NCBI GenBank assembly: GCA_963707915.1
Contig: OY970178.1
Span: 160,001 to 224,000, forward strand
Direction of reading: 5' to 3'
Length of the DNA: 64,000 nucleotides
From: Candidatus Eiseniibacteriota bacterium
Lineage (GTDB): Bacteria; Eisenbacteria; RBG-16-71-46
Numbering within the stretch: position 1 is the stretch's first letter; the number at the start of each line of letters is the position of its first letter. The position numbers were made by a program, and so were the translations under genes. Below are positions 1 to 64,000 of this stretch, one piece after another. Below the pieces are notes generated by a model. The model did not search any database, had not been told where the DNA came from, and saw only the letters and a list, made by a program, of their open reading frames with translations.

Positions 1-220
1 CGAAGAGGAGGGAGAACCCCAGCGTCCTGCGCCAGGGGCGCTCAGCCGCCCCACGTCCCACCAGGCCCGCCGAGAAGCCGACCAGGAGCGGGACCATGGC
101 CAGCACGCAGGGATTGAGCGCAGTGAGCGCGCCGCCCAGGAACGCGGCCAGCGGCGCCAGGGCGGGGCTGTGAGCGATGACCGAGGCCAGTTGCTCGCTG
201 AGGCTCTCGAGGAAGTCCAC
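1..220 (-). CDS. CcdA/DsbD-TM family membrane protein, N-terminal part (continues off the left edge)
   Basis: Manual translation from GTG 220: MDFLESLSEQLASVIAHSPALAPLAAFLGGALTALNPCVLAMVPLLVGFSAG. The 'AFLGG..LNPCVL..P' stretch is the CcdA TM1 redox-Cys motif. Follows the thioredoxin gene in the ars operon. Confidence 0.8.
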   Translation of the reverse strand, partial: MDFLESLSEQLASVIAHSPALAPLAAFLGGALTALNPCVLAMVPLLVGFSAGLVGRGAAERPWRRTLGFSLLF

Positions 221-234
221 GCGGCCGGTCCCGG

Positions 235-651
235 CTACTTCGCCGTCGCCGGGCGCAGGGTCACGCCGAGGCTGTCCTTGAAGATCTGCTCGATCTCCTC
301 CCGGGCGAAGAAGCCTTCGTGTCGGAACCGCTCCCGGCCCTTCCGGTCGAAGAAGACCTGGGTCGGGATCAGCCGGATCTTGTAGGGTCGTCCGGCGTCG
401 GGGTTCTGCCACACGTCGACGAACTGCACGTCCACCGCGCCCGCGTAGTCCACCCTGAGTGCCTCGAGGATGGGCGCCATGCGCTTGCATGGGATGCACT
501 TCGTAGCGCCCAGGTCCACCAGACGCGGGAGCGTGGCTGGCGCCGGGGCCGGCGCAGCAGCTTTGGGAGCCTTGCCTGCGAAGGCGGGCACGGCGGAAAG
601 GAGCGCCAGCCCGACGAGTAACAGGGTGGTGGATGCGAAGCGACCTCTCAC
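235..651 (-). CDS. Exported thioredoxin family protein
   Basis: GTG start with AAGGAGG RBS, signal peptide, DLGATKCIPCKRM (CxxC) and cis-Pro IPTQVFFD. Confidence 0.85.
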   Translation of the reverse strand: MRGRFASTTLLLVGLALLSAVPAFAGKAPKAAAPAPAPATLPRLVDLGATKCIPCKRMAPILEALRVDYAGAVDVQFVDVWQNPDAGRPYKIRLIPTQVFFDRKGRERFRHEGFFAREEIEQIFKDSLGVTLRPATAK

Positions 652-710
652 GGGAATCCTCCTTCGACACGGCTCACGCGAGGAACCGCGTCGCGAATGC
701 GCGACGAACT

Positions 711-944
711 CTACGACAGGATGGCTTTGATCTGTTCGACCGAGGGCACCTTGCCGGCCAGCTTCACCTGGCCGTCCACCACCAGCGCCGGCGTGGACAT
801 GACCCGGTAGCCCACGATCACGTTGAGGTCGGTGATCTTCTCGACCTCGCAGGTGAGCCCGAGCTCCTGCACGGCCTGGCGCGTGCGCTCGTAGAGCACC
901 TTGCACTTGCTGCACCCGGGCCCGAGCACTTCGATGGTGGTCAT
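711..944 (-). CDS. Small redox-active disulfide protein (MTH895/thioredoxin_3 type)
   Basis: 77 aa: IEVLGPGCSKC...YRVMSTPALVVDG. Typical partner of ArsP-type permeases. Confidence 0.9.
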   Translation of the reverse strand: MTTIEVLGPGCSKCKVLYERTRQAVQELGLTCEVEKITDLNVIVGYRVMSTPALVVDGQVKLAGKVPSVEQIKAILS

Positions 945-967
945 GGCAGCGTCTCCTTGAAGAGTCA

Positions 968-2017
968 TCAAATCAGCCAATTGAACAGGTAGCCGACGGC
1001 GATGATCCCGAGGCTGACCACGCCGAGGAAGACGGCGATGAGCCGGGGGCGGAGGACCTTGCGAAGGATGATGGTCTCGGGCAGCGAGAGCCCGATCACG
1101 GCCATCATGAAGGCGAGGACGGTGCCCAGCGCGGCGCCCTTGCCGAGGAGCGCCTGGACGACCGGGATGATGCCGGCAGCGTTGGAGTACATCGGCACGC
1201 CAATCAGGACCGCCAGCGGCACCGACCACCACGCGCCCTTGCCCATGACGCGGGCCATGAAGTTCTCCGGCACCCAGCCGTGGATCGCCGCACCGACGGC
1301 GATGCCGACGAGTACGTACGGCCAGACCTTGCCGACGATGTCCTGCACCGCCTCGACGCCCATGCGCAGGCGGATGTCCCAGCCAAGGCTCGAGGCGTCG
1401 TAGCCGACTTCGGAGACCGCGGTGTAGACCCACGGCTCGACGTGACGTTCCATGTGCAGCCGCCCGATCACCCAGCCGGAGACGATCGCGATCACCAGGC
1501 CGGTGCCGACGTAAAGGGCCGCAACCTTCCAGCCGAACAGGCCGAACAGCAGGGCCAAGGCGATCTCGTTGACCATCGGGGCCGAGATCAGGAACGAGAA
1601 GGTCACGCCAAGCGGCACCCCGGCGGTGAGGAAGCCGATGAAGAGCGGCACGGCTGAGCAGGAGCAGAACGGGGTGACCACGCCCAGGCCCGCGGCCATC
1701 AGGTTGCCCACGGACTCCTTGCGGCCCGCCAGCATCGCCCGCGTCTTCTCTGGCGTGAAGAACGAGCGGATCACCCCGACGACGAAGACGACGAGCGTTA
1801 GGAGCATCAACACCTTCGGTGTGTCGAAGATGAAGAACTCCAACGCGGAGCCGAAGTGGGTCGACGGCGAAGCGCGCAACACGGTGTATGCCAGCCAGCG
1901 GGAGAGGGGGCCGAGGGCGGCATAGAGCGCCACCCAGGCGAGAAGACCCAAGGCGACACGCCAGGGCAGCGGCAGGCTACGGCGGGTCTTGGTGCGAGGT
2001 GGCGCCGCCTCGCTCAT
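968..2017 (-). CDS. ArsP/DUF318-family permease
   Basis: [29 protein letters not shown] and LSLPE motifs. Start overlaps the acr3 stop (ATGA). Confidence 0.9.
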
Positions 2018-3162
2018 GAGTGCGCCCCTTCGGCGCGCTGCGCCAAGGCAGGCGTCAGCTCGAGGTGGAAGTAGCGCCGCCGGAACCACAGCGCCACGTT
2101 CACCAGCCCGATGAGGGCAGGCACCTCGACCAGCGGCCCGATGACAGCGGCAAAGGCGGCGCCGTGGTGGATGCCGAAGGTCGCCACCGCCACCGCGATG
2201 GCCAGCTCGAAGTTGTTCGACGCTGCCGTGAACGAAAGGGTCGCCGACTGGGGGTAGTTCGCGCCCACCCATTTGCTCATGAAGAACGAGACCACGAACA
2301 TGACCACGAAGTAGATGAGCAACGGGATGGCGATGCGCACCACGTCGAAAGGCAACTGGACGATCTTCTCGCCCTTGAGCGAGAACATCACGACGATGGT
2401 GAAGAGCAGGGCGATGAGCGTGATCGGGCTGATCTTCGGGATGAAGCGGCGCTGGTACCAGTCCTTCCCCTTCGCCGCGATCAGGCTGAAGCGGGTGATG
2501 ATCCCGGCGAGGAAGGGGATGCCGAGGTAGATGAAGACGCTCTTCGCGATCTCGGCCATCGTGATGTTCACGGCCACACCCTTCAGGCCGAACCACGCCG
2601 GCGCGAGCGTGATGAAGACGTAGGCGTAGACCGAGAAGAAGAGCACCTGGAAGATCGAGTTGAACGCGACCAGGCCCGCGCAGTACTCGCTATCACCCTT
2701 TGCGAGGTCGTTCCAGACGATGACCATGGCGATGCAGCGCGCCAGGCCGATCAGGATGAGGCCAACCATGTACTCGGGCTTGTCCCGCAGGAACAGGACC
2801 GCCAGGCCGAACATCAGGATCGGTCCGACCACCCAGTTCTGGACCAGCGAGAGTGCCAGCACACGGCCGTTGCGGAAGACGCGGCCCATCTCCTCGTAGC
2901 GGACCTTCGCCAGCGGTGGGTACATCATCAGGATCAGGCCGACGGCGATGGGTATGGAAGTGGTGCCGACGTTGAAGCGATTGATGAACGGCACGATCTG
3001 CGGGAACAGGAAGCCCCCGCCGACCCCGATGGCCATGGCGAGGAAGATCCACAGGGTGAGGAAGCGATCGAGGAACGAGAGCCGACCGACAATGCCGCCA
3101 GTGCTCCGGTTCTTGTCATGGCCTGTCACGACATCCTCCGTGGTTGCGGCATTCCGCGTCAT
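2014..3162 (-). CDS. acr3: ACR3 family arsenite efflux transporter
   Basis: [42 protein letters not shown] and GPLVEVP motifs. Confidence 0.95.
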
Positions 3163-3596
3163 CGTCCTTGCTCCTTCTTGTTGCCACCGGGTCGCGTCGC
3201 TTCATCCATGAGCCCATGGACCAGTTGCTCGATGCGGTCACGTACGTGCCGGAAGCCGTCGTCGTCGAGAGTCTTGGGATCGGGCAGATCCCAGTCCACG
3301 CGATGGCGCGTCGGCAGCCACGGGCAGGCGTCTCCGCAGCCCATGGTCACGACGTAGTCCCAGGTGATTCCGGTGGGCAAGTCGTCGAGGCCCTTCGACT
3401 GCTGCGGCTTCAGGTCGATTCCCTTCTCGGCCATGAACTGGACCGCGCGCGGGTTCACCTGCCCGGACGGCCGCGAGCCCGCGCTGAAGGCGGCGACGTG
3501 CTCACCTCCGAGAGCCCGGGCGAAGCCCTCCGCCATCTGGGAGCGGCAGGAGTTCTCGATGCAGACGAAGAGCAGGCGGGGGAAGGGCTCAGGCAT
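3159..3596 (-). CDS. arsC: Arsenate reductase, LMW-PTPase (thioredoxin-type) fold
   Basis: [17 protein letters not shown]-loop, [10 protein letters not shown] and WDLPDP. Confidence 0.92.
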
Positions 3597-4011
3597 GTTG
3601 CGGCTCCTTCCGCTGAGCGCGGCGCGGGCGTGTCCGGGAGAAGGTGGGAATCCCGGCGGGAGGGAGACTGCAGAGCTGAGTAAGCGGCACGGCGAGGACT
3701 TCCCGAAGGCGCTTGCGATCCGCAAGGATGACTGGGTCCCGGTCGAGGGGGCCACGCAACAGCGCCAGCACCGCGCTGGCGTAATGGTCCGGCGCACCCG
3801 AGAGGCAGTATTCGACCCACTTCCCGTCGCGTCGATCCTCGACGAGTCCGGCCTGCTTGAGAATCGTCAGGTGCTTGGACACGGTGGAGAGGGCCAGGCG
3901 CAGGACTGCCTGGACCTGGCAAACGCAGAGCGGGCGTCCCTCCAGGAGCTTGAGGATCCGTGTGCGGGTAGGGTCGCCGGCCGCCTTGAGGGTGAGTTCG
4001 AGATCGCGCAT
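3589..4011 (-). CDS. arsR: ArsR/SmtB family repressor
   Basis: KAAGDPTRTRIL...PLCVCQV (CVC As(III) site)...STVSKHLTILKQAGLV. First gene of the operon. Confidence 0.92.
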   Translation of the reverse strand: MRDLELTLKAAGDPTRTRILKLLEGRPLCVCQVQAVLRLALSTVSKHLTILKQAGLVEDRRDGKWVEYCLSGAPDHYASAVLALLRGPLDRDPVILADRKRLREVLAVPLTQLCSLPPAGIPTFSRTRPRRAQRKEPQHA

Positions 4012-4028
4012 GGAGTGTCTCCCTTCGT

Positions 4029-4075
4029 CACTTCGTCACATGGCGAAGTGTAGGAGGGACGCCGGGGCTCGTCAA
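4029..4075 (-). promoter_or_regulatory. Sigma70 promoter of the ars operon with overlapping ArsR-type operator
   Basis: Minus strand TTGACG(4075-4070)-N17-TACACT(4052-4047). Inverted repeat CACTTCGTCA-CA-TGGCGAAGTG (4029-4050, one mismatch) overlaps -10/+1. Confidence 0.8.
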
Positions 4076-4176
4076 GTCACCTCCTCCGATCGCTGTGAAT
4101 GCGTGGGCGGTCATGGTCGGCCGTCAGATCCGCAACCAACCCAGCGGTCGGGCTCAGCTTGTGGCATAGTAAAGCC

Positions 4177-4470
4177 ATGCGTCAGGCTCATTTCGAGTCC
4201 GCGGAAGTGCGGGGCTACATCGGCGCCCGGGGCGGGGTTCTGTGCATTTCGCTCCAGGCGATCATGCACGGCTGATGAAGGGTCGACCTCGGCCCGGTCG
4301 GGTCGCTCGAGATTCCTGAGGACGCGGCCGCCTACGAGGGTCTCGAGGGGGACGGCCTTGCGGTCCACGTGCACCGTGACGTGCTCGCCAAGCTCAAGGA
4401 TCCCGCGCGACTCAGCTTTGCCTTCGGAAAGTTCGGGCGCTGCTGGCTTCGTCTCGGAGCCGATCCCTAG
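4177..4470 (+). CDS. Putative selenoprotein with tandem Sec-Sec (CC/Se-motif, HesB-like), 97 aa
   Basis: MRQAHFESAEVRGYIGARGGVLCISLQAIMHG[TGA][TGA]RVDLGPVGSLEIPEDAAAYEGLEGDGLAVHVHRDV...RLGADP-TAG. The frame stays open with coding-like codon usage after the TGAs, and a SECIS-like hairpin follows directly. Confidence 0.7.
4279..4317 (+). promoter_or_regulatory. Candidate bacterial SECIS element
   Basis: Stacked stems AGGG/TCCT, TCGA/TCGA and CGGCCC/GGGTCG close a GGTC loop (4296-4299) that starts 17 nt after the second TGA. Confidence 0.55.
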
Positions 4471-4518
4471 GCGTTTCCGTGGACTTGGGCACCCCATGAA
4501 CTGCAGCATCCGAGCCGC

Positions 4519-4542
4519 ACTTGAGCCCTAACTTGAGCCCTA
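4519..4542 (+). repeat. Perfect 12-bp tandem direct repeat ACTTGAGCCCTA x2
   Basis: Copies at 4519-4530 and 4531-4542, ending 3 bp before a -35 box. Confidence 0.85.
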
Positions 4543-4545
4543 ACC

Positions 4546-4574
4546 TTGACGCAGGTGAGTGGGCGAACTAGAAT
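4546..4574 (+). promoter_or_regulatory. Sigma70 promoter, probably producing a leaderless arsR2 mRNA
   Basis: TTGACG-N17-TAGAAT. An in-frame GTG lies 7 nt downstream at 4582 with no RBS. Confidence 0.75.
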
Positions 4575-4581
4575 CGCCTAC

Positions 4582-4947
4582 GTGCATACAGTCGCGAGGT
4601 CCTCACCGGCACAGGTCGAGCGGATGTTTCGCGCGTTCGCCGACCGCACACGGCTCCGGCTCCTTCATCTCCTGAAGGACGGAGAGCTTTGCGTTAGCGA
4701 CATCGTGACGATCCTCGAGGTGCCGCAAGCGCGCGTGTCCCGCCACCTGGGCTACCTGCACCGGGCTGGACTCGTTGACGTCCGCAAGCAGGGGCTCTGG
4801 GCCTTTTACCGGCTCCGCCCGCCAGAATCTCCCTTCCATCAGCGTCTCGTCGGCTGCTTGGGACACTGCTTTGCCGGGGTGCCGGGACTGGCCACTGATT
4901 CCCGCCGCGCCGCCAGGATCAAACGCTCCGGTGGGTGCTGCCCGTGA
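4582..4947 (+). CDS. ArsR/SmtB family regulator with C-terminal CC motif
   Basis: FRAFADRTRLRLLHLL..GELCVSDIV..VSRHLGYLHRAGLV. Ends GCLGHCF...SGGCCP. Confidence 0.9.
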   Translation: MHTVARSSPAQVERMFRAFADRTRLRLLHLLKDGELCVSDIVTILEVPQARVSRHLGYLHRAGLVDVRKQGLWAFYRLRPPESPFHQRLVGCLGHCFAGVPGLATDSRRAARIKRSGGCCP

Positions 4948-5055
4948 TGACCCACCCCGAGGGAGGCCTCCTGACCATGAAGGCGGCTGCGATGGGCCCG
5001 CCTTGGACTTCGTCTTCGTCGAGAGCTGGGACATCCACCACCTGAGGGGGTAACG

Positions 5056-5814
5056 ATGAATCGCCGTGGCCTCGGACTCGCCTTGCTGTTGCTCTGCACC
5101 CTGGGACCGGTCGCCTCGGCCTCGACGCAGCGTGACGTGGAGTCCGCCGCCAAGCAGCAGAAGATCGCCTTCATCCTGGTTTACGATCAGAGCGCGACCG
5201 GTATGGCTCAGGCACGGGACGTCATCCGCCAGACCATGAAGCAGGTCAGCGGGTCGGTCCTGCTGGAACTGGACCGTTCCGCCCCGGCGAACGCCGAGTA
5301 CGTGGCGAAGCTGCGGCTGGCCGGCGCACCCGTGCCGCTGATCCTCGTCGCGGCGCGAAACGGCGTCCTGGTGGCGGGAGTGCTGGCTGCCCAGGCGACG
5401 CCGGCGGTCCTGCTGAGCGCGGTTCCTTCGCCCAAGCAGGCGGAGATCATGCAGGCTCTCCAGGGCGGCAAGCCCGTGTTCATCACCGTGAGCCGAAAGG
5501 GCATGCCCCGCGAGCCCAAGGCGGTCGCGGCTTGCGTCGCGGCATGCGGCAAGATGGGCGACAAGTCCGCGCTGGTCCGCATCGACATGGCGGATCCCCG
5601 GGAAGCGGCCTTCCTCTCCCAACTCAAGATCGACTCCGCCGCGAAGGAGCCGGTGACGCTGGTGGTCAATGCGCAGGGCCAGGTCACAGGCTCGTACACG
5701 GAAGTCCAGGATGTGGCCAATCTCGTCCAGGCGGCGACCAGGGTCGTGAGCGGCTGCGGCCCCGGTGCTTGCGGTCCGGGTGCGGCGAGTTCCTGCGCTC
5801 CGGCCAAGAAGTAG
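5056..5814 (+). CDS. Exported hypothetical protein with two thioredoxin-like halves and a Cys-rich tail
   Basis: Signal peptide, internal duplication (KIAFILVY / KPVFITVS; PLILVAARNG / PVTLVVNAQG), tail SGCGPGACGPGAASSCAPAKK, GAGGGG RBS. Confidence 0.75.
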   Translation: MNRRGLGLALLLLCTLGPVASASTQRDVESAAKQQKIAFILVYDQSATGMAQARDVIRQTMKQVSGSVLLELDRSAPANAEYVAKLRLAGAPVPLILVAARNGVLVAGVLAAQATPAVLLSAVPSPKQAEIMQALQGGKPVFITVSRKGMPREPKAVAACVAACGKMGDKSALVRIDMADPREAAFLSQLKIDSAAKEPVTLVVNAQGQVTGSYTEVQDVANLVQAATRVVSGCGPGACGPGAASSCAPAKK

Positions 5815-5826
5815 CGGCGGGTCGGC

Positions 5827-7050
5827 ATGAACCTCCGCACCATCCTCTGGAAGGAACTGTGGCTGCGGAAGTCCCGGATGATCTCCGGGCTTCTCGCGAT
5901 CACCCTTGGAATCGCCGTCATCGTCGCCATCCAGTCGGTCGCTTCCGTCTCGGAGCGGGCCGTCAAGATCAAGCTCGACAACCTCGGCGCGAACATCCTG
6001 GTGCTGCCACAGGCCGCTTCCGTGGATGACTACTATACCGCGGACATCGACGCCCCGACCTTCCCCGAGGACTACGTGGAGCGACTCGCCACCTCCATGC
6101 TCCCGGGCGTCGACAACCTGTCCCCCAAGCTCACGCGACGGGTCAGGGTCGGCAGCGTTCCGGTCATCCTCACGGGCATCCTGCCGGCCAACGAGCTTGC
6201 CTCGAAACCGATCTGGCAGAGCGCCGGTCTGGCCGGCGCGGCGCTCGCCGCAGCCTGCGGCCCGAGCCCCGAGGTCGCGAAGAAGGGCCCCTCCTATGCC
6301 GACGAGCGCCTCCAGCGCAAGGCGATCACCGCGCTCGCACCGACGGAGGTGCTGCTCGGGAGCGTCGCCGCCCAGCGCCTGAACCTTCGGGCAGGCGGCA
6401 GGGTCACCATCGAGGGACGCGAGTTCTCGGCCGCGCGCATCCTGCCGGAGACGGGCACGATCGACGACGATCGCATCTACGCGCACCTGCACGTGGTGCA
6501 GGGCCTGCTCGGGACCGGAGCGCAGGTCAGCGCCATCGAGATCATGGGCTGCTGCTCCGCGATCTCCGACGGGCTCCTCGGGAAACTGCGGAACATCCTG
6601 CCGGACACCCGGATCACGACCATCGGCCAGATCGTGAACACCCAGATCGAGACCAATCGCTTGTTGGCGAAGGTCTCCCTGATCTTGCTGGTGATCATCG
6701 TGCTCGTGGGCGCGATCTCGATCGCGAACTACATGTGGGCCAACGTCGAGGAGCGCAGGCGCGAGATCGGCACGCTCCTCACGCTCGGCGCGACCCGCGG
6801 GAGCATCTACCGTCTGTTCTTCGCGAAGTCGATCGTCCTGGGTGTCCTGGGCGGGATCGGCGGCTACGCTGTCGGGACGATCGCTGCCCTGATCCTCGGT
6901 CCGCAGCTCGCAGGATTGTCCGTCCAGCCGATCCCGATCTACCTTGCCTGGTCCGTCCTGATCTCCCTGGTGATCGCCGTGCTCGGGAGCTGGTACCCGA
7001 CCTACCGCGCCACTCGCCTCGATCCGGCCTCGATCCTCCAGGAGTCCTAG
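5827..7050 (+). CDS. ABC transporter permease, MacB/FtsX family
   Basis: TM1, LGANILVLP, large periplasmic loop containing IMGCCS, NVEERRREIGTLLTLGA, C-terminal RATRLDP. Confidence 0.92.
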   Translation: MNLRTILWKELWLRKSRMISGLLAITLGIAVIVAIQSVASVSERAVKIKLDNLGANILVLPQAASVDDYYTADIDAPTFPEDYVERLATSMLPGVDNLSPKLTRRVRVGSVPVILTGILPANELASKPIWQSAGLAGAALAAACGPSPEVAKKGPSYADERLQRKAITALAPTEVLLGSVAAQRLNLRAGGRVTIEGREFSAARILPETGTIDDDRIYAHLHVVQGLLGTGAQVSAIEIMGCCSAISDGLLGKLRNILPDTRITTIGQIVNTQIETNRLLAKVSLILLVIIVLVGAISIANYMWANVEERRREIGTLLTLGATRGSIYRLFFAKSIVLGVLGGIGGYAVGTIAALILGPQLAGLSVQPIPIYLAWSVLISLVIAVLGSWYPTYRATRLDPASILQES

Positions 7051-7052
7051 CG

Positions 7053-7742
7053 ATGTTCACGCTTCAGGGCATCACGAAGTCCTATGCCAGCCGACGCGGG
7101 GTCGTCCACGCCCTCTGGGACATCTCCCTCAGCATCGAACGGGGGAGTTTCACTGCGGTCACGGGTCCGTCGGGCTCCGGGAAGACCACGCTGCTCCTGA
7201 CACTCGGCGGTCTGATCCGGCCAACCTCCGGACAGGTGGTGTTCGAGGGGACCGACCTCGGTAGTCTCGACGAGAAGCGTCTCGCCGGGTACCGCAATCG
7301 GAGCGTGGGGTTCGTCCTGCAGAGCTTCAACTTGATTCCCTACCTGAGCGCCTACGAGAACGTCATGGTCCCGGCGTCACTCGGTGCGTCCACCAACGGC
7401 GACCAGACGCAGCGGGCGAGGTCGCTTCTGGATCGCCTGGGAATGGCGGACCGGATGGACCATCTGCCTCGTGAGCTTTCCGTCGGACAGCAGCAGCGTG
7501 TCGCCATCGCGCGCGCGTTGAGCAACGACCCCAAGGTCATCCTGGCCGATGAGCCGACCGGCAATCTCGATCCAGCCCTGGCCGCAGAGATCCTGGCCAT
7601 CCTCCGGGATCTGAACGAGAAGGAGGGGCGGACGGTGGTGCTGGTCACGCACAGTCCCGAGGCGGCGAAGGCGGGGCGCCAGCACATACGACTGACGGCG
7701 GGGCAATGCACTGCAGAAGACCCGGCGCTCGCGGTGCTCTGA
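7053..7742 (+). CDS. ABC transporter ATP-binding protein (LolD/MacB type)
   Basis: [24 protein letters not shown] and [11 protein letters not shown]. Confidence 0.95.
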
Positions 7743-7888
7743 TTCCGCGTGGGCGCCTGGCCGGCTTGAGGCTGGCGCCAAGCCGGGAAGCCTCCTGACC
7801 CGCTGGTGATCGGATCCCGGCCTCCTGAGGCCTCCCCTGCGCCGCTCCGTCAACCCAGGCGCCGCATCGAGGGTCACCCAGCCGTTCC

Positions 7889-8053
7889 GCCCTGGGCGGC
7901 TGTCAGCGCGCTCAACCTGTGGGCTTCAATTGCCCCTTACACGCCCGGCGAATCAACCGCTACTTGCCAGCTGTCCCCCCGGACCTTGTGGTAGCCTCGC
8001 GCTAGTTTCCAATTGCCCTTGACGCGCCGGTTCGAATCCGGGTGCCGCCTCCA
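7889..8053 (+). repeat. Repeat copy 1: conserved arm plus tRNA-Cys 3' end (att-like)
   Basis: Ends CCGGTTCGAATCCGGGTGCCGCCTCCA (8027-8053). The upstream ~140 bp aligns by eye with copies 2 and 3. Confidence 0.85.
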
Positions 8054-8161
8054 GTTCTCCGAGTTGTGGCCCTCTCTCCGACCCTGGTTCAGGCCAGGCC
8101 ACCTGGAGCGAGTCCAACCGGAGCCGCCGACGCCAATCTCGCTGCAGTTGGCCGCGCGATG

Positions 8162-8200
8162 CCCCGCTTGTGGTTGGCGCCGCAAGCGGGGGTTTCGTCT
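8162..8200 (+). terminator. Intrinsic terminator-like hairpin
   Basis: CCCCGCTTGTGG-ttggcg-CCGCAAGCGGGG followed by GTTTCGTCT. Confidence 0.5.
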
Positions 8201-8349
8201 TGGGGGCAGGAGGGGACTGAAGAGGACCTTGACCCGGCGATCCATCGGTGAACAACGGGTTCACCCTGGGAAGATGACGGAACCCGTCAAAGCGTGGGCA
8301 GCTCGTCCACGCGGAACCGTCATCGGGTTCACCCGAGCTGTCTGCTGGG

Positions 8350-9108
8350 TCAATGACCCTTGGTCGCCGCACGATGCCGGAAGAGCACAAGGCACGCGAC
8401 GATGAAGGTCAGCAGTGCGGCGGACGCAGAGTAGCGGCTCAGCGCCAACCCGCCCGCGCGGACCGGCTTGTCGAGGAAGTCGCCGACCACGGCGCCCAAT
8501 GGACGCGTCAGGACGAAGGCCGCCCAGAAGAGCTTGGTGCGCGAGATCTTGGTCCAATAGTACGCTGCGACGACCAGCGCGAGCAGCACGCCGAATACGG
8601 CGGCCGCGCCAAGATAACCCAGCCCGGCGGTATCGGCCGTCCAGTCGCCCAGCGCGGTGCCCAGGGTCTGGGAAAGCATGATGGTCACCCAGTAGAACAT
8701 CTCGGTCTTGGCCGAAATCACCGTATCCACCGACACCGACCCCATGGTGCGATACCACGTGACGAGCGACGCGATCAGCAACGCGAAGAGCAGCGATGTG
8801 CCACCTGCGTAGCCGATGTGGAGCGAGCGGTCGGCAAAGTCGGCCAGCGTGGTGCCGACGGTCGTCGTGGCGACGATCGTCGTCCAGTACAAGTACGGAT
8901 GGAAGCGCTTGGCGGCGATCTGCGCGCCCACCGCGAGCAGGAAGATCAAGGCGAAGATGCCGGTGGCGACAAGGTAGCCAAGATTCATCGACATCGACAC
9001 CGCGTCTCCGCCGGTCTCTCCCAGCGTCGTGGCGGCGATCTTGACGACCCAGAAGAGCAGCGTGATCTCCGGAACCTTGCTCACGCGCTTCTCAATCGCG
9101 GTGCTCAC
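8350..9108 (-). CDS. COG4705/DUF347-type membrane protein
   Basis: SKVPEITLLFWVVKIAATTLGETGGD with repeated T.GT..AD / TLGTALGD / TRPLGA..GD helices. GAGGAG RBS before GTG. Confidence 0.88.
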   Translation of the reverse strand: MSTAIEKRVSKVPEITLLFWVVKIAATTLGETGGDAVSMSMNLGYLVATGIFALIFLLAVGAQIAAKRFHPYLYWTTIVATTTVGTTLADFADRSLHIGYAGGTSLLFALLIASLVTWYRTMGSVSVDTVISAKTEMFYWVTIMLSQTLGTALGDWTADTAGLGYLGAAAVFGVLLALVVAAYYWTKISRTKLFWAAFVLTRPLGAVVGDFLDKPVRAGGLALSRYSASAALLTFIVACLVLFRHRAATKGH

Positions 9109-9239
9109 GGAGTCTCCTCTTCGCGAAGGGGTGCTGGACAGACTCCGGTGCGACCAGCGCACACCCACCCCGGCCGCATTCCGACCACGCGCGGCGCCCG
9201 CCACGCGTGGCAAACGGTGTGCTCATGAATGGGCTTTTG

Positions 9240-9518
9240 CTAGCGCACGGCCAGCTCTGCTTCGTCTACGCACGCCAGCAGCGCGTTCGCCGCATGCACG
9301 TCGCCGGGGCGTCCGTCCGTGACGGCCTCGATCACCGGCTCAAGCTTCTCGCTGAACGCGAGGGCGCTTGTCGAACAGGTGCGCTGAGCAGCGGAGGCTC
9401 CGGAGACACCACCAGAGGCCGATCCCAGCGCGGCCAGACAGGCCACCACGACCAGTGGGGCGGTGGTCGCATCGCGGCACGCAGATCGCGGTCGCAAAGT
9501 GCGGGGCGCGGCGCTCAT
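9240..9518 (-). CDS. Short hypothetical ORF or gene remnant
   Basis: GAGGAG RBS and a signal-like hydrophobic stretch. No recognised family. Confidence 0.3.
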   Translation of the reverse strand: MSAAPRTLRPRSACRDATTAPLVVVACLAALGSASGGVSGASAAQRTCSTSALAFSEKLEPVIEAVTDGRPGDVHAANALLACVDEAELAVR

Positions 9519-9795
9519 TCATTGCTCCTCAGGACTCGACGGACGGCCCGGCGTGCACAGCCACGGCATGCTCAGTGTCGTAGCTGACACGAAGCGAGCA
9601 GTTGTGTCAATGCGCAGCATGAAGGCGGCCTCCCGGTGCGCCGACCGCTTCAGCCCCGCCGATCCGGGGTGGCCGGCGATCTTCTCTGCGCTGCCCGCGG
9701 GTCGAGCTGCGGGACGTGGCCCACCCTCGACGGTGAATCGGGCGACCCGGATGTTTCGGTCAAGCAACCTGCCTCGACCGCTATCCGGTCGCTTG

Positions 9796-9958
9796 GCCCA
9801 GGGCGGCCATACGCGTTCGATGCGCGGACTTCAACGGCCCCTTTCACGCCCGGCGGATCAGGGGCCACCCGCCGACCTCCCCATCGGACCTTGTGGGGGG
9901 CTCGGGTAGGTTTCCGATCGCCCTTGACGCGCCGGTTCGAATCCGGGTACCGCCTCCA
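9796..9958 (+). repeat. Repeat copy 2: conserved arm plus tRNA-Cys 3' end (att-like)
   Basis: Ends CCGGTTCGAATCCGGGTACCGCCTCCA (9932-9958). Shares CACGCCCGGCG, CGGACCTTGTGG and GCCCTTGACGCG with copy 1. Confidence 0.85.
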
Positions 9959-10454
9959 GATTCGCTCCCGGCCCGCCGCTGCGACGACCTCTGATTCCGG
10001 TAATCGCCCGGGCATGCGATGTCGGGCCTGGGAGTCGGCGTTCCCACGCCCTGTCCCCGACGGGTTCCGTGGTGGGTCCGCCACCGCCTCCGGGCGACGC
10101 CGGCAGCGGGAACCACCGCTGCCGTACCGCCTTCCCGGAGTCTGCCCACTCCACGTGTGCGATGGCTCGTTCTCCTTGCGATGGTGCGAACCCTCGCAGA
10201 CGATGCGATCGGCGCCGGCGACGTCTCCGTCGCCCGCCTTTCGGGTGCCGCCGTTCCGAGGGGCCCGGTGGCTCGCAGGGCCGGGTGTCAGAGCGGCGAC
10301 AACCCCAATGTGCCCCGGCAAGCGAAGATCACGAGCACTTGAGTTCGGTATGTGGTTCGACGCAGGGGAGCCCGCGGGGAGTCGTCATGGTGGGAGCCGC
10401 CGATCCACCGCGCCCATCTGCGCTGGTCGGCTCGCGCCGGTTCCGCCGCCAGGC

Positions 10455-13400
10455 TCACCGTCGCGAGCGCGACGCTCGCTTGCCGGCCCCGGCGGGGACC
10501 GATGCGCCCAACACCACGCGCACGCGGTGCACCGCGCCATCGTCGGCCAGCGGGATCGCGCCGGCGTCGATCACCGCGCCATCCATCAGCGCCTCCGCGA
10601 CGCCGCGATTGCAGTGCCCGGGATTCTCCACCGTGATCTCGTAGAGGCTCCGCCCATATCGCCAGCGCACGACGAAGCCGTCCCACGTCGCGGGTATGCA
10701 GGGCGCGATCGCCAGGTGCTGACCCCGGCGCCTGAGCCCGAGGATCGACTCGAGACCGAGCCGGTACATCCACGCCGCCGAGCCGGTGTACCAGGTCCAG
10801 CCGCCGCGGCCGATGTGCGATGGGTGCGTGTAGACGTCGGCCGCCACCACGAAGGGTTCCGCCTTGTAGCGCTCGACTTCGGCGCGTGAGCGGGTGTGGT
10901 TGATCGGATTCAGCATGTGGAACAGTTCGACCGCCTCGTCGCCGTTGCCGAGATGCGCGAACGCCATCACCGTCCAGAGCGCGGCATGGGTGTACTGGCC
11001 GCCGTTCTCCCGCACGCCCGGCAGGTAGCCCTTGATGTAGCCGGGTTCGAGCGCGGACTGGTCGAAGGGCGGGGCGAGCAGCTGGATCACGCCCGCGTCG
11101 CGCCGTACCAGTTGCATCCGCACGGCGTCCATGGCGCGCTCGGCCCGCTGCGGCGCAGCGGCGCCGGAGAGCACGGCCCAGCTCTGCGAGATCGAATCGA
11201 TCCGGCACTCCGGGAGCTGTGCGGAGCCCAGCGGGGTGCCGTCGTCGAAGTAGGCGCGGCGATACCAGTCGCCGTCCCACGCCTGCTCGAGCACCGTGCC
11301 GAGCCGCTCGCGTTCCCCACGCCACCGGGCGGCGCGTTCAAGATCGCCGCGCACTTCGACGATCGTTGCGAAGTCGCCCAGGATCTTCGAGAGGAACCAG
11401 CCGAGCCACACGCTCTCGCCGCGGCCCTGGTGTCCGACGCGGTTCATGCCGTCGTTCCAGTCGCCCGTGCCGATCAGCGGCAGGCCGTGCGAGCCGACGG
11501 TCAGGCCGCGCTCGATGGCGCGCACGCAGTGCTCGTAGAGCGTGCCGCTCAGCCCCGACACCCCGGGCTGCCCGTAGCTCTCCAGCTCCGTCCGGCCGGA
11601 GCGCGGGGGCTTCGAGGAAGGCCACGGGCACGTCGAGCACCGCCTGATCGCCGGTGCAACGCAGGTAGTGGGCGACGGCATAGGGAAGCCACAGCAGGTC
11701 GTCGGAGCAACGGCTCCGCACGCCGCGACCCGAGGGCTCGTGCCACCAGTGCTGCACGTCACCCTCGGCGAACTGATGCGCGGCGGCGCGCAGCAGGTGC
11801 TGGCGGAACAGGTCCGGCCGCGCGAACGCGAGCGCCATCACGTCCTGCAGCTGGTCGCGGAAGCCGTAGGCGCCGCCGGGCTGGAAGAAGCCGGTGCGGC
11901 CCCACAGGCGCGAGCTCACCGTCTGGTAGAGCAGCCAGCGATTCATGATCAGGTCGAACGAGTCGTCCGGGGTCTCGACCTGCACGGCGCCGAGCAGGTC
12001 GTCCCAGCGCTGTTCGACCTCTTCCAGCGCCGCGCGCGCAGCCGCGACGCTGGCGAAGCGGCGCGCCAGTTCCAGCGCGTGCTCGCGGTCGTTCCCCTGC
12101 CCGAGCAGCAGGACCACTTCGCGCGTCTCGCCAGGCTCGAGATCCACGCTGAGCTGCAGCGCCGCGCACGGGTCGAGGCCCGCGCCGAAGTGATGCGACA
12201 GCGCCTCGCGGGCCAGCGCCGCGGGGCGGCGCAGCGAGCCGTTCCGGCCGAGGAACTCGATCCGGTCGCCGGTCGCGGACCGGGGACGCTGGCTTGCGTG
12301 CGCGAATGCGACGCGCCCGGCGAAGTCCGGGTTGTACGGGTTGTGCGCCAGGACCGCGCCGGTCTTCGAGTCCTGTTCGGTGATCACGAAGCGCTGCTCG
12401 CCGGCGCGCGGCGGGCACAGCGCCCACTCGTTGTAGGCGAAGACGCTGAGACGCCGTGGCCGGGCCGTGTGATTGCTGAGCGTGAGCAGCGAGAGCCGGA
12501 TCGGCTCCTGGGCGTGAACGAAGACCGCGAGCTCGCAGACGACGCCGTGGTCGCCGTGACGGAAGCGGGTCACGCCGGCACCGTGGCGGATCACCCAGCG
12601 GCCACCGTCGGGCGGCCGCGGCAGCGGGCCCGGCGTGGCGCCCCAGGTCTCGCCGTCCTCCTCGTCGCGCAGGTAGAGGGCCTCGCCGCTGAACTCGCTC
12701 ACCGGGTCGTTGCCGAACGGGGTCAGGCGGTTCTCGCGGCTGTTCCCGGCCCAGGTCCAGGCGGCGCCGGTGGCCCCGATCACCGTGCCGAAGCGCTCGT
12801 TCGCGATCACGTTCACCCAGGGCAGCGGCGTGTCCTCGTCGCCGTTCAGCACGATCGCGTATTCGCGCCCGCCGGCGGTGAAGCCCCCGAGGTCGTTGGT
12901 GTGATCGAGCGGCGGCGCCTCGACCTCCGGACCACGGTCCCGCACGATCGCTGCCCCAGGCCTCGGGTGCGTGGTCAGTGCGCGAGGCCAGCGGGGCTCG
13001 GGGAAGGGCAGCTCGAGCTGGTCGGCGAGCCCGCCGCGCTCACCGCTGAGCAGCGCGTGCGCGGCCGCCAGCAGCAGCCTGCGCTCGGCTTCAGGCATGC
13101 CGTCGCCACGCAGCAGGAACACGCCGCCGGGGCGGTGCTTCCAGGCCGCCCAGGGGCCGCTCTCGAGCAGGCCCTGGAGTTGCTCGTGCATCTCGTCGAG
13201 GTAGCTGGCCGGATGCTCGTTCAGGATCACGACCTCGGCGTCGAGGCCCATGAGCCGCCAGTACTCCTGCGCGCGCAGCACCTGGCGCACCAGCGACAGG
13301 TCGTTCTCCTCGACCACCCGCACGATCAGGATGGGCAGGTCGCCGGAGACGCCGTGGGACCAGAGACCGGGCTGGCCGAGCGTGTTGCCCTGCGAGGAAC

Positions 13401-16400
13401 TCGGGCGCGGCGCGCAGGGAAGCGTCGGTCCAGAGCACGTGCGAGGCGAGTTGCTCGTAGAGCCGGGCCTCGTCGGTCGAGATGCCGAGGTGGCGCAGCC
13501 GCATCTGCGTCTGGGTCGTGGCGAGGGCGAACGTGCGGGCAGCCGAAGCGGGATCGTCGTACTTCTCGGCAAGCGCGATCGCCGCGGCCCGGCTCGTCGC
13601 CACGCCGGTCGCGAAGGCGAGGCGCACCTGCCCGCCGGGGGCGATGCGCACGCGCCGCCGCAGGCTCAGGACCGGGTCCAGCACCGCACCGGTGGTGCCC
13701 GAGAGCGCCCGGCCATCGAGGGCGACGGGGTCCTCCGGCGTGCGTCCGCGGCCGAGAAAGCGCACGCGGTCGGTCTCCCACTCGATCGCGCCGTAGACGC
13801 CGCCCTCGGCGCTCAGCACGTGCACGGCCCAGAGCACGGGCTCGTCGGGCGAGCGTGGGCGGCGTCCGCAGAGCAGGGCCGAGCACTCGGGGCGGTACTC
13901 GGTCTCGAGGAACAGCTTCAGGAACGCCGGGTGGGCGAGGTCGTCGGCGGGCGGCGCGAGCACGATCTCGACCAGGCTCGTCACCTCGATCTCGCGCAGG
14001 CGGTCGCTGCGGTTGACCAGCGAGACGCGGCGCACCTCGACGTCGTCCTCGGGGGACACGGTGATCTCGAGGCGTGTCTCGATGCCATCGTCCGTGCGAT
14101 CGAACACGGCCTCGTCGGCGCGGAAGTTCACGAGGTAGCGTTCGGGTTCGCAGCAGACGGGCTGGTAGGCGGCCGACCAGAGCCGGCCGCTGCGCACGTC
14201 GCGCAGGTAGATGGACTGGCTGCCCGTGTCGCTGGCCGGGTCGTCGCGCCGGCGCGTGACCGCACGGCCGCGCCAGCTGCTGGTGCCGCCGCCGGCGTTG
14301 GTGACGACGGTCGTGTACTGGCCGTTCGAGAGGAAGTGGGCGCTCGGGAAGCGGGTGTGCGGAGAGCGGAAGCGCCGCGGCGAGACGTCCAGGGGCAGCG
14401 CCTCCGCCCGCGTCGACTCGGCTGGGCGCGGCTGGGTGACGGGCACGAAGCGCGGCACGCGCTCCTGCAGCAGCGGCTCCGTGGCCTGCACGCGCGGATC
14501 GGAGTGGAAGCGCCGCACCATCGGTGCTTCGAGCACGGCGTTCGCGAGCGCGACCAGGCTCATGCCCTGGTGGTGGGCGAAGAACGCGCGCACGATGTGG
14601 ACCCGCGCCGGGTCGGGTGCAGGCTCGCCGTTGGCGCCGAAGGTCCTGCGCGGCGTGTAGTCGAGCGCTTCGTCGAAGCCGAAGCGCCCCGCCGCGCCTT
14701 CGCGAGCCAGGCGGCGGAAGTTCGCGGCGGCGCCCGCCGGATCGACCATGGCCGCCAGCGCGGTGGCGTAGGGCGCGATCACCAGGTCCTCGGCGAGCCC
14801 GCGCTTGAGTCCCAGGCCGGGGACGCCGAAAGCCTTGTACTGATGGTCGCCGTGCGGGTCCACCACGTTGAACGCCGACTCCGAGATCCCCCACGGCACG
14901 CCGTGGCGCCGGCCGTAGAGGATCTGCGCGCGCACCACCGCCTGGCAGGTGTTCTCAAGCAGCGTCTCGGGGTGGCTGCGCAGCACCAGCAGCGGCATCA
15001 GGTATTCGAACATCGAGCCGCTCCACGACACCAGGGTGGCGCGGCCCTCGACGCTCACCAGGGCGCGCGAGAGCCGGAACCAGTGCTCCTGCGGCACCTC
15101 GCCCCGGGCGATGGCGATGAAGCTGGCGAGCCGGGACTCCGACGCCAGCAGATCGTAGTACGAGGTGTCGAGGCGGCCCGGCCCCTCGGCGTCGGCGAGC
15201 CGGAAGCCGATCGAGAAGATCCCGCCCTGCCGGTCGTAGAGGAACTTCCAGTCCATGGCGTCGGCGAAGGCATCGCAGCGGACGGGCGAGGTCGCGAAGG
15301 CGGGCGCGCAGGCTGTCGGGCGGTGCGGTGGTCGTCGTCCACCGGCGTAGCGCGTCGAACAGCGCCCGGTCCCAGTCGCCGATCTCGTCGGCCTCGGGCC
15401 CGGCAGAGGCCTCCGTCGCGACCCGCTTCAGCATCGCGCGCAGCACGTCGGTATCGGGTAGCGCGTCGCCGGGCTCGTCGCGCGCGGGCTCCGGGCCGGC
15501 CAGCGCCGCGCGCAGTGGGGCCAGTTCGCGGAAGGCGGCGCGGCAGTGCTGATGCAGGGGCGCCGCAGCATGCGAGCGGCGGGTCAGGGCCGCCAGCGAG
15601 TCCGCGAGCACGCCCGCGGCGTCGAGGGCGCCGGCCCACAGCCGGTGTGATTCCTCCGGCTCCTCGGCGATCTGGCGCAGCCCGGCCGCCAGCGCCATCA
15701 GGGCGCCCGCCAGGTTGCCGCTGTCCACGGTCGAGACGTAGCGCGGGGCGAGCGGCGCCAGGTTGATCGTGTCGTACCAGTTGAGCAGGTGGCCCTGGTA
15801 GCGCTCGAGTGACTCGATGGTGGTGAGCGTGTCGTCGATCCGGTCCGCGAGTTCATCGGTGCGCAGGTAGCCCAGGTCGTGCGCGGCAAGCGTGGAGAGC
15901 AGTCCCATGCCGACGTTGGTCGGGAGAGCTGCGGTGGGCGATGCGCAGTTCCGGCACCTCCTGGACGTTGTCGGGGGGCAGCCAGTGGTCCTGTCCGGTC
16001 ACGAAGCGCTCGAAGTAGTGCCAGGTCCGGCGTGCGACGCGACGCAACTGCCCGGCGTCCTCGGTGCTGAGCGCGAGGCGCCGGGCACGACGGGGCGGCT
16101 CAGCCACCAGGCGACCGCCGGCGAGGCCAGCCAGGCGGCGAGGAAGGGCAGCGCCACGGGCAGCGCGGTGGCGCGGAGCGGCAGCACGCCCAGCAGCACG
16201 ACCAGCGTGGCCGCGGGGCCCGCCCACATCTCGGCGACGAAGACCCGCAACCCCCGGCGCGAGAGCAGCCGGGCGGCGCGCACCGCACCCGCTGCTGCGG
16301 TCTCCCATTCGAGCAGGCGCCGCTGCGTGATCACCATCCGCACCAGGGTGAGGACGATGGCGTGGAGCATCTCGTAGGCGTGGTAGGCGAGGAGCGCGAT

Positions 16401-19083
16401 CTCGAGCAGCACCTGGACGAGCGCGGTCTCGAGCTCCGCCCAGACGTCGCGCAGGAACACGCCGAGCGGCTGCTGTGGGCGCGGGCCCCGTGCGAAGTGG
16501 ACGACCGGCGGGATCAGCGGGAAGCCGAGCACCGCCAGCGCTGCCGAGCGTCCAGCCGAGCGGCGAGCCAGGCAGCCAGGTCCACGCCGACACGAGCAGC
16601 GCCACCAGCGCGGGCGCCACGAGGCTGCGGCGCAGGTTGTCGAGGATCTTCCAGCGGCTGATGAGCGGCAGCCGGCTGCGCTCGAGTCCGCGGCGGGCCG
16701 GCACCAGCGGCAGCAGCCACAGCAGGATCTGCCAGTCGCCCCGCACCCAGCGATGCTGGCGCCGCGCGTGGGCGAGCACGCTCGAAGGGAAGTCGTCCAC
16801 CACTTCGACGTCCGAGACCAGCGCACAGCGCGCGTGCAGGCCCTCGAAGAGGTCGTGCGAGAGCATCGCGTTCTCCGGTACGCGTCCCTCGAGAGCGGCG
16901 GCGAAGGCCTCGACGTCGTAGAGCCCCTTGCCGGTGAAGCTGCCCTCGCCGAAGAGGTCCTGGTAGGTGTCGGACACCGCCGTGGTGTACGGGTCCACGC
17001 CGGTGTGCCCGGCGTAGACGCGCGCGAACAGCGATCCCGCGGCGCTTGCCAGGGTCACGCTGATCCGCGGCTGGAGGATGCCGTAGCCCTCGACGACCCG
17101 CCGGAGCTTGGGGTCAAGACGCGGGCGGTTGAGCGGATGCTCGATCACGCCGATCAGCTGCCGCGCCACATCGCGCGGCAGACGGGTGTCGCTGTCGAGC
17201 GTGATGCAGTAGCGGACCTGCGGCAGGATCGCGGGCTCGCCGATCTGCACGACGAAGCTGCTGTCCGTGGCGCCCCGCAGGAGCCGGTTGAACTCCTCGA
17301 TCTTGCCGCGCTTGCGCTCCCAGCCCATCCACACGTTCTCGCTCGCGTTCCAGCGGCGCGCGCGGTGGAAGAGGTAGAAGCGGTCCGCGGTCTCCGGGGC
17401 GTAGCGCGTGTTGAGGGCGTGGATCCCCGCGATCGCCGCCTCGAGTGCCTCGTTCTCGCCCGGGAGTTGCTCGGCGGCCGCGTCCGGGAAGTCGGTGAGC
17501 AGCGCGAAGTGGATGCGCGGATCCATGTTCCCGAGCGCATGCACCTCGAGGCGTTCGACCAGCGCCCGCGCGCCCTCGACCGACGAGAGGATGGTCGGCA
17601 CGATCACCATCGTGCGCGCCGTCTCGGGCACTCCGCCGCGCAGGTCGAGTCGCGGCAGGGGCCGCGGCCTGACGACGCGGTGGACGATGCGCTGCACGAG
17701 CGCCACCGCGAGATCGCTGGCGGGGATGAGCGCGACCAGGCCCACCCAGGCCCATATCCAGGGCGGCGCCTGCTGCGTCCGCGCGACGGCGACCGCGAGC
17801 GCGACCGCGAGCGCCGAGAGCAGGGAGACCGAGCCGAGGTAGAAGAGCGTGGCGTGGGCGAAGATCCCGCGCCTCAGGCGTTGCCTGAGGTTCGGGTGGT
17901 GAGCCACGTCGATCTCGAGGTCGCGCCGGCCGTGCCCGATCAGGTGGTGTCCGACGTGGGCGGCGCTGGAATCGAGCCCCCGTGTCTCCGCCGCCTGGCG
18001 CGCGCTCTCGATGGCGCGGAGGGCGACCCGCACCTGGGCCTCGCCGGTCGGCTCGGCCAGTTCCTCGACCGCGTGCCGGTAGCGGTCGCGGCTGGCGAAA
18101 TCCATGCGGACGTAGATCCCGGGCGGGTCGCGCTGCAGGACCTGCTCGATCCGGCTGACGCGCTCGACGTACCGGTTCCAGTCGAGTGTGGCACACAGCC
18201 GCAGGCTGGTGATGGAGTTCTCCATCGACACGTGATTCATCGCCTGGCGCTGGTGCTCGGCGCGCACCGCGTCCTCGACCGTGGCGCCGGCGGCGGCCAG
18301 GCGCTCCTCGAGTTGCTTCCGCAGTTCGGCGGTCCCGGCGCCGTACTCGCGCATGCGCTGGAGCAGCTGGTCCACGAACGCGACGTGGAAGACGGCGATC
18401 AGGGGCGGCAGGCGGCCGCCCGCGGGCGCACTCTCGAAGCCGCTGAAGTGGCGATCGGCCCCGAGGCGCCCGTCGCGACTCTCGAGCAGCTCCTCGGAGA
18501 GCCGGCGGACGTGCTCGATCAGCGCGAGCTTGAGCATGCTGGGCCACGCCCACAGCTCGCCGATGCTGAGCGGTGCCACGGTCTGGTAGGCGTTCATGAA
18601 GCGGACCAGCCGCTCGAGATCGAGCCGCGCGTCGCTGTAGCGCAGCAGTTCCACGGCCATCGCGTAGACACGCGCCGTGCCGGAGAGCTCGCGGGTGGCC
18701 AGCTTCGGGAGCTCGAGGTAGTAGCGCGTCGGCAGGTGGCGGCGGATCTCGCGGAGCTCGCCCTCCACCAGATGGAAGTTGTCGAGCAGCCATTCGGCGG
18801 CGGGCCCCACGCCTTCGCCACGCCGCACGTCACCGGCGAGCAGGCGATACGCCTGGCGGAGTACGCGGGCGTCGTCCGTGAGGCGGCGCAGCAGCCGGTG
18901 GGGGCCGCGCCGGGGGTGTCGCGAGAGCGTGAAGCCCGCGGCAAGGACCCGGGCACGCTCCTCCAGGCGCTCGACGCCGAGGAGTTCGCCGTGCAGCGGG
19001 CTGGAATCGAGACCGATCGGCCGCAGAGGGGAGCTGCCCGGCTGAGGAGCGGCGCGGAACGGCGTGAGGAGGGTGCTTGCCAA
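10455..19083 (-). pseudogene. Cyclic beta-1,2-glucan synthase-like (Cgs/NdvB; GT84 plus GH94) gene with six frameshifts (pseudogene or assembly indels)
   Basis: [104 protein letters not shown] and GWTWYTGSA occur in order across shifting frames. Start approximate (TTG). Confidence 0.9.
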
Positions 19084-19297
19084 CAGCCTGCCGTCCTTCC
19101 GGAATGGACCGCGGAGGGCCCGCAGCCCCGATCGAGGCCAACCCAGGCATAGTAGCAGGGAAGGGTTCGGCGAGCCCTTGAGGGATGGGGGGCTCGTCCC
19201 GGGCGAGGGGCCAGGCGCCTCAGCGGCCGCAACGCCACGATTCACCGGGCGATCCTGGGGCGATCCAGCCGCGCCGGCGAACCAGGTGTTGGATCGT

Positions 19298-19433
19298 CTG
19301 CGGTCTCCAACCGCTCCAGCACGCTGGGAGGGTCAAGGGCCATTCATCCACGCTTCCCGACGGGCCCGGTGGCAGGTCTTGACAACCTTCCGATTGCCGG
19401 CTGCACGCCGGTTCGAACCCGGGTGCCGCCTCC
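19298..19433 (+). repeat. Repeat copy 3 (most diverged): arm plus tRNA-Cys 3' end
   Basis: CCGGTTCGAACCCGGGTGCCGCCTCC (19408-19433), preceded by TTCCGATTGCC, GGTCAAGGGCCA and GCGGTCTCCAAC, which match blocks in copies 1 and 2. Confidence 0.75.
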
Positions 19434-19928
19434 GACACCAGCTGATCGGCACTGGCCAAAGGGACCTCGGCGCCCAGCACGCGGTGATGTCGGAGCCCTC
19501 GACCAAGGCGGCGGAGCTCCGCGTCCTTCGGTGGGCAGCAGCCCAGGCTCGGTCACACGGCCCGGCTTGCGCCCCACGTCCTGCCGGTCGCGGATTCGAA
19601 CAAGATTCGGGAGCCCGGGCGCGAGATCCTCCGGCTCAAGCTGCGCACCGAGCCCCGATCCGCTGCGCGCAGGCGCCCTCGGCGCCGGAACGACTCCCGC
19701 GCTGGACCGATGCGCCCGGTCCCGGCGCGCACCCTCGAAGGTGGCTTCGGTCCCACTGAAGCGTTCCGAACGGCATCGGGCCCATGCCGTGCGGTCCCAG
19801 TCCCGCTCCACGCTCGTCCCGCAGCGATGCCGCGGCCCGGTGCCGGTCGGGCGCGGTGATTGTGGGGTTCGGTTCCGCGCATCGCAGCATCCAAGTGTTC
19901 GGGCTCCGCGGTCGGAGAAGGAGGACGC

Positions 19929-21056
19929 GTGGAAGGACCGGTGGTGCTGCTTGCGCTCCTGCTCGCCGCGGCGGGCCCGGCTGCCCCGGCGACTCCGCGA
20001 CCCAGCGGGAGCCTGCGGGAGGCCGAGGCGCACTACGCCAGGGCCCTGAGCTGTTTCGAACGCAACACCCTCGACTACCGCCTCGAGGGCCGGCGCGAGC
20101 TCGAAGAGGCCGTGCGCCTGGCACCGGCGAACACGAACTACCGGCTGGCACTGGCGGATCTTCGGTTCGCCGGCGGCTCGTACGACGCTGCGCGCCGGGG
20201 CTACGAACGGGCGGCGGTCTCCGATTCCGCCGACGCCTACCTCGGCCTGGGCCTGCTGTGGCGGCACGACTGGCTGGCCTCGGGGGACCCGAGATCGCTC
20301 GACCGGGCCGAAGACGCGGTCATGACCGCCGCGTGGCTCATGCCGACCCGGACCGACGCCTGGCTCCTGCTCGTGCCGCTGTACCTCGCGCAGGGCCGGG
20401 GCACGGAGGCCGCGTCGTCCGCCTTCAGCGCCCTGGAATCCGACCCGGGACGCCTGGAGGCGCACCTGGCGGTCGCTGCGACGCTCTGCCACCTCGGTGT
20501 GGTGGGCGTGGGGGACAGCATCTTCCGGGCGGCCATCCCGCGCCTGCCGCCCGAGCTGCGCGCGGCTTACGAGCGCGCGGCGCCTATCCCTCCGGATGCC
20601 CAGCCGCTGGCTGTCGCGGCGCCCATCGCGGGCGCGAAACCGGGCGCAAGCGCGCTGGTGCTGGCCCCCGCGGACGAGTACCGGCTGTGGGCCTGGTCGC
20701 GGCTCACCGAGGAGGCGACCCTGATCCCCGCAGGGGTGAGTTCCGGCGCGGCGGCGGGCGCGGAGAGCCAGCGCTCGAACGGGGGACGCCGTTTCGGTTG
20801 GAGCCGCAGCGGCCCCGCTGTGGAACGCTCCCCGGATGCCCCTTGGGAGAGTCCCGACCTGGGCATCCGCATGGAGATCCAGGACCGATTGCTGGTCATG
20901 CGCCCCGCCCTGTCCGAATCACGGACCCGCGATGGCGCCGCCCCGCCGGCCGCCGCCCTGGCCGCCCTGTACGCCAGGATCCTGGCTGCCCTGGACGGAG
21001 CGCGGCCGGACGGAGGTCATCCGCCGGCCGGCGCTCCGAAGGGGAACTGGAAGTGA
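19929..21056 (+). CDS. Exported tetratricopeptide-repeat protein
   Basis: AAGGAGG RBS and GTG, signal peptide, TPR helices (LEEAVRLAPAN, AYLGLGLL, ALESDPGRLEAHLAVA). C-terminal half looks low-complexity. Confidence 0.65.
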   Translation: MEGPVVLLALLLAAAGPAAPATPRPSGSLREAEAHYARALSCFERNTLDYRLEGRRELEEAVRLAPANTNYRLALADLRFAGGSYDAARRGYERAAVSDSADAYLGLGLLWRHDWLASGDPRSLDRAEDAVMTAAWLMPTRTDAWLLLVPLYLAQGRGTEAASSAFSALESDPGRLEAHLAVAATLCHLGVVGVGDSIFRAAIPRLPPELRAAYERAAPIPPDAQPLAVAAPIAGAKPGASALVLAPADEYRLWAWSRLTEEATLIPAGVSSGAAAGAESQRSNGGRRFGWSRSGPAVERSPDAPWESPDLGIRMEIQDRLLVMRPALSESRTRDGAAPPAAALAALYARILAALDGARPDGGHPPAGAPKGNWK

Positions 21057-21099
21057 CCCTCGGTCAGCCACGCTCGCGCGGAGCGGGACAGCCGCCGCC

Positions 21100-21459
21100 C
21101 TAGTGCTTGGTGGCGTAGTTGCCGGCCGCGTACCAGTCCACCAGCACGGCCGGTTCGCTGCCGACGACCCAAGCGTCGTGCCCGGCGGGCAGATGGGATA
21201 CGGAACCCGCCTCGAGGTCGAACTCACGCCCGTCCTTCATGACGACGTGGAGCGTCCCCGAGACGACGTACTGGAAGTGCGGGGCCTCGCACCACTCGGT
21301 GCCGGCGATCGGCTTGACGTCGGCCGACCAGCGCCAGCCGGGCTCGAGAACGAGGCGGCCGACCGGGCCGCGCTCCATCTTCAGCAACTCCACCCGGCCA
21401 TGGGGGAACTTCCGGGTCTCGTCGGCCTTTCCGAATTCCTTCCACTCCACGTGTGCCAT
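21100..21459 (-). CDS. Cupin domain protein
   Basis: LEPGWRWS...CEAPHFQYVVSG...LPAGHDAWVVG. Confidence 0.88.
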   Translation of the reverse strand: MAHVEWKEFGKADETRKFPHGRVELLKMERGPVGRLVLEPGWRWSADVKPIAGTEWCEAPHFQYVVSGTLHVVMKDGREFDLEAGSVSHLPAGHDAWVVGSEPAVLVDWYAAGNYATKH

Positions 21460-21841
21460 GGTCCCTCTCCCTGTCCGGCCGTGCGAACCGCATCAACTGC
21501 GTGAAGGTGCCGGCGACGTCACGATCGCCCACCTTCCGGCGGCGGCCAGTCAAGGTCTTCCGCATCTCGCGAGGCGGGTCGCGGGGCCGGTGAGTGGGCC
21601 AGGGCGATCCACCAGGCGAGGACCACGGGTTCCCGAACTCACCGAATCGTTGGATGCGCGGGAACCCGGCGCGAACCACCCGCCATGGGGCCGGAACCGC
21701 CGGTCGCGACCCGTGCCACGACACCGCCACGGTCCGGCGGGGAGTCCGCTCCAGGGCCCGGCCGCAGCCGGCCGGCGGTGGCCCGTCGGTGCGCGGGGCC
21801 GGGTGGGCCGCGGCCTGCCGGCCCCGCACCTCGTCGCGGTC

Positions 21842-22828
21842 TCAGCGCCCGCGGCCCGGTTCCCTCGGAGCGGCACCCTGCGGTCCGGGCACTCCGGCGA
21901 GCCACCGCACGGTGTTCAGCACCAGTCGCGGATGGTGCGCGGCCTCGGGCGAGTTCATGCCCGCCGGCACGCGCTGTGGCCCGGCCAGCTGGGCGGTGAG
22001 CATCGCGGCCTCGCCGAACACCACGACGCGGCCGCGGCCGTGCGTGAGCGCCGCGGCGACCAGCATGCCGTCCGCGCGGACCTGGGGCGTGAGGGGCGAG
22101 AACTGCCAGGCAACCTCGGGCAGCAGCACGACCGAGCCGCGGCCCATCTCGAGCAACGTGTCCACCGGCATCGCGGTACGGAACGCTTGCCCGGTGAACA
22201 CCTTCACCGAGTCCACGCGCTCGGCGGGGCCGCGTCCGTCGGTGACCGGGTGGGCGTGGAGAAGCCCGTCGCCGCGGCGCAGCACGAATTCGCTCTGCCC
22301 GCTCGCGTCCTGCGCGAAGCCGTTCGACAGGAACACTCCGAACGCCGCCGCCAGTTCCTCCGCGGCGCCGCCGAACGGCATGTGATCGGCCACCAGCAGC
22401 AGCGAGCCGCCATCGCGCACCCAGGCTTCGACCACGCGCACCTCGGTGGGGTCGAAGGCCGACGCCACCGGCAGGTGCCAGGCCTCCACGTTGCGCTCTG
22501 CGAGTGCGTTCGAGATCACCAGCACGCGGGCGGAGTCGAGGGCGGCACGGGTGAACGGGCCGGCGTGGGGGCGCAGCACGAAGCCGTCGCGCGCGACCAG
22601 CCGCGCGAACGCGGCGAAGCGCCCGCCGAGCGTGTGAAAGTTGTGGTGGCCCTCGTCGATCAGCACGACCGGTCCCATGCCGGGCGCGAAGGCGGGGCGC
22701 GCGATCGGCGGCGCGAACGTGGTATCGGGCACCTGCTGGGCGAGCGCGCGGAGCGGGACCAGCAGGGCCAGCAGCGCGACGGCGAACCAGGGGAGACGGG
22801 AAGAGCGACGGGGCGGGAGCGCGAACAC
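21842..22828 (-). CDS. Exported DUF4350 / GATase-like fold protein
   Basis: Signal peptide, VLIDEGHHNFH, WVRDGGSLLLVADHMPFG and GRGRVVVFGEAAM. Confidence 0.75.
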   Translation of the reverse strand: MFALPPRRSSRLPWFAVALLALLVPLRALAQQVPDTTFAPPIARPAFAPGMGPVVLIDEGHHNFHTLGGRFAAFARLVARDGFVLRPHAGPFTRAALDSARVLVISNALAERNVEAWHLPVASAFDPTEVRVVEAWVRDGGSLLLVADHMPFGGAAEELAAAFGVFLSNGFAQDASGQSEFVLRRGDGLLHAHPVTDGRGPAERVDSVKVFTGQAFRTAMPVDTLLEMGRGSVVLLPEVAWQFSPLTPQVRADGMLVAAALTHGRGRVVVFGEAAMLTAQLAGPQRVPAGMNSPEAAHHPRLVLNTVRWLAGVPGPQGAAPREPGRGR

Positions 22829-22955
22829 GGGTTCCTCCGGGAGTGGGCGGCCAGGACTCGCATGCGGGGGGCCCCAGACTACGCCCGGAGAAGCGATCCG
22901 TTCCAGCGCCACGTGGTTCGCACGGCGTGGGCCGGCATCCGCCCCGCGGCGGCGG

Positions 22956-23906
22956 CTACGCGGCCAGCGCCGTGGTCCCGCCGTCCTGCAGCCCGGCGAG
23001 CATGCTCTCGGTCTCGCGGGTGACCCGGTCCAGGATGGGCGCCATCGTCTCGACGTCGTTGAGCTCGAGATCGGAGAAGACGTGCTCGATCGAGAAGTCG
23101 ATGTCCCGCTGGACGCCCCCGATGCCGAGATGCTGACAGACGAGGTTGCCCGCGTGGACCAGGCGGTGCGCGGGAGTGGCCCGGGCACCGCCCTGGTAGC
23201 GGTGGTGCCCGCCGGCCGCGCTGACGACGGCAGGGGACATGCCCCAGCTGCCCAGCACGTGGGCGCCGGTCTCCTCGTGGAGCTGGGAGATGAGGATCTC
23301 CACCATCGCCTCGCCGAGCACGACCCCGCGGTTCTGCTTCTCGGACTCCGCGACGGCGTTGACGAGCACGGGCGTGCCGGTGTCGTGCAGGAGCCCCATC
23401 AGGAACGCACTGTCCCGCTCCAGCCCGGTGGCCACCGACAGCGACTCGCAGGCCACCGCCGTCCCGAGGGAGAGCTTCCACGACTCCTCGAGGATCGAGC
23501 GGTACGCGCGCGCGGAGAAGATTCGCATACGGACCGACTCGGCGAAGACCATGTCCTGCACGACCCGCGATCCCATGCGCATCAGGGCCGGTGTCACGCC
23601 TTCGATCCGGCTCCCGCCGGCGTAGGCCGCGGAATTGGCGATCACCAGGATCCGCGCGGCCAGGACGGGGTCGGTCTCGATCACCTGGGCGATCTCGTCG
23701 ATGGTCGTGTCCGGGTTCTGGGAGAGCTGGAGGATCCGGCCCGCCACGTTGGGAAGCCGCGGGATCTCGAGCGTGTTGGACTCGAGCTTCCGGCGGACGT
23801 GGTTCTTTAGCGCCTCCACCAGGCTGTCGTCCAGCCCGTAGGAGGCCCCGTCGACGTTGTAGACCACGTTCGCGGGCGGGCGATAGGGCTTCTTCCTCTC
23901 CAGCAT
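22956..23906 (-). CDS. HDOD domain protein
   Basis: IPRLPNVA, IETDPVLAARILVIANSA, GLLHDTG and HEETGAHVLGSW. Confidence 0.9.
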   Translation of the reverse strand: MLERKKPYRPPANVVYNVDGASYGLDDSLVEALKNHVRRKLESNTLEIPRLPNVAGRILQLSQNPDTTIDEIAQVIETDPVLAARILVIANSAAYAGGSRIEGVTPALMRMGSRVVQDMVFAESVRMRIFSARAYRSILEESWKLSLGTAVACESLSVATGLERDSAFLMGLLHDTGTPVLVNAVAESEKQNRGVVLGEAMVEILISQLHEETGAHVLGSWGMSPAVVSAAGGHHRYQGGARATPAHRLVHAGNLVCQHLGIGGVQRDIDFSIEHVFSDLELNDVETMAPILDRVTRETESMLAGLQDGGTTALAA

Positions 23907-24151
23907 GGATCGGATCCTCGAGGGAACGACCGGGGCTCGCTTCGTTATCGGCCGGGGGGGCGTGGACTTGAACCGCAAGTCCGTTCGCTCGGCGCGCGCG
24001 GCAGGCAGACGTTGCGGGTGCCCGGTGGGTGGTGCCCGGCGCCGGCCTTGCCCGCCGGCTCGGACCGGGGGCGGCAGCGGACTTCGCGCCGGCGTCCCGC
24101 TGAGATACCCTCTGCCCGCATCGGGGGGACACCCGCGCGATCACGAGGAGG

Positions 24152-25300
24152 ATGGCCGCCATGAACGCTTCGGGATCCTTGGCAACGCGCATTCGGATTC
24201 TCGGCTGCCTGCTGGCGATGGCGGCTGGCGCTCCGTGGCACGCGGCATCGGCCGCGCCGGCGAACGTGGCCCCCTCGGCCCGCGAGCGGAGCCTGATCGA
24301 GACGCAGCTCCTGCCGCTGCCGACCCGGGTGCAGGTGGCCGTGGCGCTGGTCCGGGGCGACTCCGTGCGCTTCCTCGGGGCCGAGCGGACGCCGGAGGGC
24401 ATCCGCTACCTCGACAATCGCGCGGGCGTCTTCGAGATCGGCTCCATCACCAAGGTCTTCACCGCGACCCTGCTCGCGCAGCAGGTCCGCAACGGCGCGG
24501 TGACCCTGGACACGCCGGTCAAGCGGCTGGTGCCCTTCGAGCTGAAGGCGCCCGGGCGCGACGGCGTGGACGTGACGTTGAAGCAGCTGGCCAACCACAC
24601 GTCGGGGATGTGCCACCAGCCCCCGGGGCTCAACCAGCACGCGCTCTTTCACCTGCACCTGCGCGAACCGTTCCGGGACTACGACCGGAAGCGCTTCGAG
24701 CATTACCTGCAGCGCGAGATGAAGCTGGGGTTCACTCCCGGCACGAAATACAGCTACTCGAACATGGGCATGAGCCTGGTGGGCTACGTCCTCGCCCTGC
24801 GGACCGGGAAGAGCTACGAGGAACTGCTCCAGGCGGGCCTCTTCGGTCCGCTGGGCATGCGATCGTCCACCACGGACCTGGCCCGGGTCCGGGCCCGCGT
24901 GGTGAGCGGGGTGGAGAAGGAGGGTGTGATGGCGCCCAACTGGGACATGAACGCCCTGGCACCCGCGGGCGGCATCAAGACGAGCGCCGAGGACTTCGCC
25001 CGGTTCGTCCAGACCCAGTTCGAGCCGGACCCGGCGATCGCCCTGACGCAGCAGCCCACCTTCAAGATCGAGGACGGCTACTCCGTGGCGCTGGGCTGGC
25101 ACGTCGTCGACCGCCGGAACGGCGAGCGCTGGCTCAACCACGGCGGCGGCATGGGGGGCTACACGGCCATCGTGAACGTGAACGTGCGCCGGAAGCTGGG
25201 CGTCGTCGTCCTCTCCAATCTCGGCAACGCCCACAAGCTGGCGGAGAACGTCTCGCAGCTCGGGCGGGGACTGCTCAAGGAGATGGAGGCGCTCCCGTGA
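24152..25300 (+). CDS. Serine hydrolase (class C beta-lactamase/PBP-like family)
   Basis: FEIGSITK (SxxK), YSYSN and NHGGGMGGY, with signal peptide. Confidence 0.9.
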   Translation: MAAMNASGSLATRIRILGCLLAMAAGAPWHAASAAPANVAPSARERSLIETQLLPLPTRVQVAVALVRGDSVRFLGAERTPEGIRYLDNRAGVFEIGSITKVFTATLLAQQVRNGAVTLDTPVKRLVPFELKAPGRDGVDVTLKQLANHTSGMCHQPPGLNQHALFHLHLREPFRDYDRKRFEHYLQREMKLGFTPGTKYSYSNMGMSLVGYVLALRTGKSYEELLQAGLFGPLGMRSSTTDLARVRARVVSGVEKEGVMAPNWDMNALAPAGGIKTSAEDFARFVQTQFEPDPAIALTQQPTFKIEDGYSVALGWHVVDRRNGERWLNHGGGMGGYTAIVNVNVRRKLGVVVLSNLGNAHKLAENVSQLGRGLLKEMEALP

Positions 25301-25451
25301 CCCATGCGGCTCGTTCGTCCTCGGTTGCCCGTGCGAACCGCGGTGTGAGGGCGGCCCGCCGGTCCCGGCGGCCTCTCGTGGAGGGATCCTGAGCGAGTCG
25401 CGGAAGCGCGCGGTCGAGTCGACGCCCGGGCGGTCACGGCCGGCCGGCGCC

Positions 25452-28016
25452 GTGCTGGATCTCGGTGGACTCCCCGGACTGGGTGCGGCGGAGGCCCGGG
25501 CGCGGCTGCTGCAGGAGGGGCTGAACGAGCTGCCCGCGCAGCAGAAGCGGAGCCTGCTGACCATCGGCCTCGAGGTCGCCCGCGAGCCGATGTTCCTCAT
25601 GCTGGTCGCGGCGGGAAGCCTGTACCTCGTCATGGGCGAGCTGGCCGACGCCCTGATGCTGCTCGGCTTCGTCTTCGTCGTCATGGCCATCACCATCATC
25701 CAGGAGCGCCGCACGGAGCGCGCGCTGGAGGCGCTTCGCGACCTGTCGAGCCCGCGGGCCCTCGTCGTCCGCGACGGGGTGCACCAGCGCATCGCCGGTC
25801 GCGAGGTGGTGCGGGGCGACCTCGTCGTGCTCGCCGAGGGCGACCGCGTCCCCGCGGACGGCCTGCTGCGGCGCGGCATCAACCTCACGGTGGACGAGTC
25901 GCTGCTGACCGGGGAGTCGGTCCCGGTGCGGAAGGCCCCGTCGGCCGATGCCGCGGCGCTCGACCAGCCGGGTGGCGACGACCTGCCCTCGGTGTTCTCC
26001 GGGACGCTGGTCACCGCCGGGCAGGGCATCGCCGAGATCGCGGCGACGGGCCTGTCCTCGGAGCTCGGCAAGATCGGCAAGGCGCTGCAGCAGGTCGAGC
26101 AGGAGCCGACGCTGCTGCAGAAGGAGACCGGGCGGCTGGTCCGCATCTTCGCGCTGGTGGGGCTCATCGCCTGCGCGATCGTGGTGGTCGCCTACGCGCT
26201 CACGCGCGGGGGCGGCGCCGCCGTCTGGAAGCAGAGCTTCCTCGCCGGCATCGCCATGGCCATGGCGGTGCTGCCCGAGGAGTTCCCGGTGGTGCTGACG
26301 GTCTTCCTGGCACTCGGGGCCTGGCGCATCTCCCGCAACCACGTGCTCACCCGGCGGATGCCGGCGGTCGAGACGCTGGGGGCCGCCACCGTCCTTTGCG
26401 TCGACAAGACGGGGACGCTCACGCAGAACCGGATGACGCTGCGGCGGCTCGCCGCATCGGGCGTCTCCATCGACCTCGCGTCGAGCCCGGGCGCGCTCCC
26501 GGAGGCGCTGCACGGGCTCCTCGAGCACGCGATCCTGGCGAGCCGGAGCGACCCCTTCGACCCGATGGAACAGGCGCTGCACGTGGCGGGGAACGCGCTG
26601 ATCCGGGACACGGAGCACCTGCACCCGGGATGGTCGCTGGCGCGCGAGTACCCGCTCACCCCCGGCCTGCTCGCGGTGAGCCATGCGTGGCACACCGGCG
26701 TCGGGGACGAGGTGGTGGTGGCGGCCAAGGGCGCCCCGGAGGCCATCGCGGATCTCTGCCACCTCGCGCCGGCGCAGCAGGAATCGCTGTCGCGGGAGGT
26801 GGCGGAGCTGGCGTCGCAGGGTCTCCGGGTCATCGGTGTCGCGCGCGGGGACACGCACCGGGAGGACCTGCCCGAGGAGCACCACGACCTCGCGCTCGAG
26901 TTCGTCGGCCTGCTCGGGTTCGAGGACCCGCTGCGGTCCACCGTGCCGGCCGCGGTCGCCGAGTGCCAGGCCGCCGGGGTCCGCGTGGTGATGATCACCG
27001 GCGACTACCCCGCGACGGCCCAGAGCATCGCCCGCCAGGCGGGGCTGGCGAACTGCGACACGGTGATCAGCGGACCCGAGCTCGACCGGATGTCGGACGA
27101 GGACGTCGCCCGACGCATCCGGGACGTGCAGGTCTTCGCCCGCGTCGTCCCGGAGCAGAAGCTGCGCATCGTCAACGCCCTGAAGGCCAATGACGAGATC
27201 GTCGCCATGACCGGCGACGGGGTCAACGACGCCCCGGCGCTGAAGGCGGCGCACATCGGCATCGCCATGGGCGGTCGTGGCACGGACGTGGCCCGCGAGT
27301 CGGCCTCGCTCGTGCTGCTGGACGACGACTTCTCGTCCATCGTCGCGGCCGTGCGGCTCGGCCGGCGCATCTTCGACAACATCAAGAAGGCGATCGCCTT
27401 CATCCTGGCCGTGCACGTGCCCATCGCCGGCCTGTCGATGATCCCGGTCTTCTTCGCCGACTGGCCGCTGCTCCTGCTGCCGGTCCACATCGTGTTCCTG
27501 GAGCTGATCATCGACCCTTCGTGCTCCCTCATCTTCGAGGCCGAGGAGGCCGAGGCCGACGTGATGCGGCGGCCGCCGCGCAGCCCGCACGAGCGGCTGT
27601 TCTCGATGCGGACGAGCGGGATCGCGCTGCTCCAGGGCGTCAGCGTCCTCGTGAGCTGCCTGGGCGTCTTCCTGCTCGCCCGCCCCGGCCACACCGTCAT
27701 GGTCACGCGGGCGATGACCTTCGCGACGCTGGTGGTGGCCTTCGTCGTCATCATCCTCGTCAACCGGTCGTGGACGCGGTCCGCGATCTCGATGTTGCGC
27801 GTTCCCAACTCCGCGATGCGATGGGTGGTGCTCGGCGCATGCGGATTCCTCGCGGTGATCCTCACGGTCCCGTTCGCGCAGCGACTGTTCCACTTCGCGC
27901 CGCTTCACACGGCGGACGCCGTCTTGAGCCTCGGGGCCGGACTGGCCTGCGTCCTGTGGGTCGAGCTGCTGAAGCTCGCGCGGCAGCGACCGGGGCCGGG
28001 GGAGGTCCGGCGATGA
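25452..28016 (+). CDS. Cation-translocating P-type ATPase (P2, Ca2+-like)
   Basis: LTGES, VLPEEFP, DKTGTLT, KGAPE, ITGDY and TGDGVNDAPAL. Confidence 0.95.
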   Translation: MLDLGGLPGLGAAEARARLLQEGLNELPAQQKRSLLTIGLEVAREPMFLMLVAAGSLYLVMGELADALMLLGFVFVVMAITIIQERRTERALEALRDLSSPRALVVRDGVHQRIAGREVVRGDLVVLAEGDRVPADGLLRRGINLTVDESLLTGESVPVRKAPSADAAALDQPGGDDLPSVFSGTLVTAGQGIAEIAATGLSSELGKIGKALQQVEQEPTLLQKETGRLVRIFALVGLIACAIVVVAYALTRGGGAAVWKQSFLAGIAMAMAVLPEEFPVVLTVFLALGAWRISRNHVLTRRMPAVETLGAATVLCVDKTGTLTQNRMTLRRLAASGVSIDLASSPGALPEALHGLLEHAILASRSDPFDPMEQALHVAGNALIRDTEHLHPGWSLAREYPLTPGLLAVSHAWHTGVGDEVVVAAKGAPEAIADLCHLAPAQQESLSREVAELASQGLRVIGVARGDTHREDLPEEHHDLALEFVGLLGFEDPLRSTVPAAVAECQAAGVRVVMITGDYPATAQSIARQAGLANCDTVISGPELDRMSDEDVARRIRDVQVFARVVPEQKLRIVNALKANDEIVAMTGDGVNDAPALKAAHIGIAMGGRGTDVARESASLVLLDDDFSSIVAAVRLGRRIFDNIKKAIAFILAVHVPIAGLSMIPVFFADWPLLLLPVHIVFLELIIDPSCSLIFEAEEAEADVMRRPPRSPHERLFSMRTSGIALLQGVSVLVSCLGVFLLARPGHTVMVTRAMTFATLVVAFVVIILVNRSWTRSAISMLRVPNSAMRWVVLGACGFLAVILTVPFAQRLFHFAPLHTADAVLSLGAGLACVLWVELLKLARQRPGPGEVRR

Positions 28017-29074
28017 GGGGCGAGCTGGCGGCGACACGCACGAAGCTGGTCTGGATCGCGGTGGTCCTGGTGGTGCTGGTCTGGGCGCTGCGCGACGTCG
28101 CGATCCTGGTCGGCTACTCGGTGCTGCTCGCCTACGCCCTGCTGCCCGTCGTCGATGGGATCGAGCGCCTGCGCTTCGGTCGCGACCGGCACCTTCCGAG
28201 AGGTCTCGTGGCGGCGGTGGTGATGCTCGCCCTGGTCGGCCTGGTGGGGTGGGTGCTCGCCCTGACCGTTCCGCAGCTCGGAGCCGAGGCGGCACGGCTC
28301 GCCTCGGCCGCGCCCGCGACCCTCACGAAGCTGATCGACGGCGTCGACCGCTACGCCGGGGCGAACGGCCTCGATCCCTGGCTCGGCCCGGCGATCGACG
28401 GCGCGCGGAACGACGTGCCGGGATTGCTCCGGCGTCTCGGCGGCACGCTGGCCGGGTCGGTGGGCCGCCTGTCCGGCAGCCTGGACAAGCTGCTCGGGCT
28501 CGCGCTGCTGCCGCTGCTGGCCTTCTACCTGCTGGCCGAGTCCGCGGCCGTGAGGATCAGCGCCTTGCGGTTCGTGCCCGACGAGATGCGGCCCGAGATC
28601 GCCCGCCTCGGCGCCGCCGTGGATCGTGCGCTGCGCAGCTACGTGCGCGGCCAGGCGATGGTGTGCCTGGCCACCGGGGCGGTGGTGGGCATCGCGTTCG
28701 CGTTGCTGCACTACCCGGCCGCCCTTCTGCTCGGGCTCCTCGCCGGGATCGCCGAGCTCGTCCCCTACCTGGGCTTCACCGTCGCCGCCGTCACCATCGC
28801 GCTCGCCGGTCTCAGCGTGGACCCGGTCCACGCGTTGCTCGGCGTCGGGACCTACACGGTCCTCAACTGGACGATCGGCACGTTCGTCACGCCGCGCGTG
28901 ATGGGGCGATTCCTCAAGATGCACGCCTTCGTCGTCACGGTGAGCGTGCTCGCCGGCGCCCGGCTCCTGGGCCCCGCGGGCGCCCTGCTGGCCCTGCCCG
29001 GCGCCGCCATGCTGCAGGCGCTGGTCGGGGAGCTGGCGGGCCCGACGGCGGGCGAGCGGAAGGCCGCCGGCTGA
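28013..29074 (+). CDS. AI-2E family transporter
   Basis: LAYALLPVV, YVRGQ, ELVPYLG, PRVMGR and GALLALP. ATGA overlap with the ATPase gene. Confidence 0.88.
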   Translation: MRGELAATRTKLVWIAVVLVVLVWALRDVAILVGYSVLLAYALLPVVDGIERLRFGRDRHLPRGLVAAVVMLALVGLVGWVLALTVPQLGAEAARLASAAPATLTKLIDGVDRYAGANGLDPWLGPAIDGARNDVPGLLRRLGGTLAGSVGRLSGSLDKLLGLALLPLLAFYLLAESAAVRISALRFVPDEMRPEIARLGAAVDRALRSYVRGQAMVCLATGAVVGIAFALLHYPAALLLGLLAGIAELVPYLGFTVAAVTIALAGLSVDPVHALLGVGTYTVLNWTIGTFVTPRVMGRFLKMHAFVVTVSVLAGARLLGPAGALLALPGAAMLQALVGELAGPTAGERKAAG

Positions 29075-29089
29075 CCGCGCAGAGCGCTC

Positions 29090-29563
29090 CTAGCGGTCGG
29101 CGGCGCGGGCGCTGCGGCCGCGGAAGGTCCAGCGGTGGTTCAGCCCGAAGTTGACGCCCAGCGCCAGCACGACGCCCAGCGCCTGGGCCAGGTAGATCCA
29201 CAGGCCCAGCCACTCGCGCAGCACCACGCTGCCGGTCCACTGCAACAGCGCCGCGGCGGCGGACACCAGGCAGAACTTCCCCAGCCTCCCGAACCAGTGC
29301 GGTGCCCCGGCACGCTCCCGGTCGCCCCAGGTCCAGCGGTCGTTGAGCACGAAGTTGGTCAGGATGCTGACCAGGATGCCCGCGGCCTGCGCCGCGCGCG
29401 CCTGCCACGCGCCCCAGGCCCCCGGGAGCAGCGCCAGTGCCGATCCGAGCACGGCAAGGTTGACCGCCACTCCGCTGGCGCCCACGGTGCAGAAGCGGAG
29501 AAGGCGTGGCGGGAGCGGCAGCCGCTCGAGCGACTCGTCGACCTTGCGGAGCAGCGCGCGCAT
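29090..29563 (-). CDS. GtrA family protein
   Basis: LLRFCTVGASGVAVNL, NFVLNDRWTW and NFGLNHRWTF. Confidence 0.88.
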   Translation of the reverse strand: MRALLRKVDESLERLPLPPRLLRFCTVGASGVAVNLAVLGSALALLPGAWGAWQARAAQAAGILVSILTNFVLNDRWTWGDRERAGAPHWFGRLGKFCLVSAAAALLQWTGSVVLREWLGLWIYLAQALGVVLALGVNFGLNHRWTFRGRSARAADR

Positions 29564-29825
29564 GGGGAGCAGGCTACCCGCTCGGATGGAGATGTCAACG
29601 ATCACGCGGCGCGGGTGCGCCGGCCGGGCCGGCCGGCGCACGCGGGAGGATACCGCCGCGGGTCCGCCGGGCTTCGCGCTCGAGCGGACACGAGCGCAAG
29701 CGGGCACGGCGGGCGACCTTGGTGTTGCCGGTCCGGGAGTGGTACCTTGCGGGCGACCGCAACGCTCAGGCCCGCTAGAAGCGCACGGTGACGGAAGGCG
29801 GAACCCGCTGCTCGAGACGACGCGT

Positions 29826-31262
29826 ATGGCCACGGGCCCCGACGACGCAGCGACGCTGAAGCTGCCCTTGATCATCCAGGGTGGCATGGGGGTGGGAGTC
29901 TCCAACTGGCGGCTCGCACAGGCGGTGTCCCGCCTCGGGCAGCTGGGGGTGGTCTCGGGCACGGCGCTGGACACCGTCTTCGCGCGCCGGCTCCAGTGCG
30001 GTGACCTGGGCGGCCACATGCGCCGCGCGATGGAGAGGTTCCCCATCCCGCAGGCGGCGGCGGACGCGTTGAAGCGTTACTTCCACCCCGACGGGCTTCC
30101 GCCGGGAGCGCCGTACGCCACGCTGCCCATGCCCCAGCAGGTGATGAGCAAGGCGCGCCAGCAATTCACCATGCTGGCGGCGTTCGTCGAGGTCCAACTC
30201 GCGAGGGAGGGCCACGACGGGCCGGTCGGGATCAACCTGCTGACCAAGGTGCAGCACTCGAACCTGCCGCTGCTGTACGGCGCGATGCTCGCCGGGGTGG
30301 GTTTCGTGCTGATGGGCGCGGGCATCCCGCGCGAGATCCCCGCGGCGCTCGACGCGCTCGCGCTGCACCAGCCGGCCGCGCTGCGCCTGGAGGTCGAGGG
30401 CGGCACCACCGGCCCCGGCCAGTACCTGAGGCTGGACCCGGCGGGCTTCTGGGAGAGCGCGCCGCCACCCATCGGCCGGCCGCTGTTCCTGCCCATCGTC
30501 GCCAGCCACTCGCTCGCGACGATGCTGGCGCGCAAGGCCTCCGGCCGCGTGGACGGCTTCGTCATCGAGGGCCCCACCGCCGGGGGGCACAACGCGCCGC
30601 CGCGCGGGGGCAGCGGGCCGGCTGGGCCGGGCGAGATCGCGTACGGGCCGCGCGACGTGGTGGACCTCGCGAAGGTCCGCGAGCTGGGCCTGCCGTTCTG
30701 GGTGGCGGGCGGGGAGGGCTCGCCGCAGCGGCTGCGCGAGGCGCTCGCGGCCGGGGCGGCCGGCATCCAGGTGGGCACCCTGTTCGCCTACTGCGACGAG
30801 TCCGGGATCGAGCCCGGACTGCGCGGCACCGTGCTGGAGCACCTCGCGCGCGGCGAGATCGTGGTGCGCACCGATTCGCGCGCGTCGCCGACGGGCTACC
30901 CGTTCAAGGTGGTCACCTGGGGCGCGGTCGCCGCGGTACGCAAGCGCGTCTGCGACCTGGGCTACCTGCGCACCGCCTACCAGATGCCGGACGGGCGCAT
31001 CGGCTACCGCTGCCCGAGCGAGCCGGAGGAGACGTTCGTCGCCAAGGGCGGCGACGCCGCGGACACGGTGGGGCGCCTGTGCCTGTGCAACTCCCTGCTC
31101 GCCACCATCGGGCTCCCGCAGGCGCGTGCCGAGGGCAACCCCGAGCCCCAGGTGCTGACCAGCGGCGATGACCTCGTCCAGCTCGGCGGCTTCCTCGCCG
31201 GTCGCACGCGCTACGCGGCGGCGGACGTCGTCGCCTACCTGCTCGAGGGCGCCACCGCCTAG
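29826..31262 (+). CDS. Nitronate monooxygenase family protein
   Basis: PLIIQGGMGVGVS, MGAGIP, EGPTAGGHNAPPRG and GIQVGTLFA. Confidence 0.9.
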   Translation: MATGPDDAATLKLPLIIQGGMGVGVSNWRLAQAVSRLGQLGVVSGTALDTVFARRLQCGDLGGHMRRAMERFPIPQAAADALKRYFHPDGLPPGAPYATLPMPQQVMSKARQQFTMLAAFVEVQLAREGHDGPVGINLLTKVQHSNLPLLYGAMLAGVGFVLMGAGIPREIPAALDALALHQPAALRLEVEGGTTGPGQYLRLDPAGFWESAPPPIGRPLFLPIVASHSLATMLARKASGRVDGFVIEGPTAGGHNAPPRGGSGPAGPGEIAYGPRDVVDLAKVRELGLPFWVAGGEGSPQRLREALAAGAAGIQVGTLFAYCDESGIEPGLRGTVLEHLARGEIVVRTDSRASPTGYPFKVVTWGAVAAVRKRVCDLGYLRTAYQMPDGRIGYRCPSEPEETFVAKGGDAADTVGRLCLCNSLLATIGLPQARAEGNPEPQVLTSGDDLVQLGGFLAGRTRYAAADVVAYLLEGATA

Positions 31263-31281
31263 CCCCGGCCGCCGCGCCCGC

Positions 31282-32082
31282 TCAACTCCGCGGACCGCGC
31301 CGGCGCCGCGGGCGCTCGCCGGCCACCACGGTCACCCGGTAGGTCCCGCTGCGCTCGTCCTTGCTCAGCGCGACGACCTTCGCCTCCTGCGCGTCCTCCA
31401 GCAACTCGCTGAAGCTGCCGTAGCCGAGGGCCCCCTCGCTGAAGGCGGGGCGCTTGCGCTTCATGGTGTCCTTCACCAACGACGCCTGGATCACGTCGAT
31501 GTTCTCCCGCTGCAGCGCCCGCACCGTGTCCGCCAGCAGCCGGAACGCCTCGTCCTTGTCGTGCGCGGGCCGGGCCCCGGCCCGCGCCGGCTCCGGGCCG
31601 TGCTCGAGGTCCTCGTAGTAGATGAACTCGTCGCAGGCGTTGGCCAGCAGCGCGGAGGTGGACGCCTTCATGCCCAGGCCGATGACGTGCTTGCCGTTCT
31701 CCTTGAGCTTGGCGACCAGCGGGGAGAAGTCGCTGTCGCCGGAGACGACCACGAACGTGTCGATGTGCTCCTTGCTCCAGCTCAGGTCCATGGCGTCCAC
31801 GACCAGGCGGATGTCCGCGGAGTTCTTGCCGGTGCTCTCGCGGCGCGGGATCTCGATCAGTTCGATGCCGTTCTCGTGCAGGCTCTGGGTGTGCCCGCGG
31901 AATCGGTGCCAGTCGGCGTAAGCCACCTTGACGATGACCTTGCCCTTCTCGAGCAGGCGGTCGAGGACGCGCCGCACCTCGAAGGGGGCGCTGGCGTCGC
32001 GCAGGCCCAGCGCGATGTTCTCGAAGTCGATGAACACGGCGATCTGCAACTGGGGTCCGCCGGTCGTGGGCGACGCGGGCAT
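31282..32082 (-). CDS. NYN (LabA/DUF88) domain protein with C-terminal OST-HTH
   Basis: AVFIDFEN, GKNSADIRL, SGDSDFSPL, CDEFIYY and GYGSFSELL. Confidence 0.92.
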   Translation of the reverse strand: MPASPTTGGPQLQIAVFIDFENIALGLRDASAPFEVRRVLDRLLEKGKVIVKVAYADWHRFRGHTQSLHENGIELIEIPRRESTGKNSADIRLVVDAMDLSWSKEHIDTFVVVSGDSDFSPLVAKLKENGKHVIGLGMKASTSALLANACDEFIYYEDLEHGPEPARAGARPAHDKDEAFRLLADTVRALQRENIDVIQASLVKDTMKRKRPAFSEGALGYGSFSELLEDAQEAKVVALSKDERSGTYRVTVVAGERPRRRRGPRS

Positions 32083-32273
32083 CGGGCACCTCCGGGGCTG
32101 GGTGGATGGGGGGAACGGAGGCATCATGGAACCGCGCGGCCGGCGGCACAAGCCGGGCGGAGCGCCGCCGCGGCGGGGTCCGCGGCCGGGCGCACTTGAA
32201 ACGGCGGACGGCCGGAGCGTAGGGTCGCCGTGACCGTCGCTGGCGAAGGCACACCTGGACCCGAGGAGAGACC

Positions 32274-32780
32274 GTGGCGAGCACCAGTTCGTTCGATGTC
32301 ACCACCGGCGTGGACATGATGGAGGTCACCAACGCCGTGGACCAGGCCACCAAGGAGATCACCCAGCGCTACGACTTCAAGGGGCTGAAGGCGAGCTTCG
32401 AGCTGCAGCCCAAGGAGAAGCGCATCGTCCTGGCGGCACCCGACGAGTTCAAGCTGGACGCCATGTGGGAGTCGCTGCAGGGCAAGATGGTCAAGCGCGG
32501 CGTGCCGCTCAAGAACCTGACGCGCGAGGCCCTCGAGACCGCGGCCGGAGCCAGCGTGCGCCAGCACGTCACCATCGCCGACGGGCTCACCACCGAGCAG
32601 GCGCGCGAGATCGTGAAGGTGCTCAAGGAGGCCAAGCTCAAGCGCGTGCAGTGCTCCATCCAGGGCGACACCGTTCGCGTCCAGAGCCCGAGCAAGGACG
32701 ACCTCCAGGGCGTGATCGCCCTGCTCAAGCAGCAGGACTTCGGCGTCGAGTTGAAGTTCGGCAACTTCCGCTCGAACTGA
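32274..32780 (+). CDS. yajQ: YajQ family nucleotide/c-di-GMP-binding protein
   Basis: SFDVT, NAVDQATKEITQRYDFKG, SIQGDTVRV, KDDLQGVI and FGNFR. Confidence 0.95.
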   Translation: MASTSSFDVTTGVDMMEVTNAVDQATKEITQRYDFKGLKASFELQPKEKRIVLAAPDEFKLDAMWESLQGKMVKRGVPLKNLTREALETAAGASVRQHVTIADGLTTEQAREIVKVLKEAKLKRVQCSIQGDTVRVQSPSKDDLQGVIALLKQQDFGVELKFGNFRSN

Positions 32781-33922
32781 TGCGGCGCGGGTCGAGGCTC
32801 GCGCTGGCGGCGATGGCCGTCGTGCTGGCCGTGTTCCTGGTCCAGGCGCTGCACCGCGCGGCGCGCCCCGGCGGTTACGACCTCACCGGCTACGTCGGCG
32901 CCACGCGCGCCATGCTCGCCGGGCAGGACCCGTATGCCGCGCCCACGCCCTTCCCGTTCATCTACCCGCTGTTCCTGTGCGTGCTGCTGGCGCCGTTCAC
33001 GGCGCTGCCGGCGGCGGCCCTCGACGTGGCGTGGTTCGCGCTCGGCGTGGCCGCGCTGGGCGCCAGCGCGTGGATGGTGCTGCGCCGCGCCGCGCCGCCG
33101 TCGGCGGGCGCCCGCCCGGTGGTGCCGCTGGCGGCGACCTTCGCGGTGCTGGCGGGCGTCGTGCAGAACAACCTGCTCAACGGCCAGGTGAACCCGCTCG
33201 TGCTGCTGGCCTGCGTGCTCTTCCTCGCCGCGGTCCTGCGCGGCCGTCGCCTGGTCGCCGCGCTGCTGCTGGGCGCGGCCGTGGCGCTCAAGCTCACGCC
33301 GCTGGTGCTCGTCGTGTACCTGCTGGCGCGCCGCGAATGGCGGGTCGTGGCGCTCGCCGGCGTGGCGGCGCTGCTGTTCGCGGTCGCGCTGCCGTGGATG
33401 GTGGCGGGGCCCGCGGTGGCCGGGTGGTACGCGCGCTACGCCGACGGATTCCTCGGCGCGCAGCTGGCGCCGGCGCACGGTGCGGCGCTCGCGGCGGGGT
33501 TCTCGCTCACCTCGCTGCTCGGTGTGGGGTTGCCGGGGTTGGCGCGGCCGGTGACGATGGCGCTGGCCGCGATCCTGGCGCTGGCGGCGCCGGTCGCACT
33601 GCAGGTGACGTCGCCGCGCTCGCCAGGCGAGCGGCGGGAGGTGGCGGTGTTCGCGCTCTTCCTGCTGGCGATGCCGCTGGTGAGCCCGATGAGCGAGCCG
33701 CACCACCTGGTGATGCTGCTGCCCGCGGTCGCCGTGCTGGTCGCGGTCCTGGCCGGCCCCGGGGCCCGTCACGCCCGCACCTGCGGCGGCGCGCTGCTGG
33801 TCGCGGCCCTCGGCCTCGCGACGGGGCGGGCGTGGCCCCCGTCGGGGTTCGTGGCCATGCTCGCGCTGGGCGTGGCGCTGGTGCGGGTGGCGCGCACCGG
33901 CCCGGAGGCGCGCGCGGCCTGA
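32780..33922 (+). CDS. Glycosyltransferase family 87 (DUF2029) membrane protein
   Basis: FIYPLF, NGQVNPL, ALKLTP and SPMSEPHH, with multiple TM helices. Confidence 0.8.
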   Translation: MRRGSRLALAAMAVVLAVFLVQALHRAARPGGYDLTGYVGATRAMLAGQDPYAAPTPFPFIYPLFLCVLLAPFTALPAAALDVAWFALGVAALGASAWMVLRRAAPPSAGARPVVPLAATFAVLAGVVQNNLLNGQVNPLVLLACVLFLAAVLRGRRLVAALLLGAAVALKLTPLVLVVYLLARREWRVVALAGVAALLFAVALPWMVAGPAVAGWYARYADGFLGAQLAPAHGAALAAGFSLTSLLGVGLPGLARPVTMALAAILALAAPVALQVTSPRSPGERREVAVFALFLLAMPLVSPMSEPHHLVMLLPAVAVLVAVLAGPGARHARTCGGALLVAALGLATGRAWPPSGFVAMLALGVALVRVARTGPEARAA

Positions 33923-34036
33923 CGGCGCGCGGCGCCCGGCCGGGCCCGCGCGCCCCGGGGGCCCGGCGCCGGAGCGGGGCGGTGGCCGGTCCCGAGGCTG
34001 TACGTCCGCACCGGGAGTCGGCTATCGTCGCGCCCC

Positions 34037-35308
34037 ATGGCCCGCGTGGTGCTCACCACCTTCGGTTCGCTCGGCGACCTGCATCCCTTCCTGGCGCTGG
34101 CGTGCGAGCTCGCGGCCCGCGGCCACCGTCCGTTGCTCGCCACGCACGGCTCGTACCGGGAGCGCGTGGAGGCGGCCGGGATCGAGCACCACCCGGTGCG
34201 ACCGGACCTCGCGGACCTCGGCGACCCGGCCGTCACCATGCGCCGGGCGATCGACTCGCCGCGGGCCACCGAGTACGTCGTCCGTCGGCTGGTCATGCCC
34301 CACCTGCGCGCGAGTCACGAGGACCTGCTCGCGGCCTGCGCCGGGGCGGACGCGTTGATCGGGCACGTCCTGGCCCTGGCCGCCCCGCTGGTGGCCGAGC
34401 GGCGCGGTGTGCGGCGCTTCCACGTGGCCCTGCAGCCGCTGACGCTCGGCTCGGCCCACGACCCGCCCGTGCTCTCGACCGCCGCCGCGTCGCGCTGGGC
34501 GCGGCGGCTGGGCCCGGCCGCGTGGCGGGCCCTGTGGGGGTACTCCCGGGCGGTCAGCCGGCCGTGGATGCGCGGGCTGGACACGCTGCGGGCCGAGGCC
34601 GGGTTGCCGCCCGCGCCCGGGAACCCGCTGCTCGACAGCTTCTCCACGGAGCTCAACCTCGCGCTGTTCTCGCCGGTGTTCGCCGCGCCGCAGCCCGACT
34701 GGCCGCCGCGGACCGTCGCGACCGGGTTCCCGTTCTGGGACCGCGACGAGGCCGGCGACGGCGCGCTCGATGCGGTCCGCGCGTTCCTGGCCGCCGGGCC
34801 GCCGCCGATCGTCTTCACGCTCGGTTCCTCGGCGGTCTGGGCCGCGGGGGCGTTCTACCGCGAGGCCGCGCAGGCCGCGGAGCGGCTCGGGCGGCGCGCG
34901 GTGCTGCTCACCGGGCAGCTGCCGGCGGCCCCGCCCGTGCCGGAGCGGCGCGACGTCCTGGCGGTGCCCTACGCGCCCCACGCGGAGCTCTTCGCCCGCG
35001 CGGCGGCGATCGTCCACCAGGGCGGCATCGGCACCACGGGTCAGGCCCTGCGCGCCGGCCGGCCGATGCTGATCGTGCCGTTCAGCCACGACCAGCCCGA
35101 CAACGCCGCGCGCTGCGCGCGGCTCGGGGTCGCGCGCGTGGTGCCGCGTCACGCGTTGCGGACCCGGCGCCTCGCCCTGGAGCTCGCCGCGTTGCTCGGG
35201 GACCCGGGGGTGGGCGCGCGCGCAGAGCAGGTCGGGGCCCGGGTGCGCGGCGAGCATGGTGCGGCGACGGCGGTGGACGCCATCGAGGCGGCCCTGGCGC
35301 GGGGTTGA
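34037..35308 (+). CDS. Family 1 (GT-B) glycosyltransferase
   Basis: GSLGDLHPF, FTLGSS, HQGGIGTT and PFSHDQPDNA. Confidence 0.92.
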   Translation: MARVVLTTFGSLGDLHPFLALACELAARGHRPLLATHGSYRERVEAAGIEHHPVRPDLADLGDPAVTMRRAIDSPRATEYVVRRLVMPHLRASHEDLLAACAGADALIGHVLALAAPLVAERRGVRRFHVALQPLTLGSAHDPPVLSTAAASRWARRLGPAAWRALWGYSRAVSRPWMRGLDTLRAEAGLPPAPGNPLLDSFSTELNLALFSPVFAAPQPDWPPRTVATGFPFWDRDEAGDGALDAVRAFLAAGPPPIVFTLGSSAVWAAGAFYREAAQAAERLGRRAVLLTGQLPAAPPVPERRDVLAVPYAPHAELFARAAAIVHQGGIGTTGQALRAGRPMLIVPFSHDQPDNAARCARLGVARVVPRHALRTRRLALELAALLGDPGVGARAEQVGARVRGEHGAATAVDAIEAALARG

Positions 35309-35565
35309 CGGGCGTCCGGGACCGCCGGGGGGCGGGGGCCGGCGTCGGCGCTTTTCGGGTGAATTCGGCCCGGAAGCCTGCCGATATCCCCCTCGAACAG
35401 CCCCCGGCGCCGTGGCGGGCGCGCGCACAAGGCGCGGATCCGTCGCGGGGTGGGGGCCCGATCCCGCCGCACGGTGCAGGCCCGGCGGGAGGATCGGGCG
35501 TTCGTTCGAGTTCGGTGGGAGGGCGCGACTCCCGCCGGCACCACCTCGCACCCCTCCGAGGCGTC

Positions 35566-38433
35566 ATGAGTGAGCGAAGCGCGGGCATGCACAGGGAATT
35601 CAAGGGCGCGAACCTCGTCGTGCCCGGGTTGCGCGAGTTGCTCGACGCCAGCCCGGACCTGCTCTTCGCCTGCGATGCCGACGGTGAACTGCTCTGGTTG
35701 AGCCGGGCCTTCGAGACGCTCACCGGGCGGGCGGCCGCCGACCACATCGGCCGGCACTGGTCCACGCTGGTCCCGCCGGAGCAGGCCCGCCGCGCCACGC
35801 GCATGGTCCTGCGCCAGCGTCGCCGGCGCACCGCGGTGATCGAGACCGCGCTGGCGCTGCTCGCGAGTGATGAACGCGAGGTCCGGGTCGCGGTGCGCGT
35901 GAGCCTGCTCGAGCGCGCGGATGGCGGCCTGATCTTCGTGGGCACGGCGCGCGGGCTCGAGGCCGGCGCGGACGCCGGGGTGACCACGCCGGCGGTCGCG
36001 GCCGGCGCGTCGCCCGCCCCATCACCCGCGCCCGCCGACGAGCCGGCGCCGGCGTGCCCCGCGGCGGCCACCGTGGCCGCACCCGACCCGGCGCCGGAGC
36101 CACCGGGCGAGCCGCGGCCGCGTCGCGGCCTCGCGTCCGCGTTCGCGTTCCTCGCGCGGGGCGCCAGGAGCGCGGCGGACGCGGCGCAGTCGCCCGGCGA
36201 CCCGGCCGTGCTCCCGGGCGAGGTCGAACGGTTGAGGGCCGAGTCCGCGGCCGCGCGCGCCGCGGCGCAGTCCAGCGGCGAACTGCTGGCGACCGTGACG
36301 CACGAGTTCCACACGCCCCTGAAGGGCATGATGGGCCTGGCCCAGCTGCTGCTCGAGACCGAGCTGGACCGCGACCAGCGGGGCATGGTCGAGGTGCTGC
36401 TCCACTCGGGCGAGTCGCTCCTCACCCTGGTGAACGACACGCTGGACTTCTCGCGGGCCGAGGCGGGCGAGCTCCGGCTGGAGCGCGTGCCGTTCGACCT
36501 GCGCGCCACGACCAACGAAGCCGGAGCGCTGCTGGCGCCGCTGGCGAACGCGAAACGCCTGCACTTCGAGTGCGCGATGCAGGAGGAGGTGCCGGCGGGG
36601 GTCTGGGGCGATCCCGGCCGACTGCGCCAGGTGCTGCTCAACCTCGGCGGCAACGCCATCCGGTTCACCGAGCGTGGGCGGGTCCGGCTGGCGGTCGAGC
36701 GGGTGCGCGAGGACGAGCGCGAGGTGACGCTGCGGTTCGAGTTCCAGGACACGGGCACCGGCATGACCGAGGAGCAGCGGGACCGCGTGTTCCAGGCCTT
36801 CCAGGCGACCGAAGCCGCGGGGGCCGGACGCCACGGGGGTACCGGCATGGGCCTGGTGGTCTCGAGCCGGCTGGTGTCCCTGATGGGAGGCGCGATCGGG
36901 GTGGAGAGCGCGCCGGGTCGCGGGAGCACGTTCTGGTTCGACATCGCGCTCGAGAAGCAACACGCTGCCGCGCCGGCGCCGAGCGCCGCGGTTTCGCATC
37001 CGAAGCTCGCAGGCGTGAGGGTGATGGTGGTGGATCCGTCGCCGACGATGCGGCGCTCGTACCTGGGCAGGCTCGAGGCCTGGGGATGCCGCGTCGAGCC
37101 GGCCGAGAACGCCGAAGTGGGGCTGGTGATGCTCCAGGAGGCGGCCGAGGCGGGCGATCCGTACCGGCTCGCCCTGATCGAGCGTCAGTTGCCGGGCATG
37201 GACGGAGAGGAGATGGGGACGGCGATCCGGGCCGACGGCGCCTGCGACCGCACGTTGACCGTGCTCATGACCTCGGCGGGCCGCCGCGGTGACGCCGCGC
37301 GGGCCCGGGGACGCGGCTTCGCGGCCTACCTGTCCAAGCCGATCGAGTGGGAGCAGCTGGCGACGGCGATGGCCGAGGTGCTGCGGCGGGCGGAGACCGC
37401 GGCCCCGGGCGCGACGCCCGAACTGGTCACGCTGCACTCGATGGCCGAGACGGAGCGGGGCGGCCTGCGCGTCCTGCTGGTCGAGGACAGCGCGGTGAAC
37501 CAGCTGGTCACGCAGTGGACGCTCAAGCGGCTGGGCTACGGCCTGCAGGTGGTGCCCACGGCGCGCGAGGCGCGCGAGGCCTGGAGGCGGGAGGCGTTCG
37601 ACCTGGTGCTGATGGACATCCGGCTGCCGGACGGCGACGGGTGCGATCTGGCGCGCGAGCTGCGCTCGTCCGAGGCGGCCGGCCGCCGGGTGCCGATCGT
37701 GGCCATGACCGGGAGCACCGGGCCCGGTGACCGCGAGCGGTGCATCGCGGCGGGGATGGACGAGTACCTCCCGAAGCCGCTGGACCTCGGCCTGCTGTGT
37801 CGCGTGGTCCGGAGTCTCACCGGCGGCGGGGTGGAGGCGGGCCGCGACGCGGCCGTCGCAGAGCCCCCGCCGGCCGCCCTCGATCCGGCGACGGCCGTCG
37901 TCGCCCCCGACGACGCGCCGTTCCTGCGCGAGATCGAGGCGGCCGAGGCGGAGTTCCTCGGGATGGACGGAGTGGTCCGGGTCGTGCCTGCCGCCCCGGT
38001 GCGGCCGAGGGTGGTCCCGCTCTCGAGCGCGGACGTCATGCCGCTGACCGAGGAGGCGCTGGAGGACGCGGGCGCGACCGACCTGCCCCGGCCGGCCATC
38101 GACCTGGCCCACCTCCAGCAGGCCAGCATGGGCATCCCGGCCCTGCGCGAGTCGCTGCTGGGAACCTTCCTCAACGACGTACGGCCGCGGCTCGAGCGGC
38201 TGGGGGTGGCGGTGAACGAGCGCGACGCCCAGCGGATCGAGCTCGAGGCGCACGGCCTGAAGGGCATGTGCGCCACCGTCGGCGCGACCGCCTGCGCCGA
38301 GCGGTTCGCGGAGCTCGAGCGCGCGGGGCGCGAGCAGGCCCTGGGCCTGGCGCCGACGCTGCTGAAGCGCGTGCACCTCGAGCTGACGCGCACCGAACGA
38401 TACATCACGACGATGGAGCGCCCGGCGGCCTGA
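35566..38433 (+). CDS. Soluble hybrid histidine kinase PAS-HisKA-HATPase-REC-REC-HPt
   Basis: PAS (LLDASPDLLFACDADG), THEFHTPL, GDPGRLRQVLLNLGGNAIRFT, DTGTG, GTGMGL, two receivers, AHGLKG (HPt). Confidence 0.9.
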   Translation: MSERSAGMHREFKGANLVVPGLRELLDASPDLLFACDADGELLWLSRAFETLTGRAAADHIGRHWSTLVPPEQARRATRMVLRQRRRRTAVIETALALLASDEREVRVAVRVSLLERADGGLIFVGTARGLEAGADAGVTTPAVAAGASPAPSPAPADEPAPACPAAATVAAPDPAPEPPGEPRPRRGLASAFAFLARGARSAADAAQSPGDPAVLPGEVERLRAESAAARAAAQSSGELLATVTHEFHTPLKGMMGLAQLLLETELDRDQRGMVEVLLHSGESLLTLVNDTLDFSRAEAGELRLERVPFDLRATTNEAGALLAPLANAKRLHFECAMQEEVPAGVWGDPGRLRQVLLNLGGNAIRFTERGRVRLAVERVREDEREVTLRFEFQDTGTGMTEEQRDRVFQAFQATEAAGAGRHGGTGMGLVVSSRLVSLMGGAIGVESAPGRGSTFWFDIALEKQHAAAPAPSAAVSHPKLAGVRVMVVDPSPTMRRSYLGRLEAWGCRVEPAENAEVGLVMLQEAAEAGDPYRLALIERQLPGMDGEEMGTAIRADGACDRTLTVLMTSAGRRGDAARARGRGFAAYLSKPIEWEQLATAMAEVLRRAETAAPGATPELVTLHSMAETERGGLRVLLVEDSAVNQLVTQWTLKRLGYGLQVVPTAREAREAWRREAFDLVLMDIRLPDGDGCDLARELRSSEAAGRRVPIVAMTGSTGPGDRERCIAAGMDEYLPKPLDLGLLCRVVRSLTGGGVEAGRDAAVAEPPPAALDPATAVVAPDDAPFLREIEAAEAEFLGMDGVVRVVPAAPVRPRVVPLSSADVMPLTEEALEDAGATDLPRPAIDLAHLQQASMGIPALRESLLGTFLNDVRPRLERLGVAVNERDAQRIELEAHGLKGMCATVGATACAERFAELERAGREQALGLAPTLLKRVHLELTRTERYITTMERPAA

Positions 38434-38503
38434 CCGGCTGCTGCGCTCGTCTCGGCGCCCTGCCTGAGTCCCGGCGGGGCGCTGTGCTATCGTCCGTGGT
38501 CCC

Positions 38504-39700
38504 ATGCGCAAAGTGCTCTCGCCGCGCCTCGCGTTGCTCACCACGGCCCACTTCACCGTCGACGCCTACTCGTCGTTCTTCTCGCCGCTGCTGCCGCTGC
38601 TGGCCACCCGCCTCCACCTGAACCTGGCGATGGTGGGCAGCCTGGTGGCCCTGGCCTCGCTGTCGTCCGCGTTCTCGCAGCCGCTCTTCGGGCTGGTGGC
38701 GGACCGCGTGCGGCGGCCGTGGCTGATCGGCTTCGGGCCGCTGGTGGCGGCCGTGTTCATGAGCGCCGTGGGGCTGGCGCCGTCGTACGGGGCGCTGGTG
38801 GGGATCCTGATGGTCGGCGGCCTGGGGATCTCCTGGTTCCACCCGCAGTCGGCGGTGCTGGCCACCCAGGACTCGGCGCGCCGCTCGCTCGCCATGTCGG
38901 TGTTCATCACCGGCGGCACGCTGGGCGGCTCGCTCGGGCCGCTCATCTCGGTGGCGGTGGTGGGCTGGGTCGGGCTCGGGCGCTCGTGGGTGGTGATGTT
39001 CCCGGGGCTGCTGCTCGCGGTCGTGCTGATCGCCGCCCTGGCCCGTCTGCACGGCACCGGGCGCGAGCCGCACGGCGCGGGCGGCGCCAGCGGCGGCGGG
39101 CCACCGCCGCTGCGCGCCCTGAAGCCGGTGCTCCGGCCGCTGGCGCTGCTCTACGTCGCCGTGGTGGCGCGCTCGGCGGTCTCGTACGGGTTCATGACCT
39201 TCCTGCCGATCCACCTGCACCGGCTGGGCCACTCGGTCGCGTTCGGCGGGACCGCGCTCACCGCGTATCTCTCGATGGGGGCGCTGGGCGGGTTCCTGGG
39301 CGGCTGGATGGCGGAGAAGCTCGGCGGCCGGCGCGTGGTCGTGTGGTCCTTCGTCGGCGCGATCCCGTTCTTCCTCGCGTTCCTGGCGCTGCCCACGGTG
39401 CCCGGGCTGATCTGCCTGGTGGCCGGTTCGTTCATCGTGCAGGGCTCGCTGCCGGTGAACATCGTGCTCGGACAGGAGCTGGCGCCGGGGCACTCCTCGA
39501 CCATCTCGAGCCTGCTGATGGGGGCGGCCTGGGGCGTAGGAGCGCTGCTGGTCGCGCCCATCGGGGTGCTGGCCGACGCGTTCGGCATCGCCGCGGCGCT
39601 GGCGGCGCTCACCGGGTTCCTGCTGGTCGGACTGGCCTGCGCGCTGGCGCTGCCGGCGCCGCACGAGCAGGTGCGGCTCGCGGAGACGACGCACGCCTGA
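38504..39700 (+). CDS. MFS transporter (Fsr-like)
   Basis: AHFTVDAY, QPLFGLVADR and WFHPQS, about 12 TM helices. Confidence 0.9.
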   Translation: MRKVLSPRLALLTTAHFTVDAYSSFFSPLLPLLATRLHLNLAMVGSLVALASLSSAFSQPLFGLVADRVRRPWLIGFGPLVAAVFMSAVGLAPSYGALVGILMVGGLGISWFHPQSAVLATQDSARRSLAMSVFITGGTLGGSLGPLISVAVVGWVGLGRSWVVMFPGLLLAVVLIAALARLHGTGREPHGAGGASGGGPPPLRALKPVLRPLALLYVAVVARSAVSYGFMTFLPIHLHRLGHSVAFGGTALTAYLSMGALGGFLGGWMAEKLGGRRVVVWSFVGAIPFFLAFLALPTVPGLICLVAGSFIVQGSLPVNIVLGQELAPGHSSTISSLLMGAAWGVGALLVAPIGVLADAFGIAAALAALTGFLLVGLACALALPAPHEQVRLAETTHA

Positions 39701-39804
39701 AGGGGCCGAAGGCCCCGCCCGGCGGGTTCGAGCGGGTTCGCGCGGGCGACGCCGCGCGGCCCGCCATGACGGCGGGCCGCTGTGGCATCGGAGGGAACCG
39801 GCGG

Positions 39805-40155
39805 CTACTTCTTCCTGCGCCGCCGCGCCGGCTTCACGCCGAAGATCGAGTCGAGGTAGGCGCTCACTTCCGCCCGGACGATGCCGGGGATGATCTGCCG
39901 CATCTTGTTCTGCACCTCGATGCGAACCTGCGTGCTGAGATCGCCCGCGAGCGGACGGGCCGCGGCGGCGCCCGCCGAGGCCCCGCGCCGGCGGGTGACC
40001 CCGGACTTCTTGCGCCACGAGTAGTACGTCACCGGGGTGACGCCGAACTTCTTCTGCACCTGCGCGGCCGTGAGCTTCTCGGCCTTTGCCGCGGCAAGCA
40101 CCTTCTCGCGCTGCTCGGGCGTGTACTCCGTCCGCTTCTTGCGGGTCTTGGCCAT
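39805..40155 (-). CDS. Small basic HTH protein (transposase OrfA-like HTH, standalone)
   Basis: RTEYTPEQREKVL...AAQVQKKFGVTPVTYYSWRKK, K/R-rich termini, AGGAGG RBS. Confidence 0.8.
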   Translation of the reverse strand: MAKTRKKRTEYTPEQREKVLAAAKAEKLTAAQVQKKFGVTPVTYYSWRKKSGVTRRRGASAGAAAARPLAGDLSTQVRIEVQNKMRQIIPGIVRAEVSAYLDSIFGVKPARRRRKK

Positions 40156-40502
40156 GCTGCCTCCTGTGCCGAGGGTGGGGATATGCTACTCGGCAAGAAG
40201 AAGCCACAACCGCAATCTGAAGTCAAATAGCAAACCTCGCAGAGTTGACGTTTACGATACAAACGAGCTGCCGGACGCGGCGCCGCGCGCGTCGCCGCCG
40301 CTCCGCCGCGGGCGCGCGGGCGCCGTGGCGCGTCGCGCTGGCCGGGTGCCGTGGACGGCCAGGCGCGGCCGGGGCGGGCCGGTGCGCCCGGACGCTGGCG
40401 CAGGGCCGGCAAAGCCCATAGACTCCGCCCGGACCCCGCTCCACGGAGCGCTGCAGAGTCGGAACACCCGACGAGCCGCCCAAGCGGACTCAGGAGTGCA
40501 TC

Positions 40503-40958
40503 ATGAGCGACGCCACCCAGAAGCAGCCTGCTCACGTCAGCAGCAGCGCGACGCTGCGGCTCGAGACCCTGGAGGGCACGCGCCTGCGCTTCGGCGCGCG
40601 AACCGGCGAACACGTGTTCCGGTTCGACGCCGGGCCGGAGGCCGAGGGCCCCAGCCCGGTGCACGCGGTGCAGGCCGCGCTGGGCGCCTGCACCGCGATG
40701 GACGTCATCAGCATCCTGCGCAAGAAGCGCCAGGCGGTGACGGGGTACGAGGTCGAGGTGCTCGCCGATCGGCGGATGGACGAGCATCCCCGGATCTTCA
40801 CCCGCATGGAGGTCGTCCACCGGGTGCGGGGCCGGGGGATCAACCCCGCCGCGGTGGCGGAGGCCATCGAGTTGAGCGACAAGCGCTACTGCGCGGTACA
40901 CGCGATGCTGGAGCACGCGGTCACCATCAGCAGCCGCTTCGAGATCACCGAGGAGTGA
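40503..40958 (+). CDS. OsmC/YhfA family protein
   Basis: GPSP..ALGACTAMDVISILRKKRQ...LSDKRYCAV. Confidence 0.92.
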   Translation: MSDATQKQPAHVSSSATLRLETLEGTRLRFGARTGEHVFRFDAGPEAEGPSPVHAVQAALGACTAMDVISILRKKRQAVTGYEVEVLADRRMDEHPRIFTRMEVVHRVRGRGINPAAVAEAIELSDKRYCAVHAMLEHAVTISSRFEITEE

Positions 40959-41026
40959 GGCGACGGCCCGGCAGGCGCCGGGCGGGCCGCGGGGAGCAGG
41001 CCGGCGACGGTCGCGCGAGGTGCACG

Positions 41027-42427
41027 ATGAGCGAGTATCGAACCGAGCAGGACAGCATGGGTGAGATGAAGGTGCCCGCCGCGGCCCTGTACGGGCCGCA
41101 GACGCAGCGCGCGGTGGAGAACTTCCCGGTCTCGGGCGCGCCCATGCCCGCGGAGTTCGTCCACGCCCTGGGGCTGCTCAAGCAGGTCTGCGCGCGGGTG
41201 AACGCAGGGCTCGGGCTGCTCGATCCGGCGGTCGCCGGCGCCATCGAACAGGCCGCCGGCGAGGTGGCGTCCGGGCGGTGGGATGCCGAGTTCCCGGTGG
41301 ACGTCTTCCAGACCGGCAGCGGGACCAGCACCAACATGAACGCCAACGAGGTGATCGCCCGTCGCGCGGGCGAAGTCCTCGGCCGCCGGGTCCACCCCAA
41401 CGACCAGGTCAACCTGGGCCAGAGCAGCAACGACGTGATCCCTGCGGTGCTCCACGTCGCCGCGGTGATGGAGATCGAGCGCCGGCTCGTCCCCGCGCTC
41501 GAGCACCTGCAGGCGACGCTGGCGGAGAAGGCGCGGGCGTGGGACCGGATCATCAAGACGGGGCGCACGCACCTGATGGACGCCACGCCGATCCGGCTGG
41601 GACAGGAGTTCGGCGGCTACGCGTCGCAGGTCGAGCATGGCATCGGGCGGCTGCGGGCCGTGCTCCCCGACCTGCGCGAGCTGGCGCTGGGCGGCACCGC
41701 GGTGGGCACCGGGCTCAACACCCACCCCGAGTTCGCCCGGCGCGTGGCCGCGGAGCTGTCGCGGGTCGCCGGCACGGAATTCCGCGAGGCGGCGAACCAC
41801 TTCGAGGCGCAGGCCGCGCAGGACGCCGCGACCTGGGCGAGCGGGGCCCTGAACACGGTGGCCGCGAGCCTGATGAAGATCGCCAACGACCTCCGCCTGA
41901 TGAACTCGGGCCCGCGCTGCGGACTGGCCGAGATCGCGCTGCCCGCGGTGCAACCCGGCTCGAGCATCATGCCGGGCAAGGTGAACCCGGTCATCTGCGA
42001 ATCCGTGATCCAGGTCGGGGCGCAGGTCATGGGGAATCACGTCGCGGTCACGGTCGGTGCGCAGTGGGGGCAACTCGACCTCAACACCATGCTGCCGCTC
42101 ATCGTCCGCAACCTGCTCGAGAGCATCCGGCTGCTGGCGAACGTGGCACGCCTGTTCGCCGACAAGGCCATCGCCGGCACGACGGCGAACGAGGAGACCT
42201 GCCGGGGCTATGTCGAGATCTCGCCCGGCATGGCCACGGCGCTGAACCCGCTGATCGGCTACGACCGCGCGGCCGAGATCGCCAAGCGCGCCTTCGCCGA
42301 GCGGCGACCGGTGCGGGAACTGGCCGCGGAGATGACCGAGCTCACGCCCGGCCAGATCGAACAAGCCCTCGACCCGCGCCGCCAGACCGAGCCCGGGCTG
42401 GGGCCGGGCGGGGGCGCGAGCGGATGA
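41027..42427 (+). CDS. fumC: Class II fumarate hydratase
   Basis: RTEQDSMG, QTGSGTSTNMN, GRTHLMDATP and GSSIMPGKVNP. Confidence 0.93.
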   Translation: MSEYRTEQDSMGEMKVPAAALYGPQTQRAVENFPVSGAPMPAEFVHALGLLKQVCARVNAGLGLLDPAVAGAIEQAAGEVASGRWDAEFPVDVFQTGSGTSTNMNANEVIARRAGEVLGRRVHPNDQVNLGQSSNDVIPAVLHVAAVMEIERRLVPALEHLQATLAEKARAWDRIIKTGRTHLMDATPIRLGQEFGGYASQVEHGIGRLRAVLPDLRELALGGTAVGTGLNTHPEFARRVAAELSRVAGTEFREAANHFEAQAAQDAATWASGALNTVAASLMKIANDLRLMNSGPRCGLAEIALPAVQPGSSIMPGKVNPVICESVIQVGAQVMGNHVAVTVGAQWGQLDLNTMLPLIVRNLLESIRLLANVARLFADKAIAGTTANEETCRGYVEISPGMATALNPLIGYDRAAEIAKRAFAERRPVRELAAEMTELTPGQIEQALDPRRQTEPGLGPGGGASG

Positions 42428-42494
42428 CGCCGCGCGCGGGCGAGGACCACGCCGGGGCGCCGGTCGCGCCGGGGCCCGTGCGCGCGGTGGGCGG

Positions 42495-43508
42495 ATGAGC
42501 GCGCCCGCGGCGGTCCCGCCGTACGACCCGGCCGCGTTGCCCGCGCGCGAGGCGATGGCGGCGCGGCTCGATGACGCCGTCCCGCGCGTGAGCGCGGTCG
42601 CCCACCGCACGCCGGTCGCCACCTCGCGGACCCTGGACGCGCGCACCGGCGCGAGCGTCTACCTCAAGTGCGAGAACCTGCAGCGGATGGGGGCGTTCAA
42701 GTTCCGGGGCGCCTACAACACCATCTCGCGGCTGTCGCCCGACGCGCTGAAGCGCGGCGTGATCGCCTACTCGTCCGGCAACCACGCCCAGGCCGTCGCC
42801 CTGGTCGCGCGCACGCTCGAGGCGCCGGCGGTGATCGTGATGCCGAGCCACGCGCCGCGGCCGAAGCTCGAGGCGACGCGCGGCTACGGCGCCGAGGTCG
42901 TCTTCTACGACGTGCTGGGCGAGCCGCGCGAGGCGCTGGCGGCGCGGCTCGCGGCCGAGCGCGGGCTCACGCTGGTGCCGCCCTTCGACCACCCGGACAT
43001 CATCGCCGGGGCGGGCACGGCCGCCGCGGAGTTGTTCGAGGACGCCGGGCCGATGGACGTGCTGCTGGTGCCGGTGGGGGGCGGCGGCCTCATCTCGGGC
43101 TCGGCGCTGGCGGCCGACCTGCGCTGTGGCGGGCGCTGCCGCGTGGTCGGCGTGGAACCCGCGGCGGGCGACGACGCCGGCCGCTCGTTCCGCGAGGGCC
43201 GCATCGTGACCATCGCGCCGCCGGTCACCATCGCCGACGGCGCGCGCACGCCCTGCGTCGGGCCGCTCACCCTCGAGATGATGCGGCGCCACGTCGGCGA
43301 GATGACCACCGTGCCGGACGCGGCGCTGATCGAGGCCATGCGGTTCGTCTGGGAGCGCATGAAGCTGGTGGTCGAGCCGACCGGGGTGCTGGGCCTGGCC
43401 GCGCTGCTCACCGGCCAGGTGCGCGCCGAGGGCAAGCGCGTGGGCGTCATCCTCTCGGGCGGCAACGTCGACCTGGCGCGCGCGGGGGAGTGGTTCGGGA
43501 GCGCGTGA
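42495..43508 (+). CDS. PLP-dependent Ser/Thr dehydratase family (threo-3-hydroxyaspartate ammonia-lyase-like)
   Basis: KCENLQRMGAFKFRGA, SSGNHAQA, VGGGGL and SGGNVD. No regulatory domain. Confidence 0.9.
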   Translation: MSAPAAVPPYDPAALPAREAMAARLDDAVPRVSAVAHRTPVATSRTLDARTGASVYLKCENLQRMGAFKFRGAYNTISRLSPDALKRGVIAYSSGNHAQAVALVARTLEAPAVIVMPSHAPRPKLEATRGYGAEVVFYDVLGEPREALAARLAAERGLTLVPPFDHPDIIAGAGTAAAELFEDAGPMDVLLVPVGGGGLISGSALAADLRCGGRCRVVGVEPAAGDDAGRSFREGRIVTIAPPVTIADGARTPCVGPLTLEMMRRHVGEMTTVPDAALIEAMRFVWERMKLVVEPTGVLGLAALLTGQVRAEGKRVGVILSGGNVDLARAGEWFGSA

Positions 43509-43641
43509 CGGGGGCGCCGCGCCGGCAGTCGTCGCCGGTGGGGAGGCGCGGCCTGGACGCACGGCGCGGGAACACGAACCCCCGCCGGACGGGGACCGTC
43601 CAACGGGGGTCGTCACCTTCGCGGGCGGAGGAGTTCGACCG

Positions 43642-44832
43642 CTACTTCATCCCCGCCTTGGCGAGCGCCTCGCGCAGCACGCTCTCCTCGCGCACGCCGG
43701 TGAAGTACGAGCTGATCCTGCCGTCCCGGCCGATCACCACCAGCGTGGGGATGCCGTCGGCCTGGTACTTGCGCCCGACGTCACCGTTCACGTCGAGCAG
43801 GATGGGGATGGAGTAGGGGTTCTTGGCGAGGAAGCCCTTCACGGTCGCGGGATCCTCGGCGTAGTCGACGCCGAACACCACCAGCCCCTTGGCCCTGAAC
43901 TCCCGGTAGAGCTTCTCCACGCGTGGCATCTCGATGCGGCACGGGGCGCACCAGGTGGCCCAGAAGTCGAGGAGCACGACCTTGCCCTTGTAGGCTGCGA
44001 GCGAGACCGTGCTGCCCTTGACCCCCTTGAGCGTGAACGGCGGCGCGGGCTTGCCGACCAGCGGCGACACCGTCTCGGGGGTGGCCGGGGGGCCGAACTG
44101 CTGCACCAGCTTCGCGTCCGCCGGGGGCGAGAAGGCGAAGAGCGCGTCGGGCAGCGGCTCGTTCACGCTGGCCAGCGAATAGCCCGTCACCTGGTCCATC
44201 TGCATCGGGGCGCCGGTCGAGGAGTTGCGCATGTGGATGCTGATGCTGTCGCGTAGCACCAGCTTCCGTGCCTTGTCCACCCAGTAGGTGGCCGTGGCGC
44301 CCGCCGAGGTGTCCGCGGCGAGCGCCTGGAACGGCGTCATGTCGGCGCGCACCACCCAGCAGTCGGCCGTGACGCCGCCGACGGTGACCGGCTGCTCCCC
44401 GGTGAGGCTGGCGGCCCGCAGGTCCTGGAGCGGGTCGAAGTAGCGCGCGAGCGGCGAGTTCTGCGGCGGTTTCGGCATCCCCGCGCTGTCCGACACGGCC
44501 TCCGCCGGTTTCTGCGTGTACTGGTTGAACGAGGCGACGTACATCGAGGTCTGGCGTCCGTCCGAGACCAGCGCGCCGCCCATCTGGGGGTGGCGCATCT
44601 CCAGGCGCGCGCGCCCCGCGCGATCGGCCGCCGCGACCACGGGGACGTCGAAGGCCTGGCCCGCCCCGCCGCTCACCCGGATGTTCATCGAGCCCTCGAA
44701 GTGATAGCTGGTGAGCGCGCGATAGGTGGCGCTCACCTGCCCGAGGAGCGTGCGCCCGTCGGGCGCCGGCTCGGCCCGCACCGGACCGGCGAGGGAGAGG
44801 GCGAGCAGCGCGACCAGGATGGGCTTGAGCAT
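43642..44832 (-). CDS. Exported LolA-like domain plus TlpA/redoxin fusion
   Basis: Signal peptide, beta-rich region ending 'EPLPDALFAFSPPADAK', then APPFTL..LLDFWATWCAPCRIEMP. Confidence 0.85.
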   Translation of the reverse strand: MLKPILVALLALSLAGPVRAEPAPDGRTLLGQVSATYRALTSYHFEGSMNIRVSGGAGQAFDVPVVAAADRAGRARLEMRHPQMGGALVSDGRQTSMYVASFNQYTQKPAEAVSDSAGMPKPPQNSPLARYFDPLQDLRAASLTGEQPVTVGGVTADCWVVRADMTPFQALAADTSAGATATYWVDKARKLVLRDSISIHMRNSSTGAPMQMDQVTGYSLASVNEPLPDALFAFSPPADAKLVQQFGPPATPETVSPLVGKPAPPFTLKGVKGSTVSLAAYKGKVVLLDFWATWCAPCRIEMPRVEKLYREFRAKGLVVFGVDYAEDPATVKGFLAKNPYSIPILLDVNGDVGRKYQADGIPTLVVIGRDGRISSYFTGVREESVLREALAKAGMK

Positions 44833-45002
44833 GGCGGGATTCCTCTGGGCTGGGTTCGGGTCGGTACTCGGGAGTGGCCGATGAGGATACCCCGCGGGAA
44901 CGGGGCGCGTCCACGCCGCGGTCGGCGTTCTGCGGGGACGGACGCGGGGCGCGGCAGCGTCACCGTGCCCCGCGGCGCGCCCGCAGCGCCCGGGAGGGCG
45001 GC

Positions 45003-46643
45003 TCAGGCGCCCGCGAGCCGGGCGAGCGCGGCCGTGACGTCGCCCGCGAAGTGCAGCCGGACCACCCTCCGGTCGCGCCGGGCCAGCACCTCGTAGTCGC
45101 CGGCGGCCTGCGCGCGGCGCAGCATCCCGAAGCTGTACGGTTCGCCGGGGATCGGGACGTCGGGCCCCTCGTCCGCGGTGACCTGCAGGAAGAGGCCGCG
45201 GGCGGACCCGCCCTTGTGAAGCTGGCCGGTCGAGTGCAGGAAGCGCGGGCCGATGCCGAGCGTGGTGGCGAGCCCGGCGGGCCCGCCACCGGCCGCGCGC
45301 ACGCGCTGGAGCGCCCGCTCCACCGCCGGCGTGGCGTGCAGGTAGGCGAGCAGGGCGAGGTAGTCGCCCGGGCGGGCGAGCGAGCGCAGCGCCGCGAGCG
45401 CGGCGCGCGGATCGGCGGCGCCCGCCGCGCGCAGCGCCGGCTCCGCCGGGCCGGCGGCGTACAGGCTCCAGCCGTCGCCGGTCGCCAGCGCCGCCTCCGC
45501 GGGGAAGCGGCCCTCGGCGAGCGCGCGGTCGAGCACCGCCTGCGTCGCCTGCTTGGCCTCGGACACGTTGGGCTCGTCGAAAGGGTCCACGCCGAGCACG
45601 GCGGCCGCGGCCGCGGTCGCGATCTCCCAGCGCAGGAACGCCGCGCCCAGGTCGCGCGGCGACTCGAGGTCGACCAGCCAGGCGGGGCCGGCACGATGGG
45701 CGATCGACCGGCCGAGCGCGGGAGCGAGGTCGGGCGTCGCGGCGAAGGCCCGGTCCGTGCCGGCGAGCGCCGCGGGCCCGATCGCCTCGCCGTCCACCGG
45801 CACGACGCCGAGACCGTCCTTGCCGGTGCTCTCGGCGACGAGTTGCTCGACCCACGCGCCGAAGGGCGCCCAGTGCGGGCCGAAGGCGAGCGTGAGCTTG
45901 TCCTGGCCGGCGCGCGCGGCCTCGCCCACGGCGACGCCGAAGGTCACTCCCGCGCCCCCGGCGGGGTCGCGGCGGGCCTCGTCCAGCTCGCGCGCCGCGC
46001 TCTCGAGTAGCGCGGCGGGGCTCGCGCCGATGAGCGCCGCGGGCAGCAGGCCGAACAGCGAGAGCGCGGAGTAGCGTCCGCCCACGTCGGGCGGGTTGAG
46101 GAACACGCGGCGGTAGCCGCGCGCCGCGGCGCGCCCGGCGAGCGGGCTCCCGGGGTCGGTGATGGCGACGAAGGCGCTGCCCGCCGCGGCGCCGCGCGCC
46201 GCGCGCGTCCATTCGAAGAAGTACTTCTCGAAGGAGGCGACCTCGATGGTGCCGCCCGACTTCGAGGAGACCAGGAACAGCGTGCGGCGCGGGTCGTGCG
46301 CGTCCGCGACGGCGCGCACCGCGGCCGGCGAGGTGTTGTCGAGCACGGTCAGCTCGAGGAACCCCGGCGCGACGCCGAGCATCCGCCGCAGGACCTCGGG
46401 GGCGAGGCTCGAGCCGCCCATGCCGAGCAGCACGGCGTGGGTGAAGCCCTCGGAGCGGACCCCGGCCACGAAGGCCTCGAGCCCTGCCACCTCACCGCGC
46501 ATGCCTCCGGGCAGGTCGAGCCAGCCGAGGCGGTTCGCCGCGACCTTGCGGTGCGCCGGGTCGGTGCTCCAGAGCGTCGCGTCCTTGCGCCAGAGCCGGG
46601 TGGCGAAGTCCGCGCGCCGCGCGCCGTCCCAGGCGGCGCTCAC
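45003..46643 (-). CDS. pgi: Glucose-6-phosphate isomerase (Tal-Pgi type PGI)
   Basis: GMGGSSL, SSKSGGT, VGGRYSALS, EQLVAESTGK, PFDEPNVSEAK and HSTGQLHKGG. Confidence 0.9.
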   Translation of the reverse strand: MSAAWDGARRADFATRLWRKDATLWSTDPAHRKVAANRLGWLDLPGGMRGEVAGLEAFVAGVRSEGFTHAVLLGMGGSSLAPEVLRRMLGVAPGFLELTVLDNTSPAAVRAVADAHDPRRTLFLVSSKSGGTIEVASFEKYFFEWTRAARGAAAGSAFVAITDPGSPLAGRAAARGYRRVFLNPPDVGGRYSALSLFGLLPAALIGASPAALLESAARELDEARRDPAGGAGVTFGVAVGEAARAGQDKLTLAFGPHWAPFGAWVEQLVAESTGKDGLGVVPVDGEAIGPAALAGTDRAFAATPDLAPALGRSIAHRAGPAWLVDLESPRDLGAAFLRWEIATAAAAAVLGVDPFDEPNVSEAKQATQAVLDRALAEGRFPAEAALATGDGWSLYAAGPAEPALRAAGAADPRAALAALRSLARPGDYLALLAYLHATPAVERALQRVRAAGGGPAGLATTLGIGPRFLHSTGQLHKGGSARGLFLQVTADEGPDVPIPGEPYSFGMLRRAQAAGDYEVLARRDRRVVRLHFAGDVTAALARLAGA

Positions 46644-47779
46644 GACTGGACCGCCATCCGCGCGCGCTTCTCCTCGAGCGTGGCCAGCAGCGAATCGAAG
46701 GACTTCGCGAACGCCGTCACGCCCTCCTCCTCGAGCTGGCCGATGAGCTCCCCGACCGGCACGCCCAGCTCGGGCAGGCGCCGGAACAGCGCCGCCGCCT
46801 CGTCCGCGCCGCGCAGCAGCCGCGGGTCGAGCACGCCGTGGTCGTTGTAGGCCGCGAGCGTCGCGGGCGGGATGGTGTTCACCGTGTCGGGGCCGATCAG
46901 CTCGTCGACGTAGAGCGTGTCGGAGTAGGCCGGGTTCTTGGTGCTGGTCGAGGCCCAGAGCGGGCGCTGCAGCCGGGCGCCGCGCGCGGCGAGCGCGTGG
47001 AAACGCGGCGTGTCGAAGACCTCGCGGAAGCGGGCGTAGGCCAGCTTGGCGTTGGCGACCGCGGCCTGGCCGCGCAGGTCGGCGAGCTCGACGTGCTCGA
47101 CCGAGTCGGCGGGCAGGGTGGCGAGGCGCCGTTCGATCGCGGCATCCACCTTGCCGTCGACGCGCGAGACGAAGAACGAGGCCACCGAGACCACCGGGGC
47201 AAGCGGCTCGCCCCGGGCGGCGCGGGCCTCGAGCCCGGAGAGGTAGGCCTCCATCACCTGCTCGTGGCGCGCCAGCGAGAAGATGAGCGTGACGTTCACG
47301 CAGGTCCCCTCCGCGATCAGCGTGCGGATCGCGGGCAGGCCCTCGGCGGTGGCGGGTACCTTGATCATCACGTTGGCGCGGTCCACCGCGGCCCGGAGCC
47401 GGCGCGCCTCCTCGACCGTGCCGGTGGCGTCGTGCGCCAGGCGCGGGCTCACCTCGATGCTCACGCGGCCGTCGCGCCCGCCGGTCCGCTCGAAGACCGG
47501 CAGCAGCGCGTCGCACGCCGCCTGCACGTCCGCGATGGCCAGCGACTCGTAGAGCGGCACCCCCGAGAGCCGGCGGGCGAGGCCGGCGCGGATGGCGTCG
47601 TCGTAGTCGCCGCCCTGCCCGATGGCCTGCTGGAAGATGGTCGGGTTCGAGGTCACGCCGACGACGCCCTGGTCGCGGACCTGCGCGGCGAAGACGCCGG
47701 ACCGGAGCTCGCGGCGGTGGATGTAGTCGAGCCAGACGCTCTGGCCGAGGTCGAGCAGTTGCTGGGCGCGGCAGGGCAT
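46640..47779 (-). CDS. tal: Transaldolase
   Basis: QSVWLD, GVTSNPTIF, VMIKVPAT, NVTLIFS, SFFVSRVD and LWASTSTK. Confidence 0.95.
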   Translation of the reverse strand: MPCRAQQLLDLGQSVWLDYIHRRELRSGVFAAQVRDQGVVGVTSNPTIFQQAIGQGGDYDDAIRAGLARRLSGVPLYESLAIADVQAACDALLPVFERTGGRDGRVSIEVSPRLAHDATGTVEEARRLRAAVDRANVMIKVPATAEGLPAIRTLIAEGTCVNVTLIFSLARHEQVMEAYLSGLEARAARGEPLAPVVSVASFFVSRVDGKVDAAIERRLATLPADSVEHVELADLRGQAAVANAKLAYARFREVFDTPRFHALAARGARLQRPLWASTSTKNPAYSDTLYVDELIGPDTVNTIPPATLAAYNDHGVLDPRLLRGADEAAALFRRLPELGVPVGELIGQLEEEGVTAFAKSFDSLLATLEEKRARMAVQS

Positions 47780-47966
47780 GGGATCTCCTGTGGACTCGGG
47801 CCGGGGCCGATGCACGGGTTCCCGAGGCGCGGCTCCGGCCGCCGGCCTCGCGGCGCGGCACCCGGGTGGATGTCGATGCATCAAACGTCACGGATTCACG
47901 GCCAAGATGCGCCCGGGCGGGGGCCGGACGCAAGGTGGCGGACGGCCCGTGGCGGTCCGCGGGCCA

Positions 47967-47995
47967 TTGCCGTTTGATGCAGCGGCCGCTACCAT
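47967..47995 (+). promoter_or_regulatory. Probable sigma70 promoter of pckG
   Basis: TTGCCG-N17-TACCAT. The spacer contains a motif that also occurs inverted upstream of tal. Confidence 0.55.
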
Positions 47996-48085
47996 GCGCG
48001 CGTCACGCCGAGTCAAGGCCGCCCACACCAGCCTTCCGCCGCCAGGTCCCTGGCCGGGCGGGAGCATCACCATAGGACGGACGAC

Positions 48086-49885
48086 ATGGCAGCCAATCGC
48101 AAGCTCGAGGCCTGGGTCCAGGAAGTCGCCGCGATGTGCCAGCCGGAGAAGGTGATCTGGTGCGACGGATCGCCGGCGGAATACCAGACCATGCTGCGCC
48201 TCATGGTGCAGGCGGGCACCGCCCAGTGGCTCGATCCCGGCAAGCGGCCCAACAGCATCTATGTGCGCTCCGACCCGGCCGACGTGGCGCGGGTCGAGGA
48301 ATTCACGTTCATCTGCTCCAGGAGCAAGGACGACGCGGGCCCGACCAACAACTGGCGTGACCCCGACGAGATCAAGCGCACCCTGACCGGGCTGTTCACC
48401 GGCTGCATGGCGGGCCGCACGCTCTTCGTGATCCCCTACAGCATGGGTCCGATCGGCTCGCCGATCGCCAAGATCGGCGTGGAGCTCACCGACTCGCCCT
48501 ACGTGGTCGCCAACATGCACACCATGGCCCGGGTCGGCACCCGGGTGCTCGAGGCGCTGGGCGCAGAGGGCGAGTTCGTGCGCGGGCTGCACTCGGTCGG
48601 CGCGCCGATCGCCTCGCCCACCGCGGCGGACGCGCCCTGGCCGTGCAACGCGCAGAACAAGTACATCTGCCACTTCCCCGAGACCCGCGAGATCTGGTCG
48701 TTCGGCTCGGGCTACGGCGGCAACGCCCTGCTCGGCAAGAAGTGCCACGCCCTGCGCATCGCCTCGGTGCAGGCCCGCGACGAGGGCTGGCTGGCGGAGC
48801 ACATGCTGATCCTCAAGCTCACCGACCCGGCGGGGAAGAGCCTCTACGTCGGGGCCGCGTTCCCCTCGGCCTGCGGCAAGACCAACCTGGCGATGCTGGA
48901 GCCGACGGTCAAGGGCTGGAAGGTCGAGACCATCGGTGACGACATCGCGTGGATGAAGTTCGGCGCCGACGGGCGGCTCTACGCCATCAACCCCGAGGCC
49001 GGCTTCTTCGGCGTCGCGCCGGGCACCAGCATGCAGAGCAACCCGAATGCCCTGCGCACGCTCAGCAAGAACGCCATCTTCACCAACTGCGCCATCACGC
49101 CCGAGGGCGACATCTGGTGGGAGGGGATGGGCGGCGAGACCCCGCCGAACCTGGTGGACTGGCTGCGGCGCCCCTGGACGCCGAAGAGCGACCGCAAGGC
49201 GGCGCACCCGAACTCGCGCTTCACCGTGCCGGCGCGACAGTGCCCGGTGATCGCTCCCGAGTGGGAGGATCCCAAGGGCGTGCCGATCTCGGCGTTCCTC
49301 TTTGGCGGCCGGCGCGCGACCACGGCACCGCTGGTGAACGAGGCGTTCAACTGGCAGCACGGCACGTTCCTCGGCTCGATCATGAGCAGCGAGACCACCG
49401 CCGCGGCGGCCGGTGCCCAGGGCCAGTTGCGCTTCGACCCGTTCGCCATGCTGCCGTTCTGCGGCTACCACATGGGGGACTACTTCGCGCACTGGCTCAA
49501 GGTCGGCGGGGCGAGCACGGCCGACAAGCTGCCGCGCATCTACTACGTGAACTGGTTCCGCCGCGGCGCCGACGGCGGCTTCCTGTGGCCGGGCTACGGC
49601 GAGAACAGCCGCGTGCTCAAGTGGATCTTCGAGCGCGTGACGGGGACGGCGCAGGCGGTGGATACGCCCATCGGCCGTCTGCCCGCGCCGGGCGCGCTCG
49701 ACCTCGCGGGCCTGGACGTGCCGAAGGCGGCGCAGGACGAACTGCTGCGCGTGGATGCCGGGCGCTGGCTGGCGGACCTGCCCTTGATCCGGGCGCACTA
49801 CGAGAAGTTCGGCAGCCGGCTGCCGGCGGTGCTGAAGCAGGAACTGGACGCGCTCGAGGCGAGGCTCAAGGGCGCGGCGAAGTAG
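48086..49885 (+). CDS. pckG: Phosphoenolpyruvate carboxykinase (GTP)
   Basis: [38 protein letters not shown] and HPNSRF. Confidence 0.97.
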
Positions 49886-49966
49886 GCGAAGGGCCGCGCC
49901 CGACGCGCGGCCCGCAGGAGATCGAGACGCGACGCCCGGGGCGCATGGCCGCGGGCGTCGCGCCGT

Positions 49967-50944
49967 TCAGGGCTCCGCCAGCGCCAGCCGGGCCGCGCCC
50001 CAGAGGGCCGCGCGGTCGTCGCGCAGGACCGTGACCGGGATGCGCGCCAGCACCGGGCCGAGGCGGCCCTTGTCGCGGAAGGCCTCGAGGAAGCCGTTGC
50101 CGCGCAGCAGCGGGAGGATGCGCGGGGCGATCCCGCCACCGAGGAAGACCCCGTTCACGGCGAGCGCCTTGAGGGCGAGGTTGCCGGCCTCGGCGCCGTA
50201 GATCGAGACGAAGCGCTCGAGCGCCAGCCGCGCGCGCGCGCAGGAGCCGTCGAGCGCGGCCGCGCTCACCACCGCGGCCGGGTCCGCGGCGCTCTCGAAG
50301 GCGGCGGCGACGTCGGCCGACGCCGCTCCGCGCCCGGTCGCGGCGAGGAAGCGGTAGAGGTCCGCGAGGCCCTGCCCCGAGAGGATGCGCTCGTAGCTCA
50401 CGCGCCCGTGGCGCGCGCGGAGCCAGAGCAGCAACTCGTCCTCGAGCGCGTCGCGCGGAGCGAAATCGGTGTGCCCGCCCTCGGAGGCGCACGGCCGCCA
50501 GGTCGTCCCGTCCCAGGTGAGCAGCGCCTCGCCCAGTCCCGTGCCGGCCGCGATCAGGGCGCGGTTGCCGGTCCGGGGCGCGCCGGCGTGCAGCGTCTCG
50601 ATCTCGCCCGCCTCCAGCAGCGGCAGGCTCCAGGCGGTCGCCTCGAGGTCGTTGACGAGCAGCACCGGGGCGCCGCCGAGCGCGGCGCCGAGCGCCGCGG
50701 CGCCGATCCTCCACGGCAGGTTGGTGGCCACCACCTGCTGTTCCACGACCGGCCCGGCGACGCCGAGGACGGCGCGGCCCGGCCGCGCGGGCGCACCGGC
50801 CAGGAACGCCCGCACCAGGGCCTCGAGCGAGGCGTAGTCGCGGCTGGGCAGGCGGCGCTCGAAGACGGGCGCGCGCACCGCGGCGGCGGGCTCGTAGAGG
50901 GCAAGGTGGGTCTTCGTCCCACCGACGTCACCGGCGAGGATCAC
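49967..50944 (-). CDS. glk: Glucokinase
   Basis: LAGDVGGTKT, GVAGPV, VNDLEA, AGTGLG, SEGGH and GGGIAP. Confidence 0.95.
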   Translation of the reverse strand: MILAGDVGGTKTHLALYEPAAAVRAPVFERRLPSRDYASLEALVRAFLAGAPARPGRAVLGVAGPVVEQQVVATNLPWRIGAAALGAALGGAPVLLVNDLEATAWSLPLLEAGEIETLHAGAPRTGNRALIAAGTGLGEALLTWDGTTWRPCASEGGHTDFAPRDALEDELLLWLRARHGRVSYERILSGQGLADLYRFLAATGRGAASADVAAAFESAADPAAVVSAAALDGSCARARLALERFVSIYGAEAGNLALKALAVNGVFLGGGIAPRILPLLRGNGFLEAFRDKGRLGPVLARIPVTVLRDDRAALWGAARLALAEP

Positions 50945-51070
50945 CGCGGCATCCTAACCCGTGCGATTCACCGGCCGCCAGCGGGCCGGGACGGTTGACG
51001 CCGCGCGCCGCCGCGGACAATATCGGCCTCGTCACACCGGACCCGTACTGGCCTCACCGGGAGGGACGTC

Positions 51071-52522
51071 ATGGGACCCATGCCTCGTTGTGTCCTGTCG
51101 CTGGTGCTGCTCGGGCTGGTGACCGCGGGTTGCGCGGTCAATCCCGTCACCGGCCGGCGCGAGTTGTCGCTGGTCGGCCCCGAGCAGGAGCTGAAGATCG
51201 GCAGCGAAGGCTACAAGGCGGTGGTCGCGGAGTACGGGCTCTATGGCGACCCGGCGCTCCAGGCCTACGTGAACGAGGTCGGGCAGAAGGTGGCGCGGAC
51301 CTCGCACCAGCCCAGCCTGGCGTGGCACTTCGCCGTGCTCGACGACCCGACGGTGAACGCCTTCGCCATGCCCGGCGGCTACATCTACATCACCCGCGGC
51401 ATCCTCGCCCACCTGAACTCCGAGGCGCAGCTGGCGGGCGTGCTGGGCCACGAGATCGGCCACGTCACCCATCGCCACACCGCCGAGCGCATCACGCAGC
51501 AGCAGCTCTACGGCCTGGGCCTGGGCGTGGCGTCGGCGGTCTCCGAGACCGTGCGCCGCTACGGTGACCTGGCGCAGCAGGGGCTGGGGCTGCTGTTCCT
51601 CAAGTACAGCCGCGACGACGAGCGGCAGGCCGACGAGCTGGGGGTCGCCTACGCCACCGCCGCCGGCTACGATCCGCGGGAGATCCCCTCGACCTACGCC
51701 ACGCTCAAGCGGGTCGGCGAACAGGGCGGACAGCGCCTGCCGGGCTTCCTCTCGACCCATCCCGACCCGGGCGACCGCGAGGTGACCACCGCGACGCTGG
51801 CGAAGCAGGCGGCGCAGGGGAAGACCGGCCTGACGGTCAACGGGCGGGGCTACGTGCAGCGCCTCGACGGCGTGGTCTTCGGCAGCGACCCGCGGCAGGG
51901 CTACTTCGTTGGGGACGAGTACATCCACCCGACGCTGCGCTTCCAGTTGACCTTCCCGGCGGGCTGGAAGCACCAGGACACGCGCTCTTCGGTGACCGCG
52001 CAGGAGCCGGGCCAGCAGGCGGTGCTGCAGTTGACGCTGGCGGACGCCGGCACGCTCGCGCCCGGCGCGTTCGTCCAGCAACTGGCCGGCCGCGGCACCT
52101 TCACCGACGTCGCGGGCAAGCCGGAGACCATCGGCGGCTTCCCGGCCTGGGTCGGCAGGGTCTCGGTGCCCCAGGACCAGGCGGCGCCGGTGCCGGCCGC
52201 GGCCGGCTACATCCGGCGCGCCGACTCGTTGACGTTCCAGGTGCTGGGCCGCAGCCAGCAGGCCGGGGACGCGAACGACGCGAAGATCTACGCGAGCCTG
52301 CGCTCGTTCCGGGCCGTGACCGACCTGGCGCGGCTCGCCGTGCAGCCCGACCGGGTGAAGGTGGAGAAGGTCGCCGCCACCGCGACCCTCGATGCGACCC
52401 TGCGGAAGCTGGGCGCGGCCGATAGCCTGTTCCCGACCGATGCGCTGCTGAACAGCCTCGAGACCGACGAGACCGTGATGGCGGGCACGCTGCTCAAGGT
52501 GGTCGTGCCCGGGAAGCGATAG
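51071..52522 (+). CDS. M48 family metalloprotease, lipoprotein
   Basis: Lipobox TAGC followed by AVNPVTG, NAFAMPGG, HEIGH, YSRDDERQAD and STHP. Confidence 0.92.
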   Translation: MGPMPRCVLSLVLLGLVTAGCAVNPVTGRRELSLVGPEQELKIGSEGYKAVVAEYGLYGDPALQAYVNEVGQKVARTSHQPSLAWHFAVLDDPTVNAFAMPGGYIYITRGILAHLNSEAQLAGVLGHEIGHVTHRHTAERITQQQLYGLGLGVASAVSETVRRYGDLAQQGLGLLFLKYSRDDERQADELGVAYATAAGYDPREIPSTYATLKRVGEQGGQRLPGFLSTHPDPGDREVTTATLAKQAAQGKTGLTVNGRGYVQRLDGVVFGSDPRQGYFVGDEYIHPTLRFQLTFPAGWKHQDTRSSVTAQEPGQQAVLQLTLADAGTLAPGAFVQQLAGRGTFTDVAGKPETIGGFPAWVGRVSVPQDQAAPVPAAAGYIRRADSLTFQVLGRSQQAGDANDAKIYASLRSFRAVTDLARLAVQPDRVKVEKVAATATLDATLRKLGAADSLFPTDALLNSLETDETVMAGTLLKVVVPGKR

Positions 52523-52591
52523 GCGCGAGGGACGACTCGTTCGCGCACCGCGGCGCCCGGACCAGGATGGGTCCGGGCGCTCGAGGACACC

Positions 52592-52676
52592 GCCGGGGTG
52601 GCGGAACTGGCTAGACGCGGCGGACTTAAAATCCGCCGGGCGCAAGCCCGTCCGGGTTCGACTCCCGGCCCCGGCA
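52592..52676 (+). tRNA. tRNA-Leu (anticodon TAA), CCA not encoded
   Basis: GCCGGGG/CCCCGGC acceptor stem, anticodon arm GCGGA-CTTAAAA-TCCGC, long variable arm GGGC-GCAA-GCCC, T loop GGTTCGACTCC. Confidence 0.95.
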
Positions 52677-52694
52677 GACTGCGCTGCAATACGT

Positions 52695-52720
52695 TAGGGC
52701 GCCTCGTGAGGGGCGCCCTA
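52695..52720. terminator. Hairpin downstream of tRNA-Leu
   Basis: TAGGGCGCC...GGCGCCCTA followed by GTTGTT. Confidence 0.55.
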
Positions 52721-52824
52721 GTTGTTGGAATCGTCCAACGTAGCACGCACGTAGCAACTAATCCGCTAACCGCCGCTGGAGCAGCCGGGGCGGAACGGGG
52801 CAACGTCGCGGGATCGTGGCGGGG

Positions 52825-53262
52825 CTACTTCGTAACCTTTGCTGGCGCTGGCATGGCGTATTTCGCCTTGAGCGCGCCGATGGAAATGGACTGCGCGGGG
52901 ACGGGGTTGCCCACCCCGGCAAAGCTGCCGTAGAGCACCCACGTAGTTCCGCCCGAAGGCCAGTAGTAGCAACTGCCGTCGGCCAGAATCACTAACGCCG
53001 TCGGCCCCGCGCCACTGATCCCACCACACGTGTTGAGTACGGACGAAGTGCCCGGAATAGGAGTCGCGATGCTATGTAGCCCATCGCTCGCCACCATCCA
53101 CACGACCCGGTTGATTGACGCCGTGTAGTTCCCGCCAGCGCTGTCCGCACCCTCCAGCCAACCGGCGGACTGCGCCCCTGCGCTCCGCGCACCGAGGTGG
53201 TAGCTCAGCGCGAGTAAGAAGATGCCACAGGATACGAAGAAGAACGAGCGAGCACGGTTCAT
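52825..53262 (-). CDS. Exported hypothetical protein with a variant C-terminal sorting-like motif
   Basis: GGAGG RBS, signal peptide, ends PVPAQSISIGALKAKYAMPAPAKVTK. Confidence 0.7.
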   Translation of the reverse strand: MNRARSFFFVSCGIFLLALSYHLGARSAGAQSAGWLEGADSAGGNYTASINRVVWMVASDGLHSIATPIPGTSSVLNTCGGISGAGPTALVILADGSCYYWPSGGTTWVLYGSFAGVGNPVPAQSISIGALKAKYAMPAPAKVTK

Positions 53263-53308
53263 GTGCGGCCTCCGAGGGGACTGTGGTGAAAGGTGGCGAA
53301 GACGACCC

Positions 53309-54088
53309 CTATGTGTCCTTCGGGCCAGTGTTCTGCGGGGGAGGTGTCTGCCCCAGCCGAGCCGGACTACTCGTGAGAATTGGGAGGATTGCCTCTCCGT
53401 CGTCGTAGAAGTTGAACGACACCCCCAGTCCGCGTGCTTGGCCAAGAACCTGACCAATCCTCTGCAAGGCCGCCTCGCCGATCGTACGCTGCGGTTTCCC
53501 AGACTCCTTCTGAAGGCGCGCCAATTCCGCGTCGAGTGGAGTCGGTTCCGGCAAGTCGCGCCGGGCCGCCTGACTGTCTGTGAAGACTTCGACGGCCTCC
53601 GGCACCGACTCGGCCAACATGAACCACATGTACAAGCGAGTGGCGTGGGCCTCGTCACGCAATTGCAGCAGTCGAGGCAGTAGCGCTTCAAACGACTGCA
53701 CTCGCCTCCTGAGTTCTTGAACGGTCTTCGGGAAGGCAACCCTATCCCGGACAATCCGGTCCCGAATTGGCCGCAGACAGCTCTCAATGCGACTCACGCC
53801 GATGGCAGCTTGATTGCGAATCTCCACATCGGACCGGCGCTCTGCGCGGTCGGACAGGTGCTTCTGGACGAGAAAGCCGCCGAGCACGGCCAGAGCAGCC
53901 GCGCCGAGTTGGGCGAGAATCCTCCAGAACTCGGCCCACCAGCCTAGCGATGCGCTCGCGACGCGCACGACGGTATCGGGAACGGCAACGGCCACCGTCT
54001 CAGGATGGGCGAGCGCCGCCTGGACGAGCGAATCCTTGAGCGCGACGACGTGGCGCAGGGAATCGAAGATAGATGCGAACCGCTGCAC
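53309..54088 (-). CDS. Hypothetical membrane-anchored protein
   Basis: AGGAG RBS and GTG, 259 aa, one TM segment (LGAAALAVLGGFLV). Confidence 0.6.
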   Translation of the reverse strand: MQRFASIFDSLRHVVALKDSLVQAALAHPETVAVAVPDTVVRVASASLGWWAEFWRILAQLGAAALAVLGGFLVQKHLSDRAERRSDVEIRNQAAIGVSRIESCLRPIRDRIVRDRVAFPKTVQELRRRVQSFEALLPRLLQLRDEAHATRLYMWFMLAESVPEAVEVFTDSQAARRDLPEPTPLDAELARLQKESGKPQRTIGEAALQRIGQVLGQARGLGVSFNFYDDGEAILPILTSSPARLGQTPPPQNTGPKDT

Positions 54089-54276
54089 GCGAGGTCTCCT
54101 GATGGAAGAGGGCGAAGCGTCCTTGCGCTAGTGCGACCTCGGAGGTAGTACCGGCCGCGTGGGCGCGGTCGGGTCGCTGCGGCAAGTTGCTCCCGCCAAC
54201 AAGAAGCATACGCTGTGGCCCAAGAGGCGTCTACCTTCTACTTACTGAGGCGCAAGAACCGGAATCATGCCTGGCA

Positions 54277-54900
54277 TCAGCGAGCGCCGCGCACGCGCAA
54301 CTCATCAACGAACTTCTGGAGCACCCGCTTCTGGTCCCGCACTTCATCGGGTTGCGTTGGGCCGTAGACACCTCCGGCCCCGTTGAACTCCACCTCATAT
54401 GAGTGGCTTAGACCGCAGCCACGCAAGTACTGTCGGACGTCTTGAGACCAGCGTCGGGGGCGCGCATACCGAGGCCCCGACACGGTGTACTCCCAGTCAC
54501 TCAGGAGCGTATCGGCTTCGGCGATGAAAGTGGCGAGACGTCCGCAAATCACCCTGTCGTGGTCCGTGGTTGCTGGTGCGGCCTTGGCGTTGACCACGCG
54601 GAGCGAATCAGCCACGCGGAGGGAATCGCGGGCGACCCAACCTCGAATGGCTTTGCGCGCCGCATCAATCTCGCGAGAGTGCTCACTGCGCTGTTGTGAC
54701 CAGACGCCGAACGGAGCCACCACGAGCAGAAGAAGAAAGGAGGCCTTTGCGAGAATACGTCCTGCCTTGAAGCGTTCCTCGAGCGCAGGCCACCTGTGCA
54801 GCACGACCTCGACTAGAACCCCAGCGGCTCCAAGCCAACTCAGGAGTCCCTTCCAGACAGTGAGCACGGCTAGCAGATAGGCAAGAACGACGCCCCACAT
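54277..54900 (-). CDS. Hypothetical membrane protein
   Basis: AGGAGG upstream, 207 aa, N-terminal TM helices. Confidence 0.6.
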   Translation of the reverse strand: MWGVVLAYLLAVLTVWKGLLSWLGAAGVLVEVVLHRWPALEERFKAGRILAKASFLLLLVVAPFGVWSQQRSEHSREIDAARKAIRGWVARDSLRVADSLRVVNAKAAPATTDHDRVICGRLATFIAEADTLLSDWEYTVSGPRYARPRRWSQDVRQYLRGCGLSHSYEVEFNGAGGVYGPTQPDEVRDQKRVLQKFVDELRVRGAR

Positions 54901-55047
54901 CCTTGTCTGGTCCTCCTCAGGGTCAACACGAAGCAGCGCGCTCGGTCGCTACGGAGACCGACTGCCACCAGCATGAGGATACACCGTGGAAGCGGGCTCG
55001 GCCACGTGCGAGCGTGGGTGCAGGGTGTTCACCGGGGAGGGTCGCGC

Positions 55048-55379
55048 ATGTCTTGGTTGAAACCGTGGGCTTTGGTGGTCGTTGCCGGACTTGCCTTCGT
55101 GTACACGGGGCCGGGCCACCCGTTCGTCTGGGCCTTCGCGGTGCTAGTCGCCATCGGATTCGCTGTTCCGTCTCTTGCAGCGGACAAGCGGTCAGACCTA
55201 GCGCCCTTCTGGGTCCGCATCTGGCCGACCAGTGCCCTTCTCACCGAGACGGGGCTCGCGACAGATCAAGAAGTGAAGGCGATGGAAGCGAAGTTGATGG
55301 CGACGCATGAAGATGCGTACTTCGGCAGGTACGAATTCCATCGCTACAGCCAACCCCGGTATCCGCACGAGCACTCGTC
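55048..55379 (+). pseudogene. Membrane-protein gene apparently truncated at the att repeat
   Basis: GGAGG RBS, MSWLKPWALVVVAG with two TM segments. The frame runs without a stop into the tRNA-derived repeat at 55380. Confidence 0.5.
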
Positions 55380-55428
55380 AAAATCCGCCGGGCTCACGCC
55401 CGTCCGGGTTCGACTCCCGGCCCCGGCA
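55380..55428 (+). repeat. att site: duplicated 3' part of tRNA-Leu
   Basis: AAAATCCGCCGGGCTCACGCCCGTCCGGGTTCGACTCCCGGCCCCGGCA, 47/49 identical to the tRNA. Confidence 0.92.
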
Positions 55429-55690
55429 CTCTCTGCCCGCACGGGGCTCGGGGTTTCCACCGGATCGGGGCCCAGCATCCGCGCCGCACTCGTGCCCGGA
55501 TCGCGCCCGACCGCGCGACCTGCCCCTCGGATATTGCTGACGCGCGAGTGGGAAGGTGCTAGCCTTTGTCGACAGGCAGGTGGCGCCCTTCCGCTCGGGC
55601 CGACCCATGATCCTGCGGATCGGGCCGTCGCCGGCAACGGGATCAAGTCCTTCCCCCGTGATCTTCTGGAGCCGCATCCTGGAGGAAGCC

Positions 55691-56521
55691 ATGAAGAAGA
55701 TCCCTCTCACCGGCACGATGCTGCTGCTGGCTGCCTCCACGGCGCTGGCTGGCGGGCTCAACTTCAACTGGAACACGAACACGCAGTGCCCGGCCGCGGC
55801 CGACCAGTACGCGGCCAAGATGCTGACATGGGACTGCACCAATCCCGCGACCGCCAACTCGGGTGAGTTCTTCATGGTCGCCTCGGTGATGCCCAATTTC
55901 GCGCTCGTCGGGTTCCAGGCCCTGGATGCCAGGATCGAGGGCTGGAGCGAGGGTCCGCTGCCGGCATGGTGGGCGGCGGTCAATCCCGGTTCGTGTCGAG
56001 TGAGCGCCTTCATTCCCGGCCTGCCCCCGGCCATCCCCACGGCACCGTGTGCCGGCAACGCCACGACCAAGCTGTGGACGGGCCTCGCGTACGGCGGCAT
56101 GGGCACGTGGGTCACCAACGCACAGGATCCCGGCATGGAGTTGTGCCGCTTCTACACCGTGGTCGGCTTCGCGATGAACGGTCCTCGCGCGGCGAACCTG
56201 AGCACGACCACCGAGTACAACGCCTTCAACATCGCGATGCTCACCACCAACTCCGTGGACGTCCCCGAGTCGGCGCCCGGCGCGGACGACGGCGTCGTCG
56301 CCTGCGCGGGCTGCGGCGCGGGCGTGACGCTGGTCCTCACCCAGGTGGGGCTCTACGGCTCTGCTGCCGAGGACCAGGTCTACTTCCCGATATCCAGCCC
56401 GAATGCCTCGCAGGTCATCGTCTGGCAGGGTGGCGGTCACTTCAACTGGGAGCACGGGGGGTGGTGCACCGTGGCGGCCCGCAACACGACCTGGGGCCAG
56501 ATCAAGAGCCTGTACCGGTAA
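55691..56521 (+). CDS. Secreted Cys-rich protein with C-terminal TWGQIKSLYR motif
   Basis: GGAGG RBS, signal peptide MKKIPLTGTMLLLAASTALA, ends CTVAARNTTWGQIKSLYR. Confidence 0.85.
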   Translation: MKKIPLTGTMLLLAASTALAGGLNFNWNTNTQCPAAADQYAAKMLTWDCTNPATANSGEFFMVASVMPNFALVGFQALDARIEGWSEGPLPAWWAAVNPGSCRVSAFIPGLPPAIPTAPCAGNATTKLWTGLAYGGMGTWVTNAQDPGMELCRFYTVVGFAMNGPRAANLSTTTEYNAFNIAMLTTNSVDVPESAPGADDGVVACAGCGAGVTLVLTQVGLYGSAAEDQVYFPISSPNASQVIVWQGGGHFNWEHGGWCTVAARNTTWGQIKSLYR

Positions 56522-56844
56522 CGGCTCCAGCCCGGAGCGGGACCCGATCCGCTCTCGTCCTTGTGCCGCAATGTGCTAGCCGGGGCCGGCGCGGGGCCGA
56601 AGAATGGCCTTCAGCGCGGCCCGGGACCCGCCGATCCACCACGGAAGCCCCGCGAGCGGGGGATCTGTTGCTTTTCGGCCGTCGGAAGTGCAGGGTTCCC
56701 CAACGGGGATCCCGCCGGCGGCAGGTGGCTCCCGACCGCGGAGCGACCGTCGCGTCGTGTCCGTGGCCAGCGTTCGAATCGATCCGGGCTCCCCACCGGA
56801 GCCGCCTCCGGTCGTTCCATCCATGTGTGGGAGAAACGACACTC

Positions 56845-58464
56845 ATGCCCCGACGTCAGCGTCTGCCTCTGCTTCGGTTCCTCGCGGTGGGTGTCGTGGC
56901 CGGCGCGCTCCTGTGGTCCGCGAGCGCTTCCGCCGCCCAGGATTCCGGTCTCACCCTGCGGGTCAACCCCGCCTTTTCTCGGGCCGGACTGACGACGGCG
57001 GAGCAACGCTGGTATGACCTGATCTGGGCGCACAACACCGGCTGTGCGTCCACGGTCCTGACCCGTTCCAACTACGACGACCTCTACACCTACGGGCGCT
57101 CCATCGGCGACTACAACACCTTCATGCTGATGGGCCTGCGAGCCACCGGGGACCGGGCCTTCCTGGACCGCGTGAAGACCATCACCGACTCCATGCGGAC
57201 GAAGCTCCGGGACGCCGACGACGCCTGCGTGGGCGGCGCGACGGACGGCTACCTCGACTGGCGCTGGCGGGCGGTCGGAATGGGGTACAGCTGCACCAAC
57301 ACCGGCGGCTTCTACGGCAGCGACCGGCACCAGCTGGACGACGCGATGACCCACGGCAACCTGGCCCTGGTGGCCTATGCCTTCGTCGTCAACGCGGACA
57401 TCGACACGGCGTACGCCTCGCGGGCGGCGTTCTGGACGAACTACCTCGTGCATCACTGGGAGGCGAAGTGGATCGCCCGGGCGGGCGGCGACTCGGTCAA
57501 GGCCTGGATGGACAACGCCACCGGGATGTACAAGCACGAGGCGCACGTCGTCGCCAACATCATGCGGGCGGCCTACTACCTGTGGAAGATCACCGGCAAC
57601 CCGTCCTACAAGGCGCGGGCGGACGCGCTCGCGGCGCTCTCGGCCGCGAACTGCGTGCCGAACCCGAGCGTGCCGACGGCGTACAGCTGGCATCACCAGG
57701 TCGACAACAACGACACCTGGCAGACGATCAACTACGCGCAACACACGAGCGGCGTCTTCTCCGACCTCCACGTCGACGGCTACACGCCCTACGCGAGCGA
57801 CGTGGTGATCAAGCGGTTCACGTCCACCTACCGCGACATCGTGCTGGGCGCCTCGGCGCCGACCTACCAGCTGATGAGTCCGGACGTCTACGGGGGTGGC
57901 ACGCAGATCAGCACGTCGCCGGGCTACGGCGGGATCTCGTCGTTCGCGCGCTGGGACAGCACGGGGAAGGTGCTCGCGTATGCGGCCGCCCTCACCTCCG
58001 CGTCGCCCTCGGCCAGCAGCATCTACGCCGTGCCGGTGCTCGCGGGAGCGCTGCTGGCGGTGAGCGCCCGCGGCGCCACCAACGCGCCCCCGTCCCGGAT
58101 CGGCGACCTCGCCGCCCCGCAGGTGGGCGACAGCAGCGTGGTGCTGACCTGGACCGCGCCGGGCGACGACGGCGCGAGCGGCCGCGCGGCCCTCTACCAG
58201 CTGCGGCGGTCGAGCCAGCCGATCACGGACGCGAACTTCGCCGCGGCCAGCGTGGTTCCCATCTCGCAGCTCCCGCGGGCCGCCGGCACGGTCGAGTCGT
58301 TCCTGGTCTACGGCCTGGTCCCCGGCACGCCCTACTTCTTCGCGATCCGCTCGCTCGACGACGCAGCCAGCGCCTCGCTGGTCAGCAACAACGTCGCGGT
58401 CACCACCGCGGCGACCGACACGATCCCGCCCGCGGCCATCCGGGACCTCTCGGGGACCCCGTAG
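56845..58464 (+). CDS. Secreted protein: helical (possibly glycosidase-like) domain plus fibronectin type III
   Basis: Signal peptide, repeated 'RATGDRAFLDR' / 'KITGNPSYKARA' helices, FN3 (LTWTAPGDDG...GLVPGTPYFFAIRS). Confidence 0.8.
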   Translation: MPRRQRLPLLRFLAVGVVAGALLWSASASAAQDSGLTLRVNPAFSRAGLTTAEQRWYDLIWAHNTGCASTVLTRSNYDDLYTYGRSIGDYNTFMLMGLRATGDRAFLDRVKTITDSMRTKLRDADDACVGGATDGYLDWRWRAVGMGYSCTNTGGFYGSDRHQLDDAMTHGNLALVAYAFVVNADIDTAYASRAAFWTNYLVHHWEAKWIARAGGDSVKAWMDNATGMYKHEAHVVANIMRAAYYLWKITGNPSYKARADALAALSAANCVPNPSVPTAYSWHHQVDNNDTWQTINYAQHTSGVFSDLHVDGYTPYASDVVIKRFTSTYRDIVLGASAPTYQLMSPDVYGGGTQISTSPGYGGISSFARWDSTGKVLAYAAALTSASPSASSIYAVPVLAGALLAVSARGATNAPPSRIGDLAAPQVGDSSVVLTWTAPGDDGASGRAALYQLRRSSQPITDANFAAASVVPISQLPRAAGTVESFLVYGLVPGTPYFFAIRSLDDAASASLVSNNVAVTTAATDTIPPAAIRDLSGTP

Positions 58465-58525
58465 TCGCGGAGCCCGCGACCGGCCGCCCGCTCGCTCCCG
58501 CGACGTCGGCGGCGGTGGCGCGCCC

Positions 58526-60025
58526 CTACGCCGGTGGCCCGATCTTGCAGATGATCGCGGTCAGGTCGTCGGTCTGGGGGGTGCCGTCCGCGAAGGCCCG
58601 GACCCCGGCAACGAGGCCCTCGAGCGCCTGCCGGGCGGACCCGGCGAGGTGGCCCCGGAGCAACCGCAGGGCGCCCTCGGCACCGAGGAACTCGCCGCCG
58701 GGCGACTGGCTCTCGGTGACCCCGTCCGTCATGAGGACCACGGTGTCCCCGGTCTCGAGCGGGACGGGTTCCGCGTCCACGACGCCCCACGCCGGCGAGA
58801 CGCCGAGCGGGGTCCCGCTGCTCTCGAGCGCGAACCGCGGCCGCCCGTCACGCCCCACCACGAACCCGGACGGGTGCCCCGCGTTGGCGTAGGTCAGGAG
58901 CCGCTTGCGCGTGTCCAGGCAGGCCAGCAGCATGGTGACGAAGCGCCCGTCCTCCAGGTCGTCGATCAGCGCGCGGTTGAGCGCGCGCAGCACGTCGCCC
59001 GGCTCCGGCAGCGTGCGCATGAAGGCGCGCAGGTAGCCGCGGGTCTCGGCCATCACCACCGCCGGACCGAGGCCGTGCCCGCTGACGTCGCCGATGACGA
59101 TCCCGAGCCGGCCGTCGGCCGCGGCCACGTAGTCGAAGTAGTCGCCGCTCATCGCGGTGGAGGGGTACGCGACTCCGGCGAAGTCGAACCCGGGGAACTC
59201 GGGCGCCCCGGCGGGGAAGAGCCCCTGCTGCACGCGGCGGGCGATCGCCAGCTCGAGTTCCTGTTCCTGGCGGATGTGGCGGTCGGTCATGTCCTTGCCC
59301 ACCGCCACGAAGTGCGTGACCACGTCCGCCGGGTCCCGGATCGGCGTGATGGTCATCTCGGCGTGGTAGATCTCGCCGTTCTTGCGCCGGTTGACCATCG
59401 TGCCGCGGTAGACCTCCCCCGCGAGCACCGTGTCCCAGAGCTCGCGGTAGTGGGCGGAGTCGTGCCGGCCCGAGCGGAGCAACCCCGGCGTGCGGCCGAG
59501 GATCTCGTCCTTCGAATAGCCGGTGATGCGTTCGAAGCCGGGGTTGACGTACTCGACCACGCCGTTGCGGTCGGTGATGTAGATCGCGTCGGCGGTCTGC
59601 TCGACGGCGTTGGACAGCCGGCGGACGGTGGCGTCGGCGTTCCGGTGGGCGGTGACGTCGCGAAAGACCGCGACCGCGCCGACGAGTTCCCCCGACGGGT
59701 CGCGCCAGGGCATGGCGGTGACGCTGATCACCGCACCCTCGGGCCGGTACCGGCTGCGCACGTGCATCTCGACGTCGTGCACGGCCTCGCCCCGGGCGGC
59801 CCGGACCAGCGGGAGCCGCTCGGGCGGATAGGGCGTGACGCGGTCGGGGAGGAAGAGACCGTAGGCCTCGGGCCAGTCCTCGGGCTGCACGTCCAGCGAG
59901 CCGACGCCGAGGATCCGCTCGGCGGCCTCGTTGAAGACGAGGAAGGCGCCCTGGTGGTCGACCACCACGATGCCGTCGGAGATGGTCTGGAGGATGGGTT
60001 CGAGCGCCCGTGTCCGGGCGCGCAT
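58526..60025 (-). CDS. PAS-PAS-PP2C (SpoIIE/RsbU-type) phosphatase
   Basis: Two PAS domains, MSGDYFD, IGDVSGHG, NAGH, MTDGVTE and DDLT. The start may lie further upstream (~60100). Confidence 0.92.
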   Translation of the reverse strand: MRARTRALEPILQTISDGIVVVDHQGAFLVFNEAAERILGVGSLDVQPEDWPEAYGLFLPDRVTPYPPERLPLVRAARGEAVHDVEMHVRSRYRPEGAVISVTAMPWRDPSGELVGAVAVFRDVTAHRNADATVRRLSNAVEQTADAIYITDRNGVVEYVNPGFERITGYSKDEILGRTPGLLRSGRHDSAHYRELWDTVLAGEVYRGTMVNRRKNGEIYHAEMTITPIRDPADVVTHFVAVGKDMTDRHIRQEQELELAIARRVQQGLFPAGAPEFPGFDFAGVAYPSTAMSGDYFDYVAAADGRLGIVIGDVSGHGLGPAVVMAETRGYLRAFMRTLPEPGDVLRALNRALIDDLEDGRFVTMLLACLDTRKRLLTYANAGHPSGFVVGRDGRPRFALESSGTPLGVSPAWGVVDAEPVPLETGDTVVLMTDGVTESQSPGGEFLGAEGALRLLRGHLAGSARQALEGLVAGVRAFADGTPQTDDLTAIICKIGPPA

Positions 60026-60472
60026 CGAGTCGCGGCCGGTGCCGGCTCGATCTTCCTGCGTCCCGGTCTCGCCGCCTGTCCGATCCCTGGCTGTCGGCAT
60101 TTCGAGTGTGCACCCCTGGGGGGAAGGGGACAGCGATGGCTTGCCGCAGCGGTGGGCGCGTCGCGTCCGCCGCTGCGACGAAACGACCGCATCCGCAGTC
60201 CCGTCGCTCGGCGACCACGGATGCGCTCCCGTCGTGATTGCTTGGATGCATCCGGGGGGCCGAGGGTGGTGCCGAAATCGATGGTCCCCCGCGCCGCCGG
60301 CCGAGCGGGCTCTGGTGTGGCGCCGCCGTGCCCGGGCCCCGGCCGGAGTGGGCTCCCCGGCGGCGCCGGCGGCCACCCGGGTGGCGGTATCGCGCGACGG
60401 ACGATGGATGGACTCCCGTGGTATCCTCGGCCCGCCTGTGTCACGTCCTACCTGCCTTCCAGGGGAGCCGCC

Positions 60473-61378
60473 ATGTCGATCACCAAGCTCGAGCAACTCG
60501 TCGAAACCGTGAAGTCACGTCCCCGCAAGCGCCTCATCGCAGCCTGGGCCAACGACTCGCACACCATCGCCGCCGTGGGGCAGGCGGTGAAGCTGGGCCT
60601 CGTGGAGGGGACCCTGGTGGGGGACGAGGCCGCCATCCGCTCGGTCTGCAAGAGCGAGGGGCTCGACCCGGCGATGTTCGCCATCGTGCAGGAATCGTCC
60701 GACACGGGTGCGTCCGCCCGTGCCGTCGCGATGGTGAACGCCGGCGAGGCGCAGATCCTGATGAAGGGGCTGGTCTCGAGCGACAAGTACATGCGCGCCA
60801 TCCTCCACAAGGAGAAGGGGCTCATGGACCCCGGCGCGATCCTCAGCCACGTCACGGTCATCGAGGTGGAGCGCTACCCGAAGCTCATCGTCTGCGGTGA
60901 CGTGGCGGTCCTGCCGGCCCCCGAGCTGAAGGAGAAGATCGCCATCACGCGCTACCAGATCGCGGTGGCCCACGCGCTGGGCATCGAGCAGCCCAAGGTG
61001 GCGATCATCGCGGCGACCGAGCAGATGCTCTACAAGATGCCGGCCTGCGTGGACGCCGCGATCATCGCGAAGATGGCCGATCGCGGGGACATCAAGGGTG
61101 CGCTGGTGGACGGCCCGCTCGCGCTGGACGTCGCGGTGGACGCCGAGGCGGTGGCGATCAAGGGGCTCAAGAGTCCGGTGGCCGGCGCCGCGGACTGCCT
61201 GGTGTTCCCCAGCATCGAATCGGGGAACGTCTTCTACAAGACCTGCACCAAGCTGGCGGGCGCGGAGCTGGCTGGCCTGGTGGTGGGCGCACGCGTCCCG
61301 TGCGTGCTGACCTCGCGGGGAGACACGGCCAAGAGCAAGATGTACTCGATCGCGCTGGCCGCGCTCACCGCCCGCTGA
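60473..61378 (+). CDS. ptb: Phosphate butyryl/acetyltransferase (PTA_PTB)
   Basis: ILMKGLV, LSHV, VDGPLALDVA, FPSIESGNVFYK and VLTSRGD. GGGGAG RBS. Confidence 0.9.
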   Translation: MSITKLEQLVETVKSRPRKRLIAAWANDSHTIAAVGQAVKLGLVEGTLVGDEAAIRSVCKSEGLDPAMFAIVQESSDTGASARAVAMVNAGEAQILMKGLVSSDKYMRAILHKEKGLMDPGAILSHVTVIEVERYPKLIVCGDVAVLPAPELKEKIAITRYQIAVAHALGIEQPKVAIIAATEQMLYKMPACVDAAIIAKMADRGDIKGALVDGPLALDVAVDAEAVAIKGLKSPVAGAADCLVFPSIESGNVFYKTCTKLAGAELAGLVVGARVPCVLTSRGDTAKSKMYSIALAALTAR

Positions 61379-61475
61379 GCGGCGACGCGGCCGCCGAGGA
61401 TGGCTCGCCGGTCGCGGTCGGGAAGCGAAGCCGGACGGGGCGCCCCGGGCTCGTGCCCGGGGCGCCCCGGTCTGC

Positions 61476-63729
61476 CTACCCGCCCGCGCCGAGCTCCTGC
61501 CGGGGCGCCGACTGCCGGGGCTCCGACACGTACTCGCGCGCCGGCTCCTTGCCATCGAGCACCCGGAGCGCGCCCTTGACCAGGGCGGAGAGCTCGTTCT
61601 CGCCGGCGTAGACGCTGATGCCGCAGCCCACGGCGGCGAGCAGGCGCTCGAGGTCGGCCACCAGGCGCTTCGAGCGGGCCATGCCGCCGGTCAGCAGCAC
61701 GCGGTCCAGCGGCTGGCCGTCGAAGGCCGGGATGAGCGAGGCGATCTCCTTGGCGATGCGGTAGACCATGCGCCTCGTACACCCGCGCGGCGTCCGGGTC
61801 GCCGGCGTCGATGCGGCGCTCGACCTCGCGCAGGTCGGCGGTGCCGAGCAGGTCGACGAGGCCGCCGCGCCCCTTGTTGAGCAGCTTGAGCTCGGGCTTG
61901 GTGTAGCGGCCCGAGAAGCACAGGTCGATCATCTGGCCGGTGGGCATGCCGCCCGAGCGCTGGGGCGAGAACGGCCCCTCGCCGTCGAGTCCGTTGTTGA
62001 CGTCGATGTAGCGGCCGCGCTTGTGCGCGCCCACGGTGATGCCGCCGCCGAGGTGGCAGACGACGACGTTGACCTTCTCGTAGAAGGTCTCGTGCTCCTC
62101 GGCGTAGCGGCGGGCGGTGGCGATCTGGTTGAGGGCGTGGCTGATGACCTTGCGCCGGACGGCCTTCATGCCGGTCACCCGCACGCGCTCCGCGGCCTCG
62201 TCCACCACCACCGGGTCCACGATGAAGGCCGGCGTGACGTGCTCGGTGGTCAGCTCGCGGGCGATGAGCGCCCCGAGGTTCGAAGCGTGCTCGCCGTAGC
62301 GCGCCGCGCGCAGGTCGGCCACCATGTCGTCCGAGACCGCCAGCGTGCCGTGCGGGATCGGGTGCAGCAGGCCGCCGCGGGCCGCGACCGCGTCGAGGTC
62401 CGCCACGTTCAGCCCGTGGTCGGCCAGGGCCCGGGTGATGATCTCCTTGCGGAAGGCGTACTGCTCGGTGATGCTCTTGCCCTCGAAGGGGAGCAGTTCC
62501 TCGGCGGTGTGCTGCAACTCGAGCGCGAACCGCTCCTCCTCGCCCTCGTAGACGCCGATCTTGGTGGAGGTCGAGCCCGGGTTCACCGCCAGCACGCGGT
62601 GGCGGCGGAAGTAGGTGTCGCGCGGCGTGCGCTGCCACTCGCCGAAGCGGTACATGCGCAGCACCGACGCCTTGATCGCGAGCCGGATGTCCTCGGGCGT
62701 GCAGTCCATCGGCAGGTCCACGCCGCGGAAGCGCAGGCCGAACATGGCCGGGAACTTCTTCGCCTCGGGGAAGCGGGCCGCGTAGAGGTGGTAGAGCAGG
62801 TTCCCCATCTCGAGGTTCGGGCAGATGATCACGTTGGGGCTGCCGCCCCACTTCGCCTCGCGGTCCCCCTCGTGGTACATGGCCGAGCGCTGCGACAGCG
62901 CCACGGAGACCTTGACCTCGCCCTGGATGCGGATGCTCGCGTAGCGCTCGCCCTTGTCGACGCGCTCGGCCAGCACGTCCGGGATGAGCGCCATGGCCTT
63001 GCGCACCAGCTCGGGCGAGGGCCCCTCGTCCGAGCCGCGGTTCGAGTACGAGACGATGACGCCGCGGATCTCGGGCAGCACGTCCGGCGGGATCAGGTCG
63101 CGGGCGACCACGCAGGTGCCGACCGCCACGCTGGCGAGCACCTCGGGCGTCATGGTGGCGTTCACGCCGACGTCGCCGAAGACCACGATGTTGTGCGGGA
63201 ACACGTCGGGCGCGGCGTCGGCGGGGAGCACGAACACTCCCGCCTCGCAACGCACCTGCTGCTTGGCGAGCAGCCGGAGCATCGGCCGGAAGTAGTCCTT
63301 GGGCGCGTGCCGGGCGCCGGCCACGACCGTGTCGGCGTGGTCGCGGCGCACCGACCAGATGCCGAAGCGGGCGGGCTCCATGACCATGCGCTGCGCCGCC
63401 TCGAGCGGGATCGGCGAGGCCATCTCCTGGCAGAACTCGAACTGCGCCCGGGCGAACTCCTCGACCAGGTCGGTGCGCGCCGGGATGTCCACGAACGCGC
63501 TCTCCGACAGCATGAACTCCACGCGGTCCGAGTCGACGTGGCCGAGGTCGCGGGCGATGACGTCGCGCACCTGCGGCTCGGGGGCCAGGAACACGGGGCG
63601 CACGAAGCGGGCGAGGTGGCAGACGGCCTCGAGGATGCGCGGGTCGAGGGCCTCGGGGAAGACGACCGTCGGACGGATCTTGGCGAAGCTCTGGATCTGC
63701 CGGTCGAAGCTGCCTTCGATATCGAACAT
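61476..63729 (-). CDS. buk: Pta-like domain::butyrate kinase fusion with one apparent frameshift near 61770
   Basis: N-terminal half VVFPEALDPRILEA...ICPNLEMGN. C-terminal half LAVNPGSTSTKIG, ARGGLL, HASNLG, HALNQ, HLGGGIT. 'VYEA|MVYRIAKEI..LTGGMA..GENEL' continues in another frame. Confidence 0.85.
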
Positions 63730-64000
63730 GCGGCCTCTGGCTCCCGCACCGGCCGGGAAGCGCGGCCGGCAGGGCAGGGGTACGGGTTGAAGCAACGTCT
63801 GACCGGTGACACCGGTCGCGGCGCCGCATTCTAGCAACGGAACGGCCCGGTGGGTACCCGAGCGCCCGGTGCTTGCGGGGCGGGCGCGAACCGGGTCGCC
63901 GACCGGGCCCCGGCGGCGCGGGCGCCGCCGCCGGTCAGCGGGGTGCGGTCCGTTCGAACGCCGCGGCGATGCCCGCGGCGCTCGCCGGCACGATCCCGAC

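Follow-up and report, generated by a model that had tools for sequence, protein, structure and literature searches.

The DNA analysed here, referred to as the window, is a stretch of 64,000 nucleotides (G000:C1:160001-224000) from a single-contig genome of 3.62 Mb. An unannotated gene of 97 codons lies at positions 4177-4470. Its reading frame opens with ATG (4177-4179), extends over 32 sense codons to GGC (4270-4272), meets two consecutive TGA codons (4273-4275 and 4276-4278) and continues for 63 sense codons up to TAG (4468-4470). A hidden gene with two consecutive in-frame TGAs had been described at this place in the first-pass annotation, and its coordinates and codon counts were confirmed. 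GC contents at codon positions 1, 2 and 3 of the 4177 frame are 0.69, 0.47 and 0.81 upstream of the TGAs, and 0.79, 0.46 and 0.79 downstream of them. This profile matches the pattern expected for a gene in a 72% GC genome, and the frame is thus coding-like on both sides. The start at ATG 4177 is backed by the alignment of homologs, which begin with MRQ or MRH. An in-frame ATG further upstream (4099) was rejected as the start; the stretch 4099-4176 is not coding-like, and none of the homolog starts corresponds to it. Two overlapping ORFs, 3857-4531 on the plus strand and 4111-4509 on the minus strand, were also set aside, as they have no Pfam match and show non-coding GC patterns.

The gene is flanked by arsenic resistance genes (Table 1). 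It had been placed between two ArsR operons, and this arrangement holds: a divergent ArsR-ArsC-Acr3-ArsP-Trx row is present on one side and a second ArsR gene on the other. The order of genes after the second ArsR, namely the 252-aa ORF, the FtsX/MacB-type permease and the ABC ATPase, recurs in the metagenome loci L037 and L041. Between the divergent genes, an inverted repeat overlaps the promoter-like site 4075-4047 (minus strand) of the minus-strand ArsR operon. Judging by its sequence and position, the repeat is a candidate operator for ArsR and might regulate the gene at 4177-4470 as well.

Table 1. Features of the locus and other UGA-containing genes of the genome (window positions, unless the contig is named).
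Feature	Position	Strand	Basis
Two thioredoxin-fold genes (711-1433 Thioredoxin_3; 235-915 Thioredoxin)	235-1433	-	
ORF with ArsP_1-type permease domain (~980-1858)	968-2596	-	PF03773, 255.9 bits
Acr3-type arsenite efflux permease (SBF family)	2014-3162	-	PF01758, 208.8 bits
ORF with LMW-phosphatase-type arsenate reductase domain (~3207-3572)	3159-3797	-	PF01451, 77.4 bits
ArsR-family regulator, divergent from the candidate Sec-Sec gene	3589-4011	-	PF01022 HTH_5, 55.7 bits
Inverted repeat between the divergent genes (165-bp intergenic region), arms of 19 nt with 79% complementarity	4020-4059	.	
-10-like motif TGGCATAGT, ending 6 nt 5' of ATG	4162-4170	+	TGGCATA(C/G)T in metagenome homologs at equal distance
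Candidate Sec-Sec gene, 97 codons	4177-4470	+	Divergent branch of the CC/Se motif family; both TGAs taken as Sec
Tandem in-frame TGA, residues 33-34, candidate Sec-Sec	4273-4278	+	TGA-TGA in 35/35 homologous loci
SECIS-like hairpin, stem 4290-4295/4300-4305 (6 bp), loop GGUC 4296-4299	4290-4305	+	Conservation, covariation
Second ArsR-family regulator, downstream, with its own promoter-like site 4546-4574	4546-4947	+	PF01022, 55.7 bits
Conserved 252-aa protein (5056-5814, no Pfam match), FtsX/MacB-type permease, ABC ATPase	5056-7742	+	
Thioredoxin_7/TPR protein, WAPW-U-HTC (L075), probable selenoprotein	G000:C1:549-1925		Loop GGCC at +20
SelD with in-frame UGA (L077), probable selenoprotein	G000:C1:534720-535775		Loop GGC at +17
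UshA-like/cytochrome c554 protein, C-G-U (L076), probable selenoprotein	G000:C1:3290122-3291582		Loop GGC at +25, 9-bp stem

Homologs of the gene were sought in 206 genomes of the phylum by six-frame search, in metagenomes and among protein representatives. In 11 of the 206 genomes, the six-frame search found matches extending across the motif, 13 in all, each with exactly two TGAs inside. (All tallies out of 206 include the unpublished genome G038, and three weak six-frame matches, L068-L070, are left out of the count of 13.) The metagenome scan yielded 23 loci; 22 are true homologs, and TGA-TGA is present in 22/22. Across the genomic loci and metagenome contigs together, TGA-TGA therefore occupies the same column in 35/35 cases. 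Besides L068-L070, the matches L027, L032 and L058 and the repeat proteins P0009, P0032 and P0038 were dropped on inspection as spurious. When 1.84 billion protein representatives were searched with a profile, 39 matches were returned, 35 of which are fragments: 31 are C-terminal and start at or after residue 36, and 4 are N-terminal and end at residue 31-32. As the fragments end or begin at the TGA site, the genes appear to have been cut there by gene callers. The remaining four comprise three repeat artefacts and one protein, P0046, which spans the site with Cys-Cys. The expectation had been that homologs would carry CC, CU, UC or UU in the two columns; only TGA-TGA, in the 35 loci, or Cys-Cys, in P0046 and P0047, was found. 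In an alignment of 23 sequences, columns 33 and 34 are among the five invariant columns, G32 is nearly invariant, and the homologs align along the full length of the Sec-Sec protein.

The homologs fall into two subtypes. Subtype a (the window gene, G064, G093 and metagenome loci) has GUU-R-x-x-x-GPVGSL and a C-terminal FxFGxFGxC, and subtype b (G085, G087, G092, G086 twice, G091 and G082) has GUU…LSGRMA…EFLIPHxGxF. Clear GGAGG Shine-Dalgarno sites lie 5-9 nt 5' of the start codon in subtype-b genes. Genes of subtype a have in common TGGCATA(C/G)T, ending 6-7 nt 5' of the ATG, with no Shine-Dalgarno site there. The consensus promoter scan made no call at this motif in the window (4162-4170). 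By its sequence and position it could be a promoter, and the mRNA would then be leaderless or have a short leader. In a metatranscriptomic library, a contig of 268 nt spans 4123-4390 with four differences, none of them in the TGAs; DNA carry-over is possible for this contig.

Codon variability was compared among 13 close homologs. Third positions vary at 15/32 codons of the N-terminal part and at 46/52 codons of the C-terminal part beyond the SECIS region, and second positions at 7/32 and 22/52, respectively. Since third positions are more variable than second positions on both sides, both halves are under protein-level selection. Conservation on both sides of the TGAs, as had been predicted, is thus borne out, the 63 C-terminal codons being kept as protein across the two subtypes. 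In the nine codons directly before the TGAs (4246-4272, encoding SLQAIMHG and neighbours), synonymous sites hardly vary among the 13 homologs. This may reflect a constraint that recoding places on the nucleotide sequence upstream, or the sampling of close relatives.

Two further copies of the gene were found in the same genome. The second copy (G000:C1:1821553-1821838; loci L022/L028/L071) has the same TGA-TGA and hairpin, and its frame is shifted by a 1-nt insertion after about residue 66, which makes it a pseudogene or reflects an assembly indel. A metallo-beta-lactamase-fold gene adjoins it. The third copy (G000:C1:159351-159491; L029/L073) ends about 0.5 kb before window position 1. It consists of the C-terminal half only, carrying …YERLDAEGVAIHVQRDVL…FGSFGRC…, without the N-terminus or the TGAs, and appears to be what is left of a gene copy at the border of this arsenic island.

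These data bear on a rival reading of the tandem TGA, namely that it is a true stop. The gene would then encode a 32-residue peptide, and the downstream frame, decaying or untranslated, would belong to a pseudogene or a split gene. In this genome TGA-TGA does terminate 5 of the 769 long ORFs, the site is where gene callers everywhere break the gene, and the frameshifted paralog and truncated copy indicate that the family can decay. Against this stand the 63 C-terminal codons, conserved as described over both subtypes and in several families within the phylum. In the window sequence, the first in-frame start codon 3' of the TGAs is codon 65, so the conserved residues 35-64 need read-through. 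Full-length homologs with Cys-Cys exist, and the predicted structure forms one domain across the TGAs (pLDDT 91.5). Termination at the tandem TGA is therefore considered highly improbable.

Downstream of the TGAs, a hairpin of 16 nt is present at 4290-4305 (CGGCCC-[GGUC]-GGGUCG, MFE -9.4 kcal/mol). The long hairpin proposed earlier at 4279-4317 did not hold up, as the 81-nt region folds no better than shuffled sequences (z -0.29; 72/200 as good). The GG-leading loop that had been placed 17 nt after the second TGA is where it was expected, with GGUC (4296-4299) beginning at that distance. Folding energy alone does not set the 24-nt hairpin core apart (-9.4 kcal/mol; z -0.79, 41/200 shuffles equally good). 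The distance from UGA to loop is 20 nt for the first and 17 nt for the second codon; the corresponding values for subtype b are 24 and 21 nt. According to section 5 of PMC13188914, bSECIS elements have a loop of 3-9 nt with G in the first two loop positions, a stem of 4-16 bp, an MFE of at most -7.5 kcal/mol and a spacing of 16-37 nt. The hairpin at 4290-4305 lies within all the values quoted in that section, for both UGAs. No SECIS family of Rfam matched at the locus, where only chance-level matches were obtained.

Comparison among homologs gave the stronger signal. Conservation of the hairpin had been anticipated, and it holds for the 16-nt element. Among the 16 distinct versions compared, neither the GGUC loop nor the two C-G pairs that close it ever change, and the stem shows compensatory changes: one pair is C-G in 9 and U-A in 7 versions, another is G-C in 9, U-G in 4, C-G in 2 and U-A in 1, and a third is C-G in 14 and G-C in 2. 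The stem differs between subtypes a and b with such compensatory changes. Paired cells amount to 88.3% against 75.6% in column shuffles (reached by 0/500), the covariation score is 0.382 against 0.145 (reached by 0/500), and slid-register controls pair at 34-53%. Four pairs are changed on both sides, a number reached by 82/500 shuffles; the hairpin sequences fall into two clades, so that independent compensatory events are few. Over the hairpin (codons 35-45) only 1 of 11 third positions varies, as against the high variability further downstream. Hairpins of the homologs are longer (7-8 bp), with energies from -10.6 to -14.5 kcal/mol; outer pairs present in relatives are mismatched in the window hairpin, which has 6 bp only. 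A 7-bp lower stem, UCGAGCG/CGCUCGA, was considered and rejected, as only some of the homologs preserve it and the window does not. In a relaxed scan of both strands of the window (in-frame TGA, coding-like flanks, GG-loop hairpin), the site in gene 4177-4470 was the only one found. A genome-wide regular-expression search for a GGUC-loop hairpin after an in-frame TGA gave 14 candidates, of which only the window gene and its paralog are credible.

The genome has the means to decode UGA as selenocysteine. The genes selA, selB, selC and selD were sought as had been proposed, and all four are present: selA (543.7 bits), selB (345+24 bits), selD (368 bits) and the tRNA-Sec gene (71.3 bits), which adjoins selD. 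ARAGORN identified 53 tRNAs, and the UCA anticodon occurs in tRNA-Sec only. TGA is the commonest stop and ends 467 of 769 long high-GC3 ORFs; a genome-wide reassignment of TGA is thus ruled out. The selD gene has an in-frame TGA of its own, and together with two other in-frame-UGA genes it carries a similar CC-GG(n)-GG hairpin with the loop 17-25 nt downstream. These three are probably further selenoprotein genes. Both spacings of the window gene are inside this range. In the phylum, selA is above cut-off in 181/206 genomes, and 116 of the 121 high-quality ones have a match at E <= 1e-30; this is an unusually Sec-rich lineage. Being nearly universal there, selA cannot discriminate by co-occurrence with the gene. 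In one carrier genome, G003 (85% complete), selA was not found.

The translation with C in place of U has a single NCBIfam match, NF041239, the CC/Se motif family (seleno)protein (E 8.6e-7), and the match spans the TGAs. The window protein scores 29 bits and three homologs 33.2-38.2 bits, below the curated cut-off of 40 bits. P0046 and P0047 are bona fide members (73.6 bits), and their G-C-C aligns exactly on G-U-U; P0046 is also assigned to PF28096 by precomputed annotation. The CC/Se motif family named in the first-pass annotation is therefore the one matched, though below cut-off, and the Cys-Cys of its members falls on both TGAs. The accompanying description of a HesB-like layout fared less well: placement on a divergent branch of the CC/Se family stands, and a sequence link to HesB does not, as NCBIfam gave no match besides NF041239 at E<=1, to either TIGR01911 or IscA-HesB. 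A PDB sequence search with the window protein gave no match at E<=10. AlphaFold2, run on the 23-sequence alignment, predicts a beta-rich single domain across the TGA positions (pTM 0.82), with G-U-U (32-34) on a loop between strands 21-31 and 35-43. Cys89, conserved in subtype a, is in the last strand of the model. The best PDB matches of the model in Foldseek are to IscA (1s98; E 0.017, TM 0.45).

TGA-TGA at the position where relatives have Cys-Cys, followed by a conserved hairpin, makes a protein with two neighbouring selenocysteines the most likely product. We therefore read 4177-4470, on sequence evidence, as a functional selenoprotein gene in which the invariant Cys-Cys of the family is encoded by UGA-UGA and read as Sec-Sec, with a probability of about three in four. 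The original proposal, that both cysteines are replaced by selenocysteine and decoded from one SECIS, is thus supported by conservation, homology, the hairpin and the machinery.

The codons could also be read through without a diselenol being formed. UGA might be read as Cys (by Cys-tRNASec when selenium is scarce), by near-cognate Trp or Cys tRNAs, or as Sec at one site only, and the product would be a mixture of UC, CU, CC, WU and so on. Sec-Sec would demand that SelB act twice in succession on the one fixed hairpin, and the two UGAs are unequally spaced from it (20 and 17 nt). SECIS-independent read-through of UGA amounts to about 5-8% in E. coli, in the data given in PMC4513850. The Cys-Cys form is moreover functional elsewhere in the family (P0046/P0047). 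What speaks against such a mixture is that both codons are TGA in every one of the 35 loci and never TGC, TGT or TGG, which would be hard to explain were Cys or Trp intended. The sole tRNA with a UCA anticodon is tRNA-Sec, and both spacings fall within the range of the three other UGA genes. Read-through of this kind is thus unlikely, with a small share of the probability.

Insertion of Sec at both codons would proceed as follows. Translation would begin at ATG 4177. While the first UGA occupies the A site, the hairpin base would lie 14 nt and the GGUC loop 20 nt downstream, and SelB-GTP-Sec-tRNASec bound to the loop would deliver the first Sec. One translocation would bring the second UGA into the A site, with the hairpin still intact, its base 11 nt and its loop 17 nt away; the latter spacing is that of the genome's own selD SECIS. 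A second SelB complex would bind the same hairpin and deliver the second Sec, after which the ribosome would unwind the hairpin and read on to TAG 4468. The predicted product is a beta-rich protein of 97 aa with a possibly IscA/HesB-like fold and U33-U34 on a loop between strands. The SECIS of E. coli fdhF has an 11-nt spacer and makes contacts through G and U of its loop. SelB-SECIS association is reported to be fast in E. coli (PMC4513850), and reloading of SelB is thus plausible. The same source gives about 30-40% recoding per UGA for E. coli fdhF; if the two events were independent, about 9-16% of full-length product would result. Two recodings in a row would be costly.

The neighbourhoods of the homologs were examined for the role of the protein. 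Of 19 loci (the window and 18 others), 6 have an Acr3 gene no more than about 3 kb away, including subtype-b loci in another family of the phylum, and the other 13 have none nearby, in a scan that covered 52 ORFs passing the GC3 filter. In G087, a Trx-DsbD_TM-gene-Acr3 row is present on the same strand; Trx and DsbD_TM are also found in the neighbourhoods of G085 and G003. In a second context group (G004, L049, L051, L052 and the paralog in G000), genes for CDF efflux, ArsP and metallo-beta-lactamase-fold proteins adjoin. As the neighbourhood points to arsenic or metal handling, and by analogy with the vicinal cysteines of ArsD and MerA, the likely role would be the binding of a soft metal(loid), As(III) being the first choice, or that of a redox partner in the putatively ArsR-controlled island.

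A regulatory role was weighed against this function of the protein. The tandem UGA might chiefly be a selenium-sensing translational gate for the full-length product and for ArsR2/ABC traffic, the protein itself mattering less. Two UGAs in series would make output steeply dependent on selenium, and the regulator and exporter lie directly downstream on the same strand. A promoter-like site (4546-4574; 10/12 matches) and a 75-nt gap precede ArsR2, however, and the protein sequence is conserved while the neighbourhoods of homologs vary. The Cys-Cys members further show that the motif is a feature of the protein. A gate of this sort is accordingly rated as very unlikely.

For the Sec-Sec protein, we infer insertion of Sec at both codons, two cycles of SelB on the one hairpin, control by ArsR and the identity of the ligand. 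A full scheme can be put forward only tentatively and, taken as a whole, appears somewhat less probable than an even chance. Here one SECIS would serve two SelB deliveries, and the resulting Sec-Sec, together with Cys89, would make this family of one Sec-rich phylum a chaperone for As(III) or another soft metal(loid). If so, binding would be tighter than by the Cys-Cys-Cys of ArsD type, and the metal(loid) would be handed over to Acr3 or to a Trx/DsbD relay.

The finding has consequences for decoding, protein chemistry and annotation. In the bacterial model, a single SelB complex on a single hairpin serves a single UGA at a fixed distance. If a naturally conserved UGA-UGA is decoded as proposed, SelB can be loaded a second time onto the hairpin in the course of one translocation step, and a 3-nt difference in spacing is tolerated; the gene offers a natural means of testing how SelB turns over and which spacings are allowed. 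Chemically, a vicinal diselenol would be unusual for a protein, with a very low redox potential and very soft ligands, and would recur next to genes for resistance to arsenic and metals. The family is divided or skipped by gene callers everywhere, as the database fragments indicate; selenoproteome searches that allow one UGA per match, or discard tandem stops, will miss it.

The closest known family, NF041239 (Pfam PF28096, CC_Se_fam), likewise consists of small, single-domain proteins, with a vicinal pair at the G-C-C of P0046/P0047. Table 1 of the 2026 review PMC13188914, which has 119 families, lists it as 'CxxU, 1 Sec', whereas both positions are UGA in the window gene. The conserved C-terminal FxFGxFGxC is an addition of subtype a relative to this family. 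In the same table, the HesB-like selenoprotein TIGR01911 appears as UxGP with one Sec, and the bacterial multi-Sec proteins include the metal-binding protein NF041115 (UxxU), MbdU, TsoB (UxxxxU) and a Prx-like protein (UxxU). The multi-Sec proteins likewise carry more than one UGA-encoded Sec within a motif that may bind metal or act in redox chemistry, and many occur in heavy-metal or arsenic contexts. Unlike in these families, the UGAs of the window gene directly follow one another and have a single hairpin in common. Adjacent Sec-Sec is in none of the 119 families in Table 1 of PMC13188914. A full-text literature search found no bacterial decoding of adjacent or tandem UGA as Sec; UU forms may already be annotated elsewhere, in the NCBIfam curator notes or in Haft & Tolstoy 2025. 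The family and the mechanism of Sec decoding are thus already known, and the adjacent Sec-Sec form was not found described for bacteria.

Vicinal pairs are known from arsenic and mercury resistance. The metallochaperone ArsD has Cys12-Cys13 plus Cys18, and the mercuric reductase MerA has a C-terminal Cys-Cys. The window gene likewise encodes a vicinal pair, to which subtype a adds a third residue, a Cys, and it is situated in an ars island with ArsR, ArsC and Acr3. No homology to ArsD or MerA was detected, the fold differs and selenium would take the place of sulfur, so that the likeness is one of functional analogy only. Eukaryotic selenoprotein P resembles the window gene in that several UGAs in one mRNA are read as Sec. 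Its SECIS is in the 3'UTR and is not melted by the ribosome, whereas that of the window gene is in the coding region, 11-14 nt 3' of the codons, and would have to serve both of them before it is unwound.

Follow-up and report, generated by a model that had tools for sequence, protein, structure and literature searches.

Cis-mobilizable elements (CIMEs) are known to accumulate by tandem accretion at a target gene's 3' end (Pavlovic 2004; Bellanger 2011; both via the available text of the review PMC5704250), and are presented there as decayed ICEs or IMEs beside a functional element. The ssrA islands of Dehalococcoides likewise lie in tandem downstream of a single-copy tRNA-like gene, with direct repeats of about 20 bp from its 3' end between them. 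According to the available portions of that report (PMC3146451), each repeat has a conserved motif immediately before it, insertion occurs in the T-loop, 16 islands carry a conserved module that includes the CcrB-like serine recombinase DsiB, and 15 have no integration module. The tycheposons of Prochlorococcus are defined, in the available part of the preprint (10.1101/2020.12.28.424599), by a recombinase of their own, usually together with a replication module. Here we describe an array of cargo units behind a tRNA-Cys gene of an uncultivated soil bacterium of Candidatus Eiseniibacteriota (genome G000) and compare it with these systems; the window is the whole stretch of 64,000 nucleotides that was analysed.

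Searching the window with the tail pattern CCGGTTCGAAYCCGGGTRCCGCCTCC gave three matches, all on the plus strand (8027-8052, 9932-9957 and 19408-19433), against an expectation of 0 from 100 shuffles. They bear out the preliminary description, which had reported three same-orientation copies of the tRNA-Cys 3' end, ending at 8053, 9958 and 19433, and had placed the tRNA gene itself to the left of the window. An intact tRNA-Cys(GCA) does lie there, 6.7 kb away, at G000:C1:153194-153268 (Rfam tRNA, 68.4 bits). A search for further copies had also been proposed; the whole 3.62-Mb genome holds four plus-strand matches, namely the three in the window and the tRNA gene, all within 26 kb including and downstream of the genome's one tRNA-Cys. 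The copies correspond to the last 26-27 bases of the gene, with identity beginning at the CCGG of the T-stem. Core 1 (8027..8053, plus strand) is identical to the gene over the last 27 nt, from T-stem to CCA, and core 2 (9932..9958, plus strand) has a single change, GGGTA for GGGTG; in both, an A after the pattern match completes the ending ...CCTCCA. Core 3 (19408..19433, plus strand) is decayed, with TTCGAAC as its T-loop and CCG for CCA (...CCTCCG). With an intact target tRNA at one end and same-orientation repeats of its 3' part bounding the units, the locus is laid out like a tandem tRNA island. Downstream of the tail, no motif is conserved among copies of the family apart from a weak A(C/T)TCCC, an unusual situation for attP sites of the lambda type.

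A conserved arm precedes each of the three tails and consists of modules some 80 nt long. The arm of copy 1 (7860..8026, plus strand; nhmmer E 5.6e-29 and 0.028) contains two in tandem, a degenerate upstream module (7860-7945) and a downstream one starting at 7926, with the boxes TCCAATTGCC, GGCGAATCA..CCA and GTGGTAG. The arm of copy 2 (9832..9931, plus strand; nhmmer E 6.5e-22) matches arm 1 at 74% of positions in the 100 nt preceding the core, while that of copy 3 (19237..19407, plus strand), again with two modules (nhmmer E 2.2e-22 and 8.5e-5), is the most divergent, at 49-51% identity to arms 1 and 2, in line with the earlier impression of this copy. The claim that similarity extends well beyond the tRNA fragment held for copies 1 and 2, which align over about 140 nt (local score 89 versus 19.3 +/- 2.6 in 200 shuffles), but not for copy 3 when compared pairwise with copy 1 or copy 2 alone, where scores stayed at shuffle level (20 versus 18.9 +/- 2.4 and 26 versus 19.0 +/- 2.8). 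Every conserved box of copy 3 is nonetheless in register, and over 100 nt its arm reaches 62-69% identity with arms of other genomes, so we count it as a member of the arm family.

The arm model found no match outside the array in the 3.62-Mb genome, and this bears on a second proposal of the preliminary description, that the element is a tRNA-tailed, non-autonomous dispersed repeat of MITE or SINE type. The element is indeed short, non-coding and provided with a tRNA-derived end, but copies at many unrelated sites were not found in this genome, and elsewhere the arm always has the orientation of tRNA-Cys and lies downstream of it wherever the gene is visible. We reject this reading on the genome-wide result and regard it as extremely improbable.

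An arm that continues upstream of the tail for 20 nt or more was present in six of the 40 relatives searched, three from the same genus (G003, G004, G005) and three from three other genera (G015, G023, G024). Searches recovered it at nine loci in species genomes (seven titled Candidatus Eisenbacteria, two titled 'uncultured bacterium') and at 54 metagenome loci with 56 matches, the comparison material being metagenome assembly throughout. All 64 copies, 58 of them distinct, abut the same tRNA tail, and the arm family is confined to Candidatus Eisenbacteria. Across the 58 distinct copies, the boxes GGTAGG, GGCGAATCA and CCA, which fall outside what the search pattern requires, are 80-99% conserved. 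Compared with the leader and 5' part of the tRNA itself, the arm reached a global score of 30 versus 20.0 +/- 3.6 (30 of 2000 shuffles scored as high), a weak signal by which the arm looks like one to four head-to-tail, strongly decayed copies of tRNA-Cys. This resemblance would also fit if the arm plus tail were not a recombination site but a promoter module, or were expressed as a small tRNA-like RNA, and the best-kept boxes, TTGTGG/GGTGG and TCCAAT, stand 16-17 nt apart like -35 and -10 elements. Against such a role, an RNAalifold consensus of the 58 copies, computed for both strands with RNA energy parameters, contained only the T-arm hairpin; Rfam returned true tRNAs only, both for the window at gathering score and for the four copies at E up to 1, leaving the arm without a match; the genes downstream of copies 1 and 2 are on the opposite strand; and unit-sized differences in presence and absence would go unexplained. 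We consider it very unlikely.

The arms and tails separate unrelated cargo, as had been proposed. Unit U1 starts right after tRNA-Cys and spans 14.8 kb (G000:153269-168053; 1..7859 is its part in the window before the arm); Pfam assigned its genes to ZnuA, ABC-3 and NikR left of the window, and further on to an ArsP permease, ACR3/SBF, an LMW-phosphatase-type ArsC, two ArsR, FtsX/MacB and an ABC ATPase. The first 3.4 kb of U1 recur in metagenome contig L092 at 76% identity, inverted and 3.4 kb from an arm, which is uninformative. Unit U2 (1,905 bp; cargo 8054..9831) has one gene for a DUF347 membrane protein at 8350-9213 on the minus strand (PF03988, E 1.5e-60). Unit U3 (9,475 bp; cargo 9959..19236, minus strand) consists of one giant gene of the cyclic beta-1,2-glucan-synthase type (GT2 + GH94), as identified by Pfam, tblastn and blastn; it is split into at least five frame segments here, whereas a metagenome copy of 90% identity (tblastn, L050:10365-17240) has it as a single open frame. 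G+C content is 0.67 in U1, 0.667 in U2 and 0.723 in U3, and 0.72-0.74 in the genome and flanks. The decayed tail of copy 3, its most divergent arm and the host-like G+C of U3 make the distal unit look oldest, in agreement with the preliminary description. Directly outside the array lies a gene of unassigned function (21842..23188, minus strand), whose homologue follows the last arm in the congeners G004 and G005; in metagenome contigs L087 and L064, the homologue forms a cassette of its own, closed by an arm and placed immediately after the tRNA. Cargo in other genomes and contigs includes toxin-antitoxin pairs, hydrolases and transporters, and many units measure only 0.3-4 kb. A single-linkage clustering of all units over-merged and was left out of the results.

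Cassette content also differs among relatives, as the preliminary description would predict. In the congener G004, the genes upstream of the tRNA are the same as in G000, but a single, different unit of 1.76 kb stands in place of 26 kb. Contigs L087 and L054 differ at one of 3,412 aligned bases (99.97% identity), and L087 has an extra unit of 1,373 bp, bounded on both sides by ...GCCGCCTCCAG, after which the first bases of the next unit are identical in the two contigs. Both pairs thus show the variation in content between kept flanks that is seen in tandem tRNA islands. The L087/L054 pair is compatible with gain of the unit or with its loss, since deletion through homologous recombination of the 27-nt repeats would give the same outcome; in addition, the only 14 nt of L054 present upstream of the tRNA differ from L087, and L054 and L087 may thus represent different strains. 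A further cassette, with copies at 98-99% identity, was found in three contexts: its left neighbour is the intact tRNA (L051), a different arm (L068) or its own arm (L094), and in each of them the same first bases follow ...GCCGCCTCCA without a gap. The own-arm junction could be a tandem duplicate or a circular junction, and its far end did not close. Among public sequencing runs, no RNA run was listed as containing the locus, and the DNA runs, available as Logan contigs, were uninformative on excision: the best of them shares only 0.24 of words, and over window positions 6000-21000 runs X1, X2, X3 and X16 yielded only short contigs, whose listed joints have sides of 20-37 nt and fall at no unit boundary.

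As read from these alignments, both informative comparisons show exchange exactly at the tail. This point bears on the possibility that no dedicated recombinase is involved and that tandem pseudo-tRNA arms and tails serve as portable homology, so that, once DNA has been taken up, RecA-type recombination adds, removes and reshuffles units. Suitable homology exists, in that each unit is flanked by an arm of 100-190 nt (50-90% identity) and an identical 27-nt tail; the number of 80-nt modules varies among close relatives (L064 has one more than L087), and the copy 1 arm is 90% identical to the arm of L059, which closes different cargo. Breakpoints exactly at the end of the 27-nt tail in both cases are less readily explained in this way, insertion at the first position would have only the tail as left homology, and the origin of arm-tailed units would remain unaccounted for. 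We think RecA-type shuffling an improbable explanation of the arrays as a whole.

No match to PF00589 or PF00239 occurred in the array, which upholds the earlier observation that the units carry no visible recombinase, and no site-specific recombinase is encoded in the island. Upstream, where a tyrosine recombinase had been anticipated, the genome search found PF00589 nowhere within 270 kb of the array, nor is there any recombinase beside tRNA-Cys in G000. The statement that one recombinase acts in trans is thus unsupported in its original form, and a trans-acting enzyme is part of our interpretation and not a finding. Among 256 ORFs in or near arrays scanned with Pfam (42 + 15 + 33 + 85 + 81, the last 81 at a strict cut-off of 1e-10), we detected three DDE IS transposases and one site-specific recombinase, an integrase upstream of the tRNA in L074. 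The same integrase was the only hit among stop-to-stop ORFs of at least 80 aa from loci L036-L103 to a home-made tyrosine-recombinase HMM, which was built from five sequences and may miss distant integrases. It was rejected as a platform enzyme: it lies upstream of tRNA-Cys next to a Replic_Relax gene, and its homologue in G030 is part of a 4.5-kb element that displaces the 5' half of the tRNA at the anticodon loop, so the integrase belongs to a 5'-replacing element that has nothing to do with the 3' array. The only PF00239 match of the genome, a large serine recombinase at G000:3354744, was likewise set aside, as GTTCGAA is all that its site has in common with the tRNA-Cys tail; phmmer found no homologue of it in the array loci. 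A dif/Xer-like reading of the tail was discarded by eye, since the two sides of the T-loop do not form an inverted repeat. A scan of viral contigs with the junction pattern gave 0 matches.

The missing enzyme raises the question of whether the units are remains of ordinary integrase-bearing islands whose integrases were later deleted and which no longer move. Such a fate is usual for tRNA islands; fragmented integrases and partial tRNAs scattered in islands are reported in the available part of the tycheposon preprint (10.1101/2020.12.28.424599), and tRNA-Glu(ttc) of this same genome is a classical case, where the tRNA has an integrase remnant next to it (457069-457572) and a tail lies displaced at 445972. 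The tail of copy 3 is decaying. G004 (93% complete, five contigs) has an arm-closed unit yet only two PF00589 matches, which by position and score we take for a putative Xer-like pair, so that some units, at the least, could be fixed relics. On the other hand, neither an integrase nor a fragment of one was found in any unit examined, many units measure no more than 0.3-4 kb, the arm boxes are conserved across four genera, and near-identical cassettes (98-99.97%) occur in different contexts. Extinct islands are, in our judgement, an unlikely general explanation, if a less remote one than shuffling by RecA.

Measured against the described systems, the units resemble CIMEs as portrayed in the available text of PMC5704250: attachment sites derive from the 3' end of the target gene, integration and transfer genes are lacking, units stack in tandem, and movement would be expected with or through a helper's integrase. 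Here, arm and tail are kept at every unit end and the recombinase is absent. The units differ from CIMEs in being mostly 1-4 kb long, in having an arm that is a tandem pseudo-tRNA-like module, and in showing neither a decayed nor a functional integration or transfer module; no decayed ICE or IME genes or adjacent functional element were seen in any locus. With the Dehalococcoides islands, as far as described in the available portions of PMC3146451, the array shares the tandem layout, the 3'-end repeats, a motif upstream of the repeat, a probable insertion point at the T-loop and islands free of integration modules, but no unit here has a serine-recombinase module such as the DsiB module of 16 of those islands, and no CcrB-like module lies next to attL. 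Tycheposons, in the available part of their preprint, also use specific tRNA landing pads, with older elements pushed outward, partial tRNAs in between and niche-adaptive cargo, whereas the units here have neither a recombinase nor a replication module of their own.

A one-sided array of recombinase-free cassettes, each closed by a conserved recombination site, also recalls chromosomal integrons and CALINs. The attC sites of integrons are imperfect palindromes that fold as single strands. At this locus the site is a tRNA tail plus arm in which the RNAalifold consensus above contains no attC-like fold, there is no IntI or attI next to the first cassette, and cargo is often multi-gene and on either strand. 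The integron-like array of the preliminary description does not survive this comparison, and the analogy is functional only.

We consider it fairly probable that the array grew by site-specific accretion, integrase-less and CIME-like cassettes having been added in tandem at the 3' end of tRNA-Cys(GCA) by a recombinase supplied in trans. This reading is built on the anatomy of the arrays examined, the arm's confinement to the locus and conservation across the family, the variable cargo, the breakpoints at the tail and the lack of an adjacent recombinase gene. A unit would consist of cargo, then the conserved arm, then the 27-nt tail, and arm plus tail would form the attachment site, attP when free and attR once integrated; the window copies would be attR-like ends of stacked units, in keeping with the serial stacking first proposed. 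The crossover would lie within the tail, most likely in the T-loop or on its 3' side, and a newcomer could use the intact tRNA or any of the tail copies as its landing site, pushing older units outward, so that copy 3 would be the oldest. A tyrosine (or serine) recombinase from elsewhere, on a transient helper element or the chromosome, would act in trans on the arm boxes as putative binding sites, and the units would behave as CIMEs or satellites. More tentatively, the arrays may represent a dedicated Eisenbacteria cassette system on tRNA-Cys, its site a tandem pseudo-tRNA-Cys module plus a live 27-nt tail, its recombinase never cassette-borne but chromosomal or transient and acting in trans; we see this as possible, though on balance doubtful.

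The site, now well defined as a model of about 105 nt, gives a means of finding more arrays and of tracking down the missing recombinase. The arrays offer a concrete view of how an uncultivated soil and sediment phylum takes up and swaps accessory genes, the functions exchanged being metal and arsenic resistance, toxin-antitoxin pairs, hydrolases, transporters and envelope functions. If the recombinase is truly separate from the cassettes, they would be a second, tRNA-based answer to the problem that integrons solve.

The tRNA-Cys tail, that is, the last 26–27 nt of the gene, occurs three times in the window (c1, c2 and c3, at 8027-8052, 9932-9957 and 19408-19433), always on the plus strand, where none is expected by chance in the pattern search. 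The preliminary description had noted this series and placed its parent tRNA to the left of the window, and an intact tRNA-Cys(GCA) does lie there, at genome position 153194-153268 (ARAGORN; Rfam tRNA, 68.4 bits). The source genome, G000, is one contig of 3.62 Mb, of which the window covers C1:160001-224000; the 3' end of this tRNA (153242-153267) is its only match beyond the window's three. Identity between fragment and gene runs from the T-stem CCGG through the encoded CCA, with one change in c2 and two in c3, one of which turns CCA into CCG. The tails close three units: the first, 14.8 kb from the tRNA to c1, carries ZnuA, ABC-3, NikR, an ArsP permease, ACR3, an LMW-phosphatase-type ArsC, two ArsR and a MacB/FtsX ABC system; the second, closed by c2 (1.9 kb), a single DUF347 membrane protein; and the third, closed by c3 (9.5 kb), a single GT2+GH94 cyclic-glucan-synthase-type gene. 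G+C is 67% in the first two units versus 72–74% in the genome, the third unit and the flanks.

Directly upstream of each tail lies a non-coding stretch, the arm. The similarity beyond the tRNA fragment described earlier for all three copies holds for c1 and c2 (~140 nt; score 89 versus 19.3 ± 2.6 for shuffles) and is not significant when c3 alone is compared with c1 or c2; we count c3 with them because it is linked through the wider arm family. A profile of the three arms found no further copy in the whole source genome (next match E 0.95). BLAST with c1 against 40 relatives recovered arm plus tail in three congeners (G003, G004, G005) and three other genera of the family (G015, G023, G024), the remainder mostly matching in the tRNA alone. 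A junction pattern of arm box, 11 free bases and tail matched nine loci among 185,579 species genomes (seven titled Candidatus Eisenbacteria, two 'uncultured bacterium') and 54 metagenome loci (56 matches), with zero matches in the viral contigs searched. The glucan-synthase unit was found again behind arms at two of the collected loci, L050 and L103, at 90–92% identity. Its gene in the window (10455-19245, minus strand) is split into at least five frame segments, versus one open frame in L050; 1-nt indels at 13391, 15925 and 16546 in relatives' contigs lie close to the frame switches, and the window copy may be either a pseudogene or the product of long-read indel errors.

The 64 arm-plus-tail copies collected, 58 of them distinct, share a consensus that opens with TCCAATTGCCCCCT.CACGCC, continues with GGGCGAATCAAGGGCTAYCCA, a decayed tRNA tail, then a spacer of ~58 nt containing GGTGGTAGG and a second TCCAATTGCCCCCTGCACG, and ends in the live tail. 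Spacer and tail form a module of ~80 nt; an arm holds one to four of these modules head to tail, and only in the last is the tail intact. The boxes GGTAGG, GGCGAATCA and CCA are 80–99% conserved though absent from the search pattern; since the pattern required the TCCAAT box and the tail's first 17 nt, the conservation of these two is partly ascertainment. Consensus folding of the copies gave no conserved fold except the T-arm hairpin, and nothing 3' of the tail is conserved save a weak A(C/T)TCCC. The spacer consensus is collinear with tRNA-Cys positions 1–48 via GGCGG, GTGGTA.GG, TCTSCAA and CCC (score 30 versus 20.0 ± 3.6, with 30 of 2000 shuffles equal or better; against the G000 variant of tRNA-Cys, 198 of 2000 reach the real score), and in one copy, L048, an anticodon loop and a variable region can still be made out before the decayed tail. 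These likenesses weakly suggest that the arm may consist of decayed tandem tRNA-Cys copies.

Comparisons between genomes and contigs place exchange at the tail. The congener G004 shares with the source genome the genes upstream of tRNA-Cys; behind it lie a single unrelated unit of 1.76 kb and one arm, followed immediately by a homologue of window 21842-23188, which in G005 follows a terminal decayed copy. Two metagenome contigs, L087 and L054, agree at all but one of 3,412 aligned bases; at the exception, in the T-loop of the inner tail, the two have G and A. In L087 an additional unit of 1,373 bp separates the tRNA from the unit common to both contigs, with ...GCCGCCTCCAG at both borders; this additional unit is a homologue of the gene at 21842-23188, and therefore the apparent host flank in the source genome is a cassette elsewhere. 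Upstream of the tRNA the 14 nt that can be compared (L054 1-14, L087 342-355) differ, and downstream of the shared tail the contigs are 99.97% identical; judged from those 14 nt only, near-identical cassettes may lie in different strain backgrounds. Another cassette (98–99% identity) starts with the same bases directly after ...GCCGCCTCCA in three contigs, its left neighbour being an intact tRNA in L051, a different arm in L068 and its own arm in L094. The last junction is either tandem or circular, a circle being unconfirmed because the other contig end enters an internal repeat. In the congener G001 the gene just upstream of tRNA-Cys (L016, G001:C139 3-1142) is a homologue (76% amino acid identity) of window 24104-25297, a gene downstream of the whole array in the source genome; the tRNA-Cys neighbourhood has therefore been rearranged within the genus.

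Pfam assignments at other loci show similarly varied cargo: HigB/HTH toxin-antitoxin pairs in three units, and elsewhere beta-lactamase-fold hydrolases, DUF2339 and CAAX-protease membrane proteins, a PRiA4_ORF3-like protein, an alpha/beta hydrolase with an ABC ATPase and GntR regulator, secreted beta-propellers, and chromate, ECF and ABC transporters, among others. DEAD-box helicase genes (L042:250-1101, L056:2701-3879, L072:3136-4218, L075:5863-7044) and HDOD-domain genes (L052:9215-10153, L075:362-1642, L097:4832-5770, window 22956-23978) recur in several loci beside arms or at the distal array edge; they could be neighbours that have been conserved, or cassettes that became fixed long ago.

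The source genome matches the tyrosine recombinase profile PF00589 at six places, the one closest to the array at position 457 kb, and the serine recombinase profile PF00239 once, at 3.35 Mb. Ten further genomes yielded no PF00589 match on the arm-bearing contig where that contig is known (G003, G004, G005, G015, G024); the source genomes of L043, L048 and L049 fall outside this comparison, their contig numbers not being comparable. Among 256 ORFs scanned with Pfam (part at a cut-off of 1e-10) were one tyrosine integrase (L074:1131-2213) and three DDE transposases of insertion sequences. A home-made tyrosine-recombinase profile, built from five sequences and perhaps insensitive to distant integrases, found the L074 gene alone among all ORFs of at least 80 aa in L036-L103. 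We rejected this integrase, which a Replic_Relax gene precedes, as the source of the 3' array: it lies upstream of the tRNA and is of the 5'-replacing element type. Its G030 homologue ends a 4.5-kb element (L104, G030:C119, 412-4990) that displaced the 5' half of tRNA-Cys at the anticodon loop and thereby gives the gene a new promoter and 5' half. A homologue in the source genome has the same placement before tRNA-Ser(cga) (integrase G000:C1:3385433-3386413, tRNA at 3386450), and the family also occurs at 3316608-3316916 before tRNA-Ser(tga) at 3316922, in each case immediately upstream and co-oriented.

Other tRNA ends are displaced in the source genome. tRNA-Leu(taa) (window 52592-52676) has a displaced 3' part 2.7 kb downstream, at 55405-55428, that matches the gene from the anticodon loop to the 3' end; the genome-wide PF00589 search placed no match near either, and the stretch resembles one more small unit that lacks an integrase. 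In the region G000:C1:3155380-3162068, outside the window, tRNA-Lys(ctt) has two displaced 3' parts of ~45 nt behind it, at 3159855 and 3155380, each starting at the anticodon loop; by eye the arms before them are nearly identical over ~200 nt, with GATGCCCG repeats. The same search found no integrase there, and the region forms a second array that lacks integrases, its arms belonging to another family.

A full-text literature search for Eisenbacteria with integrase found no paper. The closest described systems are tandem accretion with cis-mobilizable elements, CIMEs (PMC5704250), tycheposon-shaped islands (10.1101/2020.12.28.424599) and the Dehalococcoides ssrA islands, 16 with a serine-recombinase module and 15 without, inserted in the T-loop with a conserved motif before each repeat (PMC3146451). 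The Eisenbacteria arrays differ in that no unit among ~65 loci has or retains an integration module, in the small size of the units, and in the arm, a tandem pseudo-tRNA-like module.

The array has the anatomy of attR sites such as serial site-specific integration into the T-loop/acceptor region of the tRNA leaves behind. It is possible that the units are pure relics, or that homology drives their shuffling. We suggest that the most economical reading is one of integrase-less cassettes moved in trans, CIME-like or satellite-like, because the units lack a recombinase, the site is strongly conserved across genera and near-identical units occur in different contexts. G004 has two PF00589 matches only, and persistence of the array alone therefore needs no resident dedicated integrase.
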